In this document: piece by piece, positions 1 through 53,032 of the stretch
Position numbering within the stretch: position 1 is the first letter of the stretch
Layout of the letters: every line of letters starts with the position of its first letter
IMG/VR virus record: IMGVR_UViG_2541047822_000003
From: a virus
Taxonomy: Duplodnaviria > Heunggongvirae > Uroviricota > Caudoviricetes
Reading direction: 5' to 3' (one strand)
Length of the DNA: 53,032 nt
Position numbers and translations under genes: made by a program
Notes under the pieces: model-generated
What the model was told of the DNA's origin: nothing
The model's input: only the letters and a program-made list of their open reading frames with translations
Databases searched by the model: none

Positions 1-1236
1 CTACGATAACCGCGCATTCAACATGGCTATCTGTTCGTCGTTCATGTCATCAATCCACATACCGTAAATTTCATACACCATCTGCGCAGTTTCATGCCCC
101 ATTTGGCTGGCTATAAATGCCGGGTTCGCTCCTGCCGTCAACAGCCAGCAGGCAAAAGTATGCCGCGTATGGTACGGATTACGGCGGCGAATACCAGCAC
201 GTTTTACTGCTGCATTCCACCTTGCCCCCAAACTGCTTACCGAGTAATAAGGTTTTTGTTTTCCGTTACACACCCTGGGCATGAAAACAAAATGCAGTTT
301 TTGCTTTTCGGTTCTGCCGTACTCCCGATGATAAAAGGTGATTTCGCTTTTGCGATGATGCCCGGTCAGTTTGTATTGCTCCTTCAGTGCTTCAAGAGCA
401 GGCTGCAGTAGTGTTACTGTTCGGATCCCGGCATTTGTTTTTGGGGGACCGAACATATCAAGTATCGTCAGGTTTCTTCTGACATTCACTATTCCCTTTT
501 CGAGATCCACATCCTCCCACGCCAGAGCTGCCAGTTCCCCGTGACGAAGTCCTGAGTAAACGGCAAATTTCCACAAGTTCTGGCTCTGTCCTTTTTCACT
601 TTCCATTAATGCATTGAATTCTGTTTTAGATAACGGATCAGGCTTTATTCTGTTTCGCTGTAATTTTTTTACTCCTTCAAATGGTTTAGTTGATATAAAT
701 CCCGACTGATACGCAAAACGCAACAGCGAACAGAGCAGGGCGATATAGTTATCAACTGTGCGCACGGTTCTTCCTTTTTTGTTGGATCTTGGATTATCCA
801 GGTAAAGCGTTTCTCCATGCAGCAGTTCATTCCGGTAGTTTAAGATATCGCTATAACGAATATGTGATATCGGGGTACTTTCACAAATTATTATTCTGAG
901 TGTTTTTAATTGTGATTTCGTTTTCTTCATTGTGTTTGTTGTTAACTCTGTCTCTTTAATTTTTGTCCAGATATCACAAAGCTCTCCGAACGTTTTTATG
1001 ACTCTCGTTGTCACCATTTTTGCCCCAGTGCTGGACTGGGGAAAACGTCTTAAATACTCAAATTCACCGGAGTTTATTTCATGAACTATCAGCGATCTTA
1101 AATTTCCGGCCTTTTTAATATTACTGTTTGTAATCTCCCAGCCTTTTAATGTTTCCCGACATCGTTTTCCTCGAAACATGAACCAGATGCGAATGTATCT
1201 ACCTCTAATCTCGACACCTGTTGGTAATTTAGACAT
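1..1236 (-). CDS. intR: Tyrosine-type site-specific integrase (Rac prophage IntR)
   Basis: 411-aa ORF; translation recognised as Rac IntR (C-terminal catalytic region with R...HxxR...Y-type residues, HTRHTFACWLL). Complete in window. Confidence 0.9.
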   Translation of the reverse strand: MSKLPTGVEIRGRYIRIWFMFRGKRCRETLKGWEITNSNIKKAGNLRSLIVHEINSGEFEYLRRFPQSSTGAKMVTTRVIKTFGELCDIWTKIKETELTTNTMKKTKSQLKTLRIIICESTPISHIRYSDILNYRNELLHGETLYLDNPRSNKKGRTVRTVDNYIALLCSLLRFAYQSGFISTKPFEGVKKLQRNRIKPDPLSKTEFNALMESEKGQSQNLWKFAVYSGLRHGELAALAWEDVDLEKGIVNVRRNLTILDMFGPPKTNAGIRTVTLLQPALEALKEQYKLTGHHRKSEITFYHREYGRTEKQKLHFVFMPRVCNGKQKPYYSVSSLGARWNAAVKRAGIRRRNPYHTRHTFACWLLTAGANPAFIASQMGHETAQMVYEIYGMWIDDMNDEQIAMLNARLS

Positions 1237-1237
1237 A

Positions 1238-1453
1238 TCATGAGTCTTTGATAAACTGATTTATCTTTGGATAGTTGTACCAGATAATCCCTCGTTTGCT
1301 GTCTGGCTTACCTAAAGGAGATACTCGTTTGAAGTGGAAGCCCTCCACCCAACAGTTCTGGCGGTATGCTTCAATTTGTCTGGCCCCCAGACCAGTGCGA
1401 AGCATCAGGCCGTATTCAACCATCCACTCTTCATTAAAGATTACTTGTGCCAT
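1238..1453 (-). CDS. xisR: Excisionase / AlpA-family DNA-binding protein (YdaQ/XisR)
   Basis: ORF 1238-1477; start set at internal ATG (cat at 1451-1453) giving [16 protein letters not shown]..., 71 aa, recognised as Rac YdaQ; directly upstream of int on the same strand. Confidence 0.75.
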
Positions 1454-1531
1454 CGCATCACCTCTGGCAGGCGCCAATGTTAGACTGAAATTGACGCCCG
1501 ATGTTGATTATTAATAATCAGCTATGAAGTT

Positions 1532-1753
1532 TTAATTTGAATACAATGCAATTCTCGAGGACTGAAGTTTCTCGCAATTAAAATTTATCAGTTTTACTTT
1601 CTGCTCTCTGGAAACGCCTGCTTCTTTTTTACCTGAGAGCATTTTTTCGCATTCTGATTTCGTTAGTTTAGATTTTGAATATCTTGTCCAGTTAGTAGGA
1701 GTGCCACCTTCCTTTTCAATAGTGGCGGTAATTTTATACATGAACACCTCCAT
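1532..1753 (-). CDS. ydaC: Small Rac protein YdaC-like (function unknown)
   Basis: ORF 1532-1813 in a different frame from ralR; position between xisR and ralR matches Rac order. Start codon uncertain (chosen at MEVFMYK). Confidence 0.5.
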   Translation of the reverse strand: MEVFMYKITATIEKEGGTPTNWTRYSKSKLTKSECEKMLSGKKEAGVSREQKVKLINFNCEKLQSSRIALYSN

Positions 1754-1928
1754 TATTATTTCCAGTGGTTCGTTTATTCCATCTTTCGAGTGCTTCTTTT
1801 TCACTTCCACCATAACCGGTTCGGGATTCGCATCCGTTACACTTCGCTCGGTAATATCCTGAAATGGCTTTCACCGTTACTGATGGACAACCACAAAATG
1901 GACATGGTTTAACATTGTCATATCTCAT
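1734..1928 (-). CDS. ralR: RalR (Lar) restriction-alleviation protein / type I toxin DNase
   Basis: 64-aa product MRYDNVKPCPFCGCPSVTVKAISGYYRAKCNGCESRTGYGG... with Cys-rich motif; ATG at 1926-1928 (minus strand); recognised as Rac RalR. Confidence 0.8.
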   Translation of the reverse strand: MRYDNVKPCPFCGCPSVTVKAISGYYRAKCNGCESRTGYGGSEKEALERWNKRTTGNNNGGVHV

Positions 1929-1984
1929 AATTTTTCTCATAAAAAATATTTCAAGTTGGCGGTGCATTACACCGCCAGGCTGAA

Positions 1985-2794
1985 TTATTCCTCTGAATTA
2001 TCGATTACACTGTATTCCCCGGTTAATACAGAGGAATCTGCAGGATCGATTGTCAGTGGTTCCTTTTCATCCATTGATACTGCACGCTGGATCTCAATTG
2101 ATACGGGCAGATATTTGAACAGGCGACGAATAGCCGTTTTCTTTGCCATTTCTTCCCAGTGAGTTACCCACGGCCCGTTATTACCAGCTTTACTCAGGCT
2201 GCGCACCAGCTCAATCTGTTTGCGCGTCATAACTTCAAACTGAGTACCTCCGTCTTTCAGTCTTGCGACAGCATAGACGTGGGTAACCGGGGCATCTTCG
2301 TTTTCTCCCGGGCGGTGTATTAACTTTTCATCAAGGCCAAATTCGAAGCTAAACTCGTCACCTTCACGGACAACACGGGCTGACAGGCTGGCGATTTGAC
2401 CAGAACGGCGAGCCAGATCAATCATGCCGCGATAGCCAATGATTAGCTGAACGTTCTTTTTACCGCTCTTTTCGTTTTTATTACCAAAAGGCAGTAAATA
2501 TGCATGACCGAGGGCGCTACCTGGCTCAAGTCCGAGCTGTGAACACTGTACGATCGCACTGACAAAACTCATAGTGTCACAGTTTCCTAACGCCGGAACT
2601 TTACGAATTTCTGTGGTGGCGATACGGATCATACGTTCAGCCGTCATATGGCGTGGAAGAGCTGCTGCCAGTTGCTCTTTCATTGATGGCTGGTTAATAA
2701 AACTAATCACGTCGCTATTTTTAACTGCTGCTGGTGCACGGTTTCCCTGAGTTTTTTGCAGATCGGCTTTTGCGATTGGTGGTTGCTTAGTCAT
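1985..2794 (-). CDS. recT: RecT single-strand annealing recombinase
   Basis: ORF 1985-2851; start set at [13 protein letters not shown] (cat at 2792-2794); recognised as Rac RecT; overlaps the recE stop. Confidence 0.9.
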
Positions 2795-5378
2795 TTGCAT
2801 ATTCCTTAGCCCAGCGGGGCAGTGATAATGTCTTAATAGCTGGCCATTCATCGGTATTCAGGCAGTCAGACAGGGTTCGCAGATTGCGGTGATATTCCTG
2901 TTGACCTGCCAGTTTTGCTTCTTCGCCCATCATGAAAATTTCAACCGGATAACGTCCGCATTCAATAGTTGTGCTGGCAACCAGAAAAACGAAAGTTGGC
3001 TGCACTCCAAACTGTGCTTCATAACCGTCACTGTAGAATGCATCCTGAACGTGATAGCGGTAGTCGTAATAAGCGGTTTTGAATCGTTGAATATCCGCCG
3101 TAGTTTTCACGTCCATGATCCAGTGAAATTCAGGGATAATTTTGTCCGGACGGCACCGACACAAAATTCCTGTTTCAGGATCTTCCCAGTAAATTGATGA
3201 TTCAGCGTGTCCGGCGCTTTCAACAAGCCATTGCCCCAGCGGCAAAGCCATAACGCTTTGATACATGAGTTCAATTTTCCGGCCTTCTTCCGCAGTGATA
3301 ACCGTTTTTCCTGTGCTTGCGCATTCCATCAGAAACGCTTTCTCTTCTTCTTTTCCGGCGTTTGTACGGCGGTTAAATTCAGGTGCTACGATAAAGCGGT
3401 TACTGAATTCTTCCGGTTCAAGTACCCGGCAGTGGAAAGCAGTTCCTAAATCGAGCGTTTTTGTCTTTGTGGTGTCCACGGGGGCATTTTTACGCCACAA
3501 ATATAGTGCCGGAGTATCAGCAATGTCATCGAGCTGAGACTTACTGATACCGGGACCCGCGTGGTAATTCTCATTCGAAATTCCGTAATAAATACCTGGC
3601 TCTATGTCTTCTACGATTACGGGATCTGCGACTTCGCCAGTTTCATCACTGCAATCGCGATGCGGATCGCTGCCAGCATTCTCATTGTGCGGATGTTCAG
3701 CGCCTTCCATTTCCTCCGGATCATTTTCCTTAGCTTCAACCTGACTCTCTTCAGCGAATGTTTCCTGGTATGTTGCGTCGCCCATCACCGCACCACAGTC
3801 AGGGCAGTTATCCCCGCCAGTCTGGCCGCAGGCATTGCAGGCTATTTCCGGTTCCTGTTGCACTACTGGCTCAGGTTGATTCATATCTGGGCTGGTTTTT
3901 TCCGTTTCTGGCTGGTTCTGGTACACACAATCGCGAGTCTGGATCCCCTTTACCCATTTCGGATCGCTAATTCCGTCAACAAATTCACCACGTGATGCAG
4001 CAAGCAATTTATCGTCATCGACAGGATTTTTTGATGGAATGTTTTTCCGGGCTTCATGGAGTTCTGCCCGCAGTTCCTGATATTTCGCATCAACAGAATT
4101 TACCTGTGACTGAGCATCCAGCGGCTGCGTGTCCTGATGATGTTCAGTTGCGTCCGGTTCCATTGTTTCAGCCTCTCCCTGTTCAACTGCCGTTGTTCCA
4201 GATGGTTGCGGTTTTTCTTCATCATCCTGTTTTCCTTCTTCTGTTACTCGCTGCGGCATCGGGGCAGAGGAGCGACCGCAGGCAATATCCACGATTTCCG
4301 GATCAGGGTTGGCATGATCGGTTTCAGTCAGTACTTTGTTCAGATATTCAGTGACGTGCGCGGGGATGACCTCGATCCCAATTGGTGCTTCTTTTACGGA
4401 CGCAACCACGATGGCGCGGGAATAATCCAGCCCGCCAGGCATGGTGATGAATTTGTCGCGGAAAACAGAAAAGGGCGGTTTATTTTCAGCGATAATTTCC
4501 TCAATGCGTTTAGCGTGTGCCGGATGAAGGTTATAGATGTCCAGATCCATTGAACGGGCCAGTACGCCAGTGGCTACGTCGCGCGCCAGTGACGTCAGAT
4601 CGTGTACGAAACCTTCGCCGCGATCGGTGAGGTTTCCGCCGCCAGCATTAGCACCGGAAGCCGTGCGAGTGATGTGTGAAACACGATTACCCTTCATCCA
4701 CTCTTTTGTCAGCAGTCCTCGATCGGTGTAGTCAGCGTTCAGGTATGCTTCGAAAAAAGCAGTTATCAGTCCCAGGTTTGAATTACCAGGATTAGGGAAA
4801 ACTTTGTCAGTGTCACGAACCAGTTTGTGGAGTTCGCGAATTTCCAGCGGGTCGAGCAGGCTGGTTTTGTGGGAAACAGCCAGGGCAGTAACAGCCGGTA
4901 GTTCTTCAGCCCGAGCAATGTGTAATGCCTGGAGTCCGTCGCGTGAAACGTGCGTTACCGGTTTTTCGCTGCCGTGTTGAGCAAGCCAACGAATGGGCAG
5001 TTCCTGGCCAGAAATTGGGAGTAGCATATTCTCCTCAATCTCAGTCATGTCTTCGCCGTTGACGTTGGTATTGCCTTGATAGTGAGCGTTGTCTGGTGCT
5101 GCTCCCGGTTTTAGTTCCCATGTCATGGAGTCTTTGCTGAGTTGATAGCGTTCACTCCAGGTAAAATCGATCTCACCTTCAGCGGGCAGGTCATTAACGA
5201 CAGGAAAATTCGTGGCAACAGCTTTAAAATAGCTGCTCAGTTTTTTACCTGACTTAACGATCAGGTAGTCCAGAGTGGCACAGGTCGATTCAAAATCGTT
5301 GCTTGCCCACAGGACGACGTCAGGTTCACCGGATGATTTTTTCGCTTTCCGTAACAGGAAGAGTGGTTTTGTGCTCAT
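2787..5378 (-). CDS. recE: RecE exonuclease VIII
   Basis: 863-aa [32 protein letters not shown]...; recognised as Rac RecE, upstream of recT. Confidence 0.9.
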
Positions 5379-5479
5379 TGTTTTTTAACCTCAACTCAGA
5401 TTAAAATTCGTTTTGTTCAGTGAATGATCTTGCCGGATACACACTGTTCATAGCCTGCGCCATACGCAGGCTATTTCTT

Positions 5480-5755
5480 TCAGATTTCACCTTTTAATTT
5501 CATTGCAATTAGAGTTGCCAGAAATTCGGCTTTTTTTTCTGCGGGCAGATTCTTTCCGATATGCACCAGGCACATTTTTTTGACACCTTCATCAAGTGTT
5601 TTTACGTTGCCTGATGGACCATCGATATCAACCACAGTGAATGGGGTTTCTTTATTTTCTGTTTTAATTACGTAGCCAATGCGCTTTCCTTCCAGATTCA
5701 CCTCGTGAACAATGTCATCGGTAGTTACAACAGTGGCTTCATAATTGGTAATCAT
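5480..5755 (-). CDS. racC: RacC protein
   Basis: ORF 5480-5803; start set at MITNYEATVVTTDDIVHEV (cat 5753-5755), 91 aa; recognised as Rac RacC. Confidence 0.8.
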   Translation of the reverse strand: MITNYEATVVTTDDIVHEVNLEGKRIGYVIKTENKETPFTVVDIDGPSGNVKTLDEGVKKMCLVHIGKNLPAEKKAEFLATLIAMKLKGEI

Positions 5756-5829
5756 GTTTTTCTCCTTAATTAAGGTTAAGCGAATACCTGCCATTTCTGG
5801 CATAAATTCAGTTTCGAATAGTCAATTAA

Positions 5830-6000
5830 TTAAAGTTCATGTGCCATCTGGTCTTTTTCGGCACAAGCTTCACTGCAATATTTTCTCGGTTCGTCTTTTG
5901 ATAAAATCCCGTGCATGAAGTGAAGCATTCTTTCAATAGCTTTGCTTTCTTCAACGTCTTTTTTGCAAAGGTGGTAAGCACATTTTATTTTCTTAGTCAT
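5830..6000 (-). CDS. ydaE: YdaE small Cys/His-rich (putative Zn-binding) protein
   Basis: 56-aa ORF below the 60-aa track threshold, translated by hand: [56 protein letters not shown]; ATG overlaps the kilR stop (ATGA). Confidence 0.7.
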   Translation of the reverse strand: MTKKIKCAYHLCKKDVEESKAIERMLHFMHGILSKDEPRKYCSEACAEKDQMAHEL

Positions 6001-6221
6001 CACCATGACTCCGCCTTTACAGGTAAACCATCACGACCGAGGAAGACTTTAATCATGCGGTCAGTAATGAATGTTTTTGTGGTCAGGTTACGAATATATA
6101 GTTTTCGCTTTTTAATATTGTTTGCCGAGGCAATATATGTCCGGCCTTCATGAAGAACATAATCGCCAGGAGTCACACACTGACGTGGTATTTCATCAGT
6201 TCCGAAGTGATGTGCAATCAT
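6000..6221 (-). CDS. kilR: KilR, FtsZ-inhibiting cell-division toxin
   Basis: ORF 6000-6233; start set at [22 protein letters not shown] (cat 6219-6221), 73 aa; recognised as Rac KilR. Confidence 0.85.
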
Positions 6222-6662
6222 AATTATCTCCATTTTTACAAATGAACTTTGTTGATGCGGTGTCTGGTGCCTCCAGGTGACTGCAACCAGTTAACAATTA
6301 CAGTCGGCTTTCCCACCCAAACCAATAAGGACTGACATGACTTTTAACTGTGCCACGTGCGCTTAGCCGCATTCACCGCATCACAAAATTCACTTTAAAA
6401 AGGGCGGACATCAGCCGAACTTCAAGAAAAAAACTGATGCCGCCAGGACTACACACAGCAATGTCGTTATTTACAACCGGAGGCGCACTCCCACCATTTA
6501 AATTTAACAGACAAGACCGACTCTTTATGGATATCGGAAATGCGCCTTCGTGTTGTGCCCGGTTTTATTTCACCACCTCCGGGCTTCGGTGGTCTCGGCT
6601 ATACCCCTACAGCGAGAGCTTGTGTTAACATTTCAATACCCTTACAGTTGAGAGTTATTGAT

Positions 6663-7151
6663 ATGTTGGATGTATTTACTCCATTGTTGAAACTTTTTGC
6701 TAACGAGCCACTCGAAAGACTTATGTATACGATTATCATTTTTGGTCTCACTCTCTGGCTGATACCGAAAGAGTTTACTGTCGCATTCAATGCTTATACT
6801 GAAATACCTTGGCTCTTTCAGATTATCGTTTTTGCCTTTTCTTTCGTGGTCGCCATTTCCTTCTCAAGATTGCGAGCACATATTCAAAAGCATTATTCAT
6901 TACTACCAGAGCAACGAGTATTGCTTCGTTTATCTGAGAAAGAAATCGCTGTATTTAAAGATTTCCTTAAAACAGGAAATCTTATTATCACTTCTCCTTG
7001 CCGTAACCCGGTTATGAAAAAATTAGAACGGAAGGGCATCATTCAACATCAGAGTGATAGCGCAAACTGTTCTTATTATCTCGTCACCGAAAAATACTCC
7101 CATTTTATGAAGTTATTCTGGAACAGCAGGAGTAGACGTTTTAATCGTTAG
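6663..7151 (+). CDS. sieB: Superinfection exclusion protein B
   Basis: ORF 6540-7151; start set at ATG 6663 (MLDVFTPLLKLFANEPLERLMYTIIIFGLTLWLIP...), 162 aa with TM helices; recognised as SieB. Confidence 0.85.
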   Translation: MLDVFTPLLKLFANEPLERLMYTIIIFGLTLWLIPKEFTVAFNAYTEIPWLFQIIVFAFSFVVAISFSRLRAHIQKHYSLLPEQRVLLRLSEKEIAVFKDFLKTGNLIITSPCRNPVMKKLERKGIIQHQSDSANCSYYLVTEKYSHFMKLFWNSRSRRFNR

Positions 7152-7303
7152 CTTACTGTGTGCTTCTCCAACCATCGGCGCGCACCAGTTTCGGTTTTAA
7201 ATGTTTTGCTTTTGGTATACGTCATGGCAGTGAACGTTCCATCCTGGTTGGGGAACACGCCGCACACCAGGGATTCGTTGTTGCCGAGGTCGATTTTTTG
7301 CAT
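7148..7303 (-). CDS. ydaF: YdaF small protein
   Basis: 51-aa ORF translated by hand: MQKIDLGNNESLVCGVFPNQDGTFTAMTYTKSKTFKTETGARRWLEKHTVS; position matches Rac ydaF. Confidence 0.7.
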   Translation of the reverse strand: MQKIDLGNNESLVCGVFPNQDGTFTAMTYTKSKTFKTETGARRWLEKHTVS

Positions 7304-7313
7304 TTTGCGAATC

Positions 7314-7448
7314 TCACATCTTGTTGCTACGTATAGCGACTTCTGCCTGCCAGAGATCCCAGTCGTTGCTGCGTAAAGCCTGCACAGCCTGGTTGTAAGT
7401 GATACCGCAACAATCCATCAAATACTGAACTACTTCGTAATGCACCAT
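7314..7448 (-). CDS. ydaG: YdaG small protein
   Basis: 44-aa ORF translated by hand: MVHYEVVQYLMDCCGITYNQAVQALRSNDWDLWQAEVAIRSNKM; first gene of the leftward operon. Confidence 0.7.
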   Translation of the reverse strand: MVHYEVVQYLMDCCGITYNQAVQALRSNDWDLWQAEVAIRSNKM

Positions 7449-7623
7449 CTTATCTCTCCCCTTAACGCCGGGTGGCGGAACTAACTGCTGCACTGCAAAA
7501 TTTGAATCCCGCCGTCATGTTCTTACGCCTCGGGCTGGCTACTTAACCCCTGACCACTGCCTGGTAACTCGAAGTATTGCCCTGCATTCTGTGGGGCGGG
7601 GTGGGTTGGTATGAAAAGAAGGA

Positions 7624-7660
7624 TACCCATAGGTATTTAAAAAGTAAATACCCATGGGTA
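7624..7660. promoter_or_regulatory. Left operator-like region: two 12-bp palindromic sites (TACCCATAGGTA at 7624-7635; perfect palindrome TACCCATGGGTA at 7649-7660)
   Basis: Read directly; same motif recurs inverted at 8182-8193; lies between the racR 3' end and the ydaG start, where a pL/OL analogue is expected. Confidence 0.6.
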
Positions 7661-7702
7661 ACTTTTTGCGGTGTCTTAACTGGTGACTAGTTGTTTGGTG
7701 AG

Positions 7703-8122
7703 CTATGATGCGTTTTGTGCTTTCTTTTTACGGATTTCTTCGTAGATCATATTGTAATACTGTTTTTTCTCTTCAAGAGTTTTTAATAAGTTATCCGCTT
7801 CACTTTCTGGCAGTTCGTCTAAGAGATCTAAAAAAATACGTTGTCGTGGCGTTAGAACCCTTGTTTCATAACTGGAGGCTGTGTTCGTTGATGATGAAAC
7901 GATACCATCCATCCATCCCCGGGGTAACCCAAAGGACTCTTCGATAATCTCCACCATATCATCAGCGATCCGTTTTTTTCCCTTTTTCCCCTCTGGGTAC
8001 AACATTCTTGATACATAAGAAGGCTCGCGCCCGATCTTTCTGGCCACGTTAACCGCTTTACCATCGCATTTCTCATCACGAATTTTGATGAGTTGCTGTC
8101 GTCTAAATTCATATTTGTCCAT
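7703..8122 (-). CDS. racR: Prophage repressor (HTH), RacR-like
   Basis: 139-aa ORF with an HTH-like segment (GKAVNVARKIGREPSYVSRML); divergent from ydaS-ydaT and flanked by operator palindromes. Symbol assigned by synteny with Rac. Confidence 0.65.
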   Translation of the reverse strand: MDKYEFRRQQLIKIRDEKCDGKAVNVARKIGREPSYVSRMLYPEGKKGKKRIADDMVEIIEESFGLPRGWMDGIVSSSTNTASSYETRVLTPRQRIFLDLLDELPESEADNLLKTLEEKKQYYNMIYEEIRKKKAQNAS

Positions 8123-8150
8123 AGGTAAATAATAGATGCGATTACTGCAA

Positions 8151-8193
8151 GGTAAACAACCTGTGGGTATTGACTTTTGTTTACCTATGGGTA
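8151..8193. promoter_or_regulatory. Right operator-like region: 9-bp inverted repeat GGTAAACAA/TTGTTTACC (8151-8159, 8177-8185) plus sites CCTGTGGGTAT (8160-8170) and TACCTATGGGTA (8182-8193)
   Basis: Read directly in the 100-bp divergent racR/ydaS intergenic region; the second site is the reverse complement of the 7624-7635 site. Confidence 0.6.
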
Positions 8194-8222
8194 TTCTTTG
8201 CTGTGTTTACTAAGGAGTAGCT

Positions 8223-8504
8223 ATGGAAGAATTAAGAATATTTCTCAATTCTCTTTCGTCAGATGAACAGCGTATGTTTGCATGCGAGTGTGGTACCAGC
8301 ATCGGTTATCTAAGAAAGGCATTGAGTAAAGGTCAAGTGTTAGGGGCATCGTTATGTGTCCTTATTGAGCGAGCCAGTAATGGTGAAGTTACACGTCAGC
8401 AACTAAGGCCTTTTGATTGGATGAATATTTGGCCCGAGCTGGAAGATACCAAAATGTTAACACAACCACTTTCTAGGAGCTTGATTCATGAAAATCAAGC
8501 ATGA
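8223..8504 (+). CDS. ydaS: YdaS, Cro-like HTH protein (toxic when derepressed)
   Basis: 93-aa ORF; AAGGAG RBS at 8212-8217; recognised as Rac YdaS. Confidence 0.8.
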   Translation: MEELRIFLNSLSSDEQRMFACECGTSIGYLRKALSKGQVLGASLCVLIERASNGEVTRQQLRPFDWMNIWPELEDTKMLTQPLSRSLIHENQA

Positions 8505-8913
8505 ACACATCCGCATGGCGATGAATGCCTGGGCGCATCCGGACGGTGAAAAAGTTCCGGCAGCTGAAATAACCAGGGCTTATTTTGAACTGGGTATGAC
8601 GTTCCCAGAACTGTATGACGACAGCCATCCGGAAGCCCTGGCTCGCAATACCCAGAAAATTTTCCGCTGGGTAGAGAAAGACACCCCTGATGCAGTTGAA
8701 AAAATTCAGGCGTTGTTACCAGCTATCGAAAAAGCAATGCCACCTCTGCTGGTGGCCCGAATGCGCAGCCATAGCTCAGCCTATTTTCGGGAACTAGTGG
8801 AGACGCGGGAACGACTGGTGAGAGACGCTGATGATTTTGTCGCAGTGGCGATCGCTGGTTTCAACCAGATGAATCGTGGTGGCCCTGCAGGAAATATTGT
8901 GGCTGTGCATTGA
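8488..8913 (+). CDS. ydaT: YdaT (toxin partner of YdaS, CII-position protein)
   Basis: 141-aa ORF MKIKHEHIRMAMNAWAHPDGEK...; AGGAG RBS at 8475-8479; overlaps ydaS 3' end; recognised as Rac YdaT. Confidence 0.8.
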   Translation: MKIKHEHIRMAMNAWAHPDGEKVPAAEITRAYFELGMTFPELYDDSHPEALARNTQKIFRWVEKDTPDAVEKIQALLPAIEKAMPPLLVARMRSHSSAYFRELVETRERLVRDADDFVAVAIAGFNQMNRGGPAGNIVAVH

Positions 8914-8984
8914 CTCGCAATATTCATACCGGATCACTTCCGGCAATTTGTGAGTAAAAAGATTCGGTATCAAAAGAGGTGAGT

Positions 8985-10055
8985 ATGGCTAACGCCTGGC
9001 TCAGATTATGGCATGACATGCCAAATGACCCTAAGTGGCGAACAATTGCCAGGGTGTCAGGACAGCCAATTGCAACAGTGATGGCAGTGTATATCCACCT
9101 CCTGGTGAGCGCGTCACGAAATGTCACGCGAGGTCACATTGATGTCACGACAGAAGATTTGGCAAGTGCGCTCGACGTGACAGAAGAGGTAATTGATTCA
9201 ATTTTGCAGACGATGCAGGGGCGGGTACTTGATGGTGATTTAATCACTGGATGGGAAAAACGCCAGGTGCTTAAAGAGGACAACGGCAATATTTCGCAAA
9301 CCGCAAAATCTCCTGCAGAGCGCAAGAGGGCGCAGCGAGAGAGGGAAAGAAAGCGGGAACAAAATGGCGATTGTCACGGCGCGTCACGAAATGTCACGCA
9401 CATGTCACGACGAGTCACGACAGATAAAGATACAGATAAAGATACAGATCAAGAAGATCAAAACACTATGGTCCATGGCGTAAAAAACGCCACGAACCAG
9501 GCAGGGGATGTTCAGACCGTCAATCTTGGTCAGCCAGCAGGCACGACACCGGAAGCCGATTCAGCGTATGCGCTGAAAGCCGATTCGGGCGCTGTGCAGC
9601 AGGTGATGACCGCAAGGGCGGAGCAATCACACCAACTGCAGCAGCCTGAAGCCGATTCCGCCATTCAGCGGGAAGCCGATCGGGTAGTCCCGGAAAACAC
9701 CGGGCAGTCTGTGGGACGAGTGGATTATCCGGATGTGTTCGAACAGGTCTGGCGGGAGTACCCGTTGCGTGCTGGGGCAAACCCGAAGAAATCCGCTTTC
9801 AGTGCCTGGAAGGCCAGATTACGCGAGGGGGTGCCACCAGAGGCCATGCTGGATGGCGTGAGGCGTTACGCAAGATACTTGGCGGCTACCGGGAAAACGG
9901 GAACGGAATTTGTTCAGCGAGCGACGACGTTTTTTGGACCGGACCGGAATTTTGAGAACCCCTGGTTGCTCCCGGTAAGCGGCACGAACAACCAGCGTTG
10001 TGTGAATCATATTTCTGAACCGGATAACGAAATTCCGCCGGGCTTCAGGGGGTAA
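8985..10055 (+). CDS. Replication initiator, lambda O-like (replisome-organizer N-terminal domain)
   Basis: N-terminus MANAWLRLWHDMPNDPKWRTIARVSG... resembles phage replisome-organizer domains; the gene contains two iteron clusters and an acidic TDKDTDKDTDQEDQ linker. ATG 8985 preceded by AGAGG. Confidence 0.7.
   Translation: MANAWLRLWHDMPNDPKWRTIARVSGQPIATVMAVYIHLLVSASRNVTRGHIDVTTEDLASALDVTEEVIDSILQTMQGRVLDGDLITGWEKRQVLKEDNGNISQTAKSPAERKRAQRERERKREQNGDCHGASRNVTHMSRRVTTDKDTDKDTDQEDQNTMVHGVKNATNQAGDVQTVNLGQPAGTTPEADSAYALKADSGAVQQVMTARAEQSHQLQQPEADSAIQREADRVVPENTGQSVGRVDYPDVFEQVWREYPLRAGANPKKSAFSAWKARLREGVPPEAMLDGVRRYARYLAATGKTGTEFVQRATTFFGPDRNFENPWLLPVSGTNNQRCVNHISEPDNEIPPGFRG
9108..9150 (+). 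repeat. Iteron cluster 1 (4 x GTCAC[G/A] units) inside the O-like gene
   Basis: gcgcGTCACGaaatGTCACGcgagGTCACAttgatGTCACGac read directly; the first 21 bp recur exactly at 9379-9399. Confidence 0.7.
9371..9420 (+). repeat. Iteron cluster 2 (5 x GTCACG units) inside the O-like gene
   Basis: ttGTCACGgcgcGTCACGaaatGTCACGcacatGTCACGacgaGTCACGa read directly; candidate origin (ori) iterons. Confidence 0.7.
9421..9445 (+). repeat. Tandem direct repeat CAGATAAAGATA x2
   Basis: cagataaagatacagataaagatacagatc immediately after iteron cluster 2; encodes the acidic DKDTDKDTD linker. Confidence 0.6.
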
Positions 10056-10095
10056 GTGTTAATTTCTGGTCATGAGGTAATTTTCAGGAGGGCTT

Positions 10096-10518
10096 GTGGC
10101 AAAAGTTTTTACACAAGAAGAGCGGGAAAAAATTAAAGGGCAGGTTCTTGAACTCGTACGCCAGAGTGGACGCGAGACGTTACGACAACTGGAAGCTAAA
10201 ACTGGGGCAACAAGATATCTGATGAGCGTTCTGGCCAGAGAGCTGGTTGCCAGTGGCGATGTATACAATTCTGGCTACGGGTTATTCCCGTCTGAACAGG
10301 CTCGTAAAGACTGGCAAAATGCCCGCAAAAAATTATCGAGGGCAAAGCTGAAGAAACCGGTTGTGGTTGATCCGGACCTTATCTGGTCATTACCTGACGG
10401 AGAAATACGTCGCTACGACAGTCGCCTAAACATAATCTGTCGCGAGTGCCGGAAGAGCGAAGTTATGCAGCGCATATTGTCGTTTTATCAGGGGGATGTT
10501 CGGTATTTATTGAAGTGA
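10096..10518 (+). CDS. Hypothetical protein of the replication module
   Basis: 140-aa ORF with GTG start preceded by AGGAGG; downstream of the O-like gene; no recognisable motif. Confidence 0.5.
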   Translation: MAKVFTQEEREKIKGQVLELVRQSGRETLRQLEAKTGATRYLMSVLARELVASGDVYNSGYGLFPSEQARKDWQNARKKLSRAKLKKPVVVDPDLIWSLPDGEIRRYDSRLNIICRECRKSEVMQRILSFYQGDVRYLLK

Positions 10519-10574
10519 CGAGATTAAAGTGCATTAGTTCAGATGCAAATTGACATTTTGTGGCACAGGGTAGA

Positions 10575-10602
10575 GCTAGCGTGGTTGTCCGCTTTGTGCC
10601 AA
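10575..10602 (+). repeat. 28-bp palindrome-like junction element, copy A (ttgtccgcttt-GTGCCA-agagcagacgc)
   Basis: 11-6-11 architecture with GTGCCA core, shared with copies at 14258-14285 and 15424-15451; lies 250 bp upstream of the BCCT gene. Confidence 0.55.
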
Positions 10603-10852
10603 GAGCAGACGCTGGTAATTCGTGCCTAATATACTTCACTTAACTTATATCCCAGCTTTGATACAGATCATACAAATTAAATGCCCCAGTAATTGGCAGG
10701 CTGAGTAACTTAAAACTCCTTAGAATATAGGATGATTTGTATCGGCACTCATTCCACCATGCATTCCGATTAACCCCGCATAGCCAGTTGAACTTTGCTA
10801 CTCTGTGAGAGGTAGTACCTTCTATCCAGTGCGGATTTAATTAATGGAATAA

Positions 10853-12856
10853 ATGATTATGAGTGAAAATGATACAACCCCAAAGAAGTCTACAAGCCAG
10901 ATTAACAAAGCGGTATTCTTTACATCTGCTTTGCTAATTTTCCTTCTTGTCGCCTTTGCCGCCGTATTCCCGGATGTCGCCGACAAAAATTTTAAACTAC
11001 TTCAGCAACAAATCTTCACGAATGCCAGCTGGTTCTACATACTTGCTGTGGCCCTGATTTTACTGAGCGTCACGTTCCTTGGACTCTCACGTTACGGTGA
11101 TATAAAGCTGGGCCCAGACCATGCGCAGCCTGATTTCAGCTACCACTCCTGGTTCGCGATGCTTTTTTCGGCAGGGATGGGGATCGGCCTGATGTTCTTT
11201 GGCGTTGCCGAACCTGTGATGCATTATCTTTCGCCACCTGTCGGCACTCCAGAGACCGTTGCGGCAGCGAAGGAAGCCATGCGCCTGACGTTCTTCCACT
11301 GGGGTCTGCACGCATGGGCAATTTATGCCATCGTGGCGCTGATTCTGGCCTTTTTCAGTTACCGTCACGGTCTGCCTTTAACGCTGCGTTCTGCGCTCTA
11401 TCCCATTATCGGCGATCGCATTTACGGGCCTATAGGCCACGCGGTTGATATCTTCGCCGTGATAGGCACTGTCTTTGGCGTTGCAACATCGCTGGGTTAC
11501 GGTGTATTGCAGGTGAATGCCGGTTTGAACCATCTTTTCGGCGTGCCCATCAATGAAACGGTACAGGTCATTTTGATCGTGGTCATCACGGGGTTAGCGA
11601 CGATTTCGGTGGTGTCCGGCCTGGACAAGGGAATACGCATCCTGTCTGAGCTTAATCTGGGCCTGGCGGTGTTGCTCCTGGCGCTGGTCTTGTGCCTGGG
11701 TCCCACTGTGCTTCTGCTGAAGTCATTTGTGGAAAATACGGGTGGTTATCTGTCGGAACTGGTGAGTAAAACGTTCAACCTTTACGCGTATGAACCCAAG
11801 TCGAGCAACTGGCTGGGGGGCTGGACATTATTATACTGGGGATGGTGGCTTTCATGGTCGCCGTTTGTAGGTATGTTCATTGCACGCGTTTCCCGCGGCA
11901 GGACAATTCGTGAGTTCGTGACTGGCGTGTTGTTTGTTCCCGCCGGCTTTACGCTCATGTGGATGACGGTGTTTGGAAACAGCGCCATCTATCTCATCAT
12001 GAACCAGGGCGCCACTGACCTCGCCAATACCGTTCAGCAGGATGTTGCGCTTGCCCTGTTTAATTTCCTGGAGCATTTCCCGTTCTCTTCCGTGCTGTCA
12101 TTCATTGCAATGGCGATGGTCATCGTCTTCTTTGTAACGTCTGCTGATTCGGGGGCAATGGTTGTGGATACTCTGGCATCAGGTGGGGTGGCAAACACGC
12201 CCGTCTGGCAGCGAATTTTCTGGGCATCGCTCATGGGCGTTGTTGCTATTGCCCTGCTGATCGCAGGGGGGCTGAGTGCGTTGCAAACCGTAACGATAGC
12301 GAGTGCATTGCCCTTCTCAGTTATCTTATTAATATCCATATACGGACTGTTAAAAGCCCTGCGTCGGGATTTGACCAAGCGTGAAAGCCTTAGCATGGCG
12401 ACTATTGCTCCTACGGCTGCACGTAACCCAATTCCCTGGCAGAGAAGGTTACGCAATATCGCGTATTTGCCGAAGCGCTCTCTTGTGAAACGTTTTATGG
12501 ACGACATTATCCAACCCGCCATGACGCTGGTTCAGGAGGAACTTAACAAGCAGGGAACGATAAGCCACATCAGTGACGCCGCCGAGGATCGTATTCGCCT
12601 TGAAGTCGATTTGGGCAACGAGCTGAATTATATATATGAAGTGAGGCTTCGCGGGTATAACTCACCGACCTTCGCGCTCGCTGCGCTGGATAATGATGAG
12701 CAGCAGAGTGAACAACATCGATATTATCGCGCTGAAGTCTATCTCAAAGAGGGCGGCCAAAATTATGATGTAATGGGCTGGAATCAGGAACAGCTGATTA
12801 ATGACATACTGGACCAGTACGAAAAACACCTGCACTTCCTGCATCTGGTTCGTTAA
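10853..12856 (+). CDS. BCCT-family transporter, BetT-like (choline/betaine-type osmoprotectant uptake)
   Basis: 667-aa polytopic membrane protein with the BCCT signature GWTLLYWGWWLSWSPFVGMFIARVSRGRTIREF and a BetT-like C-terminus (DILDQYEKHLHFLHL). Alternative start ATG 10859. Confidence 0.8.
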   Translation: MIMSENDTTPKKSTSQINKAVFFTSALLIFLLVAFAAVFPDVADKNFKLLQQQIFTNASWFYILAVALILLSVTFLGLSRYGDIKLGPDHAQPDFSYHSWFAMLFSAGMGIGLMFFGVAEPVMHYLSPPVGTPETVAAAKEAMRLTFFHWGLHAWAIYAIVALILAFFSYRHGLPLTLRSALYPIIGDRIYGPIGHAVDIFAVIGTVFGVATSLGYGVLQVNAGLNHLFGVPINETVQVILIVVITGLATISVVSGLDKGIRILSELNLGLAVLLLALVLCLGPTVLLLKSFVENTGGYLSELVSKTFNLYAYEPKSSNWLGGWTLLYWGWWLSWSPFVGMFIARVSRGRTIREFVTGVLFVPAGFTLMWMTVFGNSAIYLIMNQGATDLANTVQQDVALALFNFLEHFPFSSVLSFIAMAMVIVFFVTSADSGAMVVDTLASGGVANTPVWQRIFWASLMGVVAIALLIAGGLSALQTVTIASALPFSVILLISIYGLLKALRRDLTKRESLSMATIAPTAARNPIPWQRRLRNIAYLPKRSLVKRFMDDIIQPAMTLVQEELNKQGTISHISDAAEDRIRLEVDLGNELNYIYEVRLRGYNSPTFALAALDNDEQQSEQHRYYRAEVYLKEGGQNYDVMGWNQEQLINDILDQYEKHLHFLHLVR

Positions 12857-12863
12857 CAGCAAC

Positions 12864-12890
12864 ATGCCGCCACAGAGGCGGCATTTATTT
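12864..12890 (+). terminator. Rho-independent terminator-like hairpin after the BCCT gene
   Basis: ATGCCGCC-acaga-GGCGGCAT followed by TTATTT, 8 nt after the BCCT stop. Confidence 0.6.
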
Positions 12891-12919
12891 ATCCCGGCTG
12901 CAATATGAGGGAATGCAGA

Positions 12920-14197
12920 ATGATTTCACGCTGGAAATGGATGCTGAAGCAGACATTTAAAAAACTATGGTTCAGGGCAACGTTATTCGCAATTGTCGCA
13001 ATAATAACGGCCCTTTTATCAATTCTTTTTAAATCAATGATACCTGAGTCGGTTTCCGTGAAGGTTGGTGCGGAAGCAGTCGATAACATTCTGAACATAC
13101 TGGCATCGAGTATGCTGGCAGTGACCACATTTTCGCTGAGCATCATGGTCACAGCCTACGGTTCAGCCACTACTAATGTGACTCCCAGAGCTACTCGTTT
13201 AGTTGTTGAAGACGTCACCACACAAAATGTACTGGCCACCTTCATCGGTTCTTTTCTCTTCAGTCTGGTAGGGATTATTGCCCTCAATATGGGAGCTTAT
13301 GGAGAAAGGGGGAGAGTCATTTTATTCATTGTAACACTGGTTGTCATTGCCTTAATCCTCATCACATTGCTTCGCTGGATACAGCATTTGACCTCTCTGG
13401 GGAGGGTTGGTGAGACAACGGCAAAAGTAGAACAGGCGGCCATCGAAACATTTATTGCGAGAGCAAGAAATCCCTGTCTCGGCGGATATCCATGGCTTGA
13501 GAACAATGAACAGCCGAAAGGAACGGTTGCAGTTTATCCGAAAAAGATTGGCTATGTTGAATATGTTGATATGGTGAAACTCAGCAAGCTGCTGACCAAT
13601 GATCCCCGTCATGTATACCTCGTGGCGCAGCCGGGCAGTTTCATACATCCGTCCACGCCAGTTTTGTACCTGAGTCAGGGCCAGGAGTCATCAATCAGCA
13701 CCGATTTACTTGAGACGATTATTGTCTCGGATGTACGTTCATTTGCTCAGGACCCCCGATTTTGTCTTAGCGTCATGGCCGAAATAGCCTGCCGAGCCCT
13801 TTCCCCCGCAGTGAACGATCCTGGAACCGCCATTGATGTCATTGGCAGAGGTGTACGTATACTTTCCGCTTACGCGCAGAATAAATCTGATGAAATAGAA
13901 GTGAAATATCCTTCTGTACATGTTGCACCACTTCAGAATAACGATCTACTTGAAGACTTTTTCTCACCTGTTGCGCGCGATGGTGCCAGTATGAGGGAAA
14001 TTCAGATAAGGGTACTTAAAGGACTGTCGATGCTGAGTAAGGGTTGGCCTGGAATTTTTGCTGAAGCCGCACAAACCCTAGCATTTGAAACATTAGAGCA
14101 TGCTACTCGTGCTGACCATATAGATTCTGATAGATATCTAATAAAATCAATTTATTATAATTTATTTAGTGGCGAAGATTCTAATAAAAAACCATAG
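12920..14197 (+). CDS. Membrane protein, DUF2254-like (4 N-terminal TM helices plus soluble C-terminal domain)
   Basis: ORF 12905-14197; start preferred at ATG 12920 (GAGGGA 7 nt upstream). Four hydrophobic helices then a soluble domain; family call is from recall, not a search. Confidence 0.65.
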   Translation: MISRWKWMLKQTFKKLWFRATLFAIVAIITALLSILFKSMIPESVSVKVGAEAVDNILNILASSMLAVTTFSLSIMVTAYGSATTNVTPRATRLVVEDVTTQNVLATFIGSFLFSLVGIIALNMGAYGERGRVILFIVTLVVIALILITLLRWIQHLTSLGRVGETTAKVEQAAIETFIARARNPCLGGYPWLENNEQPKGTVAVYPKKIGYVEYVDMVKLSKLLTNDPRHVYLVAQPGSFIHPSTPVLYLSQGQESSISTDLLETIIVSDVRSFAQDPRFCLSVMAEIACRALSPAVNDPGTAIDVIGRGVRILSAYAQNKSDEIEVKYPSVHVAPLQNNDLLEDFFSPVARDGASMREIQIRVLKGLSMLSKGWPGIFAEAAQTLAFETLEHATRADHIDSDRYLIKSIYYNLFSGEDSNKKP

Positions 14198-14257
14198 TTG
14201 CGGAGCAAGCGATACGGTTGTTGGCAAGTCAAGGGCAAAGCATTCGCGTGAGAGTGG

Positions 14258-14285
14258 GCGTCTGCTTTGTGCCATGAGCGGACAT
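14258..14285 (+). repeat. 28-bp palindrome-like junction element, copy B (gcgtctgcttt-GTGCCA-tgagcggacat)
   Basis: Same 11-6-11/GTGCCA architecture; 61 bp downstream of the DUF2254 stop. Confidence 0.55.
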
Positions 14286-14489
14286 GGGCCTCCTCAGCAG
14301 TTCTGCAGACAGCTCTCGTGTAGTAAGAAACTGGAAAGCAGGGTTTCGATATCTGGTCATGAGTCTAAGATAGTCAGGACTGCGGCAGAATCGGATGTTA
14401 CTAAGCTTGGATCAACAGTATCTTCGATGTAAGAAAATTACCTTGAAAATATTTGGGGCCAAGGTTACGCTAATAAAAAATTGTCAAGT

Positions 14490-14522
14490 AAAACGCAATT
14501 ATTATATTAATAGTTGCGTTTT
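14490..14522. terminator. AT-rich hairpin between convergent genes (AAAACGCAA-15 nt-TTGCGTTTT)
   Basis: 9-bp inverted repeat read directly between the DUF2254 gene and the 3' end of the 225-aa gene; weak stem with long loop. Confidence 0.3.
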
Positions 14523-14556
14523 AATAATATCTTGCAGATGTAATAATATTGGGTGT

Positions 14557-15234
14557 TTATGTCAAACCTGCTCTACGTCCTCTTGACATAATTTCCTTCT
14601 GATAAGGAATTGTTCCATCTTTAATAAGCCTTGAGAGCTCGTTCAATCCACCATCAATTCTCTGAGAGACGTTAAAGAGAATATTTCTATTTGCTAGCAC
14701 AGGGATTAAGTATTCATACTCCTCATAGTCATCACAAAAATCCATAGCACACATACCCCACTCAGCATTTATAAATGGATCTATAACCTCATAAATAAAT
14801 TGAGATGTCAGCATTGAGACATCTTTATTAGGAGCAGCAAAATGTTGAATAGAGTTCCTCAATTTCCCAAAATCATTGTATAACTTAAGATTATTAATCT
14901 TCTTTCCAGTTGCAGCCCAAACCTTCTCAGGCAACTCTGAATAAGTAATTGTTTGCCCTTTTTCTAATAAGCTTTCAAAATCAAGAAGCCCTGTAGTTTT
15001 ATTTACGCAATCAGCTGTTGATTTTGGTAATGACTCAAAAATTAAAAGAGGGTGTTCCTGAGCAAGACGAGCTTTGAGAAAAATCTCACAAGCATGGGCT
15101 GCCTGTAAGACGCCCAATTGTGACCACATAGAGTTACTCATATCATAAAAATGAGCAAGGTAGTTGGCATGAGCAAGTGAACCTGCTCCCAAAACAATCA
15201 TATGCTCATGAACTTTTTTTAAATTAACATCCAT
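14557..15234 (-). CDS. Hypothetical protein with a HEPN-like Rx4H motif (putative RNase / abortive-infection-type protein)
   Basis: 225-aa ORF in AT-rich DNA; GAGGAG RBS 7 nt upstream; predicted alpha-helical with motif GKLRNSIQHF (R-N-x3-H) typical of HEPN catalytic sites. Motif-level inference only. Confidence 0.6.
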   Translation of the reverse strand: MDVNLKKVHEHMIVLGAGSLAHANYLAHFYDMSNSMWSQLGVLQAAHACEIFLKARLAQEHPLLIFESLPKSTADCVNKTTGLLDFESLLEKGQTITYSELPEKVWAATGKKINNLKLYNDFGKLRNSIQHFAAPNKDVSMLTSQFIYEVIDPFINAEWGMCAMDFCDDYEEYEYLIPVLANRNILFNVSQRIDGGLNELSRLIKDGTIPYQKEIMSRGRRAGLT

Positions 15235-15360
15235 TTAACACTCCTCAAAAAACATTTGTTTACGTTATCAAAAAAAGATGGGTATTGCCCACATTTTAAG
15301 ACGATTATATTTAAATTTGTTATGTGGTGTTACTTAAGTTTCGGATGAATAATATGTCTG

Positions 15361-15395
15361 CTCTTCGCTCTTCGCTCTTCGCTCTTCGCTCTTCG
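15361..15395 (+). repeat. Tandem heptanucleotide repeat (CTCTTCG)x5 plus a degenerate sixth unit
   Basis: ctcttcgctcttcgctcttcgctcttcgctcttcgctcaccg read directly; flanked by GTCTGCT (15356-15362) and GCGGAC (15402-15407), resembling arms of the junction palindrome. Confidence 0.85.
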
Positions 15396-15423
15396 CTCAC
15401 CGCGGACCTTCAGCTTCGTTAAC

Positions 15424-15451
15424 ATGTCCGCTCCGTGCCAGGAGCGGACAT
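15424..15451 (+). repeat. Perfect 28-bp palindrome, copy H (ATGTCCGCTCC-GTGCCA-GGAGCGGACAT)
   Basis: 11-bp perfect inverted arms around a 6-bp GTGCCA core; no flanking T-tract, so not a canonical intrinsic terminator; lies between the two minus-strand cargo genes. Confidence 0.8.
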
Positions 15452-15582
15452 TAATGAGTTAAGTTCTGAAAGTAGCATTAAATACGCACATGCTTTTCCT
15501 AATAACTCGATTGTCATTTATATCGTTAAACAGTTCCGGAGACAACTCTGACTTACAGGAATATCGCTAAGCCTCTGCCTCC

Positions 15583-16464
15583 CTAAGCAATATCCTGATT
15601 GCTGAGTTGAGGCATTAATCGCTCAAATAATTCATCACTTTCATAGGGGATGTTATTAATATGCCGAGAATAAATTAACCCTCTAGGACAAAGCTTGGAC
15701 AAAGAACTTTCACATAAAACACCTATACATTTTTTGTTTTCCCCTGCCATAAAGTCTTCTAAATTCCTCAAGATAAAATTTCGTGACAACTCACGATGTT
15801 CGCTTATTGCCATTCTCGCATCTTCAGAATTAATGAGAGACAGGTTAGGAAGCAAATCAGTAACATTAACGGCCACCATGCCTAGATTTTTAAGTGATGA
15901 GCTATCCTTTATCCTGCGCACGATCTGCTGGTTTGCAACTTTTATGTTTTTAGATAGTTTTTTTAACGACTTAACTCGTTTGCATTCTACAAAAAGAATT
16001 TTGCCGTCAGAGAGTTTCACTTCGATATCACAAATGCTTTTAAGAGAAATTTTATATCCTGCACGTAGAAATCTTGCAGCCATTGACAACTCAAACAGAA
16101 AGTCCCTTGCAGGATCGTTCTCAGAAGTAGCACGAAATTCTTGACCAGTGATAACCTTCTTTATTTGATCGAGATACTCCTTGATATCAAGCCATTTAAG
16201 ATCATTGTAAACTCTTATAATTTCATTAGCTTCCACGTGAGAATTCATCATCTCCTTCATAAAGGCAACTAAATTTTCATCGGGTGTATCTTTGAAAATT
16301 TTTTCACCATTTGATAGTGCTTTCAATTTTTGAAGGTTTTTGTGGTATACCCCATATCTTGTTACTGCAAACCTAAAACCCAAACTATCGAACCAAGTAC
16401 AAACCTCTTCAAATTTAGTTAACAAACCTGAAAACTCATGCTCGTATATTTCCTTGCCTTCCAT
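15583..16464 (-). CDS. Hypothetical protein with a PD-(D/E)xK-like nuclease core motif
   Basis: ORF runs to 16542 (TTG); start preferred at ATG 16464 (MEGKEIYEHEF, AAAGAGAAG upstream). Motif pattern E(FLFELSMAARFL)...D(ICDIEVKL)-SDG-KILFVECK fits a beta-hairpin D...ExK nuclease core. AT-rich. Inference. Confidence 0.6.
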   Translation of the reverse strand: MEGKEIYEHEFSGLLTKFEEVCTWFDSLGFRFAVTRYGVYHKNLQKLKALSNGEKIFKDTPDENLVAFMKEMMNSHVEANEIIRVYNDLKWLDIKEYLDQIKKVITGQEFRATSENDPARDFLFELSMAARFLRAGYKISLKSICDIEVKLSDGKILFVECKRVKSLKKLSKNIKVANQQIVRRIKDSSSLKNLGMVAVNVTDLLPNLSLINSEDARMAISEHRELSRNFILRNLEDFMAGENKKCIGVLCESSLSKLCPRGLIYSRHINNIPYESDELFERLMPQLSNQDIA

Positions 16465-16704
16465 ATTCTTCTCTTTAAATAAACCCAGATTCGTATTAGT
16501 GCTTGTCAAATTCATAGGGGCTGTGCCCCTTAAAATCATCAAGTGGGAGCTTGACCTGTAAAGATTGTGAAGCTATTCGCATCTCGATTAAATGCTCTAT
16601 ATAGTTGACCAGACCAATTTATACCAAACGGCAGAATAAAAGAAGGAATCCTCTCTGCACTTAACTAGTCATTCCTTGACTACTGTGATTAAGATCACTT
16701 CCAA

Positions 16705-16730
16705 AGTCCGCTTATCGCTCAAAGCGGACT
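16705..16730 (+). repeat. Palindrome related to the junction element (AGTCCGCTT-atcgctca-AAGCGGACT)
   Basis: 9-bp perfect arms sharing GTCCGCT/AGCGGAC with copies A, B and H but with a different 8-bp centre; upstream of the PD-(D/E)xK-like gene. Confidence 0.5.
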
Positions 16731-16908
16731 AGAAGGTTAGCTTGCGTCGGACTTGGCGTATTTAAAGAAGTGCTGGTGGTGACTGGTTGTTGTGTTCCAT
16801 TTCTACAGAACAAAATCACAGAAACTATACCCAATAGTTATATTGAATCAATGATGAGACAGCCTCATATTTATCAGAACTGGTGTACGTCCAATACAGG
16901 AGGTTGTC

Positions 16909-16998
16909 GTGCTGGTTCTCAAATGTGCGCTAGCTATTGCGGCTGTAATGGCAATTTATTGTCTTGCTGTTGTTCTTATGGAGCGGCTTTCTGATTGA
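16909..16998 (+). CDS. Candidate small hydrophobic peptide (29 aa, type I toxin-like)
   Basis: GTG start 5 nt after a perfect AGGAGG (16898-16903); product MLVLKCALAIAAVMAIYCLAVVLMERLSD is one predicted TM helix with a charged tail. Speculative; overlaps a 74-aa Cys-rich frame that I rejected. Confidence 0.3.
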   Translation: MLVLKCALAIAAVMAIYCLAVVLMERLSD

Positions 16999-17145
16999 TT
17001 ACATACTGGCTAGAAAAAAGGTGTTACCTTGGTTTATCTTTGTCCGGCAAGGTGCGCTCATTAATCTTAAGTAAATTTATTGCTCAAGTATTCAGATTAC
17101 TTCTTATGGTTGAAGTCTCCTGTCAATGTAGAACCAATATATTTA

Positions 17146-17182
17146 CAAAAATGAGACCCGTCGGGGATAGCCCTGCCGGGTC
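17146..17182 (-). terminator. Rho-independent terminator-like hairpin downstream of the 17213-17551 gene
   Basis: GACCCG...CGGGTC stem followed by a T-run on the minus strand (plus-strand caaaaatga). Confidence 0.45.
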
Positions 17183-17212
17183 TGACTGTTAAAGCATTTT
17201 TAATATGATCAT

Positions 17213-17551
17213 CTATTTTTTGGTGCTATAGACTTTTTCGCCCGAGAAGTCTGGAGCGACCCAAAAGTTAATATTAAACTGAGCATCATCGCTTAGTTCA
17301 ACACGGTGCCAGTATTGTGGTGGGCTTGTTGCAAAAGCGCCAGCATTAATGACTACTTTTATCTCCGGTTCAGTAGCATTCTCATCAGTAAAACCATAAT
17401 ATGTTACAGTGCCTTCCATTACGCACAACTGCCCAAAAACACCTGCTGCTGTATTATGATGTGTTAATAACGCTGAAGGTACGTTCTCTTTTGTGAAGAA
17501 CGGAGTTGAGCGTTTGATTACCCAATCTTTAGGAATTCTCTTGTGTGTCAT
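17213..17551 (-). CDS. Small conserved protein, possibly cupin/DUF1971-like (function unknown)
   Basis: ORF 17213-17575; start at ATG 17551 (MTHKRIPKDW) with strong GGAGG RBS; family assignment is tentative. Confidence 0.6.
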   Translation of the reverse strand: MTHKRIPKDWVIKRSTPFFTKENVPSALLTHHNTAAGVFGQLCVMEGTVTYYGFTDENATEPEIKVVINAGAFATSPPQYWHRVELSDDAQFNINFWVAPDFSGEKVYSTKK

Positions 17552-17876
17552 AACCACCTCCTCAAAAACATGCATTATAAATGCGTGTTTTTGAGGGTTA
17601 TGTCAAGCTGTTATGAAACACATAATTGATATGTTGATTAGAGGAGAAGATATAATAAATATGGTTGTTTTTCGTATAACTATTTGTTTTACTTTTAGTT
17701 TATGCATTCTGTGTGTTAGGAATAAGTTATTAAAGTTTAATCAAAAAATCTCGATGTAGTCCACATAGATTATTGTTACTGAACCTTACTGTGTGTATTA
17801 GTTGTGTTCTGAAATTTCAGCTTAATTATTTATGATGTATTTTTTAACGATAAATATTTTCCCAGGATACCTTTAC

Positions 17877-17903
17877 TGTGTATATAAATAAATTATATAC
17901 ACA
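17877..17903. repeat. Perfect 10-bp inverted repeat TGTGTATATA-aataaat-TATATACACA in an AT-rich ORF-free region
   Basis: Read directly inside the ~780-bp AT-rich segment 17580-18360, which has no convincing ORF. Confidence 0.6.
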
Positions 17904-18364
17904 TAAATAATGTAAAGGCGTCCTTTTAGATATATCTTATCAAATGTTAATGACTTGAGTGGGAAATATGATTCCAGCAACTTATCATGTGGCTACTTTA
18001 TAAAAATAATGCCCATATAAAACAACAAGCGAAAAGGATTACGGATAAAAAAGGAGCGAGATGTGCGAACTTGTTATTTTCCATGTTTAACCACCTTAAA
18101 TAATTGATGATGACGGGATGATTGCATCTGTAATGCTTTTATTGAAATGTTATGATAAAAAAGAACTTTTGCATAACATTAAAATGTAATTTATCTAATC
18201 GTTTTTAATAATAAATGTCGTATTTCTATCCTTGTACCAGCTATTTGATATGTAGTGTTTGTTCATGCTATGTGGGGCTTTACACCATAGCCAGTTTATT
18301 TATACTTTATTCGTCAGCCTGAACAACTGGCATCTGCTGCGCTGCGCCATCGAGAGATTGAGAA

Positions 18365-18964
18365 ATGGCGCATATACAACTGGTCAAACAAACTTCTTCT
18401 GGTTTACTTCTCCCGGCGACGCCGGAGAGTTGCGATTTTCTGCATCAAATCAAAATAGGTGAGTGGATACACGCAGACTTTAAGCGTGTGCGTAACTACG
18501 CATTCCACAAGCGTTTTTTCAAACTCCTGCAACTGGGATTCGATTACTGGACTCCGGTCGGTGGGGCGATCACGCCTCGCGAACGAGAACTGCTGTCTGG
18601 TTTCGTTGATTACCTGTGCGAATCAGTTGGTCGGGAACACACGCCAGCCCTGAGTGATGCCGCAGAGCAATACCTTAACACCGTTGCGACTCGTAGAACC
18701 CGGGATACGGCGTTGCTAAAGTCGTTTGAGGCTTTCCGCGAGTGGGTAACCATTCAGGCCGGATTTTACACCGAGCATATTTATCCGGACGGTAGCCGTG
18801 GGCGTCGGGCAAAATCCATCGCTTTTGCGAATATGGACGAAGTCGAGTTTCAGCAGGTTTATAAATCTGTACTGAATGTGCTGTGGAACTGGATTCTGTT
18901 TCGTAAATTCTCCTCTCAGGAGGAAGTTGAAAATGTGGCCGCACAACTACTGGAGTTTGCGTAA
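18365..18964 (+). CDS. nin-region protein, NinB/YbcN-like (putative recombination/DNA-binding)
   Basis: 199-aa ORF at the head of a three-gene block ending in the Q-like gene; assignment by position and weak motif resemblance. Confidence 0.5.
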   Translation: MAHIQLVKQTSSGLLLPATPESCDFLHQIKIGEWIHADFKRVRNYAFHKRFFKLLQLGFDYWTPVGGAITPRERELLSGFVDYLCESVGREHTPALSDAAEQYLNTVATRRTRDTALLKSFEAFREWVTIQAGFYTEHIYPDGSRGRRAKSIAFANMDEVEFQQVYKSVLNVLWNWILFRKFSSQEEVENVAAQLLEFA

Positions 18965-19254
18965 TGGTGAATTTACGTAAAGCGGCTAAAGGCCAGATGT
19001 GCCAGATCAGAATCCCTGGCTACTGCAATCACAATCCCGAAACCTCTGTGCTGGCGCATTACAGGCTGGCGGGGACGTGCGGAACAGCGACAAAACCACA
19101 CGATATGCAGGCGGCGATAGCCTGTAGCTCATGCCACGATCTAATCGACGGGCGGGTAAAAACCAGCGATTACACCAAAGAAGAATTGCGCCTGATGCAT
19201 GCTGAAGGGGTTTTTCGCACACAAGAAATCTGGAGAAAGAAAGGTCATTTATGA
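18964..19254 (+). CDS. Small Cys/His-rich protein, YbcO/DUF1364-like (putative nuclease)
   Basis: 96 aa with CxxxxxxxC ... H ... CxxCH pattern (MVNLRKAAKGQMCQIRIPGYCNHNPETSVLAH...ACSSCHDLIDGR); stop overlaps the next gene start (ATGA). Confidence 0.55.
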   Translation: MVNLRKAAKGQMCQIRIPGYCNHNPETSVLAHYRLAGTCGTATKPHDMQAAIACSSCHDLIDGRVKTSDYTKEELRLMHAEGVFRTQEIWRKKGHL

Positions 19255-19793
19255 TTTACCCAACGAATACAGGAAAAAGCGGAGAACACCTTCGCCTCAC
19301 CACGCTGGAAAGTGTCTGGATTCAGGGAAAACTACGTATGTGGGGGCGCTGGTCGTATATTGGCGGTGGCAGGTCAGGGAATATGTTCAATCAGTTGTTG
19401 GCATCCAAAAAACTGACGAAAACAGCCATTAATGAAGCCCTGCGCAGAATGAAAAAAGCGGGAATAGAGAAAGCTGAGCTGGAAGCGTTTTTGCGAGAGA
19501 TGATCAACGGCAAGCAAAAGAGCTGGCTGGCGCATTGTACTGATGCAGAGGCGTTATGTATTGATCGAGTCATAAGTGAGGTGCTGGCAGAGCATCCAGG
19601 ATTGATTTGCATTCTCCGGCAACGCTATGAAGGGCGGGGGATGACTAAGCGCAAAATGGCTGAATTGCTAAATGATGCACACCCAGAGTGGTGTTTTAGC
19701 ACATGCGAAAAACGGATTGCTAATTGGTTAGCTGTTGCTGAGTATGCCCTATATATTCCCATGCGTGAATCATTTGCTGAGAAAATGGCTTGA
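19251..19793 (+). CDS. Late-gene antitermination protein Q-like (phage 21/82/P22 gp23 family)
   Basis: 180 aa, contains RMWGRWSY resembling the conserved WGxW segment of Q21-type antiterminators; followed by a strong terminator 80 bp downstream and located upstream of the lysis cassette. Confidence 0.55.
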   Translation: MIYPTNTGKSGEHLRLTTLESVWIQGKLRMWGRWSYIGGGRSGNMFNQLLASKKLTKTAINEALRRMKKAGIEKAELEAFLREMINGKQKSWLAHCTDAEALCIDRVISEVLAEHPGLICILRQRYEGRGMTKRKMAELLNDAHPEWCFSTCEKRIANWLAVAEYALYIPMRESFAEKMA

Positions 19794-19873
19794 TTTCTTA
19801 CGTATAAACTGCTTCAATTTTGCTATGCTTCGCAAAGCTGTATCGCGAGGCGGATTGCAGACATGGACATCGT

Positions 19874-19900
19874 AAAAAAACCGCTTAATGCGGTTTTTTT
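19874..19900 (+). terminator. Bidirectional Rho-independent terminator (candidate tR')
   Basis: AAAAAAACCGC-ttaat-GCGGTTTTTTT read directly, downstream of the Q-like gene. Confidence 0.8.
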
Positions 19901-20220
19901 ACGTCAGGAAAGCAGGGGAGAATGCTGCTAGTTGGGCAACTGGTCTTTCTGCTCCAAATTATAACAGAGACCAGTTATAGTTTCGGTGCTGTGTTTTTTT
20001 TACAATATTGTGATAACACATTGCTGGCGGGAGTTTTGATATTTCTTGGCAGGGGCTGATGATGCGTTATCCTGATGTCGTCAACTCATATAAAATGAGA
20101 TGAGAGATCATTGCAGGGTGGTTTGTAATTCGCTGTTTAGCGGGACAATATGTTGTCTGATACAAGACACCCGACGCCTCAGATTACTATAATAAAGACG
20201 AAGCATCCTTTGTATTGACC

Positions 20221-20246
20221 AACCGCCTGTTTAGGCGGTTCTTTTT
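20221..20246 (+). terminator. Rho-independent terminator
   Basis: AACCGCCT-gttt-AGGCGGTT followed by CTTTTT. Confidence 0.7.
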
Positions 20247-20837
20247 GGGCTGGTTTATTGTATGCCAAATGATTATTAAAAAGGTTGTGTTAATAACAAA
20301 ATCCGAAATAATATGCCTGCATATTTTTATCTTGCTTATATTCTGCATATTGTGCATAGCAGGCTCATCCCTGCAATCAAAACTGTATGATGAGTATTTT
20401 TTGTTTTCCTTTTTTCCAGTCATCTGATGATGACCTGCTTCTTTTTAATCCGGATCGACATCAGTTTTTTAAGATAATTCCTGCGAGTTATATGCATAAA
20501 TACCACAAACTCCGCATTTTATGTGGTTGGGAGTTGCCGGGTGCGCAGTGAGTTTGCTAAGAAAACTCCTGCATGGTGAATCCCCCTGTGCGGTGGGGTG
20601 ATACCATTAACCTTTTCTGTCGCCGACAGGTATCACGAACATTTTGTTCACCGGGAGGCACCCGGCACCATGCACTTCAATAGATTCTCTCCACATTATG
20701 GATATTCTTTCAGAATATCCCACGCAGACTTTGTGTAAATGTTAACAAATGTGCGTTTTATTTGATCTGATTCGCTGTTTGAGCGTCCAAAACAACGGTA
20801 TATATAATCCTTTACTATATGACATATGTGAGGAAAA

Positions 20838-21266
20838 ATGGGTTTTCGTAGCGCATCAATTCTTACGTTGATTATTAGTGGGATTATTATCGGGTGCACT
20901 GATGCTGTATCGACAAATTATCATGACCGTACATCATATTACTCCGATAAAGCAATAGAGACACAGTATGTGAGTTCATCTGAACGTACTTCTGATGTTA
21001 GTGAGGATATCCGTCTGTATGCCCATCAAATCAAGAGCGCCATCGAAAAACAGTTCGGGGATGCGAGTAAGTATTCAGGAAAAGAGTGTACACTGAGAAT
21101 GCATATGGCCCCGAATGGCCTTCTACTGGAGGTTAAAAGAGAAAGTGGAGACCTCGATTTATGTCGTGAAGCGATGAATGCGATAAAGAATGCTGATATA
21201 CCTGCCCCCCCTTCGCCGGAAGTATATAAAGTATTTCAAAATGGGGTGCTGGATTTTAAACCCTGA
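20838..21266 (+). CDS. Lipoprotein with a TolA C-terminal (domain III)-like domain
   Basis: Lipobox IIGC; C-terminal ~85 aa (YAHQIKSAIEKQFGDASKYSGKECTLRMHMAPNGLLLEVKRESGDLDLCREAMNAIKNADIPAPPSPEVYKVFQNGVLDFKP) closely parallels the E. coli TolA C-terminus as I recall it, including the terminal LDFKP. Confidence 0.8.
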   Translation: MGFRSASILTLIISGIIIGCTDAVSTNYHDRTSYYSDKAIETQYVSSSERTSDVSEDIRLYAHQIKSAIEKQFGDASKYSGKECTLRMHMAPNGLLLEVKRESGDLDLCREAMNAIKNADIPAPPSPEVYKVFQNGVLDFKP

Positions 21267-21416
21267 TATTTATTGTTTTGTAATAAACGGTTTCGGCTTA
21301 GGTTTGTTCTGACACAGCTACGGCACTGAGCTAAATTTAGCGGATAGTCAGCTCTGAGCCAGTGGCGGACGTAACAACTACTATTGCTGAGATTTTAATG
21401 GATTGAGGAGCAAGAA

Positions 21417-21812
21417 GTGGGATTAAAGAAAATCGTTATGTTGACTTTTTGGGTCGGTTTTGTTGCGGGATGCACACCTTTACACCCTTCAGATTGCCAC
21501 AAAACTACTGCTACAGGTAGTTGCAGTTCAGGACGCTGGGATGATCAGGATGAATGGGGGGCGCAAGCGCGGGGAATCAGAGCTGCAATTAATGCCAAAC
21601 TTGATGAGCCGCATAACTGGAAAGGGAAAAAATGCAGGTTGCATATGGAATTCTCTCAGGATGGCACGGCGTTAAAAATATCTACCAGTAACGGTGATAA
21701 AGCCTATTGCGAAGCGATAAAGTCCGCAGCTCATAAAGCCAAATTTCCGGCCTTCAACAATCCGGAAGTCTACAGAGATTTTCAGAAATCTGGCTTTGAC
21801 ATGCGAGGTTAG
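21417..21812 (+). CDS. Lipoprotein, divergent paralog with TolA C-terminal-like domain
   Basis: Lipobox VAGC; conserved Cys pair and K-x-x-A-x-x-P-x-x-x-PEVY motif (KKCRLHMEFSQDGTALKI...YCEAIKSAAHKAKFPAFNNPEVYRDFQ) matching the upstream paralog. Confidence 0.7.
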   Translation: MGLKKIVMLTFWVGFVAGCTPLHPSDCHKTTATGSCSSGRWDDQDEWGAQARGIRAAINAKLDEPHNWKGKKCRLHMEFSQDGTALKISTSNGDKAYCEAIKSAAHKAKFPAFNNPEVYRDFQKSGFDMRG

Positions 21813-22063
21813 CTCTTCAATTACTATATCTCATTCATAGCAAACTGACAGATTTGATGATGTTCTATATACGAAACCTGTGATGTCAAGTCTGAGCTAA
21901 TACAAATAAACATAATATCAGAGAAATACATTTTATTAGCTCGCTACGGCGAGCTTTTTATATTGCATCGTCTCCAGCATATATATTAATTAAGGCTCTG
22001 ATTGATGTGTCTGAAAGCCTACACATAATAACTATGCCATCCGTTCCGTGCGGAGGTGAGGCT

Positions 22064-22279
22064 ATGAAATCCATGGACAAAATTTCAACAGGCATTGCCT
22101 ACGGCACCTCCGCAGGCAGTGCTGGCTACTGGTTTTTACAGTTGCTCGATAGAGTAACTCCGTCACAGTGGGCTGCAATCGGTGTGCTGGGTAGTCTGGT
22201 ATTTGGCCTGCTGACGTACCTGACAAACCTTTATTTCAAGATTAAAGAAGATAAGCGCAAGGCTGCGAGAGGTGAATAA
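22064..22279 (+). CDS. Holin, phage-21 S-type (pinholin) with dual-start motif
   Basis: ORF 22007-22279; start at [14 protein letters not shown] (ATG 22064, GGAGGTGAG upstream); 71 aa with two TM segments; MK-SMDK dual start as in S21. Confidence 0.8.
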
Positions 22280-22776
22280 TGCCTCCATCATTACGAAAAG
22301 TCGTTGCTGCTGCTATTGGTGGCGGAGCAATTGCCATAGCATCTGTGTTAATCACTGGCCCAAGTGGTAACGATGGTCTGGAAGGTGTGAGACATAATCC
22401 TTACAAAGACATAGTTGGTGTATGGACTGTATGTTACGGGCATACAGGAAAAGACATCATTCCCGGTAAAACGTATACCGAAGCAGAATGCAAAGCCCTC
22501 CTGAATAAAGACCTTGCCACGGTCGCCAGACAAATTAACCCGTACATCAAAGTCGATATACCGGAAACAACGCGCGGCGCTCTTTACTCGTTCGTCTACA
22601 ACGTGGGTGCTGGCAATTTCAGAACATCGACGCTTCTTCGCAAAATAAACCAGGGCGATATCAAAGGCGCATGTGACCAGCTACGTCGCTGGACATACGC
22701 TGGCGGTAAGCAATGGAAAGGGCTGATGACTCGCCGTGAGATTGAGCGTGAAGTCTGTTTGTGGGGGCAGCAATGA
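22279..22776 (+). CDS. Endolysin (lysozyme-type, SAR signal-anchor-release N-terminus)
   Basis: 165 aa; Gly/Ala-rich N-terminal TM segment ([18 protein letters not shown]) followed by a lysozyme-like domain; start overlaps the holin stop. Confidence 0.8.
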
Positions 22777-23237
22777 GCAGGTTAACCGCGATTATCTCCG
22801 CTCTGGTTATCTGCATCATCGTCTGCCTGTCATGGGCTGTTAATCATTACCGTGATAACGCCATCGCCTACAAAGAACAGCGCGACAAAAATGCCAGAGA
22901 ACTGAAGCTGGCGAACGCGGCAATTACTGACATGCAGATGCGTCAGCGTGATGTTGCTGCGCTCGATGCAAAATACACGAAGGAGTTAGCTGATGCGAAA
23001 GCTGAAAATGATGTTCTGCGTGATGATGTTGCCGCTGGTCGTCGTCGGTTGCACATCAAAGCAGTCTGTCAGTCAGTGCGTGAAGCCACCACCGCCTCCG
23101 GCGTGGATAATGCAGCCTCCCCCCGACTGGCAGACACCGCTGAACGGGATTATTTCACCCTCCGGGAACGACTGGTAATGATGCAGGCCCAACTTGAAGG
23201 TGCTCAGCAATACATAACCGAGCAGTGTTTAAAGTAA
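22773..23237 (+). CDS. rzpR: Inner-membrane spanin Rz (intact; pseudogene rzpR in K-12)
   Basis: ORF 22761-23237; start at [19 protein letters not shown] (N-terminal TM then coiled-coil); follows the endolysin. Confidence 0.8.
22993..23178 (+). CDS. rzoR: Outer-membrane lipoprotein spanin Rz1, embedded in Rz in the +1 frame
   Basis: 61 aa [20 protein letters not shown]..., lipobox VVGC, proline-rich mature part; entirely within the Rz reading frame. Confidence 0.8.
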
Positions 23238-23374
23238 AATCTTAACTACAATATGATTCATTTTGATGATTGTTTCATAAGGAACAGTGAAGTAAGATCT
23301 AAGAGGAGTTAAATTTTATACAGTATAATCATAATATTGCAGCAAGGTGGTTATAATTGAAAGAATATTTAGAT

Positions 23375-24832
23375 ATGAATACATCTCATGTAAGAGTTGT
23401 TACTCATATGTGTGGGTTCCTGGTTTGGCTCTATAGTCTTTCAATGTTGCCACCAATGGTTGTAGCATTGTTTTATAAAGAAAAAAGCCTGTTCGTTTTC
23501 TTTATAACTTTCGTTATATTTTTTTGCATTGGTGGCGGAGCGTGGTATACAACTAAGAAATCTGGCATTCAATTACGTACCCGTGATGGGTTTATTATAA
23601 TTGTAATGTTTTGGATTTTGTTTTCTGTTATTAGTGCATTCCCTTTATGGATTGACTCAGAACTTAATTTAACGTTCATTGATGCTCTGTTTGAAGGGGT
23701 TTCTGGAATAACAACAACAGGAGCAACTGTAATTGATGATGTTAGTTCATTACCTCGGGCATATTTGTACTATCGGTCACAGTTAAATTTTATAGGTGGT
23801 TTAGGAGTTATTGTTCTGGCGGTTGCTGTATTGCCATTATTGGGTATTGGTGGTGCAAAGCTTTATCAGTCAGAAATGCCGGGGCCATTTAAGGATGACA
23901 AACTCACTCCCCGCCTGGCCGATACGTCACGGACACTGTGGATAACTTATTCTTTATTAGGTATTGCTTGTATTGTCTGTTATAGACTTGCAGGAATGCC
24001 TTTGTTTGATGCTATTTGTCACGGGATTTCCACAGTTTCGCTTGGTGGTTTCTCAACTCATAGCGAGAGTATCGGATATTTTAATAACTATTTGGTTGAG
24101 CTGGTGGCTGGTTCTTTTTCCCTGCTATCGGCTTTCAACTTCACTCTTTGGTATATTGTTATTAGCAGGAAAACGATAAAACCTTTAATCAGAGATATTG
24201 AACTTCGTTTCTTTCTGTTAATAGCCTTAGGGGTGATCATTGTTACCTCTTTCCAGGTCTGGCATATAGGTATGTATGACTTGCATGGAAGTTTTATTCA
24301 TTCGTTTTTTCTTGCCAGCTCCATGCTCACTGATAATGGTTTAGCTACGCAGGATTATGCAAGTTGGCCCACGCACACGATAGTGTTTTTGCTGTTGTCA
24401 AGTTTCTTTGGGGGATGTATAGGTTCAACTTGTGGTGGAATTAAGTCACTTCGATTTCTTATACTTTTCAAACAAAGCAAACACGAGATAAATCAGCTTT
24501 CTCATCCCAGAGCGTTGTTGAGTGTAAATGTAGGAGGGAAGATAGTTACAGATCGTGTAATGAGGTCTGTATGGAGTTTCTTTTTTCTTTATACTCTCTT
24601 CACGGTGTTTTTTATACTGGTGTTAAATGGTATGGGATATGATTTTCTTACATCATTTGCAACAGTGGCTGCATGTATTAATAATATGGGATTAGGTTTT
24701 GGGGCTACTGCATCGTCATTCGGAGTGCTTAATGACATTGCAAAATGTTTAATGTGCATAGCTATGATTCTTGGTCGCCTTGAAATTTATCCTGTTATTA
24801 TATTGTTTTCAGGTTTTTTTTGGCGCTCCTAA
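23375..24832 (+). CDS. trkG: Potassium uptake protein TrkG (Rac cargo)
   Basis: ORF 23357-24832; start at MNTSHVRVVTHMCGFLVWLYSL; 485-aa polytopic membrane protein; AT-rich; recognised as Rac TrkG. Confidence 0.9.
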   Translation: MNTSHVRVVTHMCGFLVWLYSLSMLPPMVVALFYKEKSLFVFFITFVIFFCIGGGAWYTTKKSGIQLRTRDGFIIIVMFWILFSVISAFPLWIDSELNLTFIDALFEGVSGITTTGATVIDDVSSLPRAYLYYRSQLNFIGGLGVIVLAVAVLPLLGIGGAKLYQSEMPGPFKDDKLTPRLADTSRTLWITYSLLGIACIVCYRLAGMPLFDAICHGISTVSLGGFSTHSESIGYFNNYLVELVAGSFSLLSAFNFTLWYIVISRKTIKPLIRDIELRFFLLIALGVIIVTSFQVWHIGMYDLHGSFIHSFFLASSMLTDNGLATQDYASWPTHTIVFLLLSSFFGGCIGSTCGGIKSLRFLILFKQSKHEINQLSHPRALLSVNVGGKIVTDRVMRSVWSFFFLYTLFTVFFILVLNGMGYDFLTSFATVAACINNMGLGFGATASSFGVLNDIAKCLMCIAMILGRLEIYPVIILFSGFFWRS

Positions 24833-24969
24833 TATATGGCTGATTTATAATTGTGAGTTTAATATTATGTTGACTCACTCATTGATCCAATACCTAACTT
24901 TACCAGCAACCCCTCCGTCCCCAGTAGCACTGGCTGCTGGGGTGCGTTTTATTCATAAAGCAAGGCTGT

Positions 24970-25761
24970 ATGAGCGAGAAATTAAAGATAGTCTATCGCC
25001 CATTACAAGAATTGTCACCGTATGCGCACAACGCCAGGACGCACAGCCCTGAGCAGGTGGCACAACTGGTAGAAAGTATTAAGCAATTCGGCTGGACTAA
25101 TCCGGTGCTGATTGACGAAAAGGGCGAAATTATTGCGGGTCACGGTCGTGTTATGGCGGCTGAAATGCTCAAAATGGATTCTGTTCCGGTCATTGTTCTG
25201 TCTGGCCTGACGGATGAGCAGAAAAAGGCGTACCGCCTGGCAGATAATCGCCTGCCGATGAATGCTGGCTGGGATGAAGATCTGTTGCGGATGGAGCTGT
25301 CGGACCTAATCAATGCTGATTTTGATGTCTCCCTGACAGGCTTCATCCCGACAGAAATTGATGAACTGTTGACGGATGTTTTGCCCGGTACAGGAAATGA
25401 GGAGGAGCCGTATACGACGAAAATTGATACGCCTGTTTATGAGCCGTCGGGCGGTAAACCGGATATCAGTGAACTGTACGACGATACGAAAACTCAGGAG
25501 CTGATCAGCCGGATACGTTCGGCGTCCCTTGAGCCTGATATTGAGAAATTCCTCCTGTGTGCGGCAGAACGTCACACGGTGTTTAATTTCAGCAGAATTG
25601 CGGACTATTACGCTCACGCCCCCTCTGAAATTCAGTGTTTTTTCGAGGAGTCGGCGCTGGTGATCATTGATTATCAGCAGGCTATTGAAAATGGATTTGT
25701 CCGGATGACGCAGCGCATGGTGGAGATCATGCATGGTGGTGAGGAGGAGGAATATGCGTGA
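24970..25761 (+). CDS. ynaK: ParB-like nuclease domain protein (full-length YnaK-like)
   Basis: 263 aa; N-terminal ParB/Srx-like segment (LSPYAHNARTHSPEQVAQLVESIKQFGWTNPVLIDEKGEIIAGHGR); precedes the packaging genes. Symbol by synteny with Rac. Confidence 0.65.
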   Translation: MSEKLKIVYRPLQELSPYAHNARTHSPEQVAQLVESIKQFGWTNPVLIDEKGEIIAGHGRVMAAEMLKMDSVPVIVLSGLTDEQKKAYRLADNRLPMNAGWDEDLLRMELSDLINADFDVSLTGFIPTEIDELLTDVLPGTGNEEEPYTTKIDTPVYEPSGGKPDISELYDDTKTQELISRIRSASLEPDIEKFLLCAAERHTVFNFSRIADYYAHAPSEIQCFFEESALVIIDYQQAIENGFVRMTQRMVEIMHGGEEEEYA

Positions 25762-26686
25762 TGATTTTTGCGCCTTTATTCTGACTCACGGGCGACCGGA
25801 CAAAGTTCTGACTTACCGGACGTTGCGTCGTGCTGGCTATACCGGGAAAATTTTTATCGTTGTTGATGATGAAGATAAGACACGGAATCAGTACATGGCT
25901 GAATTTGGTGAACAGGTGCTGGTGTTTTCCAAAGCCGATATCGCCAGTCGTTTTGACGAAGCCGATAATTTCTGTGACCGCCGCTCAATTTTTTACGCCC
26001 GTAATGCCTGTTTCGACCTGGCAAAACTGGTCGGGTGTAAATACTTCATTCAGCTCGATGATGATTATCACGAGTTCCAGTTTCGGGTGGATCGCAACTA
26101 TGACCAGGCCTATTTTCCGATAAGGAAACTGGATGCGATCCTTTCTGAAATGCTGGCGTACTACGAATCAATACCTGCTCTTTCCATCGCTATGTCGCAG
26201 GGCGGGGATTTTCTTGGTGACAATGGCGGCCATGCTTCGTGGGTGAAACGCAAGGCAATGAACAGCTTTATCTGTTCGGTTGATCGACCGTTCTCATTCA
26301 TGGGGCGCATTAACGAGGATGTGAATACGTACACGAATCTCGGTCGCTGTGGTGAATTGTTTATGACGATCGGTGCTGTCCAGTTAGGGCAGAAACAGAC
26401 GCAGAAAAACAGCGGCGGAATGACCGAGCTGTATCTGGATTCCGGAACCTACGTTAAAAGTTTTTACTCCGTCATGTATGCGCCGTCGTGCGTAAAAATC
26501 TCACTGATGGGTGCCAGCCATAAACGCATTCACCATCAGGTCACCTGGAACAACGCTGCAGTAAAAATCCTTCACGAAAAATACAGGAAGAAGACACCCT
26601 GCATATCAATGGGGGTGACAAATGATTCCGTATTCGAAAGTCGAGTCTCTGGCAGCGTGCCGGATGACTGCACAACAAATCGCTGA
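25754..26686 (+). CDS. Hypothetical protein with GT-A glycosyltransferase-like motif pattern
   Basis: ORF 25733-26686; start at ATG 25754 (GAGGAGG upstream). Pattern beta1 FILTHGRPD, beta2 KIFIVVDDEDK, then QLDDDY resembles a GT-A Rossmann-like nucleotide-sugar transferase core with DxD motif. Inference. Confidence 0.55.
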   Translation: MRDDFCAFILTHGRPDKVLTYRTLRRAGYTGKIFIVVDDEDKTRNQYMAEFGEQVLVFSKADIASRFDEADNFCDRRSIFYARNACFDLAKLVGCKYFIQLDDDYHEFQFRVDRNYDQAYFPIRKLDAILSEMLAYYESIPALSIAMSQGGDFLGDNGGHASWVKRKAMNSFICSVDRPFSFMGRINEDVNTYTNLGRCGELFMTIGAVQLGQKQTQKNSGGMTELYLDSGTYVKSFYSVMYAPSCVKISLMGASHKRIHHQVTWNNAAVKILHEKYRKKTPCISMGVTNDSVFESRVSGSVPDDCTTNR

Positions 26687-26873
26687 CGTTCTGGATGTTG
26701 ATCTGAACCGACTGAAAGAAAATCGGGAAGCAATGACAGATTTTTATGCGGCCATCCGTAAGGGCAGAGCGAAAGGTGAAGCCGAGTTACGAGCGGCATT
26801 GTTTAAGCTTGCCAGAAAAGGGGATGCCTTTGCTCTGCGCGAACTACTCAGGGTGGATAAAAATCAGGACTAA
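26622..26873 (+). CDS. Small hypothetical protein upstream of terminase
   Basis: 83-aa ORF overlapping the 3' end of the preceding gene; basic and helical; could be spurious. Confidence 0.35.
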   Translation: MIPYSKVESLAACRMTAQQIADVLDVDLNRLKENREAMTDFYAAIRKGRAKGEAELRAALFKLARKGDAFALRELLRVDKNQD

Positions 26874-26876
26874 CTG

Positions 26877-27971
26877 ATGAGCAGACCGGACTGGGGGGCG
26901 TTGCAGCAGGAGTATATTGCTGAATACACCCGCTCCGGTATATCTCCGGTGGCATGGTGTGAAGCAAGGGGACTGAATTACGCAACAGCCCGTCGTTACA
27001 TCAAAAAAACTCCGAAAAATGCGCAGACAGAAATGTGCAAAACTGCGCAAAAAAGTGCGCAGAAAAAATCTGCGCAGACTGCACAAAAGCGGAACGAAAA
27101 ATCTCAGGAAAAAAAGCCAGTATTCGATGCGGGCCTGAATGAGGGCGACGCGGAGGAATTTTCGTTCTGTCCCGATGAATTCGGCATTTCTGACCAGCAG
27201 GCTAAGTTTGCGATGCTTGTTGCTCAGGGTAAAAAGCCGACAGAGGCGTACCGACTAGCCGGTTATGAGGGGCAAGGTGCGACAGCTAACAGCAACGCCA
27301 GTCGTATGCTTAGAAATGCCAGGGTTTTTCGCGCTATCAGCTACTTCCGCAATCAGTACCAGAAACGCTATACCGCAGACCTGGATTTACTAGTGAGTCA
27401 GTTGATGGCTATTGTCCTGGCCGACCCCAATCAGCTTGCACAATTTCGCCGTGTTAACTGCCGTTATTGCTGGGGCGAGAATCATCTCTACCAGTGGCGC
27501 GATATAGCAGAATTCGACAAGGCAGCGGCGCAGGCTTCCAGAGATGGCAAACCCGAACCGGAATATGGAGGCCTCGGCTTTGTTGATAACGCCATACCCA
27601 ATCCGGACTGCCCGAAGTGCTGCGGTGAGGGAACGGGACAGCTTTATATGGCTGATACCACTCTGCTTGATGGGGATGCGCGGCAATTATATGCAGGGGC
27701 AAAATTCGGAAAATTCGGCGTTGAGATCCTGCTGGAGGATAAGGCTGCCGCCCGGCGTGAATTGTTGCGTTTGTTTTCTGCTGGCGGGGCTTTATGTGCA
27801 GATAAACGGCTACAGGAACTGGAAATTGAACGGCGCAGAATGGAAAACCAGAAGCTGCGCAAAGAGATCGAAACGGTGGAAGATAATGAACATCCCCAGC
27901 CTGTGGCGATCAATATTAATGTGGTTGATGCCAGAGTAAGGAGTGATGAAGATGATCTCTCCGACGCTTAA
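26877..27971 (+). CDS. Terminase small subunit (N-terminal HTH)
   Basis: 364 aa; N-terminus with HTH-like segment (GISPVAWCEARGLNYATARRYIKK); immediately upstream of the large subunit. Confidence 0.7.
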   Translation: MSRPDWGALQQEYIAEYTRSGISPVAWCEARGLNYATARRYIKKTPKNAQTEMCKTAQKSAQKKSAQTAQKRNEKSQEKKPVFDAGLNEGDAEEFSFCPDEFGISDQQAKFAMLVAQGKKPTEAYRLAGYEGQGATANSNASRMLRNARVFRAISYFRNQYQKRYTADLDLLVSQLMAIVLADPNQLAQFRRVNCRYCWGENHLYQWRDIAEFDKAAAQASRDGKPEPEYGGLGFVDNAIPNPDCPKCCGEGTGQLYMADTTLLDGDARQLYAGAKFGKFGVEILLEDKAAARRELLRLFSAGGALCADKRLQELEIERRRMENQKLRKEIETVEDNEHPQPVAININVVDARVRSDEDDLSDA

Positions 27972-29253
27972 TGTGCCTCAGGCGCGATTTCTTTCAATGC
28001 CCCATAAATTTAAAGCCTATATTGCTGGTTTTGGCTCGGGCAAAACATGGGTTGGGTGTGGCGGCATATGCAAGGGGATTTGGGAGCATCCAGGTATAAA
28101 TCAGGGATATTTTGCGCCAACGTATCCCCAAATTCGCGATATTTTTTACCCTACAGTGGAAGAAGTTGCTGCTGACTGGGGATTGAACGTAAAAATTAAT
28201 GAGGGAAATAAAGAGGTTCACTTTTATTACGGACGCCAGTATCGGGGAACCACTATCTGCAGATCGATGGAGAAGCCACAAACGATCGTCGGTTTCAAAA
28301 TTGGTAATGCGTTGGTGGATGAACTGGACATTTTGCCGAAGGAAAAAGCCAGAACGGCGTGGCGCAAGATAATTGCACGTATGCGTTATAAGATTGATGG
28401 ACTTCGCAACGGTATTGACGTTACAACCACGCCGGAAGGATTCAAATTTGTCTACGAGCAGTTTGTTAAAGCCGTGCGTGAAAAAACAGAGCTGGCCTCA
28501 CTGTATGGTCTGGTGCAGGCATCTACTTTCGATAATGAAAAGAACCTGCCAGCAGATTACATTCCTTCGCTTCTTGAATCATACCCTCCAGAGCTGATTA
28601 AAGCCTATCTTCGAGGACAGTTTACTAACCTGACAAGTGGTACTGTTTACCATCAGTTTGACCGGAAACTGAATAATTGCGAAGAAGTGGAGCAGCCAGG
28701 GGAGCCGATTTATATTGGGATGGATTTTAACGTTGGAAAGATGGCGGGAATCGTCCATGTGCTGCGTTTGGGGCTTCCATGTGCGGTAACTGAAATCATC
28801 AATGCCTACGATACGCCGGATATGATCCGCATCATTAAAGAACGCTTCTGGCTGTATGATGGGAATGATTACCGGAAAGTGAGGGAAATTTATATTTATC
28901 CAGATGCTTCCGGGGATTCCAGAAAATCAAGTAACGCAAGTACGACGGATATAGCCCAGCTTAAGCAGGCTGGTTTTAACGTTGTGGTGAACAGCTCGAA
29001 CCCGCCAGTAAAAGATCGCGTTAACTCAATGAATGCAATGTTCTGCAATGCCAATGGTGAGCGTCGCTATAAAGTTAATGTGAAGCGTTGCCCGTTATAT
29101 GCCGAATCTCTGGAGCAACAGGTCTGGGATGAGAAGGGGGAGCCTGATAAAAAATCTGGCAATGATCACCCGAATGATGCCGGAGGTTATTTCATCGTTA
29201 AGCAATTCCCTATTGTCAAACCGACCGGAAGAGTCACATCACTTCGGATTTAA
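27943..29253 (+). CDS. Terminase large subunit
   Basis: 436 aa; Walker A-like GFGSGKT near the N-terminus; followed by the portal gene. Confidence 0.8.
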   Translation: MMKMISPTLNVPQARFLSMPHKFKAYIAGFGSGKTWVGCGGICKGIWEHPGINQGYFAPTYPQIRDIFYPTVEEVAADWGLNVKINEGNKEVHFYYGRQYRGTTICRSMEKPQTIVGFKIGNALVDELDILPKEKARTAWRKIIARMRYKIDGLRNGIDVTTTPEGFKFVYEQFVKAVREKTELASLYGLVQASTFDNEKNLPADYIPSLLESYPPELIKAYLRGQFTNLTSGTVYHQFDRKLNNCEEVEQPGEPIYIGMDFNVGKMAGIVHVLRLGLPCAVTEIINAYDTPDMIRIIKERFWLYDGNDYRKVREIYIYPDASGDSRKSSNASTTDIAQLKQAGFNVVVNSSNPPVKDRVNSMNAMFCNANGERRYKVNVKRCPLYAESLEQQVWDEKGEPDKKSGNDHPNDAGGYFIVKQFPIVKPTGRVTSLRI

Positions 29254-29255
29254 TT

Positions 29256-30662
29256 ATGGCTGATATATCAACACCCAACCTCGACTATAACGATATGCTG
29301 GAGGCGTGGGATATTAACGACGCACTGATGGGCGGTACGCTTGAAATGCGCAGGCAGGGGGAAAATTATCTCCCAAAATGGCCTAACGAAGATGAAGACG
29401 CTTATAAAAAACGCCTGTCTGTGGCTACGCTACTTCCTGTGTATGAAGAAAGCATCAAGCAAAATATTGGGCGCATATTTGCAGAGCCGACAGTATTGAG
29501 TGAGGAAACGCCGGCAAAAATCAGGGAATATGCAGAAAATATCGACATGGAGGGGAGCCGACTGGATGTGTGGGCGCAGCAATTTTTCAGCCTCGCATTT
29601 CAGTATGGTGTGGCACATGCGCTGGTGGACTATCCACGAACGGATATGAAAGAGATTCGGACAAAAGCCGATGAAAACGCGACCGGTGGTCGTCCGTACG
29701 TTACGATGCTGAATCCACGCCAGGTTATTGGATGGAAATCGAAAGTTGAAAAAGGGAAAGTTGTTCTCACTGATTTGCGTATAAAAGAGATCATCATTAT
29801 TGATGGTGATGATTTCGGGCAGAAGAAGGTGGAGCAGATCCGCCATATTATGCCCCGTCGAGTTGAAATTTATCGACGTAGCGAAGGCACTAATGGCGAA
29901 TCTGTCTGGACGCTTCATGAGTCATGGAATACCAGCCGTGATGATATTCCTCTGGTAACACTGTACACGAAGAAAACAGGATTTATGCGTGGTACACCGC
30001 CATTGCTTAATCTTGGCTTGCTGAATATCAAGCACTGGCAAAGCCAGAGCGAGCAGGACAATATTCTTCATGTTGCCCGCGTTCCATTGCTGGTGGCCTA
30101 CGGGCTGGACAGGAATGAAGAACTGACGGTTGGTGCATCCACCGCTACGATTTTTGAGGACAGAACAAAAAATGGCCTCGAATATGTTGAACATAGTGGC
30201 GCAGCGATAGAATCTGGCGAAACATCACTTGAGAAGCTGGAAAATCAGATGCGTCATGCCGGCGCTAAACTTCTGCGTGCTGAAAATACATCCACCAAAT
30301 CTGTTGATCAGACTAATGAAGAGCGAATGCAGGAAAACTCGCCGCTTTATACAATGGCGAACTCCCTCGAAGATGCCCTCGATAATATTCTCCAGATAAT
30401 GGCGGAATGGATCGGAGAGAGTTGCGGTGGCAATGTGGATGTGCGCACTGAACTGGATGTATCTGCCCAGGTGTTTGACTCATCCTCCGCGCTGGCTGTT
30501 CAGTCATTGCGTCAGGGCGGTGATATACGTCAGATTGATGCGGTTCGGGTGTTGCAGGCGTTGAAATTTATCGATCAGGATTCCCGTCCAGAGGAAGTGA
30601 TCGATGAATTAAAAAATCAGAGTGTAATGCTGATGGAAATCAATGATGCAAACCGTGAATGA
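29256..30662 (+). CDS. Portal protein
   Basis: 468 aa; position between terminase and head-morphogenesis genes; acidic C-terminus typical of portals. Confidence 0.75.
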   Translation: MADISTPNLDYNDMLEAWDINDALMGGTLEMRRQGENYLPKWPNEDEDAYKKRLSVATLLPVYEESIKQNIGRIFAEPTVLSEETPAKIREYAENIDMEGSRLDVWAQQFFSLAFQYGVAHALVDYPRTDMKEIRTKADENATGGRPYVTMLNPRQVIGWKSKVEKGKVVLTDLRIKEIIIIDGDDFGQKKVEQIRHIMPRRVEIYRRSEGTNGESVWTLHESWNTSRDDIPLVTLYTKKTGFMRGTPPLLNLGLLNIKHWQSQSEQDNILHVARVPLLVAYGLDRNEELTVGASTATIFEDRTKNGLEYVEHSGAAIESGETSLEKLENQMRHAGAKLLRAENTSTKSVDQTNEERMQENSPLYTMANSLEDALDNILQIMAEWIGESCGGNVDVRTELDVSAQVFDSSSALAVQSLRQGGDIRQIDAVRVLQALKFIDQDSRPEEVIDELKNQSVMLMEINDANRE

Positions 30663-31758
30663 ACGGCTGCGTGATGAATCAATTGCTCATGCAGTCTGGA
30701 TATCCCGCTATAGCACTGGCGTGGCTGCCAGAATGGTGAAAATACTGAATGACAGCGATGCGGAACTTACTGCTCGCCTGCTGATAGCACTGGACAGCCT
30801 CGATCCAGGTAGTTTTACCGTTAAGCGCCTGGAGTCACTTCTGGCGAGCGTCAGAGAGGTTAACCGCACTGCTATTAACAGCATGTTTACCAGTCTCTCC
30901 GGAGAGCTGAACGAGCTGGCAATTTATGAGGCTGGTTATCAGTTAAGTCTGTTTGATTCTATGCTACCTGATTTTGTTGCTGATGTTCACCCTCTGGTTG
31001 GTATCTCTCCTGATGCACTTTATGCCGCTGCAATGGCGCGACCATTCCAGGGACGACTGCTCAGTGAGTGGGCCTCAGATCTTGAGGCGGATCGGCTCAG
31101 ACGCATAACAAATACAGTGCGTCAGGGTTTTTTGCTGGGGGATACCAATGAGCAGATCGCAAGAAAAATTCGGGGACATGTCAGTAAGGGATTTCAGGAT
31201 GGTGCATTGCAGATGAGCCGGGCTAATGCGGCCAGCATTGCAAAAACAGCGGTTGGACATCTTGCTGCTACTGCCCGTGAGAGTTTTGCCAGCGCGAATA
31301 ATGATTTGATTAAGGGTAAGCAATGGTTATCAACGCTTGATAATCGTACTACGCCACAATGTCGAATCAGGGATCGCCTCAAATATACGCTGAATAATAA
31401 ACCTGTAGGTCACAGCGTGCCTTATTTGCAGGGGCCGGGAAAAATTCATTTCTGCTGCCGCTCAACGGAAACGTTCATTCTGAAATCAGCGAAGGAACTG
31501 GGTATTGATGTTCGCGATATTTCCCCGGCTGAGCGGGCCAGCATGGATGGCGTGGTGGCCGGAGATACAACCTACAGGGAATGGTTTTTGCGTCAGCCTT
31601 ACACCAGACAAAAACAGATTGTGGGGGAAACCCGAGCAAAGCTGATTCGGGATGGTGGTATGTCGCCAGATGAATTTTACACCGATAAAGGCGAATGGCT
31701 GACGCTGAAGCAGCTCCGTGAGCGTGATGCACAGGTATTCAGAAAAGCAGGGATTTAA
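30643..31758 (+). CDS. Head morphogenesis / minor head protein (Mu F / SPP1 gp7-like)
   Basis: 371 aa; follows the portal gene; assignment by position and general similarity. Confidence 0.6.
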   Translation: MMQTVNERLRDESIAHAVWISRYSTGVAARMVKILNDSDAELTARLLIALDSLDPGSFTVKRLESLLASVREVNRTAINSMFTSLSGELNELAIYEAGYQLSLFDSMLPDFVADVHPLVGISPDALYAAAMARPFQGRLLSEWASDLEADRLRRITNTVRQGFLLGDTNEQIARKIRGHVSKGFQDGALQMSRANAASIAKTAVGHLAATARESFASANNDLIKGKQWLSTLDNRTTPQCRIRDRLKYTLNNKPVGHSVPYLQGPGKIHFCCRSTETFILKSAKELGIDVRDISPAERASMDGVVAGDTTYREWFLRQPYTRQKQIVGETRAKLIRDGGMSPDEFYTDKGEWLTLKQLRERDAQVFRKAGI

Positions 31759-31777
31759 ATAAATCATTTATTACAAC

Positions 31778-31802
31778 AGGCTACCTTCGGGTGGCCTTTT
31801 TT
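31778..31802 (+). terminator. Rho-independent terminator
   Basis: AGGCTACC-ttcg-GGTGGCCT followed by TTTTTT, downstream of the head-morphogenesis gene. Confidence 0.7.
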
Positions 31803-31862
31803 ATTGCTGCGATCCGGATGGTGAGCAGCGTAACTGTCGGAAGACTTAAACCAGGTACTAAT

Positions 31863-32627
31863 ATGAAACTGAAAACGGTCGAGATTAACGGAAAACAATA
31901 CGCAGAAATTGATACTGCTGGCCTGCCAGTTTATGTGCACGACGATGGTAAAGAAATTGGCTTCGATGCACCGCTGGCGACAAAAAAAATTACAGAGCTT
32001 AATGGCGAGGCAAAAAATCATCGCCTGGCTAAAGAAGCTGCAGAGGAAAAACTGGCTAAGTTTGCCGCTATCGAAGACCCGAAGAAGGCGATCGAGGCAC
32101 TGGAAATGCTGTCAAAAATCGACCAGAAAAAGCTGCTCGATGCGGGACAGGTTGACCAGGTTAAGGCAGAAATTACGAAAAATTTTCAGCAGCAATTAGA
32201 TGAAGAAAAGCAACGCTCTCAGATGCTGGAGAAGCAGCTTTACGATTCTATGATTGGCGGTAGTTTTGCGGGTTCAAAATATATTGCCGATAAAATTGCA
32301 ATCCCGGCAGATTTATTACAAGCCCGCTTCGGGCAGGCATTCAAAGTGGAAGAAGGGAGGATCGTTGCTTATGACGCTTCCGACAACAAAATTTATTCCC
32401 GCGCGAAGCCTGGCGAACTGGCGCAGTTTGATGAGGCGCTGGAGTTCCTTGTCGAAAATTACCCTCAGAAAGACTACATCCTGAAAGCCAGTGGCAACAA
32501 TGGCGGCGGCTCCCGTCCGACACAGCATGATATTGGTCAGAAAACGATGAAACGCTCTGCTTTTGATGCACTGGATGTTGCAGGTAAGCAAAACGCATTG
32601 AAAGACGGTATCACAATCGTTGATTAA
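31863..32627 (+). CDS. Head scaffolding protein
   Basis: ORF 31791-32627; start preferred at MKLKTVEINGKQ (ATG 31863), beyond the terminator; helical, charged, immediately upstream of the capsid gene. Confidence 0.65.
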   Translation: MKLKTVEINGKQYAEIDTAGLPVYVHDDGKEIGFDAPLATKKITELNGEAKNHRLAKEAAEEKLAKFAAIEDPKKAIEALEMLSKIDQKKLLDAGQVDQVKAEITKNFQQQLDEEKQRSQMLEKQLYDSMIGGSFAGSKYIADKIAIPADLLQARFGQAFKVEEGRIVAYDASDNKIYSRAKPGELAQFDEALEFLVENYPQKDYILKASGNNGGGSRPTQHDIGQKTMKRSAFDALDVAGKQNALKDGITIVD

Positions 32628-32725
32628 CACATTTGTCAGCTTCCGGATGGGAGCTGGTGTCAGGGCTGGATAGCTCATTACTCCATCTATTCACAATTAC
32701 GCAAATTTTTAAGGAATATTTAATT

Positions 32726-33865
32726 ATGGCTGGAAATACCCTGACCGGGTTGATCCCGACTATTTATACCGCCCTGGATGTTGTATCCCGTGAGCAGGTA
32801 GGTTTTATCCCTGCGGTAGCAAAAAACGCAAAAGCTGACGCCGCAGCAAAAGATCAGACGGTAACCGCGCCAGTTGCGCCTGAGGCGAAAACCGAAGATA
32901 TCGTACCGGGGCCGTCAGCTCCGAATACCGGTGATCAAAATATTGGCACTGTTGATGTAAAAATTACTAAATCCAAAATGGCACCGGTTAAATGGAATGG
33001 TGAAGAACAACTGGCTCTTGGCCCTTCAGGGACTTACAACACCATTCTGGCTGATCAGTTCAAGCAGGCTTTTCGCGCCCTTGCAAACGAGGTTGAGGCT
33101 GATCTTGGTGCGTTGTATTTCGGTGCTTCCCGCGCCGTGGGAACCGCGGGGACAACGCCGTTTGGTGTTAAAGATGATCTTTCTGATGCTGCTCTGGCTC
33201 GTCAGGTTCTGGAGGATAACGGCGCACCGACAACCGATCTGCAGATGGTGCTTGGCTCCACTGCCATTGCTAATTTGCGCGGAAAACAGTCTGTATTGTT
33301 TAAAGTGAATGAATCCGGCACTGAACAGCTACTGCGTGAGGGCGTGTTGGGGCGTCTGGAGGGATTCAATATTCACAGTTCGGCAGGTGTGAAACGAGCG
33401 TCAAAGGTTGCTGCAACTGGTTATCTCGTGAATGGAGAGAAAAAAGAAGGCGATGTTCTTATTTCCATTGATACTGGTTCGGGGAGTATTTCTGCAGGTC
33501 AGATTGTTACGTTCGCTGGTGATCCGAATCAGTATGTTGTGGCAGCAGCGACCAGCAATCTGATTACTCTTGCAGCGCCCGGACTGCGTCAGGATCTGGC
33601 CGATGATACTGCCATCACAGTTGTTGGGGCCTTTACTGCAAATATGGCGTTTGATCGCAACGCGTTTCTGCTGGCATCCCGTACTCCGGCAATGCCGGAA
33701 GGTGGCGATAATGCTGATGATGTAATGAATGTTACGGACCCGATTTCAGGGATTACGTTCCAGATTGCACTGTATCGTCAGTATCGCCAGGTGCGCTATG
33801 AAGTTGGACTGGCATGGGGTGTTTCATCAGTGAAGCCGGCACATGGTTGTCTGATTCTTGGTTAA
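32726..33865 (+). CDS. Major capsid protein
   Basis: ORF 32633-33865; start at MAGNTLTGLIP (ATG 32726, AAGGA RBS); ~380 aa; followed by a strong terminator. Confidence 0.75.
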   Translation: MAGNTLTGLIPTIYTALDVVSREQVGFIPAVAKNAKADAAAKDQTVTAPVAPEAKTEDIVPGPSAPNTGDQNIGTVDVKITKSKMAPVKWNGEEQLALGPSGTYNTILADQFKQAFRALANEVEADLGALYFGASRAVGTAGTTPFGVKDDLSDAALARQVLEDNGAPTTDLQMVLGSTAIANLRGKQSVLFKVNESGTEQLLREGVLGRLEGFNIHSSAGVKRASKVAATGYLVNGEKKEGDVLISIDTGSGSISAGQIVTFAGDPNQYVVAAATSNLITLAAPGLRQDLADDTAITVVGAFTANMAFDRNAFLLASRTPAMPEGGDNADDVMNVTDPISGITFQIALYRQYRQVRYEVGLAWGVSSVKPAHGCLILG

Positions 33866-33875
33866 ACATTCAAAC

Positions 33876-33896
33876 GGGGCTTCGGCCCCATTTTTA
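33876..33896 (+). terminator. Rho-independent terminator after the capsid gene
   Basis: GGGGC-ttcg-GCCCC followed by ATTTTTA. Confidence 0.75.
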
Positions 33897-33907
33897 ATGG
33901 GGGGCAT

Positions 33908-34084
33908 ATGGCCGGATTAACTAAAGAGCAAAGAGCACAGCGTGAAGCCGCACAAAAAACGCAAATTGAGTTAGTGGTTATGGTGACCGATTATCAGATG
34001 TTTCCCGGCGCACCAACTATCGCTAATGTTCATCCTGATGAAGTTGACAACTGGAAGGCTATGGGCTGGAAAACTCAGGAGTAA
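33908..34084 (+). CDS. Small head-associated protein (58 aa)
   Basis: Hand-translated: MAGLTKEQRAQREAAQKTQIELVVMVTDYQMFPGAPTIANVHPDEVDNWKAMGWKTQE; below the track threshold; tightly packed before the connector gene. Confidence 0.5.
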   Translation: MAGLTKEQRAQREAAQKTQIELVVMVTDYQMFPGAPTIANVHPDEVDNWKAMGWKTQE

Positions 34085-34087
34085 CAC

Positions 34088-34483
34088 ATGATCACTTACG
34101 TGACCTGTGATGACGTTGATAATGCGTTTGGGAACGCCTGGACGAGTGAGAACGCTAAAAATAAAGCTGTTTTAATGGCTAATGCCTGGCTTAATGGCTT
34201 CAACCTGAAAATTAACCCATCCCGTATTCCGGAAGAGGTAAAACTTGCGGGAGCATATGCAGCCAGAATTGCCTCATTCGGTAAGTTGTTTCAGCAGAAA
34301 AATGATTCTGGCGTTGTTATCAGTAAAGCCGTGTCGGCTGACGGGGTCAGTGTATCGAAATCATTTTCTGAGTTGCCAGCAAACAGCACTGCATTGCTTG
34401 AACCCGATTTACAGCTTGCGATAGCACTGCTGAAACCGTACGGACTTAGTCGCTCACAAGTCAGGGTTGTGAGGGGGGGATAA
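34088..34483 (+). CDS. Head-tail connector protein
   Basis: 131 aa; position and size in the head-tail joining block. Confidence 0.55.
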   Translation: MITYVTCDDVDNAFGNAWTSENAKNKAVLMANAWLNGFNLKINPSRIPEEVKLAGAYAARIASFGKLFQQKNDSGVVISKAVSADGVSVSKSFSELPANSTALLEPDLQLAIALLKPYGLSRSQVRVVRGG

Positions 34484-34866
34484 TGGGGCTTCGTGAAGAG
34501 ATTCAGTCAGAGGTTGCCGCTGCTTTTGATGAGGATTTAGCGGACGCCGTGAGTGATTTTTCTGGTTCTTACGTTACGCACCGGCACTGGGATCCTGTGA
34601 CGGAAACTGGCGGCGAATCCACCGCAATCTATACCGGGCGAGGCGTGTTGACACGTTATAAGCTGGGCAGAATTGATGGGATTAATATTTTGCATGGTGA
34701 CCTTAAATTAACCGCTCTGGTATGCGAGGTTACGGATAAACCAGCTGTCGACCATATTATTGAGATTTATGATCCTGTATCAAGGCAGTTACAACGATAC
34801 GAGGTAATTACAGCAAGTGTAGATCCTTCCGCATCAGTTTACTCTATCCAGTTAAGGAGAGCGTAA
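34483..34866 (+). CDS. Head-tail adaptor / head completion protein
   Basis: 127 aa; start overlaps the upstream stop; synteny-based call. Confidence 0.55.
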   Translation: MGLREEIQSEVAAAFDEDLADAVSDFSGSYVTHRHWDPVTETGGESTAIYTGRGVLTRYKLGRIDGINILHGDLKLTALVCEVTDKPAVDHIIEIYDPVSRQLQRYEVITASVDPSASVYSIQLRRA

Positions 34867-35247
34867 ATGGCAAAGGCATGGGATATAGAACCGTCAATAT
34901 TTGCCGGGATGATTGAGGAAGATGTAGGGCTGAAGATTCGCTACATCGCTATGCAGATTCTTACTGCTATTGATATTGCTGCTCCGGTTGATACCGGACG
35001 TTTCAGAAATAACAACCTGGTGTCGTTACAGCATCCCGATTTTGGTATATCTGATAACGTGGATCCGAACGGTACGATTGCTGTTCAGCGTGGGATCGGG
35101 GTTATTTCGAAAGCTGCAAATTACGGGGTTATTTATATCCAGAATAACCTTCCTTATGCAGAGGCTCTTGAAAACGGTCATTCACAACAAGCGCCAACTG
35201 GCGTGTATGCCAACGCTTTTCATAGTGTTTTACAGGCTTACAAATGA
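34867..35247 (+). CDS. Tail completion protein (HK97 gp10-like)
   Basis: 126 aa; synteny-based call. Confidence 0.5.
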   Translation: MAKAWDIEPSIFAGMIEEDVGLKIRYIAMQILTAIDIAAPVDTGRFRNNNLVSLQHPDFGISDNVDPNGTIAVQRGIGVISKAANYGVIYIQNNLPYAEALENGHSQQAPTGVYANAFHSVLQAYK

Positions 35248-35636
35248 AGTTTACTGAAATCAGAAATACGGTTATTTCCAGAATGACGGCACAGACGATT
35301 ATTGATGGAAAAGACGTATTGTATCCGAACGGGCCAACGTTCGATCCTTCCGGTAAGTTAATCTGGGCGCGGTTAAGTAATATTCCCGGGCAGGCTGGAG
35401 TTAATGAAATTGGCGCGGGGCCGGTTGTTTATCGCACGGGGATAATCATTATTCAGTTATTTGTCCCCGCAGGTTCTGGTTCAAAACTCATTACTGAGAC
35501 AGCCGATAAATTGCGGGAACTGTTTGAGTTTCAGGATGACGATCGTCTCAGTTACCAGGCTGTTTCCTCAATAGCCGTCGGCGAAAAGAATGGCTGGTTC
35601 CAGCTTAATCTTCAAATTCCATATCGCGCGCTCTAG
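35244..35636 (+). CDS. Tail terminator / tail-tube joining protein
   Basis: 130 aa; overlaps the upstream stop (ATGA); synteny-based call. Confidence 0.5.
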   Translation: MKFTEIRNTVISRMTAQTIIDGKDVLYPNGPTFDPSGKLIWARLSNIPGQAGVNEIGAGPVVYRTGIIIIQLFVPAGSGSKLITETADKLRELFEFQDDDRLSYQAVSSIAVGEKNGWFQLNLQIPYRAL

Positions 35637-35662
35637 CGCAATTAATGACATAGGAGGCTCCT

Positions 35663-36625
35663 GTGAGTTCAGGTGCAAAGGTTATCTCGGCATTTATCCG
35701 GGAGACAGTTGCAGGCACTACGCCAGCAAGTGGTGACTGGAGTTTATTAAAACGCACAAGCTGGGGAGTAAAACCCACCCAGAATAAAGGCGAAAATAAT
35801 GAGATTGGTGGCTCCCGGATGGCTCAGGGGGCGACGCCTGGCACTGTGGATGTCGGCGGTGATGTTGGTACCAAATTTCGCTGGGGTCAACATGATGATT
35901 TTCTTGCATCCTGTTTCGGCGCGGAATGGTCAGGCGATTCTCTGACAATGGGGAATGAGCGAATAACATTTTCTCTGGCGACCTATGCGTCCGATGTCGG
36001 AATTGCCTCTGTCGTCAGAGGAGCGCAGGTTGGCTCATGGAAAATGCAGATCCCTAACGACGGCGATATTACAGCGACCGTAACCTTTGCCGGGCTGGGC
36101 TGGGAATCAAAGGCCGATGATACGAATTTTATCAAAGGCGAACCTGTGGATAGTGCAGGAAAGTTACGCTATTCGTTTAAGGAGGTTTCAGCAGTAAGCC
36201 TGAATGGTGTTGCCGGAGGTAACGGTTTTTGTATCGACAGTTTTGATATTCAGTTCGATAACAAACTCCAGACACAGCGTTGTATCGGGACTGGCTCGCC
36301 TTATGCAGGAGCAAATATTCCGACTACTTTTACACCGTCCGGTACGGTGACGCTTTCATGGTCTAAAGCCGCGTGGGAAATCTGGAGTAAAACACTGACT
36401 GGAGAAACAGTTCCGTTCAGCTTCACGCTTTCGAATGGAGAGGGGGCATACACTTTCAGTTTCCCGAAGGTTCAGGTGTCAGGTGAATGGCCTGATGGGG
36501 GTAATACTGACATTATCCAGGTTCAATTGAGCATTACCGCAGCAGATGAAGCACCTACGATAACCAGAAAAAAATGCTCCCCGACTGCCGTGATCGCAAA
36601 AGCCAGTGCTGTTGCGATTAGTTGA
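35663..36625 (+). CDS. Major tail (tube) protein
   Basis: 320 aa; GTG start preceded by AGGAGG; immediately upstream of the chaperone frameshift pair. Confidence 0.65.
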   Translation: MSSGAKVISAFIRETVAGTTPASGDWSLLKRTSWGVKPTQNKGENNEIGGSRMAQGATPGTVDVGGDVGTKFRWGQHDDFLASCFGAEWSGDSLTMGNERITFSLATYASDVGIASVVRGAQVGSWKMQIPNDGDITATVTFAGLGWESKADDTNFIKGEPVDSAGKLRYSFKEVSAVSLNGVAGGNGFCIDSFDIQFDNKLQTQRCIGTGSPYAGANIPTTFTPSGTVTLSWSKAAWEIWSKTLTGETVPFSFTLSNGEGAYTFSFPKVQVSGEWPDGGNTDIIQVQLSITAADEAPTITRKKCSPTAVIAKASAVAIS

Positions 36626-36673
36626 TTTTCCGTTATTCCCCCTGTGGTACTGCACTACAGGGGGACGCATTGA

Positions 36674-37135
36674 ATGAGGTTATGGATGTTTATTCTTAAT
36701 CAGAAAATTATCATCGGTGGAGAACGCTGGTTTACGCCAATGAAGGACTTAAAACCTGTAGACGGGTTAAAACTGTTGGTGGCAAGCAGCGATAACGATC
36801 AGTATCGCTCCCGTAATGCATTAATCCGTCGTCACATTGAGAAAATGGATGCCAGTTTGCACGTCGGAACGAAGGAGTTTGATATTTCAAAGGTTTCCGA
36901 GGTAGATTCTGTTGATGATTTACTCATTGATAATGCTGCTCGTTATCTGCTGAAAGACTGGAAAGGGGTTGGTGAACTGGTTAATGGTGCTGAGGTTGCA
37001 CTGGAATATACGCCAGAACGAGGGATCGCGCTGCTTAAGCAGAATCCAGAGTTGTACTGGCAGATCCTTGCAGAAGCAGCCAGCATCGCCCAGGGTAAAG
37101 AGCAGCAGAAGCAGGATACGATAAAAAAGCCATAG
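36674..37135 (+). CDS. Tail assembly chaperone (lambda G-like)
   Basis: 153 aa; ends just after the AAAAAAG slippery site; the downstream -1 frame continues as a T-like extension. Confidence 0.7.
   Translation: MRLWMFILNQKIIIGGERWFTPMKDLKPVDGLKLLVASSDNDQYRSRNALIRRHIEKMDASLHVGTKEFDISKVSEVDSVDDLLIDNAARYLLKDWKGVGELVNGAEVALEYTPERGIALLKQNPELYWQILAEAASIAQGKEQQKQDTIKKP
37123..37129 (+). other. Programmed -1 ribosomal frameshift slippery heptamer A_AAA_AAG
   Basis: In the G zero frame (...ACG ATA AAA AAG CCA TAG); X_XXY_YYZ pattern 6 nt before the G stop. Confidence 0.65.
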
Positions 37136-37443
37136 CCGCCCAGCGGTGGTTATCGGAGTTCGGGGGAGAAAGGGGGGAAAAGGCAAGATGGAAGCGAGAA
37201 AAACTCAGGTTGCCACCGATACCGGAACCAGAAATAGACCCGGTGCTTAAGGAATTGTTGTACGCCTATTCGGTAATATCCCGTGCCCGACGTTATGCTG
37301 GAATGACCGGGGTGCCTTTGCCTTTATCTCTGACAGAGATAAATGAATATTTAGCCACTCATCCGGTATTGATTGAGCGCGATGAGTTTGAAGCAGTGAT
37401 CTTTGCACTGGATGACCAGTATTTTCAGGAGCAGTGTGTGTAG
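37123..37443 (+). CDS. Tail assembly chaperone frameshift extension (lambda T-like part of the G-T fusion)
   Basis: The -1 frame is open from the slippery site to 37443 (the ORF track lists 37210-37443 from its first Met); standard G/GT arrangement. Confidence 0.6.
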   Translation, partial: KKAIAAQRWLSEFGGERGEKARWKREKLRLPPIPEPEIDPVLKELLYAYSVISRARRYAGMTGVPLPLSLTEINEYLATHPVLIERDEFEAVIFALDDQYFQEQCV

Positions 37444-39352
37444 TTGTTAATTACGTACACTCTGTTACAGAGATGTGATGGTGTCTTTAATTAAATCGAT
37501 GATGCTCCTGGAGAAAAGCATTGCGTGGCCTCGTAATCGCTATATCTACTATTATGTCGCCTGAAACCCACTTCGGTGGGCTTTTTGTTGTCTGGAGTTT
37601 TAATAAATGGCAGAGCAAACCTCGCGTCTCGCAATAATTATTGATAGCACTGGAGCAAAAAATAATGCTGACAATCTGACCTCCTCATTAGTCAAAATGA
37701 CGCAGGCCGGGGAAACTGCTGCAAATAGCGCAGGGAAAGTGACTAAGGCAACAGAAGATGAGAAGAACGCGCTCGCAAAATTAAAAGCAGCTATTGATCC
37801 AGTTGGTGCCGCAATTGATACTGTCGGTCGACGCTATTCTGAATTAAAGAAATTTTTCGATAAAGGGCTTATTGATAAAGAAGAATATGAATTTCTTGTC
37901 CGTAAACTTAATGAAACCACAGAGGAATTGAGCGGGGTTGCGCAAGCGCAGAGAGAAGCCGAGAAGGCCGGAAAACTTGCTGCCGCCCAGCAGGAATCGC
38001 AGGCTCAGGCCTTTCAAAGAATGCTGGACAAGATCGACCCTCTGGTTGCGGCGCTAAGAAATCTTGAACAACAGCAGGATGAACTTAATGCTGCGTTTGC
38101 ATCCGGGAAAATAAATGGTTCTCAGTTTGAGAATTATAGCCGAAAAATACAGGAAACACGGCGAGAGCTTACCGGAGAGGCTCAGGCAGAGCGAGAAGCA
38201 GCAAAAGCGCATGATGAACAGGTTGCTGCTTTGCAACGTCTGATTGCTCAACTTGACCCTGTCGGAACTGCTTTTAATCGTCTGGTAGAACAACAGAAAC
38301 AGCTCAATGAAGCAAAAGCTAAGGGGATGCTCTCTCCTGAAATGTATGAGGAACTTTCTGGAAAACTTCGTGCTATGCGGAGTGAGCTTGAGGTTACTCA
38401 ATCTCAATTAAGCAAAACCGGAATGTCGGCAAAACAAACGGCTTTTGCTATGCGCATGTTGCCTGCACAAATGACGGATATTGTTGTTGGGTTGTCCACT
38501 GGTCAGTCGCCTTTTATGGTGTTAATGCAGCAGGGCGGCCAGCTAAAAGATATGTTCGGTGGGATTGGCCCGGCGATCAAAGGTGTTGGTTCTTATGTGC
38601 TGGGATTAATTAATCCTTTTACCCTGGCCGCAGCAGCCGTTGGCGTCTTAGGGCTGGCTTACTATAAAGGCTCTCAGGAGCAGGACGAATTTAATAAATC
38701 TCTTATTCTTACCGGAAATCAGTTGGGGACAACCAGCGGGCAATTGGCCGATATAGCTCAACGTGCCGGGAATGCGGCTGATTCGACAACTGGCGCTGCG
38801 GCGGCAGTATTAAACCAGCTTGTGCGTTCGGGAAAGGTAGCGAGCAGTTCGCTGGAGCAAGTGACGACAGCGATAGTAAAAACGAGCGAAGTAACAGGAA
38901 TATCAACCGAACAACTGGTTAATGACTTCAATGAAATTGCAAAGGATCCTGTCAGTGCCATATCAAAACTTAATGATCAGTACCATTTTCTGACAATTGC
39001 GACTTATAACCAGATTAAGGCGCTACAGGATGAAGGGAACCAGCAGGAGGCCGCCCGCATTGCGACAGAAGCATACTCATCCTCAATGATCCAGCGCACC
39101 AACCAGATTAAAGAAAATCTTGGTTATCTTGAGACTGCATGGAAAGCTGTCGCAGACTCCGCAAAATGGGCATGGGATTCCATGCTGGACATTGGCCGTG
39201 AGGCCTCCCTTGATCAAAAAATCTCAGATGTTCTCCGTCAAATTGATGAAATAGAAAAAAATACCCGACCCGGAGTTTTCGGGTTAGGTGGCATTGGAGA
39301 TGGCGGAGCTCAAAATAAAAGGCTGGCACGATTAAAGCAGCAATTGGGCGTA

Positions 39353-39361
39353 CTTCAAGCA
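39353..39361. repeat. IS1 target-site duplication, left copy (CTTCAAGCA)
   Basis: Identical 9-mer directly abuts both IS1 ends (39353-39361 and 40130-40138). Confidence 0.85.
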
Positions 39362-39376
39362 GGTAATGACTCCAAC

Positions 39377-39880
39377 TTATTGATAGTGTTTTATGTTCAG
39401 ATAATGCCCGATGACTTTGTCATGCAGCTCCACCGATTTTGAGAACGACAGCGACTTCCGTCCCAGCCGTGCCAGGTGCTGCCTCAGATTCAGGTTATGC
39501 CGCTCAATTCGCTGCGTATATCGCTTGCTGATTACGTGCAGCTTTCCCTTCAGGCGGGATTCATACAGCGGCCAGCCATCCGTCATCCATATCACCACGT
39601 CAAAGGGTGACAGCAGGCTCATAAGACGCCCCAGCGTCGCCATAGTGCGCTCACCGAATACGTGCGCAACAACCGTCTTCCGGAGACTGTCATACGCGTA
39701 AAACAGCCAGCGCTGGCGCGATTTAGCCCCGACATAGCCCCACTGTTCGTCCATTTCCGCGCAGACGATGACGTCACTGCCCGGCTGTATGCGCGAGGTT
39801 ACCGACTGCGGCCTGAGTTTTTTAAGTGACGTAAAATCGTGTTGAGGCCAACGCCCATAATGCGGGCAGTTGCCCGGCAT
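39377..39880 (-). CDS. insB: IS1 transposase InsB
   Basis: 167-aa ORF recognised as IS1 InsB. Confidence 0.85.
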
Positions 39881-40074
39881 CCAACGCCATTCATGGCCAT
39901 ATCAATGATTTTCTGGTGCGTACCGGGTTGAGAAGCGGTGTAAGTGAACTGCAGTTGCCATGTTTTACGGCAGTGAGAGCAGAGATAGCGCTGATGTCCG
40001 GCGGTGCTTTTGCCGTTACGCACCACCCCGTCAGTAGCTGAACAGGAGGGACAGCTGATAGAAACAGAAGCCAC
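39799..40074 (-). CDS. insA: IS1 protein InsA
   Basis: 91-aa [46 protein letters not shown]... recognised as IS1 InsA. Confidence 0.85.
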
Positions 40075-40129
40075 TGGAGCACCTCAAAAACACCATCATA
40101 CACTAAATCAGTAAGTTGGCAGCATCACC

Positions 40130-40138
40130 CTTCAAGCA
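40130..40138. repeat. IS1 target-site duplication, right copy (CTTCAAGCA)
   Basis: See left copy. Confidence 0.85.
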
Positions 40139-41609
40139 GAAAAAATTGCTCAGGACGTCCTAAATTCATCAATAAACGATTACAACAAGCGACAACAGGA
40201 AGGAATTGAACTCAGACAGAGAGCAGATGCCTTTTCAAAACAATATCAGACCCGGGAGCAGCAGAGAGCTAGTGAACTTGCAAAACTGGAAAAGCTAAAG
40301 AGTCAGTATTCAAAGGAAGAATATAATAATTTTATCGCTCAAATAAATGAGCGTTATAAAGATCCAAAGCAACCAAAGGCGAAAGGTTATTCGGATGATG
40401 CTGCCCAACGAATGATTGATCATCTGAATCAACAGAATGCGTTACTAAGTTCACAAACTGAATTAACCGTTAAATTAAGTTCCTCTGAACAGGAACTGGT
40501 TAAGTGGCGTCAGCAGATTGCCGACCTGGAGTCACGACCGTTATCGAAATTAACCCAGGATCAGAAATCGCTTCTCTTACACCGGGAAGAAATAACCGCG
40601 TTGATGGAGAAAAATGTTGCGATTGAAAAAAATAACAGGCTAATCAAGGAATCCGCCGAAATAGCTGCATGGCGTGATTCATTGCAGGCTTCGATTGATA
40701 ATCGTCAACAGGGGTATGATATTCAGATTGCTGGTTATGGGGTTGGCGATAAAAATCAGCAACGCCAGCAGGAATTACTGCGGATTGAACGTGAATATAA
40801 CAATCAGCGTCTGCAACTTGAACGTGACTATGCAGATAAATCCCGTGGGATGTCAAATCATGTTTTTCAGGAGAAAATGCAGGCTCTGAATGATGCTCTG
40901 GAACGAGAAAAAGAAATTGTCAGACAGAAAAACGAGCAGCTCGATATTCAGGCAGGAGACTGGGTTAGTGGTGCCTCCCAGGGATTCAATAACTGGCTGG
41001 ATGACACTAAGGATATCAGTGAGCAGATAAAATCAACCACGACTCAGATGTTTGATGGAATGACCGATGCGCTGGGTGATTTTGTCACGACAGGCAAGGC
41101 AAATTTTCGTTCTTTCGCTACTTCCGTGATTTCGGATCTTAGTCGAATAGCATTAAAGGCTTCAATTACTGGGATTTTCGACAGCATTAGTAACAGTTCT
41201 TCTGGGGGGATTTTAGGAACTATCGGGAGTGCTATTAGTAAATTTATTCCGAATGCAAAGGGCGGTGTTTATGAGTCTCCGTCATTGAACACGTATTCGA
41301 ACGGTATTTATGATTCCCCGCAATTTTTTGCTTTTGCAAGAGGGGCTGGTGTTTTTGGTGAGGCTGGTCCGGAAGCCATTATGCCATTAACACGAACTTC
41401 CGATGGTTCTCTTGGTGTCAGAGCTATTAATAGTAAAAGTGGTAATGGAGGCGGAGATATTACCTATGCCCCTGTATACCAAATCACTATTCAAAATGAC
41501 GGCCAGAATGGAGAGATTGGCCCTCAGGCAATAAAAGCACTTATGGGGATGGTTGATCAGCGGGTGCAGGGCAATCTGTTAAATATGCGACGTGATGGGG
41601 GAATGTTAA

Positions 41610-41948
41610 GTGGCTAATACGGAAGAATTTCACTGGTTACCAGAGGATGGAATGAAAACAGAAAATAAACCATCGATAAAAACTGTAAGATTTGGCGATG
41701 GTTATGAGCAACGAAGTCCAAATGGACTTAATCATTCTCTGCGCGTTTTCACCTGTGATTTCAAAGTTGAGGCGAATGAACGTGATTCATTTGAAAAATT
41801 TTTAGCCCGGCATGAAGGCTATAAATCTTTTTTTTGGCGCCCGCCGGGTATTAACAGAAAAATCAGAGTGGTGTGTCGAACGTGGTCAGCGACAGAACAT
41901 ATCACCTATACCGATTTTTCGTGTCAGTTTGACGAAGTGGTGATCTGA
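41610..41948 (+). CDS. Minor tail protein M (lambda gpM-like)
   Basis: 112 aa with VRFGDGYEQRSPNGLN and FxxxFDEVVI resembling lambda M; GTG start overlapping the tape-measure stop. Confidence 0.8.
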   Translation: MANTEEFHWLPEDGMKTENKPSIKTVRFGDGYEQRSPNGLNHSLRVFTCDFKVEANERDSFEKFLARHEGYKSFFWRPPGINRKIRVVCRTWSATEHITYTDFSCQFDEVVI

Positions 41949-42646
41949 TGCAGGACATACAACAGGAAACGCTGAATGAATGCATTCGTGCGGAGCAGTC
42001 GGCCAGCGTGGTGCTCTGGGAAATCGACCTGACCGAGGTAGGCGGGGATCGCTACTTTTTCTGTAATGAGCAGAACGAAAAAGGTGAGTCTGTCACCTGG
42101 CAGAGTCGGCAGTATCAGGCCTATCCCATTCAGGGGAGTGGATTTGAGATGAACGGCAAGGGCAGTACTGCCCGTCCGACACTGACGGTCTCTAACCTGC
42201 ACGGCATGATCACCGGGATGGCGGAAGATCTGCAGAGTCTGGTCGGCGGAACGGTGGTCCGGCGTAAGGTTTACGCCCGCTTTCTGGATGCGGTGAACTT
42301 CGTCAACGGAAACAGCGAAGCCGATCCGGAGCAGGAGGTGATCAGCCGCTGGCGCATCGAGCAGTGCAGCGAACTGAGCGCGGTCAGTGCCTCTTTTGTA
42401 CTGTCCACGCCGACTGAAACGGATGGCGCTGTTTTTCCGGGACGTATCATGCTGGCCAACACCTGCACCTGGACCTATCGCGGCGATGAGTGCGGTTATA
42501 GCGGTCCGGCGGTCGCGGATGAATATGACCAGCCGACGTCCGATATCACGAAGGATAAATGCAGCAAATGCCTGAGTGGCTGTAAGTTTCGCAATAATGT
42601 CGGCAACTTTGGCAGCTTCCTTTCCATTAACAAACTTTCGCAGTAA
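41948..42646 (+). CDS. Minor tail protein L (lambda gpL-like)
   Basis: 232 aa; C-terminal Cys cluster (CTWTYRGDECGY...KCSKCLSGCKFRNN) as in lambda L. Confidence 0.8.
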   Translation: MQDIQQETLNECIRAEQSASVVLWEIDLTEVGGDRYFFCNEQNEKGESVTWQSRQYQAYPIQGSGFEMNGKGSTARPTLTVSNLHGMITGMAEDLQSLVGGTVVRRKVYARFLDAVNFVNGNSEADPEQEVISRWRIEQCSELSAVSASFVLSTPTETDGAVFPGRIMLANTCTWTYRGDECGYSGPAVADEYDQPTSDITKDKCSKCLSGCKFRNNVGNFGSFLSINKLSQ

Positions 42647-42651
42647 ATCCC

Positions 42652-43395
42652 ATGACAGAGACAGAATCAGCGATTCTGGCGCACGCCCGGCGATGTGCGC
42701 CAGCGGAGTCGTGCGGCTTCGTGGTGAGAACGCCGGAGGAGGAAAGATATTTTCCCTGCGTGAATATCTCCGGTGAGCCGGAGGCGTATTTCCGGATGTC
42801 GCCGGAGGACTGGCTGAGTGCAGAAATGCAGGGAGAGATTGTGGCGCTGGTCCACAGCCACCCCGGTGGTCTGCCCTGGCTGAGTGAGGCCGACCGGCGG
42901 CTGCAGGTACAGAGTGATTTGCCGTGGTGGCTGGTCTGCCGGGGGGCGATTCATAAATTCCGCTGTGTGCCGCATCTCACCGGGCGGCGCTTTGAGCACG
43001 GGGTGACGGACTGTTACACGCTGTTCCGGGACGCTTACCATCTGGCGGGAATTGAGATGCCGGATTTTCATCGCGGGGATAACTGGTGGCGTAACGGTCA
43101 GAATCTCTATCTGGATAATCTGGAGGCCACAGGGCTGTATCAGGTGCCGTTGTCAGCGGCGCAGCCGGGCGATGTGCTGCTGTGCTGTTTTGGTTCATCG
43201 GTGCCGAATCATGCCGCCATTTACTGTGGTGACAGCGAGCTGCTGCACCATATTCCTGAACAACTGAGCAAACGAGAGAGGTACACCGACAAATGGCAGC
43301 GACGCACACACTCCCTCTGGCGTCACCGGGCATGGCACGCATCTGCCTTTACGGGGATTTACAACGATTTGGCCGCCGCATCGACCTTCGAGTGA
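42652..43395 (+). CDS. Tail assembly protein K (NlpC/P60 plus JAB/MPN domains)
   Basis: 247 aa; JAMM-like HSHPGG...SEAD motif and Cys/His residues consistent with lambda gpK. Confidence 0.75.
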   Translation: MTETESAILAHARRCAPAESCGFVVRTPEEERYFPCVNISGEPEAYFRMSPEDWLSAEMQGEIVALVHSHPGGLPWLSEADRRLQVQSDLPWWLVCRGAIHKFRCVPHLTGRRFEHGVTDCYTLFRDAYHLAGIEMPDFHRGDNWWRNGQNLYLDNLEATGLYQVPLSAAQPGDVLLCCFGSSVPNHAAIYCGDSELLHHIPEQLSKRERYTDKWQRRTHSLWRHRAWHASAFTGIYNDLAAASTFE

Positions 43396-43940
43396 AAACG
43401 GGGTCCGAAGCCATCCGGGCGCTGGCCATGCAGATCCCGGCATTTCGTCAGAAACTGAGCGACGGCTGGTACCAGGTACGCATTGCCGGGCGTGATGCAG
43501 GTGAAACTGAATTGTCTGCCCGTCTTAATGAGCCGCTGGAAAATGGTGCCGTGATCCACATCGTACCGCGTCCGGCGGGTGCTAAAAGTGGCGGTATTTT
43601 TCAGGCAGTGCTGGGGGCGGCGCTGATTGCGGTTGCATGGTGGAACCCTGTGGGCTGGCTGGGGGCCACGGCTGTATCGGGTATGTATGCGGCAGGGGCC
43701 AGTATGATCCTGGGCGGTGTGGCGCAGATGTTGGCACCGAAAGCCAGGACGCCCACGGCAGCCAGTACAGATAACGGCAAACAGAACACGTATTTCTCGT
43801 CACTGGATAACATGGTTGCCCAGGGCAATGTTCTGCCCGTTCTGTACGGTGAAATGCGCGTGGGGTCGCGGGTGGTCTCTCAGGAGATCAGCACGGCAGA
43901 CGAAGGGGACGGTGGTCAGGTTGTGGTGATTGGTCGCTGA
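43332..43940 (+). CDS. Tail assembly protein I (lambda gpI-like)
   Basis: ORF 43293-43940; start preferred at MARICLYGDLQRFG (ATG 43332); follows K. Confidence 0.75.
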   Translation: MARICLYGDLQRFGRRIDLRVKTGSEAIRALAMQIPAFRQKLSDGWYQVRIAGRDAGETELSARLNEPLENGAVIHIVPRPAGAKSGGIFQAVLGAALIAVAWWNPVGWLGATAVSGMYAAGASMILGGVAQMLAPKARTPTAASTDNGKQNTYFSSLDNMVAQGNVLPVLYGEMRVGSRVVSQEISTADEGDGGQVVVIGR

Positions 43941-44000
43941 TGAAAAACGTTTTATGTGAAACCGCCTGCGGGCGGTTTTGTCGTTTATGGAGCGTGAGGA

Positions 44001-47000
44001 ATGGGTAAAGGCAGCAGTAAGGGGCATACTCCGCGCGAAGCGAAGGACAACCTGAAGTCCACGCAGTTGCTGAGTGTGATCGATGCCATCAGCGAAGGGC
44101 CGGTTGAAGGTCCGGTGGATGGATTAAAAAGCGTGCTGCTGAACAGTACGCCAGTGCTGGACACTGAGGGGAATACCAACATCTCCGGCGTCACGGTGGT
44201 GTTCCGGGCCGGTGAGCAGGAGCAGACACCGCCGGAGGGATTTGAATCCTCCGGCTCCGAGGCGGTGCTGGGTACGGAAGTGAAATACGACACGCCGATT
44301 ACCCGGACCATCACGTCGGCAAACATCGACCGTCTGCGCTTTACCTTCGGTGTGCAGGCACTGGTGGAAACCACCTCAAAGGGGGACCGGAATCCGTCGG
44401 AAGTCCGCCTGCTGGTTCAGATACAGCGTAACGGTGGCTGGGTGACGGAAAAAGACATCACCATTAAAGGCAAAACCACCTCACAGTATCTGGCCTCGGT
44501 GGTGGTGGATAACCTGCCGCCGCGCCCGTTTAATATCCGGATGCGCAGAATGACGCCGGACAGCACCACAGACCAGCTGCAGAACAAAACGCTCTGGTCG
44601 TCATACACCGAAATCATCGATGTGAAACAGTGCTACCCGAACACGGCACTGGTCGGCGTACAGGTGGATTCGGAGCAGTTCGGCAGCCAGCAGGTGAGCC
44701 GTAATTATCATCTTCGCGGGCGCATTCTGCAGGTGCCGTCGAACTATAACCCGCAGACGCGACAATACAGCGGTATCTGGGACGGAACGTTAAAACCGGC
44801 ATACAGCAACAACATGGCCTGGTGTCTGTGGGATATGCTGACCCATCCGCGCTACGGCATGGGGAAACGTCTTGGTGCGGCGGATGTGGATAAATGGGCG
44901 CTGTATGTCATCGGCCAGTACTGCGACCAGTCAGTGCCGGACGGCTTTGGCGGCACGGAGCCGCGCATCACCTGTAATGCGTACCTGACCACACAGCGCA
45001 AGGCGTGGGATGTGCTCAGTGATTTCTGCTCGGCGATGCGCTGTATGCCGGTATGGAACGGGCAGACGCTGACGTTCGTGCAGGACCGACCGTCGGATAA
45101 GGTGTGGGCCTATAACCGCAGTAATGTGGTGATGCCGGATGATGGCGCGCCGTTCCGCTACAGTTTCAGCGCCCTGAAAGACCGCCATAATGCCGTTGAG
45201 GTGAACTGGATTGACCCGGATAACGGCTGGGAGACGGCGACAGAGCTTGTTGAAGATACGCAGGCCATTGCCCGTTACGGTCGTAACGTCACGAAGATGG
45301 ATGCCTTTGGCTGTACCAGCCGGGGGCAGGCGCACCGCGCCGGGCTGTGGCTGATTAAAACGGAACTGCTGGAAACGCAGACCGTGGACTTCAGCGTGGG
45401 TGCGGAAGGGCTTCGCCATGTACCGGGGGATGTCATTGAAATCTGCGATGATGACTATGCCGGTATCAGCACCGGCGGGCGCGTGCTGGCGGTGAACAGC
45501 CAGACCCGGACGCTGACGCTCGACCGTGAAATCACGCTGCCATCCTCCGGTACCACGCTGATAAGCCTGGTTGACGGTCAGGGTAATCCGGTCAGCGTGG
45601 AGGTTCAGTCCGTCACCGACGGCGTGAAGGTGAAAGTGAGCCGTGTTCCTGACGGCGTTGCCGGATACAGCGTGTGGGGGCTGAAGCTGCCGACGCTGCG
45701 CCAGCGCCTGTTCCGCTGTGTGAGTATCCGTGAGAACGACGACGGCACGTATGCCATCACTGCCGTGCAGCATGTACCGGAAAAAGAGGCCATCGTGGAT
45801 AACGGAGCGCACTTTGACGGCGACCAGAGCGGCACGGTGAATGGTGTCACGCCGCCAGCGGTGCAGCACCTGACCGCAGAAGTCACCGCAGACAGCGGGG
45901 AATATCAGGTGCTGGCGCGCTGGGACACGCCGAAGGTAGTGAAGGGTGTGAGCTTTATGCTTCGCCTGACCGTGGCCGCCGATGACGGCAGTGAGCGGCT
46001 GGTCAGCACGGCCCGGACGACGGAAACCACTTACCGCTTCAGGCAGCTGGCGCTGGGGCGTTACACGCTGACGGTCCGGGCGGTAAATGCCCGGGGACAG
46101 CAGGGCGATCCGGCGTCGGTATCGTTCCGGATTGCCGCCCCGGCAGCGCCGTCGCGGATTGAGCTGACGCCGGGCTATTTTCAGATAACTGCCACGCCGC
46201 ATCTTGCGGTTTATGATCCGACGGTACAGTTTGAGTTCTGGTTCTCGGAAACGCGGATTACCGATATCAGGCAGGTTGAAACCACAGCCCGCTACCTTGG
46301 CACGGGGCTGTACTGGATAGCCGCCAGTATCAATATCAAACCGGGCCATGATTATTACTTTTATATCCGCAGTGTGAACACCGTTGGCAAATCGGCATTC
46401 GTGGAGGCCGTCGGTCGGGCGAGCGATGATGCGGAAGGTTACCTGGATTTTTTCAAAGGCAAGATAACCGAATCCCATCTCGGTAAAGAGCTGCTGGAAA
46501 AAGTTGATCTGACGGAGGATAACGCCAGCAGACTGGATGAGTTTTCGAAAGAGTGGAAGGACGCTAACGATAAATGGAATGCCATGTGGGGCGTCAAAAT
46601 TGAGCAGACCAAAGACGGCAAACATTATGTCGCGGGTATTGGCCTCAGCATGGAGGACACGGAGGAAGGCAAGCTGAGCCAGTTTCTGGTTGCCGCTAAC
46701 CGTATCGCGTTTATTGACCCGGCAAACGGGAATGAAACGCCGATGTTTGTGGCGCAGGGCAACCAGATATTCATGAACGACGTGTTCCTGAAGCGCCTGA
46801 CAGCCCCCACCATTACCAGCGGTGGCAGTCCTCCGGTATTTTCCCTGACATCAGACGGAAAGCTGACCGCTAAAAATGCGGATATCAGTGGTAGTGTGAA
46901 TGCGAACTCAGGAACGCTCAACAATGTCACGATTAACCAGAACTGTACGATTAAGGGCATGCTGGAGGCGACCCAGGTCAGAGGGGATTTCGTTAAAGCT

Positions 47001-47414
47001 GTATCAAAAGCCTTCCCGAAAAAAGTCGGTACGTGGGGTAACACGGAAACACCAAACGGTACGGTTACAGTCACCATCAGCGATGATCATAACTTTGACC
47101 GCCAGATTATTATTCCGCCCATTATTTTTAACGGTATAGCGTATGACGATCCGGGGAGCGGAAATAACCCGGGAGGCACGCGATACACGGGTTATGGTTT
47201 TGAAGTTCGCAAAAACGGCGTATTAATCGCATCCAGAGAAACTAAAGGGGCCATTCCCGGTAGTTACAGTGCAGTTATTGATATGCCTAGTGGTGGTGGT
47301 AGCGTCACTCTGGAGTTTAAGATTTTCCAGAAAGGCAATCAGGGGGCAGGCAATATCACCGACTGTACGGTGATTGTGACCAAAAAAGCCGCTTCCGGCA
47401 TCAGTATTCGTTGA
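44001..47414 (+). CDS. Tail tip / host specificity protein J
   Basis: 1137-aa ORF directly after I; size and position match lambda J. Confidence 0.85.
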
Positions 47415-47435
47415 AATTGTTATAACCCATATAAG

Positions 47436-47459
47436 GGCACCAGAAATGGTGCCTTTTTT
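47436..47459 (+). terminator. Rho-independent terminator after J
   Basis: GGCACC-agaaat-GGTGCC followed by TTTTTT. Confidence 0.75.
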
Positions 47460-47483
47460 ATTGCAGAAAAGCGAGAGGTAATT

Positions 47484-48083
47484 ATGCGTAAAGTTTGTGC
47501 AGCAATTTTGTCCGCAGCCATTTGTCTGGCCGTATCCGGTGCGCCTGCATGGGCATCTGAACATCAGTCCACGCTGAGCGCGGGGTATCTTCATGCCTCG
47601 ACGAACGTTCCCGGCAGCGATGATCTGAACGGGATTAACGTGAAATACCGTTATGAGTTTACGGACACACTGGGGCTGGTGACGTCATTCAGCTATGCAG
47701 GAGACAAGAATCGCCAGCTTACCCGTTACAGCGATACCCGCTGGCATGAAGATTCCGTGCGTAACCGCTGGTTCAGCGTGATGGTGGGGCCGTCTGTGCG
47801 CGTGAATGAATGGTTCAGCGCGTATGCGATGGCGGGTATGGCTTACAGCCGTGTGTCGACTTTCTCCGGGGATTATCTCCGCGTAACTGACAACAAGGGG
47901 AAAACGCACGACGTGCTGACCGGAAGTGATGACGGTCGCCACAGCAACACGTCTCTGGCGTGGGGAGCTGGCGTGCAGTTTAACCCGACCGAATCCGTGG
48001 CCATTGATATTGCTTATGAAGGCTCCGGCAGTGGTGACTGGCGCACTGACGGTTTCATCGTGGGTGTCGGTTATAAATTCTGA
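47484..48083 (+). CDS. lomR: Lom/Ail-family outer membrane beta-barrel protein (intact)
   Basis: 199 aa with signal peptide ([13 protein letters not shown]) and C-terminal aromatic GVGYKF; Ail/Lom-like. Confidence 0.8.
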
Positions 48084-48109
48084 TTAGCCAGGTAACACAG
48101 TGTTATGAC

Positions 48110-48136
48110 AGCCCGCCGGTTCAGGCGGGCTTTTTT
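48110..48136 (+). terminator. Rho-independent terminator after lomR
   Basis: GCCCGCC-ggttcag-GCGGGC followed by TTTTTT. Confidence 0.75.
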
Positions 48137-48147
48137 GTGGGGTGAAT

Positions 48148-51100
48148 ATGGCAGTAAAGATTTCAGGTGTACTGAAAGACGGCACAGGAAAACCGGTACA
48201 GAACTGCACAATCCAGCTGAAAGCAAAACGTAACAGCACCACGGTGGTGGTGAACACGCTGGCCTCAGAAAATCCGGATGAAGCCGGGCGTTACAGCATG
48301 GACGTTGAGTACGGGCAGTACAGCGTTATTCTGTTGGTGGAAGGATTCCCGCCGTCACATGCCGGGACCATCACCGTGTATGAAGATTCCCGACCCGGTA
48401 CGCTGAATGATTTTCTCGGTGCCATGACGGAGGATGATGCCCGTCCTGAGGCTCTGCGCCGTTTTGAACTGATGGTGGAAGAGGTGGCGCGTAACGCGTC
48501 CGCGGTGGCACAGAACACGGCAGCCGCGAAGAAGTCAGCCGGCGATGCCGGCACATCTGCCCGTGAGGCGGCAACCCATGCGACTGATGCTGCAGGCTCA
48601 GCACGCGCAGCCAGCACGTCAGCCGGACAGGCCGCTTCGTCGGCTCAGTCAGCGTCTTCCAGCGCAGGAACGGCATCAACAAAGGCCACTGAAGCGGAAA
48701 AAAGTGCTGCCGCTGCAGAGTCCTCAAAAAGCGCGGCAGCTACCAGTGCCAGAGCCGCGAAAACGTCAGAAACGAATGCTGCAGCGTCACAACAATCAGC
48801 AGCCACTTCTGCATCCACCGCGACTACGAAAGCGTCAGAAGCTGCCACCTCAGCCCGGGATGCGTCGGCTTCAAAAGAGGCGGCAAAATCATCAGAAACG
48901 AACGCATCCTCGAGCGCCAGTAGTGCCGCTTCCTCGGCAACGGCGGCAGCAAATTCCGCGAAGGCGGCAAAAACGTCCGAGACGAACGCCAGGTCTTCTG
49001 AGACGGCAGCGGGACAGAGCGCCTCAGCTGCGGCAGGCTCAAAAACAGCGGCTGCGTCGTCTGCCAGTGCCGCGTCAACAAGTGCCGGGCAGGCCTCAGC
49101 CAGTGCCACCGCTGCCGGAAAGTCGGCAGAAAGCGCCGCATCATCCGCTTCAACAGCCACAACGAAGGCTGGCGAAGCCACTGAACAGGCCAGCGCAGCA
49201 GCGAGGTCAGCTTCCGCAGCGAAGACATCCGAAACGAACGCGAAAGCGTCGGAAACCAGCGCAGAATCCTCAAAAACGGCTGCCGCATCGTCCGCCAGTT
49301 CGGCGGCGTCATCTGCATCATCGGCGTCTGCTTCAAAAGATGAGGCGACCAGACAAGCGTCCGCAGCGAAGGGCAGCGCCACGACAGCATCCACGAAGGC
49401 GACAGAGGCAGCTGGCAGTGCGACGGCGGCAGCACAGAGCAAAAGTACGGCGGAATCCGCAGCAACGCGCGCCGAGACAGCAGCAAAACGGGCAGAGGAT
49501 ATTGCATCCGCTGTGGCGCTTGAGGATGCGAGCACGACGAAAAAGGGGATAGTACAGCTCAGTAGTGCGACTAACAGCACTTCCGAGTCACTGGCGGCAA
49601 CACCAAAAGCCGTTAAGGCCGCGTATGACCTGGCTAACGGGAAATACACCGCACAGGATGCAACGACAGCACAGAAAGGGATAATCCAGCTAAGCAGCGC
49701 GACCAACAGCACGTCTGAAACGCTTGCCGCGACACCAAAGGCAGTAAAAACAGCCTATGACAATGCTGAGAAACGTCTGCAGAAAGATCAGAACGGTGCG
49801 GATATCCCTGGCAAAGACACCTTTACGAAAAATATTGGTGCCTGCCGTGCCTTTGGTGGGTCAGTAAGCACAATAACAGGAAACTGGACGACTGCACAGT
49901 TTATCGAGTGGCTGGATTCTCAGGGAGCATTTAACCATCCCTACTGGATGTGCAAGGGTTCCTGGTCTTATGGCAATAATAAAATCATTACTGATACTGA
50001 CTGCGGTAATATTCATCTCGCCGGAGCTGTCATTGAAGTAATGGGGATAAAGTCAGCGATGACGATCCGCATTACCACACCGACCACCTCCACTGGTGGT
50101 GGAACAACTAACGCCCAGTTTACCTATATTAATCACGGAACAGATTATTCACCTGGCTGGCGAAGGGACTATAACTCCAGAAATAAGCCAACGGCATCAG
50201 AGATCGGGGCGTTACCGTCAGGTGGAACAGCAGTATCATCAGTTAATCTGTCTTCAAAAGGTCGGGTAACCGCGCTGACAGACAATACGCAGGGGGCAAC
50301 AGGTCTTGAGTTATACGAGGTGTATAACAACGGATATCCAACAGCGTATGGAAATATCATTCACCTGAAAGGGATGACAGCCGTTGGCGAAGGTGAGTTA
50401 CTCATCGGCTGGAGTGGTACAAGCGGTGCTCATGCTCCGGCATTTATTCGTTCACGACGGGATACGACCGACGCAAACTGGTCGCCGTGGGCGCAGCTTT
50501 ACACCTCGGCTCATCCTCCTGCAGAGTTTTATCCAGTCGGTGCACCAATCCCGTGGCCATCAGATACCGTTCCGTCTGGCTATGCCCTGATGCAGGGGCA
50601 GACTTTTGACAAATCTGCATACCCGAAACTTGCAGCGGCTTATCCGTCAGGCGTGATCCCTGATATGCGTGGCTGGACGATTAAGGGCAAACCTGCCAGT
50701 GGTCGGGCCGTATTGTCTCAGGAACAGGACGGCATTAAATCGCATACCCACAGCGCCAGCGCATCCAGTACGGATTTGGGGACGAAAACCACATCGTCGT
50801 TTGATTACGGCACTAAATCCACGAATAACACTGGTGCGCATACCCATAGTTTAAGTGGCAGCACGAATGCAGCTGGTAATCACAGCCATAGAGATGGCCG
50901 TCGATTTAACCCCAGTGTTTTTAAAGATACTTATCAATATGGTTATACAAGCTCAGGTCAAAATACCTGGGGTGTACAAGGCTCAGTAGGTATGTCTACG
51001 GGGTGGTTAGCTAATACCAGTACAGATGGTAATCATAGCCACTCACTGTCCGGCACAGCAGCATCTGCAGGTGCACACGCGCATACTGTCGGTATTGGTG

Positions 51101-51219
51101 CTCATACGCACTCCGTTGCGATTGGTTCACATGGACACACCATCACCGTTAACGCTGCTGGTAATGCGGAAAACACCGTCAAAAACATCGCATTTAACTA
51201 TATTGTGAGGCTTGCATAA
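48148..51219 (+). CDS. stfR: Side tail fiber protein
   Basis: ORF from 48142 (GTG); ATG 48148 preferred ([16 protein letters not shown]); long Ala/Ser-rich repeat tract then C-terminal His-rich repeats (GAHTHS, GNHSHS). Confidence 0.85.
48540..49500 (+). repeat. Repetitive Ala/Ser/Thr-rich coding tract inside stfR (recurrent AAKTSETNA-type units)
   Basis: Repeated KTSETNA, SAAAS and ASTSAGQAS units; GC-rich repetition explains long open frames on five other frames here. Confidence 0.7.
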
Positions 51220-51794
51220 TGGCATTCAGAATGAGTGAACAACCACGGACCATAACAATTTATAATCTGCTGGCCGGAACTAATGAATTTATTGGTGAAG
51301 GTGATGCATATATTCCGCCTCATACAGGTCTGCCAGCAAACAGTACCGATATTGCACCGCCAGATATTCCGGCTGGCTTCGTGGCTGTTTTCAACAGTGA
51401 TGAGTCATCGTGGCATCTCGTTGAAGATCATCGGGGTAAAACGGTTTATGACGTGGCTTCCGGCAACGCGTTATTTATTTCTGAACTCGGTCCGTTACCG
51501 GAAAATGTTACTTGGTTATCGCCGGAAGGGGAGTTTCAGAAGTGGAACGGCACAGCCTGGGTGAAGGATACGGAAGCAGAAAAACTGTTCCGGATCCGGG
51601 AGGCGGAAGAAACAAAAAACAACCTGATGCAGGTAGCCAGTGAGCATATTGCGCCGCTTCAGGATGCTGCAGATCTGGAAATTGCAACGGAGGAAGAAAT
51701 CTCGTTGCTGGAAGCATGGAAAAAGTATCGGGTATTGCTGAACCGTGTTGATACGTCAACTGCACAGGATATTGAATGGCCAGCACTGCCGTAG
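51219..51794 (+). CDS. tfaR: Tail fiber assembly protein
   Basis: 191 aa; start overlaps the stfR stop (TAATG); recognised as Tfa family. Confidence 0.85.
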
Positions 51795-51891
51795 GGTAAA
51801 ACATATAAATTCTATAATTAGATGTATCTTTCCATTTACGGCAAGGAAGGGGGCTTGGAAGACGTAAAGCATCTCACACCGAGATTATTTT

Positions 51892-52482
51892 TTATATGTC
51901 AGGTGTCTGAAGTTTTGCTTTGGCTCTTAAAATGGTTTGCCGCGAGGTTTTGAATTCCCGGGCAATGGCACTTATACTTACACCTGACTTAATTCGTTCG
52001 AATACCACCTGTTTCTGTTCTTCATTTAACACAGGTGGTCGACCAAAACGTTTCCCTGCGCCGCGGGCTCTTACTATCCCGGAATGAGTGCGTTCAAGTA
52101 AAAGGTCTCGTTCAAATTCAGCGACTGCTGAAATTACTTGCATCATCATTTTTCCTGTTGGACTGGTCAGGTCAATGCCACCCAATGCTAAGCAATGCAC
52201 TCTGATACCTGTTTCGGTCAGTTGTTCCACTGTTTTCCTGATATCCATTGCATTACAACCAAGGCGATCCAGTTTTGTCACAATCAATTGATCACCACAT
52301 TTCAGGCGAGCAAGCAACCGGTTAAAACCAGGACGCTCACTGGTTGCTGCTGAGCCGCTAATGTGTTCTTCGATTATTTGCTGAGGTTTGATTTTAAAAC
52401 CTGCACTTTCGATTTCCCGGCGTTGATTTTCGGTGGTCTGATCCAGCGTTGATATCCGACAGTAAGCAAAAATTCGAGACAT
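51892..52482 (-). CDS. pinR: Serine recombinase / DNA invertase (Pin family)
   Basis: 196 aa [20 protein letters not shown]... with catalytic Ser motif and C-terminal HTH; convergent with tfaR. Confidence 0.9.
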
Positions 52483-52798
52483 AGTGAGACTCTATACGAA
52501 ATTGGTGTTCATATCATAATGCATCTCAGAAAATAATTATGATTATTTTTGTGCATATTTGTATGTACACGTTCGAAAATAAACGAATGCGTATGCAACC
52601 CCGTAATTTTGGTGAGACCCAAAATCGATTTTGTGAAAAATGGCTTTGACTCGGTTTGTTTTTCGAGTTCCGGGCGGACTCAAGGAAGAAGAATAGTGTT
52701 GCGTGTTATTTTAACCAGATTTCAAGTTGTTTGGTCGTGGAAAAGTGGAGCAAAATGTTGTTAAAGTGGAAAAATGATAAAAAAGTAAGTTTATTATA

Positions 52799-53032
52799 TT
52801 ACATTTTACCATTTAAATTTTGGTTGTCTTTAAGAACTGATATCGCTGTTTGTAATAATTCTTTGTTATCCAGCCATGATTTTTTCTTTATGTTTCCTTC
52901 AATGTAATCAAGCAATGTTCTGGTATTGATAGGTCTTCCCTGTTTTGCTACTTCCACTACAGCATCCCCTAGGATAATTCTTACTTCAGGAAGCTGCGCA
53001 GGGAACCACTTTAGGGTGTCTTTTGATTTCAT
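52799..53032 (-). CDS. ynaE: YnaE/YdfK-family small protein (cold-shock-induced)
   Basis: 77-aa ORF MKSKDTLKWFPAQLPEVRIILGDAVVEVAKQGRPINTRTLLDYIEG...; start codon is the last three bases of the window. Confidence 0.8.
   Translation of the reverse strand: MKSKDTLKWFPAQLPEVRIILGDAVVEVAKQGRPINTRTLLDYIEGNIKKKSWLDNKELLQTAISVLKDNQNLNGKM

Follow-up and report, generated by a model that had tools for sequence, protein, structure and literature searches.

A Rac-like E. coli prophage carries, between its late-gene activator and its lysis genes, two small predicted outer-membrane lipoproteins that are stand-alone copies of the TolA domain hijacked by colicins and filamentous phages. Each has a lipoprotein signal peptide with a lipobox, a flexible segment and a C-terminal TolA domain III (TolAIII). 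It seems most likely that they act as decoys against those invaders, although this is a tentative reading inferred from sequence and structure, and nobody has tested it. The two genes are not a local duplication, and both belong to a wide, unnamed family of 120-150 aa lipobox-TolAIII proteins that is under purifying selection.

The two genes and their setting in the prophage

We analysed a window of 53,032 nucleotides, the IMG/VR virus record IMGVR_UViG_2541047822_000003, which holds a complete Rac-type prophage. The features of the region are as follows.

19251..19793 (+): Q-like late-gene antiterminator (DUF1133 type)
19866..19900 (no strand): perfect hairpin flanked by an A-run and a T-run (bidirectional terminator), just after the Q-like gene, aaaaaaaccgcttaatgcggttttttt
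20164..20240 (+): candidate late promoter (AAGACA-18-TATAAT, 20164-20193) followed by a terminator-like hairpin (20221-20240), an arrangement like pR'/tR'
20509..22280 (+): mosaic module of sRNA-like element, ORF1, ORF2, terminator and holin, moving as one block
20541..20727 (+): STnc100-family sRNA-like element
20779..20808 (+): sigma-70 promoter-like site 30 nt upstream of ORF1 (TTGAGC-18-TATAAT, 10 of 12)
20838..21266 (+): ORF1, predicted 142-aa lipoprotein; signal peptide residues 1-19 with lipobox IIGC (Cys20 at 20895-20897), low-confidence linker residues 21-53, TolAIII residues 54-142 (20997-21263)
21417..21812 (+): ORF2, predicted 131-aa lipoprotein; signal peptide residues 1-18 with lipobox VAGC (Cys19 at 21471-21473), conserved Cys-containing segment residues 20-40, TolAIII residues 41-131 (21537-21809)
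21938..21962 (+): intrinsic terminator between ORF2 and the holin (AGCTCGCTACGGCGAGCT + TTTTT), a 7-bp stem with 5 GC pairs, then a T-run
22064..22279 (+): essD-type holin, 71 aa from the ATG (the open reading frame itself starts at a GTG at 22007)
22279..23237 (+): endolysin (22279-22776) and spanin pair, Rz (22761-23237) with embedded Rz1 (22993-23178)

The original prediction was of tandem lipoproteins carrying a TolAIII-like domain in the slot between Q and the lysis genes, and this observation was confirmed. Both ORFs are present on the + strand. ORF1 has a GAGGA Shine-Dalgarno sequence 5 nt upstream of its ATG, and its signal peptide is MGFRSASILTLIISGIIIG, followed by Cys20, with Thr at +2. 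ORF2 starts at a GTG preceded by GAGGAG, and its signal peptide is MGLKKIVMLTFWVGFVAG, followed by Cys19, again with Thr at +2. The GTG start is supported by this Shine-Dalgarno sequence, by the KK n-region, and by an ATG at the same codon in the pO157 homolog. Both match the signal peptidase II pattern of a positively charged n-region, a hydrophobic h-region and a lipobox [LVI][ASTVI][GAS]C: ORF1 has MGFR, SASILTLIISGI and IIGC, and ORF2 has MGLKK, IVMLTFWVGF and VAGC. The same motif is present in 40 of 43 distant short relatives, the other 3 having near-lipobox forms. Neither ORF nor any relative examined has the Asp at +2 that acts as a retention signal. This is the sequence rule alone, as lipid modification and Lol sorting to the outer membrane were not measured. 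RefSeq annotation calls ORF1 a tolA pseudogene and starts ORF2 too late, which hides this architecture.

The absence of significant alignment or structural similarity to TolAIII had been set out in advance as grounds for abandoning the idea, and we found both kinds of similarity. Pfam PF06519 (TolA C-terminal, gathering cut-off 25 bits) scored 82.6 bits (E 2.4e-23) for ORF1 and 54.6 bits (E 1.3e-14) for ORF2. A phmmer search against the PDB TolAIII chains 1s62, 3qdp, 2x9a and 1tol gave E 5e-28 for ORF1 and 5e-9 for ORF2. ORF1 residues 57-142 are 60.5% identical (52 of 86) to E. coli TolA 336-421, and the alignment reproduces the string of shared residues given in the original prediction. ORF2 is 33.8% identical over 77 residues. 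In AlphaFold2 models, ORF1 residues 54-142 and ORF2 residues 41-131 fold with pLDDT about 90 into the TolAIII topology, a three-stranded sheet packed against helices, while the N-terminal segments have low confidence. The top Foldseek hits are TolAIII: 2x9a_B at rmsd 0.6 A and target TM 0.96 for ORF1, and 3qdp at 1.1 A and TM 0.92 for ORF2.

The cysteine pair of the domain (C363/C388 in E. coli numbering) is invariant in both of our alignments. The beta3 strand of E. coli TolA is L417-D418-F419-K420-P421, and its backbone hydrogen bonds are needed for ColN, g3p-N1 and TolB binding, because D418P and K420P abolish all three (PMC4339652). ORF1 keeps this strand identical (VLDFKP). It is conserved across 40 divergent lipoprotein relatives (L 0.70, D 0.75, F 0.93, K 0.55). 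ORF2 has FDMRG, with no proline at these positions.

The genes lie in the position predicted. The Q-like gene matches PHROG 753 ('anti-termination protein Q-like', E 2e-79), and PGAP names it a DUF1133 family protein. Downstream, the holin matches PHROG 9876 and PHROG 20 (holin, E 2e-37) and is named essD by PGAP, followed by the endolysin and Rz/Rz1, for which PGAP gives rrrD and a lysis protein. ORF1 belongs to PHROG 5772, of unknown function. The sRNA-like element matches Rfam RF02076 over the full model length (84.6 bits against a gathering score of 47, E 8e-18). The hairpin after the Q-like gene, read directly in the sequence, gives weak sub-threshold isrK hits on both strands.

Whether transcription depends on Q or on a promoter of the genes' own had also been posed as a test. 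The terminator at 21938-21955 is strong. The promoter-like sites come from a consensus scan only, and the late function of the one at 20164-20193 is inferred by analogy with lambdoid late promoters. Site counts in the region do not exceed shuffles (11 against 7.6 +/- 2.7) and variant ORF1 loci show no consistent promoter, so the site upstream of ORF1 is suggestive only. In the absence of transcript data, these observations do not settle whether the genes are expressed from the repressed prophage, and we gave the promoter predictions little weight as evidence of moron status. The other moron criterion is clearer: the genes are inserted between conserved phage genes and are dispensable, being found with two different Q types and with differing endolysins, and being absent from K-12 Rac and from all but 1 of 50,697 deposited phage genomes.

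Distribution and evolution of the family

The original prediction described ORF2 as a divergent paralog of ORF1, which needs correction. ORF1 and ORF2 are only 28% identical, and ORF1 lineages exist without ORF2. ORF2 is a precise cassette (window 21380-21815) shared at 80-88% nucleotide identity with plasmid and chromosomal copies. Rather than a product of local duplication, it is a separately acquired cassette of a distinct subfamily that is far more widespread on plasmids and chromosomes than in phages.

ORF1-type genes were found only in E. coli prophages, in 898 of 5426 complete genomes (about 16% of complete E. coli genomes), and 782 genomes carry ORF1 at 99% identity or more. Every ORF1-type gene found lies between Q and the holin, co-oriented with the late operon. 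Variants of ORF1 carry a different lipoprotein signal peptide on the same domain, and neighbours in the slot at variant loci include an SASA/DUF1737-domain gene and AraC-type regulators. The module at 20509-22280 is shared at 95-99% nucleotide identity over exactly this span with mEp460_ev081 and IMG/VR prophages, although those phages have a different Q and endolysins only 32-35% identical. A tblastn search of the 50,697 phage genomes and a BFVD fold search gave nothing beyond mEp460_ev081.

ORF2-type genes also sit on about 600 plasmids, I-complex conjugative plasmids among them, and as chromosomal singletons in other Enterobacterales. They occur in the pO157 leading region and directly after the nikB relaxase of MPF_I conjugative plasmids, whose pili are filamentous-phage receptors. 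One chromosomal singleton of the family lies next to GmrSD/HEPN genes. In every Enterobacter and Serratia assembly looked up, the homologs occupy the same fixed chromosomal position. ORF2 residues 20-40 (PLHPSxCHKTTATGSCSSGRW...) are 90% conserved from E. coli to Serratia although they lie outside the fold. We considered whether this N-terminal segment (SSGRWDDQDEWG) mimics the colicin TolB box (DGSGWSSE..WG). This was not supported: the Trp spacing differs by one residue and, by alignment to TolA I337, the second Trp falls in the N-terminal helical region of the modelled domain. The segment is unexplained.

dN/dS is 0.05-0.12 for ORF2 and, against 65-68% variants, 0.23-0.36 in the ORF1 domain. 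Recent capture of the host's own tolA is not supported, as blastn with ORF1 finds no match to chromosomal tolA in the roughly 4,500 genomes lacking the prophage gene. The TolA set used for comparison (cluster representatives at 50% identity) was too sparse and biased to test whether the lipoproteins are monophyletic or repeatedly derived from host TolAs. Within that set, ORF1 is closer to E. coli TolAIII (60.5%) than to any non-family relative.

Possible roles

The original prediction offered two functions, a decoy excluding Tol-dependent colicins or Ff-type phages, or a perturbation of Tol-Pal during lysis. Its interpretation is partly supported: every test we could run supports the structural part, while the functional part, though mechanistically coherent and in agreement with published TolAIII binding data, rests on inference. 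Our analysis shows the architecture, the fold, the conservation of the binding strand, the purifying selection and the carriage on mobile elements, whereas lipidation, outer-membrane sorting, ligand binding, expression in the lysogen and a protective phenotype are inferred. Colicin and phage sensitivity and envelope phenotypes were not assayed. Literature searches found no functional study of these proteins, and no PADLOC family matched at E up to 1.

We favour, tentatively and at somewhat less than even confidence, a model in which ORF1 and ORF2 are outer-membrane-anchored, periplasm-facing 'mini-TolA' lipoproteins, each displaying a free TolAIII not connected to the TolQR motor. When a group A colicin threads its translocation domain through a porin, or a filamentous phage presents g3p-N1, the invader would meet the decoy at the inner face of the outer membrane and bind it by the same beta-strand addition it would use on real TolA. 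As the decoy would transmit no force and give no route to the inner membrane, import would stall and the lysogen would be tolerant. Two different decoys, ORF1 a close mimic of E. coli TolA and ORF2 diverged, would broaden the range of invaders covered, and the plasmid-borne ORF2 copies would protect pilus-bearing cells from pilus-specific filamentous phages.

Several lines of evidence fit this picture. The lipobox without Asp at +2 would place the domain where colicin T-domains emerge from porins. Affinities favour the invaders: the ColN-TolA KD is 1 uM against 40 uM for TolB-TolA, and a review gives 40-200 uM for TolA-TolB (PMC7391070), so a decoy could trap invaders without titrating TolB much. 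There is reciprocal precedent, as periplasmic g3p-N1 sequesters TolA and gives colicin A tolerance and a 4-log drop in phage uptake (PMC10424213). The distribution is that of a protective accessory gene. The strong terminator before the holin and the promoter-like site upstream of ORF1 would fit expression from the repressed prophage without holin read-through. However, expression might instead be purely Q-dependent and late, which would fit a lysis-related role better. Overproduced periplasmic TolAIII makes cells leaky (PMC6195910), so a decoy has a cost. The beta2 and beta3 strands of ORF2 are diverged, so it may bind something other than the known TolA ligands, and the decoy model does not explain its invariant N-terminal Cys segment. 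We looked for expression evidence in PMC11125564, where EDL933_2012 is 32-fold induced by ciprofloxacin and linked to 'TolA' in the text, but rejected it: the supplement lists the gene as 'tail fiber protein', the same wrong label given to the holin in mEp460_ev081, and it cannot be tied to an ORF1 homolog.

An alternative, which we consider unlikely, is that these are late genes whose products, made in bulk from the Q-modified late transcript just before holin triggering, help lysis or release. They would bind the N-terminus of TolB (or CpoB) at the outer membrane in competition with real TolA and phenocopy a tol mutant, with a loosened outer membrane and hypervesiculation, easing the spanin step or releasing vesicles that soak up competitors. 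The constant position of ORF1-type genes, the window's allele travelling fused to the holin as one module, and the intact TolB-binding strand of ORF1 fit this view. Loss of TolA-TolB beta3 pairing gives a full tol phenotype, and the periplasmic leakage caused by TolAIII overproduction is exploited in biotechnology (PMC6195910). On the other hand, ORF2-type genes on plasmids and chromosomes, and more divergent family members, have no lysis genes nearby, a strong terminator separates ORF2 from the holin, lambdoid phages lyse well with spanins alone, and the Q-to-S slot is a general cargo site.

Similarly unlikely, in our view, is an envelope factor with a ligand other than the classical TolA partners, in which TolAIII serves as a generic beta-strand-addition module tethered to the outer membrane to bind some other periplasmic or outer-membrane protein. 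It might regulate TolB-Pal or CpoB in normal growth, or block entry of tailed phages or of conjugative DNA. The fixed chromosomal site of ORF2 homologs, which could point to a housekeeping envelope role, their very strong purifying selection (dN/dS 0.05-0.1), the conserved segment outside the fold and the altered beta2 and beta3 strands are in favour, and TolAIII beta-strand addition is promiscuous. But no candidate ligand emerges from gene neighbourhoods, which differ from genus to genus, and the closeness of ORF1 to E. coli TolAIII fits mimicry of TolA itself. That the frames are decaying fragments of a captured tolA is very unlikely and already contradicted by the sequence. PGAP labels ORF1 'tolA, incomplete, missing N-terminus, pseudogene', and TIGR02794 and PRK09510 match only by their C-terminal ends. 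However, the ORFs are intact, each with a Shine-Dalgarno sequence and a complete lipoprotein signal peptide grafted on, dN/dS is well below 1, and, beyond the wide conservation of ORF1, dozens of distant relatives share the lipobox-linker-TolAIII architecture.

It is possible, though less likely than not, that ORF1 and ORF2 are founding examples of an unrecognised defence principle, 'translocon mimicry'. Mobile elements of Enterobacterales (prophages, I-complex and F-type plasmids, chromosomal islets) would carry outer-membrane-tethered copies of TolAIII that intercept Tol-dependent bacteriocins and filamentous phages in the periplasm. Distinct decoy subfamilies would be stacked in tandem to widen coverage, and the plasmid copies would specifically offset the filamentous-phage liability that comes with making conjugative pili.

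Tol-dependent colicins and filamentous phages are textbook systems, with TolAIII as their shared periplasmic target. Natural resistance to them is usually ascribed to receptor loss, immunity proteins or tol mutations, the last of which are costly. A naturally occurring, horizontally mobile TolAIII decoy would be a new route to tolerance. Such a decoy would affect how colicin and phage sensitivity is interpreted in natural isolates, colicin- or phage-based antimicrobials and plasmid-dependent phage strategies, and what prophages contribute to their hosts. The family is currently hidden under the names 'TolA' or 'tolA pseudogene', so comparative studies will not see it.

Comparison with known systems

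The closest known relative is TolAIII itself (PF06519; PDB 1tol, 1s62, 3qdp/3qdr, 2x9a), with which the proteins share the predicted fold, the Cys pair and the beta3 strand used by TolB, ColN and g3p, diverged in ORF2. What differs is that there is no TolA domain I, the membrane anchor that couples to TolQR, and no helical domain II. The domain instead hangs from a predicted lipoprotein anchor, and the genes are carried on mobile elements rather than in the tolQ-tolR-tolA-tolB-pal cluster. Neither protein is a bona fide TolA. NF007065 scores are 107.8 and 53.7 against a cut-off of 213, with matches covering only model positions 293-387, and TIGR02794 scores are 75.6 for ORF1 (above the 59.45 cut-off, but C-terminal only) and 47.2 for ORF2.

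The TonB C-terminal domain family (PF13103) has a related beta-strand-addition fold. ORF1 scores weakly on TonB_2 (23.6 bits) and TonB C-terminal domains appear as distant Foldseek hits, but the similarity is much weaker than to TolA and no TonB-box partners are implied.

Engineered periplasmic TolAIII, made as signal-peptide fusions (Levengood-Freyermuth et al. 1993; Wan & Baneyx 1998, cited in PMC6195910), is likewise a free domain uncoupled from the motor. It is reported to cause periplasmic leakage, and the 1993 study reported tolerance to colicins and Ff phage. Those proteins are artificial, soluble and overproduced, whereas the proteins here are natural, predicted to be lipid-anchored to the outer membrane, and of unknown expression level.

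The superinfection-exclusion lipoproteins Cor (phi80, N15, HK022) and Llp (T5) are also small phage-encoded outer-membrane lipoproteins, which block entry of other phages and colicins using the same import route. They inactivate the outer-membrane receptor FhuA and are not copies of a host protein, while here the protein mimics the periplasmic translocation hub. No sequence relationship was seen, Pfam hitting only TolA/TonB_2. Periplasmic expression of g3p-N1 or colicin T-domains exploits the same interaction pair in reverse to block import. In that case the ligand is used to mask TolA; here a copy of TolA would mask the ligand.

The prophage and the two predicted lipoproteins

The window is a complete Rac-type lambdoid prophage of E. 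coli. It starts at intR and runs through recET, kilR, sieB, the replication genes, a block of non-phage cargo, hokD, a Q-like gene, the lysis cassette, trkG, and the head and tail genes to stfR/tfaR/pinR. The cargo block, at about 10770-17020 (10071-16321 in locus L005, a locus with RefSeq/PGAP annotation), encodes a BCCT transporter, a DUF2254 protein, a LysR regulator, a gamma-glutamylcyclotransferase and an MFS transporter, while trkG (23357-24832) follows the spanin genes, as in K-12 Rac. E. coli K-12 carries a decayed Rac in which ydaW abuts an rzpR fragment, so the whole Q-to-endolysin segment, including the two genes studied here, is missing there.

The region of interest contains the following features:

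19866-19900, perfect bidirectional hairpin terminator immediately after the Q-like gene
20164-20240, promoter-like site followed within about 30 nt by a terminator-like hairpin
20541-20727 (+), STnc100-family sRNA-like element
20838-21266 (+), ORF1, 142 aa, with a promoter-like site (TTGAGC-18-TATAAT) 30 nt upstream
21417-21812 (+), ORF2, 131 aa
21938-21955, strong terminator between ORF2 and the holin

The original prediction, that two tandem lipoproteins with a C-terminus like TolA domain III (TolAIII) lie between the Q antiterminator and the holin, was correct in what it observed. Both ORFs are intact, with good ribosome-binding sites. Each opens with a lipoprotein signal peptide consisting of an n-region, a hydrophobic core and a lipobox (IIGC in ORF1, VAGC in ORF2), and Thr follows the lipobox Cys, so the Asp+2 inner-membrane retention signal is absent. 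Upstream lies a Q-like antiterminator (PHROG 753, E 2e-79) and downstream lie an essD-type holin, an endolysin and Rz/Rz1.

The prediction was to be abandoned if alignment and structural modelling showed no significant similarity to TolA domain III, and both showed it. Both ORFs match the Pfam TolA C-terminal model (PF06519) far above threshold, with 82.6 bits for ORF1 and 54.6 bits for ORF2 against a cut-off of 25, and both match solved TolAIII chains directly, at E 5e-28 and 5e-9 respectively. ORF1 residues 57-142 are 60.5% identical to E. coli TolA 336-421 and ORF2 is 33.8% identical to TolA, but the two ORFs are only 28% identical to each other. AlphaFold2 models show a low-confidence N-terminal segment (ORF1 residues 1-50, ORF2 residues 1-39) and a confident domain (pLDDT about 90) with the TolAIII order of helices and strands. 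Foldseek placed TolAIII crystal structures on top for both models, with an rmsd of 0.6 A to 2x9a_B for ORF1 and 1.1 A to 3qdp for ORF2.

The two proteins are not TolA. The equivalog models match only their last ~95 positions, with NF007065 scores of 108 and 54 against a cut-off of 213; there is no membrane anchor or helical domain II, and the genes are not in a tol operon. They are not pseudogenes either, although RefSeq/PGAP annotates ORF1 as 'tolA, incomplete, missing N-terminus' and starts ORF2 at an internal ATG at 21438 (in L005, ORF1 at 20307-20567 and ORF2 at 20739-21113). This removes the whole signal peptide of ORF1 and the charged n-region of the signal peptide of ORF2, and as a result the lipoprotein nature of both is invisible in public annotation. 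The GTG at 21417 is preceded by GAGGAG, and the pO157 homolog has an ATG at that same codon.

The promoter-like site and hairpin at 20164-20240, about 300 nt after the terminator that follows the Q-like gene, resemble a pR'/tR' pair and are a possible late-promoter unit for this little-studied DUF1133-type Q, but this rests on a consensus match only. The STnc100-like element is a full-length match to the Rfam family (84.6 bits against a gathering threshold of 47); in L059, a locus with an ORF1 variant, a similar element lies downstream of the variant instead. The block 20509-22280, comprising the sRNA-like element, ORF1, ORF2, terminator and holin, recurs at 95-99% identity in phage mEp460_ev081 and in many IMG/VR prophages. 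Those phages have a different Q (lambda-type) and endolysins only 32-35% identical, so the block moves as a mosaic module.

Distribution, relatives and selection

ORF1 and ORF2 belong to two subfamilies and are not a duplication. ORF1-type genes were found only in E. coli, always between Q and the holin and co-oriented with the late operon. Of 5426 complete genomes, 898 carry one, 782 of them at 99% identity or more. Variants 65-68% identical occur singly in other lambdoid prophages, where they sit among TfpB-family, AraC-type and SASA/DUF1737-domain cargo genes. These variants resemble the window only from the Cys codon to the stop (20892-21267), carrying a different lipoprotein signal peptide on the same domain.

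ORF2-type genes form a precise cassette (21380-21815 in the window) and also occur on about 600 plasmids. These include the pO157 leading region, after psiB/psiA/hok, and the position directly after the nikB relaxase of MPF_I conjugative plasmids typed IncK2/Z and IncI-gamma/K1. They occur as chromosomal singletons in Citrobacter, Enterobacter, Serratia, Klebsiella and Raoultella, in non-phage neighbourhoods. In Serratia marcescens (loci L010/L011, 6957-8736) the homolog lies directly upstream of a GmrSD-type (PF03235) gene and a HEPN-domain gene, which looks like a small defence islet.

An exhaustive profile search gave 585 cluster representatives at E up to 0.001, dozens of which are proteins of 120-150 aa matched end to end. 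Of 43 examined, 40 have a canonical lipobox, 3 have near-lipobox forms and none has Asp at +2. Their sources name them only 'TolA' or 'colicin import membrane protein'. Their contexts vary: next to icd, DinI and HSDR_N in Kosakonia, between a ClC channel and an OpuA transporter, and inside a phage-like contig with a VapE-type primase. Some longer relatives (P0176, P0204, P0250 and P0293, 272-335 aa) have a cleavable Sec-type signal peptide, one or two other N-terminal domains and an Ala-rich linker before TolAIII, and look like soluble periplasmic TolAIII fusions rather than membrane-anchored TolA; P0176 and P0293 each gave two matched stretches to the profile. Among deposited phage genomes the fold is almost absent, with a homolog found by tblastn in one of 50,697 genomes and no significant match in BFVD. 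The PHROG family (5772) has no assigned function, and PADLOC has no model.

Both genes have dN/dS values below 1. For ORF2 against plasmid, Enterobacter and Serratia copies dN/dS is 0.07-0.12, and 0.05-0.08 in the domain. For ORF1 against its variants it is 0.32-0.40 overall, with 0.23-0.36 in the domain and 0.36-0.87 in the linker. Across 40 divergent lipoproteins the TolAIII signature is retained: Y340, G360, K361, C363, G373, G383-D384, C388, A394, P401, Y409 and F412-K413-N414. The C-terminal strand is also retained, with L417 (0.70), D418 (0.75), F419 (0.93) and K420 (0.55). That strand, beta3, is where TolB, colicin N and g3p-N1 add a beta-strand; D418P and K420P abolish all three interactions and give a full tol phenotype, while colicin A binds beta2 on the other face of the sheet (PMC4339652; PMC7391070). 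ORF1 has VLDFKP against TolA's PLDFKP, whereas ORF2 has GFDMRG, diverged but free of proline at the critical positions.

Possible functions

The architecture and the similarity to TolAIII come directly from the sequence analysis and modelling, and this structural part of the original interpretation is confirmed. Its functional part, that the proteins might act as decoys for Tol-dependent colicins or Ff-type phages or perturb Tol-Pal during lysis, is plausible and is now better grounded in binding-site conservation, distribution and selection, but it is an inference and is still untested. The most likely mechanism is that the domain would hang from the inner leaflet of the outer membrane, where colicin translocation domains emerge from porins and where g3p arrives. 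It would bind them as TolA does but transmit no force, so import would stall. The published affinities would make this selective, as ColN-TolA has a KD of 1 uM against 40 uM (40-200 uM across species) for TolB-TolA (PMC4339652; PMC7391070). The reciprocal experiment has been published: periplasmic g3p-N1 sequesters TolA and gives colicin A tolerance and a 4-log loss of phage uptake (PMC10424213). Periplasmic TolAIII itself was shown to give tolerance to colicins and Ff phage (Levengood-Freyermuth et al., 1993). Carriage on prophages, placement next to the transfer genes of plasmids whose pili are receptors for TolA-dependent filamentous phages (If1 g3p bound to TolAIII is PDB 2x9a), and the terminator shielding the holin all fit a protective cargo gene. 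We favour this reading, though only tentatively.

Other explanations seem less likely. The proteins may deliberately perturb Tol-Pal late in infection, to loosen the outer membrane or drive vesiculation. The invariable late-operon position of ORF1 and the leakiness caused by periplasmic TolAIII overproduction (PMC6195910) support this, but it is weakened by the presence of ORF2 on plasmids and chromosomes without lysis genes, and we consider it unlikely. A different ligand or a housekeeping envelope role, especially for ORF2, is about as unlikely. It draws support from the segment after the ORF2 lipobox (residues 20-40, 21474-21536; PLHPSxCHKTTATGSCSSGRWDDQDEWG), which has two extra cysteines and is about 90% conserved from E. 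coli to Serratia with saturated synonymous change, despite lying outside the fold and being modelled by AlphaFold with low confidence. It is a constrained element of unknown role. That the genes are non-functional remnants is very improbable.

Full-text literature searches on TolA in relation to prophages, lipoproteins, colicins, decoys, superinfection exclusion, pO157, plasmid leading regions and conjugative plasmids found no paper describing these proteins. One apparent lead, the 'tail fiber/TolA' gene EDL933_2012, reported as 32-fold induced by ciprofloxacin (PMC11125564), turned out to be listed as a 'tail fiber' gene in the supplement and cannot be linked to ORF1. The 71-aa essD-type holin downstream of ORF2 is labelled 'Phage tail fiber protein' in the mEp460_ev081 record (locus L001, 7365-7580), and the same label may explain the EDL933_2012 description.

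The domain family is already known, but the architecture described here is a different form of it, widespread and hidden by misannotation. What sets it apart is a lipobox in place of TolA domains I and II.

Follow-up and report, generated by a model that had tools for sequence, protein, structure and literature searches.

A ParB-like partner protein and a TAGT-family glycosyltransferase paired at the head of a phage packaging operon: a candidate DNA glycosylation module

What is the function of two overlapping genes placed immediately upstream of the terminase in a lambdoid, Rac-like prophage of E. coli? At present, sugars on phage DNA are explained as additions to hydroxymethyl-pyrimidines. 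An earlier note on the DNA studied here, a 53,032-nucleotide viral stretch (IMG/VR record IMGVR_UViG_2541047822_000003; hereafter the window), described the first gene as encoding a ParB-like nuclease-domain protein and the second as a possible nucleotide-sugar transferase with a role in DNA or surface glycosylation. The second gene falls in a family, TAGT, whose 'solitary' homologues have been left unexplained in 288 of 753 glycosyltransferase-encoding phages (PMC13216743). The locus is laid out as follows.

24919-24952, + strand: terminator-like hairpin and T-run, after the trkG moron and 27 nt 5' of the ORF A start
24970-25761, + strand: ORF A (ynaK in relatives), ParB-like partner protein, 263 aa
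25754-26686, + strand: ORF B, TAGT-family GT-A glycosyltransferase, 310 aa (Pfam and PHROG matches)
26664-26873, + strand: small ORF, 69 aa from ATG 26664 (83 aa from 26622), matching PHROG 309 (E = 8e-23)
26877-27971, + strand: terminase small subunit, TerS (Pfam and PHROG)
27943-29253, + strand: terminase large subunit, TerL (Pfam and PHROG)

ORF calls and profile searches place trkG (23357-24832) 5' of the pair and a small HTH ORF, TerS and TerL 3' of it, in agreement with the position between trkG and the terminase given in the earlier note; both ORFs of the pair are on the + strand. Read from its first ATG, the second ORF spans 25733-26686 (317 aa). ATG 25754 is the likely start of ORF B: the Shine-Dalgarno sequence GGAGGAGGAG lies 5' of it at 25742-25751, and the resulting 310 aa is the length of RefSeq WP_001204037.1 (the 311 aa previously given had counted the stop codon). 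The start of ORF B and the stop of ORF A then overlap by 8 nt (ATGCGTGA). The hairpin in front of the pair has a 10-bp stem with seven GC pairs, followed by TGCGTTTTAT, and a promoter scan at the pair returned promoter-like sites without enrichment, none above chance; expression of the pair should therefore need antiterminated late transcription. A Q-like antiterminator (DUF1133/Phage_antitermQ) is encoded at 19251-19793.

The small ORF at 26664-26873 overlaps the C-terminal tail of ORF B, a tail that is lineage-specific. It is labelled hypothetical protein in an identical prophage and is kept in relatives; it matches only part of PHROG 309, a terminase-small-subunit group, and probably belongs with the packaging genes and not with the two-gene module. 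In K-12 Rac, ynaK is indeed much shorter, as had been pointed out: only 87 aa remain, followed directly by ydaY, and what a deletion has removed comprises the transferase, terminase and head genes as well as the remainder of ORF A. Among 5426 complete E. coli genomes, 867 (about one in six) cover 80% or more of the 2.3-kb region.

ORF A is an acidic protein (pI 4.5, net charge about -25), matched over its whole length by PHROG 620 (E = 8.5e-91). It can be divided into three parts.

24970-25371, + strand: ParB/Srx nucleotide-binding domain (aa 1-95) and helical extension (aa 103-134)
25411-25446, + strand: invariant linear motif (Y148-T-T-K-I-D-T-P-V-Y-E-P159); the linker around it is predicted to be disordered in the monomer
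25480-25758, + strand: C-terminal helical partner domain (CTD) and acidic tail

The N-terminal ParB/Srx segment noticed earlier is borne out: residues 23-90 match Pfam ParB_N above its gathering score (E = 1.2e-6), and Foldseek with the AlphaFold2 model of the ParB region (pLDDT about 80-93) retrieves Noc, ParB-CTP, KorB, PadC and Srx, with E-values down to 1e-6. Invariant alignment columns correspond to N21, H25, S36, G57-x-G59-R60 and D92-N93. Profiles and model together point to a ParB/Srx fold with a predicted nucleotide pocket and conserved GxxR and DN motifs. The domain and its helical extension also form the N-terminal part of phage ParB-DNA methyltransferase fusions: residues 3-141 match PHROG 498 'DNA methyltransferase' (E = 1e-50) and residues 10-144 match PADLOC MTase_II (E = 2e-38), this methyltransferase-type ParB module being the sole match among the PADLOC defence-system profiles. 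ORF A does not look like a canonical partition ParB of a ParABS system: it scores 38.5 bits against TIGR00180 (cutoff 58.45), over the N-domain only, profile searches find no HTH in it, and the annotation of the identical prophage holds no ParA gene. As for the nuclease, the word is a mere name for ORF A and the activity finds no support in this analysis; the closest tested precedent is a ParB-like protein that activates a phage DNA dioxygenase (PMC13229309).

ORF B is a member of Pfam TAGT (PF20691; E = 8.4e-35; score 121 bits, cutoff 27.5), its residues 15-229 spanning the profile from position 4 to the last, 205, and of PHROG 842 (E = 1e-103). All its close homologues carry PF20691 as well. 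The family of TET-associated glycosyltransferases adopts a GT-A fold and includes TET-linked phage DNA glycosyltransferases and the T2/T6 enzyme, by which glucosyl-hmC receives its second glucose. Profile searches thus place the second protein in a transferase family, as had been supposed, and the three motifs quoted in support of a GT-A enzyme are present: FILTHGRPD (aa 8-16), KIFIVVDDEDK (aa 32-42) and QLDDDY (aa 100-105). The main catalytic-type residues are encoded at the following positions.

25793-25795, + strand: R14
26057-26065, + strand: D102-D103-D104
26312-26320, + strand: N187-E188-D189
26531-26536, + strand: H260-H261

Together with D41, R83, D152, K167 and R258, these residues are invariant or nearly so in 41 diverse homologues, down to 38% identity, and they include the R...DDD...ED motifs known from trypanosome JGT and from the GT-A enzymes that glycosylate phage DNA. 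ORF B is best explained as a catalytically active GT-A enzyme of the TAGT/JGT/GREB1 family that draws its sugar from a nucleotide donor. Some homologues carry a sugar-tailoring domain by fusion (a SAM methyltransferase, a sulfotransferase or a second glycosyltransferase), and others have an N-terminal region that looks like a P-loop kinase, judged by eye from the Walker A sequence alone. A tblastn search with ORF B (E<=1e-5) returned 36 records with no T-even phage among them, which sets its subfamily apart from the T6 enzyme.

The two genes are found together far beyond E. coli. When viral loci were selected by the transferase, the partner module lay directly upstream in 80 of 80. The reverse selection, by the partner, found the transferase within 150 nt in 65 of 75 viral loci; in eight more a single gene is inserted between the two, encoding a sugar-activating His_Phos_1 plus cytidylyltransferase-like protein. 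Partner-selected genome loci, from many bacterial phyla, have an adjacent transferase in 40 of 42 cases, and stand-alone partner proteins are followed by it in all four neighbourhoods. The pairing is obligate. The only partner-transferase gene fusion found (P0081) has a truncated partner domain on a short assembly, is probably a frameshift and was not used as evidence; the N-terminal extensions of fused transferases likewise proved not to be partner domains, being a second glycosyltransferase, a methyltransferase or the P-loop-kinase-like region. The pair stands immediately 5' of terminase genes with four types of TerL (Terminase_6N, Terminase_3, TerL_ATPase and GpA), also in L. gasseri phage phi jlb1. 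It is carried by the haloarchaeal virus HHTV-2, with the terminase large subunit about 3 kb downstream, and by Vibrio phages of 191 kb, where it sits among replication genes. Flanking genes are lineage-specific and in some relatives include NAD-salvage genes or a cytidylyltransferase-like gene. Literature searches found no published experimental data on HHTV-2 DNA modification or on the ParB/glycosyltransferase pair.

Which part of ORF A is paired with the transferase? Comparison of the partner sequences indicates that it is the part beyond the ParB domain, and not the ParB domain itself. Many partners have no ParB domain and the module is often a free-standing protein of about 130 aa, so that DNA tethering cannot be the core role of the pairing; DNA-methyltransferase-type ParB domains have been fused to it repeatedly. 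Its motif has the general form Y-[T/S]-x-K-I-x-x-P-x-Y-E-P. Among 232 distinct partner sequences, the first Y, both central positions P and Y and the closing P are kept in 232, 232, 232 and 228 respectively, T/S in 231, K in 220 and E in 211. The distance from the motif to SALVIIDF is fixed at 90 aa in 229 of the 232. In ORF A, disorder is predicted for residues 136-170, and the motif and linker have a pLDDT below 55 in the AlphaFold2 model; this first model of the full protein was built on a shallow alignment and is poor in its C-terminal half. The CTD follows the pattern FLLxAAERHTVFNF...IADYYAHA...FEESALVIIDY..AIE.GF and is rich in polar positions that never vary (R, H, D, S, Y). It matches no Pfam family and no fold relative was found; similarity to solved ParB dimerisation domains is undetectable. 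A Pfam scan of 75 partner domains gave a consistent match to PF23887 (Phage L5 gene 47-like), which is limited to 20 residues, below threshold (best E = 4.5e-4) and uninformative. The motif and the acidic helical CTD form a previously undescribed module, the constant companion of the ORF B subfamily of transferases.

If the transferase modifies DNA, it should have an acceptor. To our knowledge, every DNA transferase so far characterised in the TAGT family works on a hydroxymethyl-pyrimidine or on a sugar that such a base already bears. Neither the annotation of the identical prophage nor Pfam scans of the unknown ORFs of the window revealed a TET/5mYOX enzyme, a C5-methyltransferase or a hydroxymethylase, and relatives, small phages with the module among them, were found to have none of these either; TET_JBP is also missing from the four neighbourhoods with precomputed Pfam hits. 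The genomic association with TET/JBP (5mYOX) that gave TAGT its name is therefore not seen for ORF B. The hmC pathway is equally absent from the window and from small pair-carrying phages, with no dCMP hydroxymethylase, alpha-GT or beta-GT. In the absence of a source of 5hmC or 5hmU, a DNA acceptor would have to be part of ordinary DNA.

We propose, with a probability of roughly 45%, that the pair is a late-expressed, two-subunit DNA glycosylation module, by analogy with ParB-activated phage thymine dioxygenases. ORF A and ORF B would be translationally coupled and expressed with the late (packaging) genes. The partner would bind and activate the transferase, and its ParB domain, where present, may hold the enzyme on replicated phage dsDNA; a sugar would be placed on the DNA before packaging and could shield the phage from restriction in the next host. 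Complex formation, the DNA acceptor and the anti-restriction role are what we infer from several lines of evidence: the TAGT match with its invariant active site, the obligate pairing and the overlapping start and stop codons; a ParB domain of ParB-CTPase fold with the helical extension also found on phage DNA methyltransferases; an architecture shared with the activator of 5mYOX176; and the terminase-side slot, the replication-gene setting in Vibrio phages, the sugar-tailoring fusions and the inserted sugar-activating gene. Against a DNA target speak the lack of an evident acceptor, the acidity of a partner with no DNA-binding domain, and GREB1, which glycosylates a protein. One bolder version of the DNA reading, in our opinion unlikely, takes partner and transferase to be self-sufficient: the sugar would go directly onto unmodified DNA, for instance by N-glycosylation of an exocyclic amine, without a hydroxymethyl precursor, the novel partner domain providing base recognition or activation.

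The main rival, which we hold to be possible if doubtful, makes the partner itself the acceptor. The transferase would O-glycosylate hydroxyls of the motif in the manner of glycogenin or GREB1, and the acidic glycoprotein would be the functional product, perhaps serving in packaging, mimicking DNA or acting as a decoy. The Tyr, Thr/Ser and Tyr of the motif are near-universal (231-232 of 232 partners) and lie where the monomer is predicted to be disordered; the core module needs no DNA-related domain, is commonly a stand-alone protein and is very acidic, no DNA acceptor is available, and GREB1, a member of the family, O-GlcNAcylates a protein. However, the rigid spacing between motif and domain and the invariant polar residues are more in keeping with one folded unit or an interface than with a tail that simply receives sugar, DNA-methyltransferase-type ParB domains have repeatedly been joined to the partner, and such a glycoprotein has no known role.

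Quite improbably, the transferase could act on a small molecule or nucleotide, such as a host immune signal or a ParB-held nucleotide, as an anti-defence measure. ParB folds bind CTP, ATP or GTP (PMC12704722), no macromolecular acceptor is evident, and the NAD-salvage or cytidylyltransferase-like genes beside the pair in some relatives would fit a nucleotide target; yet these flanking genes vary with lineage, the inserted gene reads more simply as a supplier of donor sugar, many partners have no ParB domain to hold a nucleotide, and known defence and anti-defence models are unmatched save for the methyltransferase-type N-terminal module.

Two further readings follow database names and are very improbable. 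ORF B could be a sugar extender of T2/T6 type, as its PHROG/Pharokka name (beta-glucosyl-HMC-alpha-glucosyltransferase) and the Pfam family and PHROG shared with the T6 enzyme suggest; such an enzyme needs glucosyl-hmC DNA and would here be inert unless T-even DNA superinfects, but the missing hmC pathway and alpha/beta-GT and the 36 tblastn records free of T-even phages speak against it, and the obligate partner, with strong conservation that reaches across phyla to an archaeal virus, favours a function that is complete in itself. That the genes are unrelated, ORF A a partition ParB or packaging nuclease and ORF B a surface (O-antigen, teichoic acid) transferase for seroconversion, draws on database names and on TarP, a wall-teichoic-acid transferase reported as the top solved structural match of phage GT-A enzymes, but is hard to reconcile with near-universal adjacency in both directions and overlapping frames, with an ORF A that has no HTH, scores below the TIGR00180 cutoff and has no ParA gene beside it in the annotation of the identical prophage, with hosts of unrelated envelopes, a haloarchaeon included, and with an identical-prophage annotation that lists no Gtr-type flippase or membrane partner; the surface-glycosylation role is unlikely.

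Altogether, one large subfamily of solitary TAGT enzymes turns out not to be solitary: it is tied to an undescribed partner domain, often fused to ParB, and the pair occupies the start of the packaging operon from enterobacterial phages to a haloarchaeal virus. Three misleading database names can be set right ('beta-glucosyl-HMC-alpha-glucosyltransferase', 'partition protein' and 'ynaK pseudogene'). Whether the sugar proves to sit on canonical DNA or on the ParB-like protein, the result would be new. Sugar placed directly on ordinary DNA would, if true, amount to a kind of DNA modification not seen before, spread over many phyla and archaeal viruses. The pair would also widen the notion that ParB-like proteins are general activators of DNA-modifying enzymes, which has so far been shown for one dioxygenase only. 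The question of the acceptor can be reduced to a two-gene test in E. coli, a native carrier of the pair.

Among known systems, the nearest in architecture is the phage T-dioxygenase 5mYOX176, which requires the ParB-like activator ParB176 on dsDNA, with cognate-specific partners (O'Toole et al., PNAS 2026, PMC13229309); 5mYOX clusters are often near terminase genes (PMC13229309). ORF A, like ParB176, combines a nucleotide-binding domain, a short helical segment, a disordered linker (about 35 aa in ORF A) and a C-terminal domain, and has no HTH. The CTD of ORF A appears to be a family of its own, strongly conserved and also found in proteins that have no ParB domain, and the enzyme is here a predicted glycosyltransferase in place of a 5-methylpyrimidine dioxygenase.

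ORF B itself resembles the TET/5mYOX-associated phage GT-A enzymes (Burke 2021; Pyle 2024) and the trypanosome base-J glucosyltransferase in PF20691 membership and R...DDD...ED motifs. The phage enzymes, too, frequently have ParB-like and terminase genes nearby, but their substrate, 5hmC or 5hmU, comes from a methylase plus TET next to them or from a T-dioxygenase, none of which is present here; Pyle et al. set aside the roughly 65% of glycosyltransferase-containing contigs without such neighbours as 'less likely' DNA modifiers. The T2/T6 beta-glucosyl-HMC-alpha-glucosyltransferase shares its Pfam family and PHROG with ORF B, the source of the database name of the homologues. Its acceptor is alpha-glucosyl-5hmC DNA and its donor UDP-glucose; it extends a glucose already present on T-even hmC and has no partner gene, whereas ORF B lies beyond tblastn detection from it and belongs to temperate phages with ordinary DNA.

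Finally, phage ParB-DNA methyltransferase fusions (PHROG 498, PADLOC MTase_II) have the ParB domain and helical extension in common with ORF A, which carries the motif and CTD in place of the methyltransferase domain and would recruit a separate glycosyltransferase. Iyer et al. (2013), who defined TAGT, are reported to have proposed that modification enzymes are guided by ParB while DNA is being packaged.

Two overlapping plus-strand ORFs at 24970-26686, placed by an earlier note between trkG and the terminase small subunit (TerS), are both present in the window, a Rac-like lambdoid E. coli prophage. trkG indeed lies upstream and TerS downstream, with a small HTH ORF preceding the latter; the order after the pair is this small ORF, TerS, TerL and the portal gene. 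The features are:

23357-24952, trkG region, upstream of ORF A, with the lysis genes on its other side
24919-24942, strong terminator-like hairpin 3' of trkG, only 27 nt ahead of ORF A
24970-25761, plus strand, ORF A, ParB-like protein of 263 aa
25733-26686, plus strand, ORF B, open frame of the transferase; likely start ATG 25754, giving 310 aa
26622-26873, small ORF of 69 or 83 aa just ahead of the annotated TerS, with a terminase-small-subunit PHROG match

The junction sequence, GGAGGAGGAGGAATATGCGTGATGA, indicates a strong ribosome-binding site ahead of ATG 25754. From this start, ORF B shares its first 8 nt with the end of ORF A, stop codon included, and its product is identical to RefSeq WP_001204037.1. 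With a GC of 0.33-0.41 vs ~0.50 in the flanks, trkG is a low-GC insert. The small ORF matches the TerS PHROG solely in the middle (positions 145-218 of 319) and may represent a TerS HTH that is either split off or accessory; the 28 residues that form the C-terminal tail of the transferase, which the homologue alignment limits to the E. coli lineage, are encoded in overlap with it.

Elsewhere in the prophage, TolA C-terminal domains occur in a pair of neighbouring ORFs (142 and 131 aa, 20838-21812) just upstream of the lysis cassette, one of these ORFs being annotated as a tolA fragment in relatives. A non-phage cargo block (10853-17575) between the replication and late-regulation genes encodes a BCCT transporter and a DUF2254 protein, its ORFs 14557-15234 and 15583-16542 having no Pfam match; in a relative it also holds LysR, gamma-glutamylcyclotransferase and MFS transporter genes.

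The second protein had been described as GT-A-like, and profile matches bear this out: Pfam PF20691 (TAGT, TET-associated glycosyltransferase; E 8.4e-35, far over the curated cutoff) and PHROG 842 (E 1e-103). Recent papers treat PF20691 as a GT-A fold family, including the T2/T6 enzyme that puts a second glucose on glucosyl-hmC, phage GT-A enzymes glycosylating TET-made 5hmC, the trypanosome base-J glucosyltransferase and GREB1, a protein O-GlcNAc transferase. Aligning 41 homologues, the most distant at 38% identity, shows R14, D41, R83, D102-D103-D104, D152, K167, N187/D189, R258 and H260-H261 to vary little or not at all. These residues constitute the R...DDD...ED site described for TAGT/GT-A enzymes, and its conservation makes it very probable that ORF B is active. 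The large subfamily comprises 1324 clusters at 50% identity.

The N-terminal segment of ORF A that the earlier note called ParB/Srx-like is a ParB/Srx nucleotide-binding domain (aa 1-95): it matches Pfam ParB_N, and structural matches of the AF2 model include Noc, CTP-bound ParB, KorB, PadC and sulfiredoxin. The pocket residues N21, S36, G57-x-G59-R60 and D92-N93 are invariant. No HTH was found in ORF A, and it scores under the cutoff of the canonical ParB model. When the helical extension after it (aa 103-134) is included, the domain corresponds to the N-terminal module of phage ParB-DNA-methyltransferase fusions (PHROG 498, E 1e-50; PADLOC MTase_II, E 2e-38).

The real partner of the transferase is the C-terminal module of ORF A. 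It starts with a linear motif, Y-[T/S]-x-K-I-x-x-P-x-Y-E-P, whose first Y, P and second Y occur in 232/232 distinct sequences and T/S in 231/232; next come a helical domain, in which numerous polar positions (R-H, Y, S, D) are invariant, and an acidic tail. The distance from the linear motif to the SALVIIDF motif is a constant 90 residues in 229/232. The ParB-like half, in turn, varies in subfamily among 80 IMG/VR loci selected by the transferase, and 191-kb Vibrio phages have an upstream protein of just 139 aa, made up of motif and C-terminal domain without ParB domain. A profile of the region retrieves 1222 proteins, the best 120 being mostly stand-alone, ~130 aa long and without Pfam domain; 99 of the 235 collected proteins bearing the domain measure 100-149 aa. 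A sub-threshold but consistent 20-residue match to PF23887 (mycobacteriophage L5 gene 47-like; best E 4.5e-4) was seen in 58/75 partner domains, at window 25570-25629 (ORF A aa 201-220).

All 80 transferase-selected loci have the partner module in the gene directly upstream. Selecting by partner domain instead, the transferase lies within 150 nt in 65/75 viral loci; eight have one gene inserted and two are E. coli deletion variants. It adjoins the partner in 40/42 genome loci (exceptions: a contig end and a prophage edge) and is the next gene in 4/4 neighbourhoods of stand-alone partners. Hosts include Enterobacterales, Bacteroidales, Alphaproteobacteria, Desulfovibrionaceae, Clostridia, Spirochaetes, Chlorobi, Saccharibacteria and Actinobacteria. 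Transferase relatives also occur in cultured phages of Lactobacillus, Nocardia and Vibrio and in haloarchaeal virus HHTV-2; for three of these, one Vibrio phage, phi jlb1 of L. gasseri and HHTV-2, the record was inspected, and in each the partner gene adjoins the transferase.

Immediately 3' of the pair come terminase genes, which belong to four different TerL families; phi jlb1 shows this arrangement too. TerL lies a few genes downstream in at least 24/31 diverged viral loci, and ~3 kb downstream in HHTV-2. One such terminase, of 739 aa in a metagenomic phage (L062 7255-9474), has an intein splicing domain after its Terminase_3 and nuclease domains. In three other loci (L088-L090, e.g. L088 5449-9225), NAD-salvage-type genes (isochorismatase/nicotinamidase-like, NAPRTase and an F420_ligase-like gene) directly precede a stand-alone partner and TAGT; in L088 an N6/N4 DNA methyltransferase gene comes after the transferase.

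A gene of ~317 aa (e.g. L146 2909-3892), encoding His_Phos_1 (histidine phosphatase) fused to a cytidylyltransferase-like domain, separates partner and transferase in 8/25 diverged partner-selected viral loci (L146, L147, L148, L150, L152, L153, L156, L160); in L148 it and the ParB-like partner apparently form a single in-frame fusion of 576 aa. Its product probably makes an activated donor. Some transferase homologues are fused to a SAM methyltransferase, a sulfotransferase or a second GT, and one has a P-loop-kinase-like N-terminal region, recognised from Walker A sequence alone. These fusions and the inserted gene fit construction or supply of an activated sugar.

Among complete E. coli genomes, 867/5426 cover the 2.3-kb stretch at 80% or more. 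The K-12 ynaK was rightly called much shorter: in Rac it has just 87 aa, followed by ydaY, a deletion having taken the remainder of ORF A, the transferase, terminase and head genes. Two IMG/VR E. coli prophages carry deletions of their own, joined within the transferase gene:

L110, window 25839 joined to 32812
L111, window 25819 joined to 27253

With K-12 Rac, they mark the region as a frequent site of prophage decay. PGAP names the transferase 'hypothetical', and in at least one genome that is identical across the 2.3 kb it treats the intact ORF A as a pseudogene of ynaK: in NZ_CP033250.1 (L001), where ORF A has all 263 aa and a sequence 100% identical to that in the window, its first 258 nt (20271-20528; window 24970-25227) are annotated as a C-terminally incomplete 'ynaK'. 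This label looks like an artefact of the truncated K-12 reference.

Of the DNA or surface glycosylation envisaged earlier, DNA is the better reading. Our best-supported model (probability roughly 0.45) is a late-expressed two-subunit enzyme that would modify replicated DNA before packaging. The acidic partner (predicted pI of ORF A 4.5) would bind the mildly basic transferase (~8.6) via linear motif and helical domain; where a ParB domain is fused to the partner, as in this lineage, it would contribute a nucleotide-dependent, DNA-associated function, and late expression beside the terminase would place modification immediately ahead of packaging. The DNA reading draws on the N-terminal module shared with ParB-methyltransferase fusions. 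Its weak point is the chemistry: characterised DNA enzymes of the TAGT family all need a hydroxymethyl base, bare or already sugar-bearing, and here there is none. No TET/5mYOX dioxygenase, C5-methyltransferase or hydroxymethylase was found in this prophage or in the neighbourhoods of the pair that were examined. Addition of sugar to canonical DNA would be categorically new; we consider it unlikely, yet a real prospect.

The main rival, unlikely though somewhat less so, is that the partner itself is the acceptor. In its favour are a flexible segment holding invariant Tyr and Thr/Ser, the many partners that lack any DNA-related domain, and the GREB1 precedent; however, the constant spacing and many invariant polar residues of the helical domain suggest a module exceeding an acceptor tail. 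A small molecule or nucleotide as acceptor is less likely again, and a T6-like sugar-extending role, or unrelated genes for partition and surface glycosylation, are very improbable.

Frequent proximity of GT-A genes to ParB-like and terminase genes has been remarked in passing (PMC13229309 among sources), solitary TAGTs are acknowledged as unexplained (PMC13216743), and glycosyltransferase partners go unmentioned in a survey of the ParB-CTPase fold (PMC12704722). We came across no paper that describes the partner domain or its obligate pairing with this TAGT subfamily, and no experimental work on it. We class the pair with the phage enzymes of nucleic-acid hypermodification that have ParB-like partners; a directing role of ParB proteins for modification enzymes during packaging appears to have been proposed first by Iyer et al. 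2013. Clusters of 5mYOX, the phage 5-methylpyrimidine dioxygenases, often adjoin GTs, ParBs and terminases (PMC13229309). The closest tested precedent is 5mYOX176, a phage thymine dioxygenase that requires a ParB-like protein specifically on dsDNA; like ORF A, that protein has a nucleotide-binding domain, short helices, a disordered linker and a C-terminal domain, and lacks a DNA-binding domain (PMC13229309).
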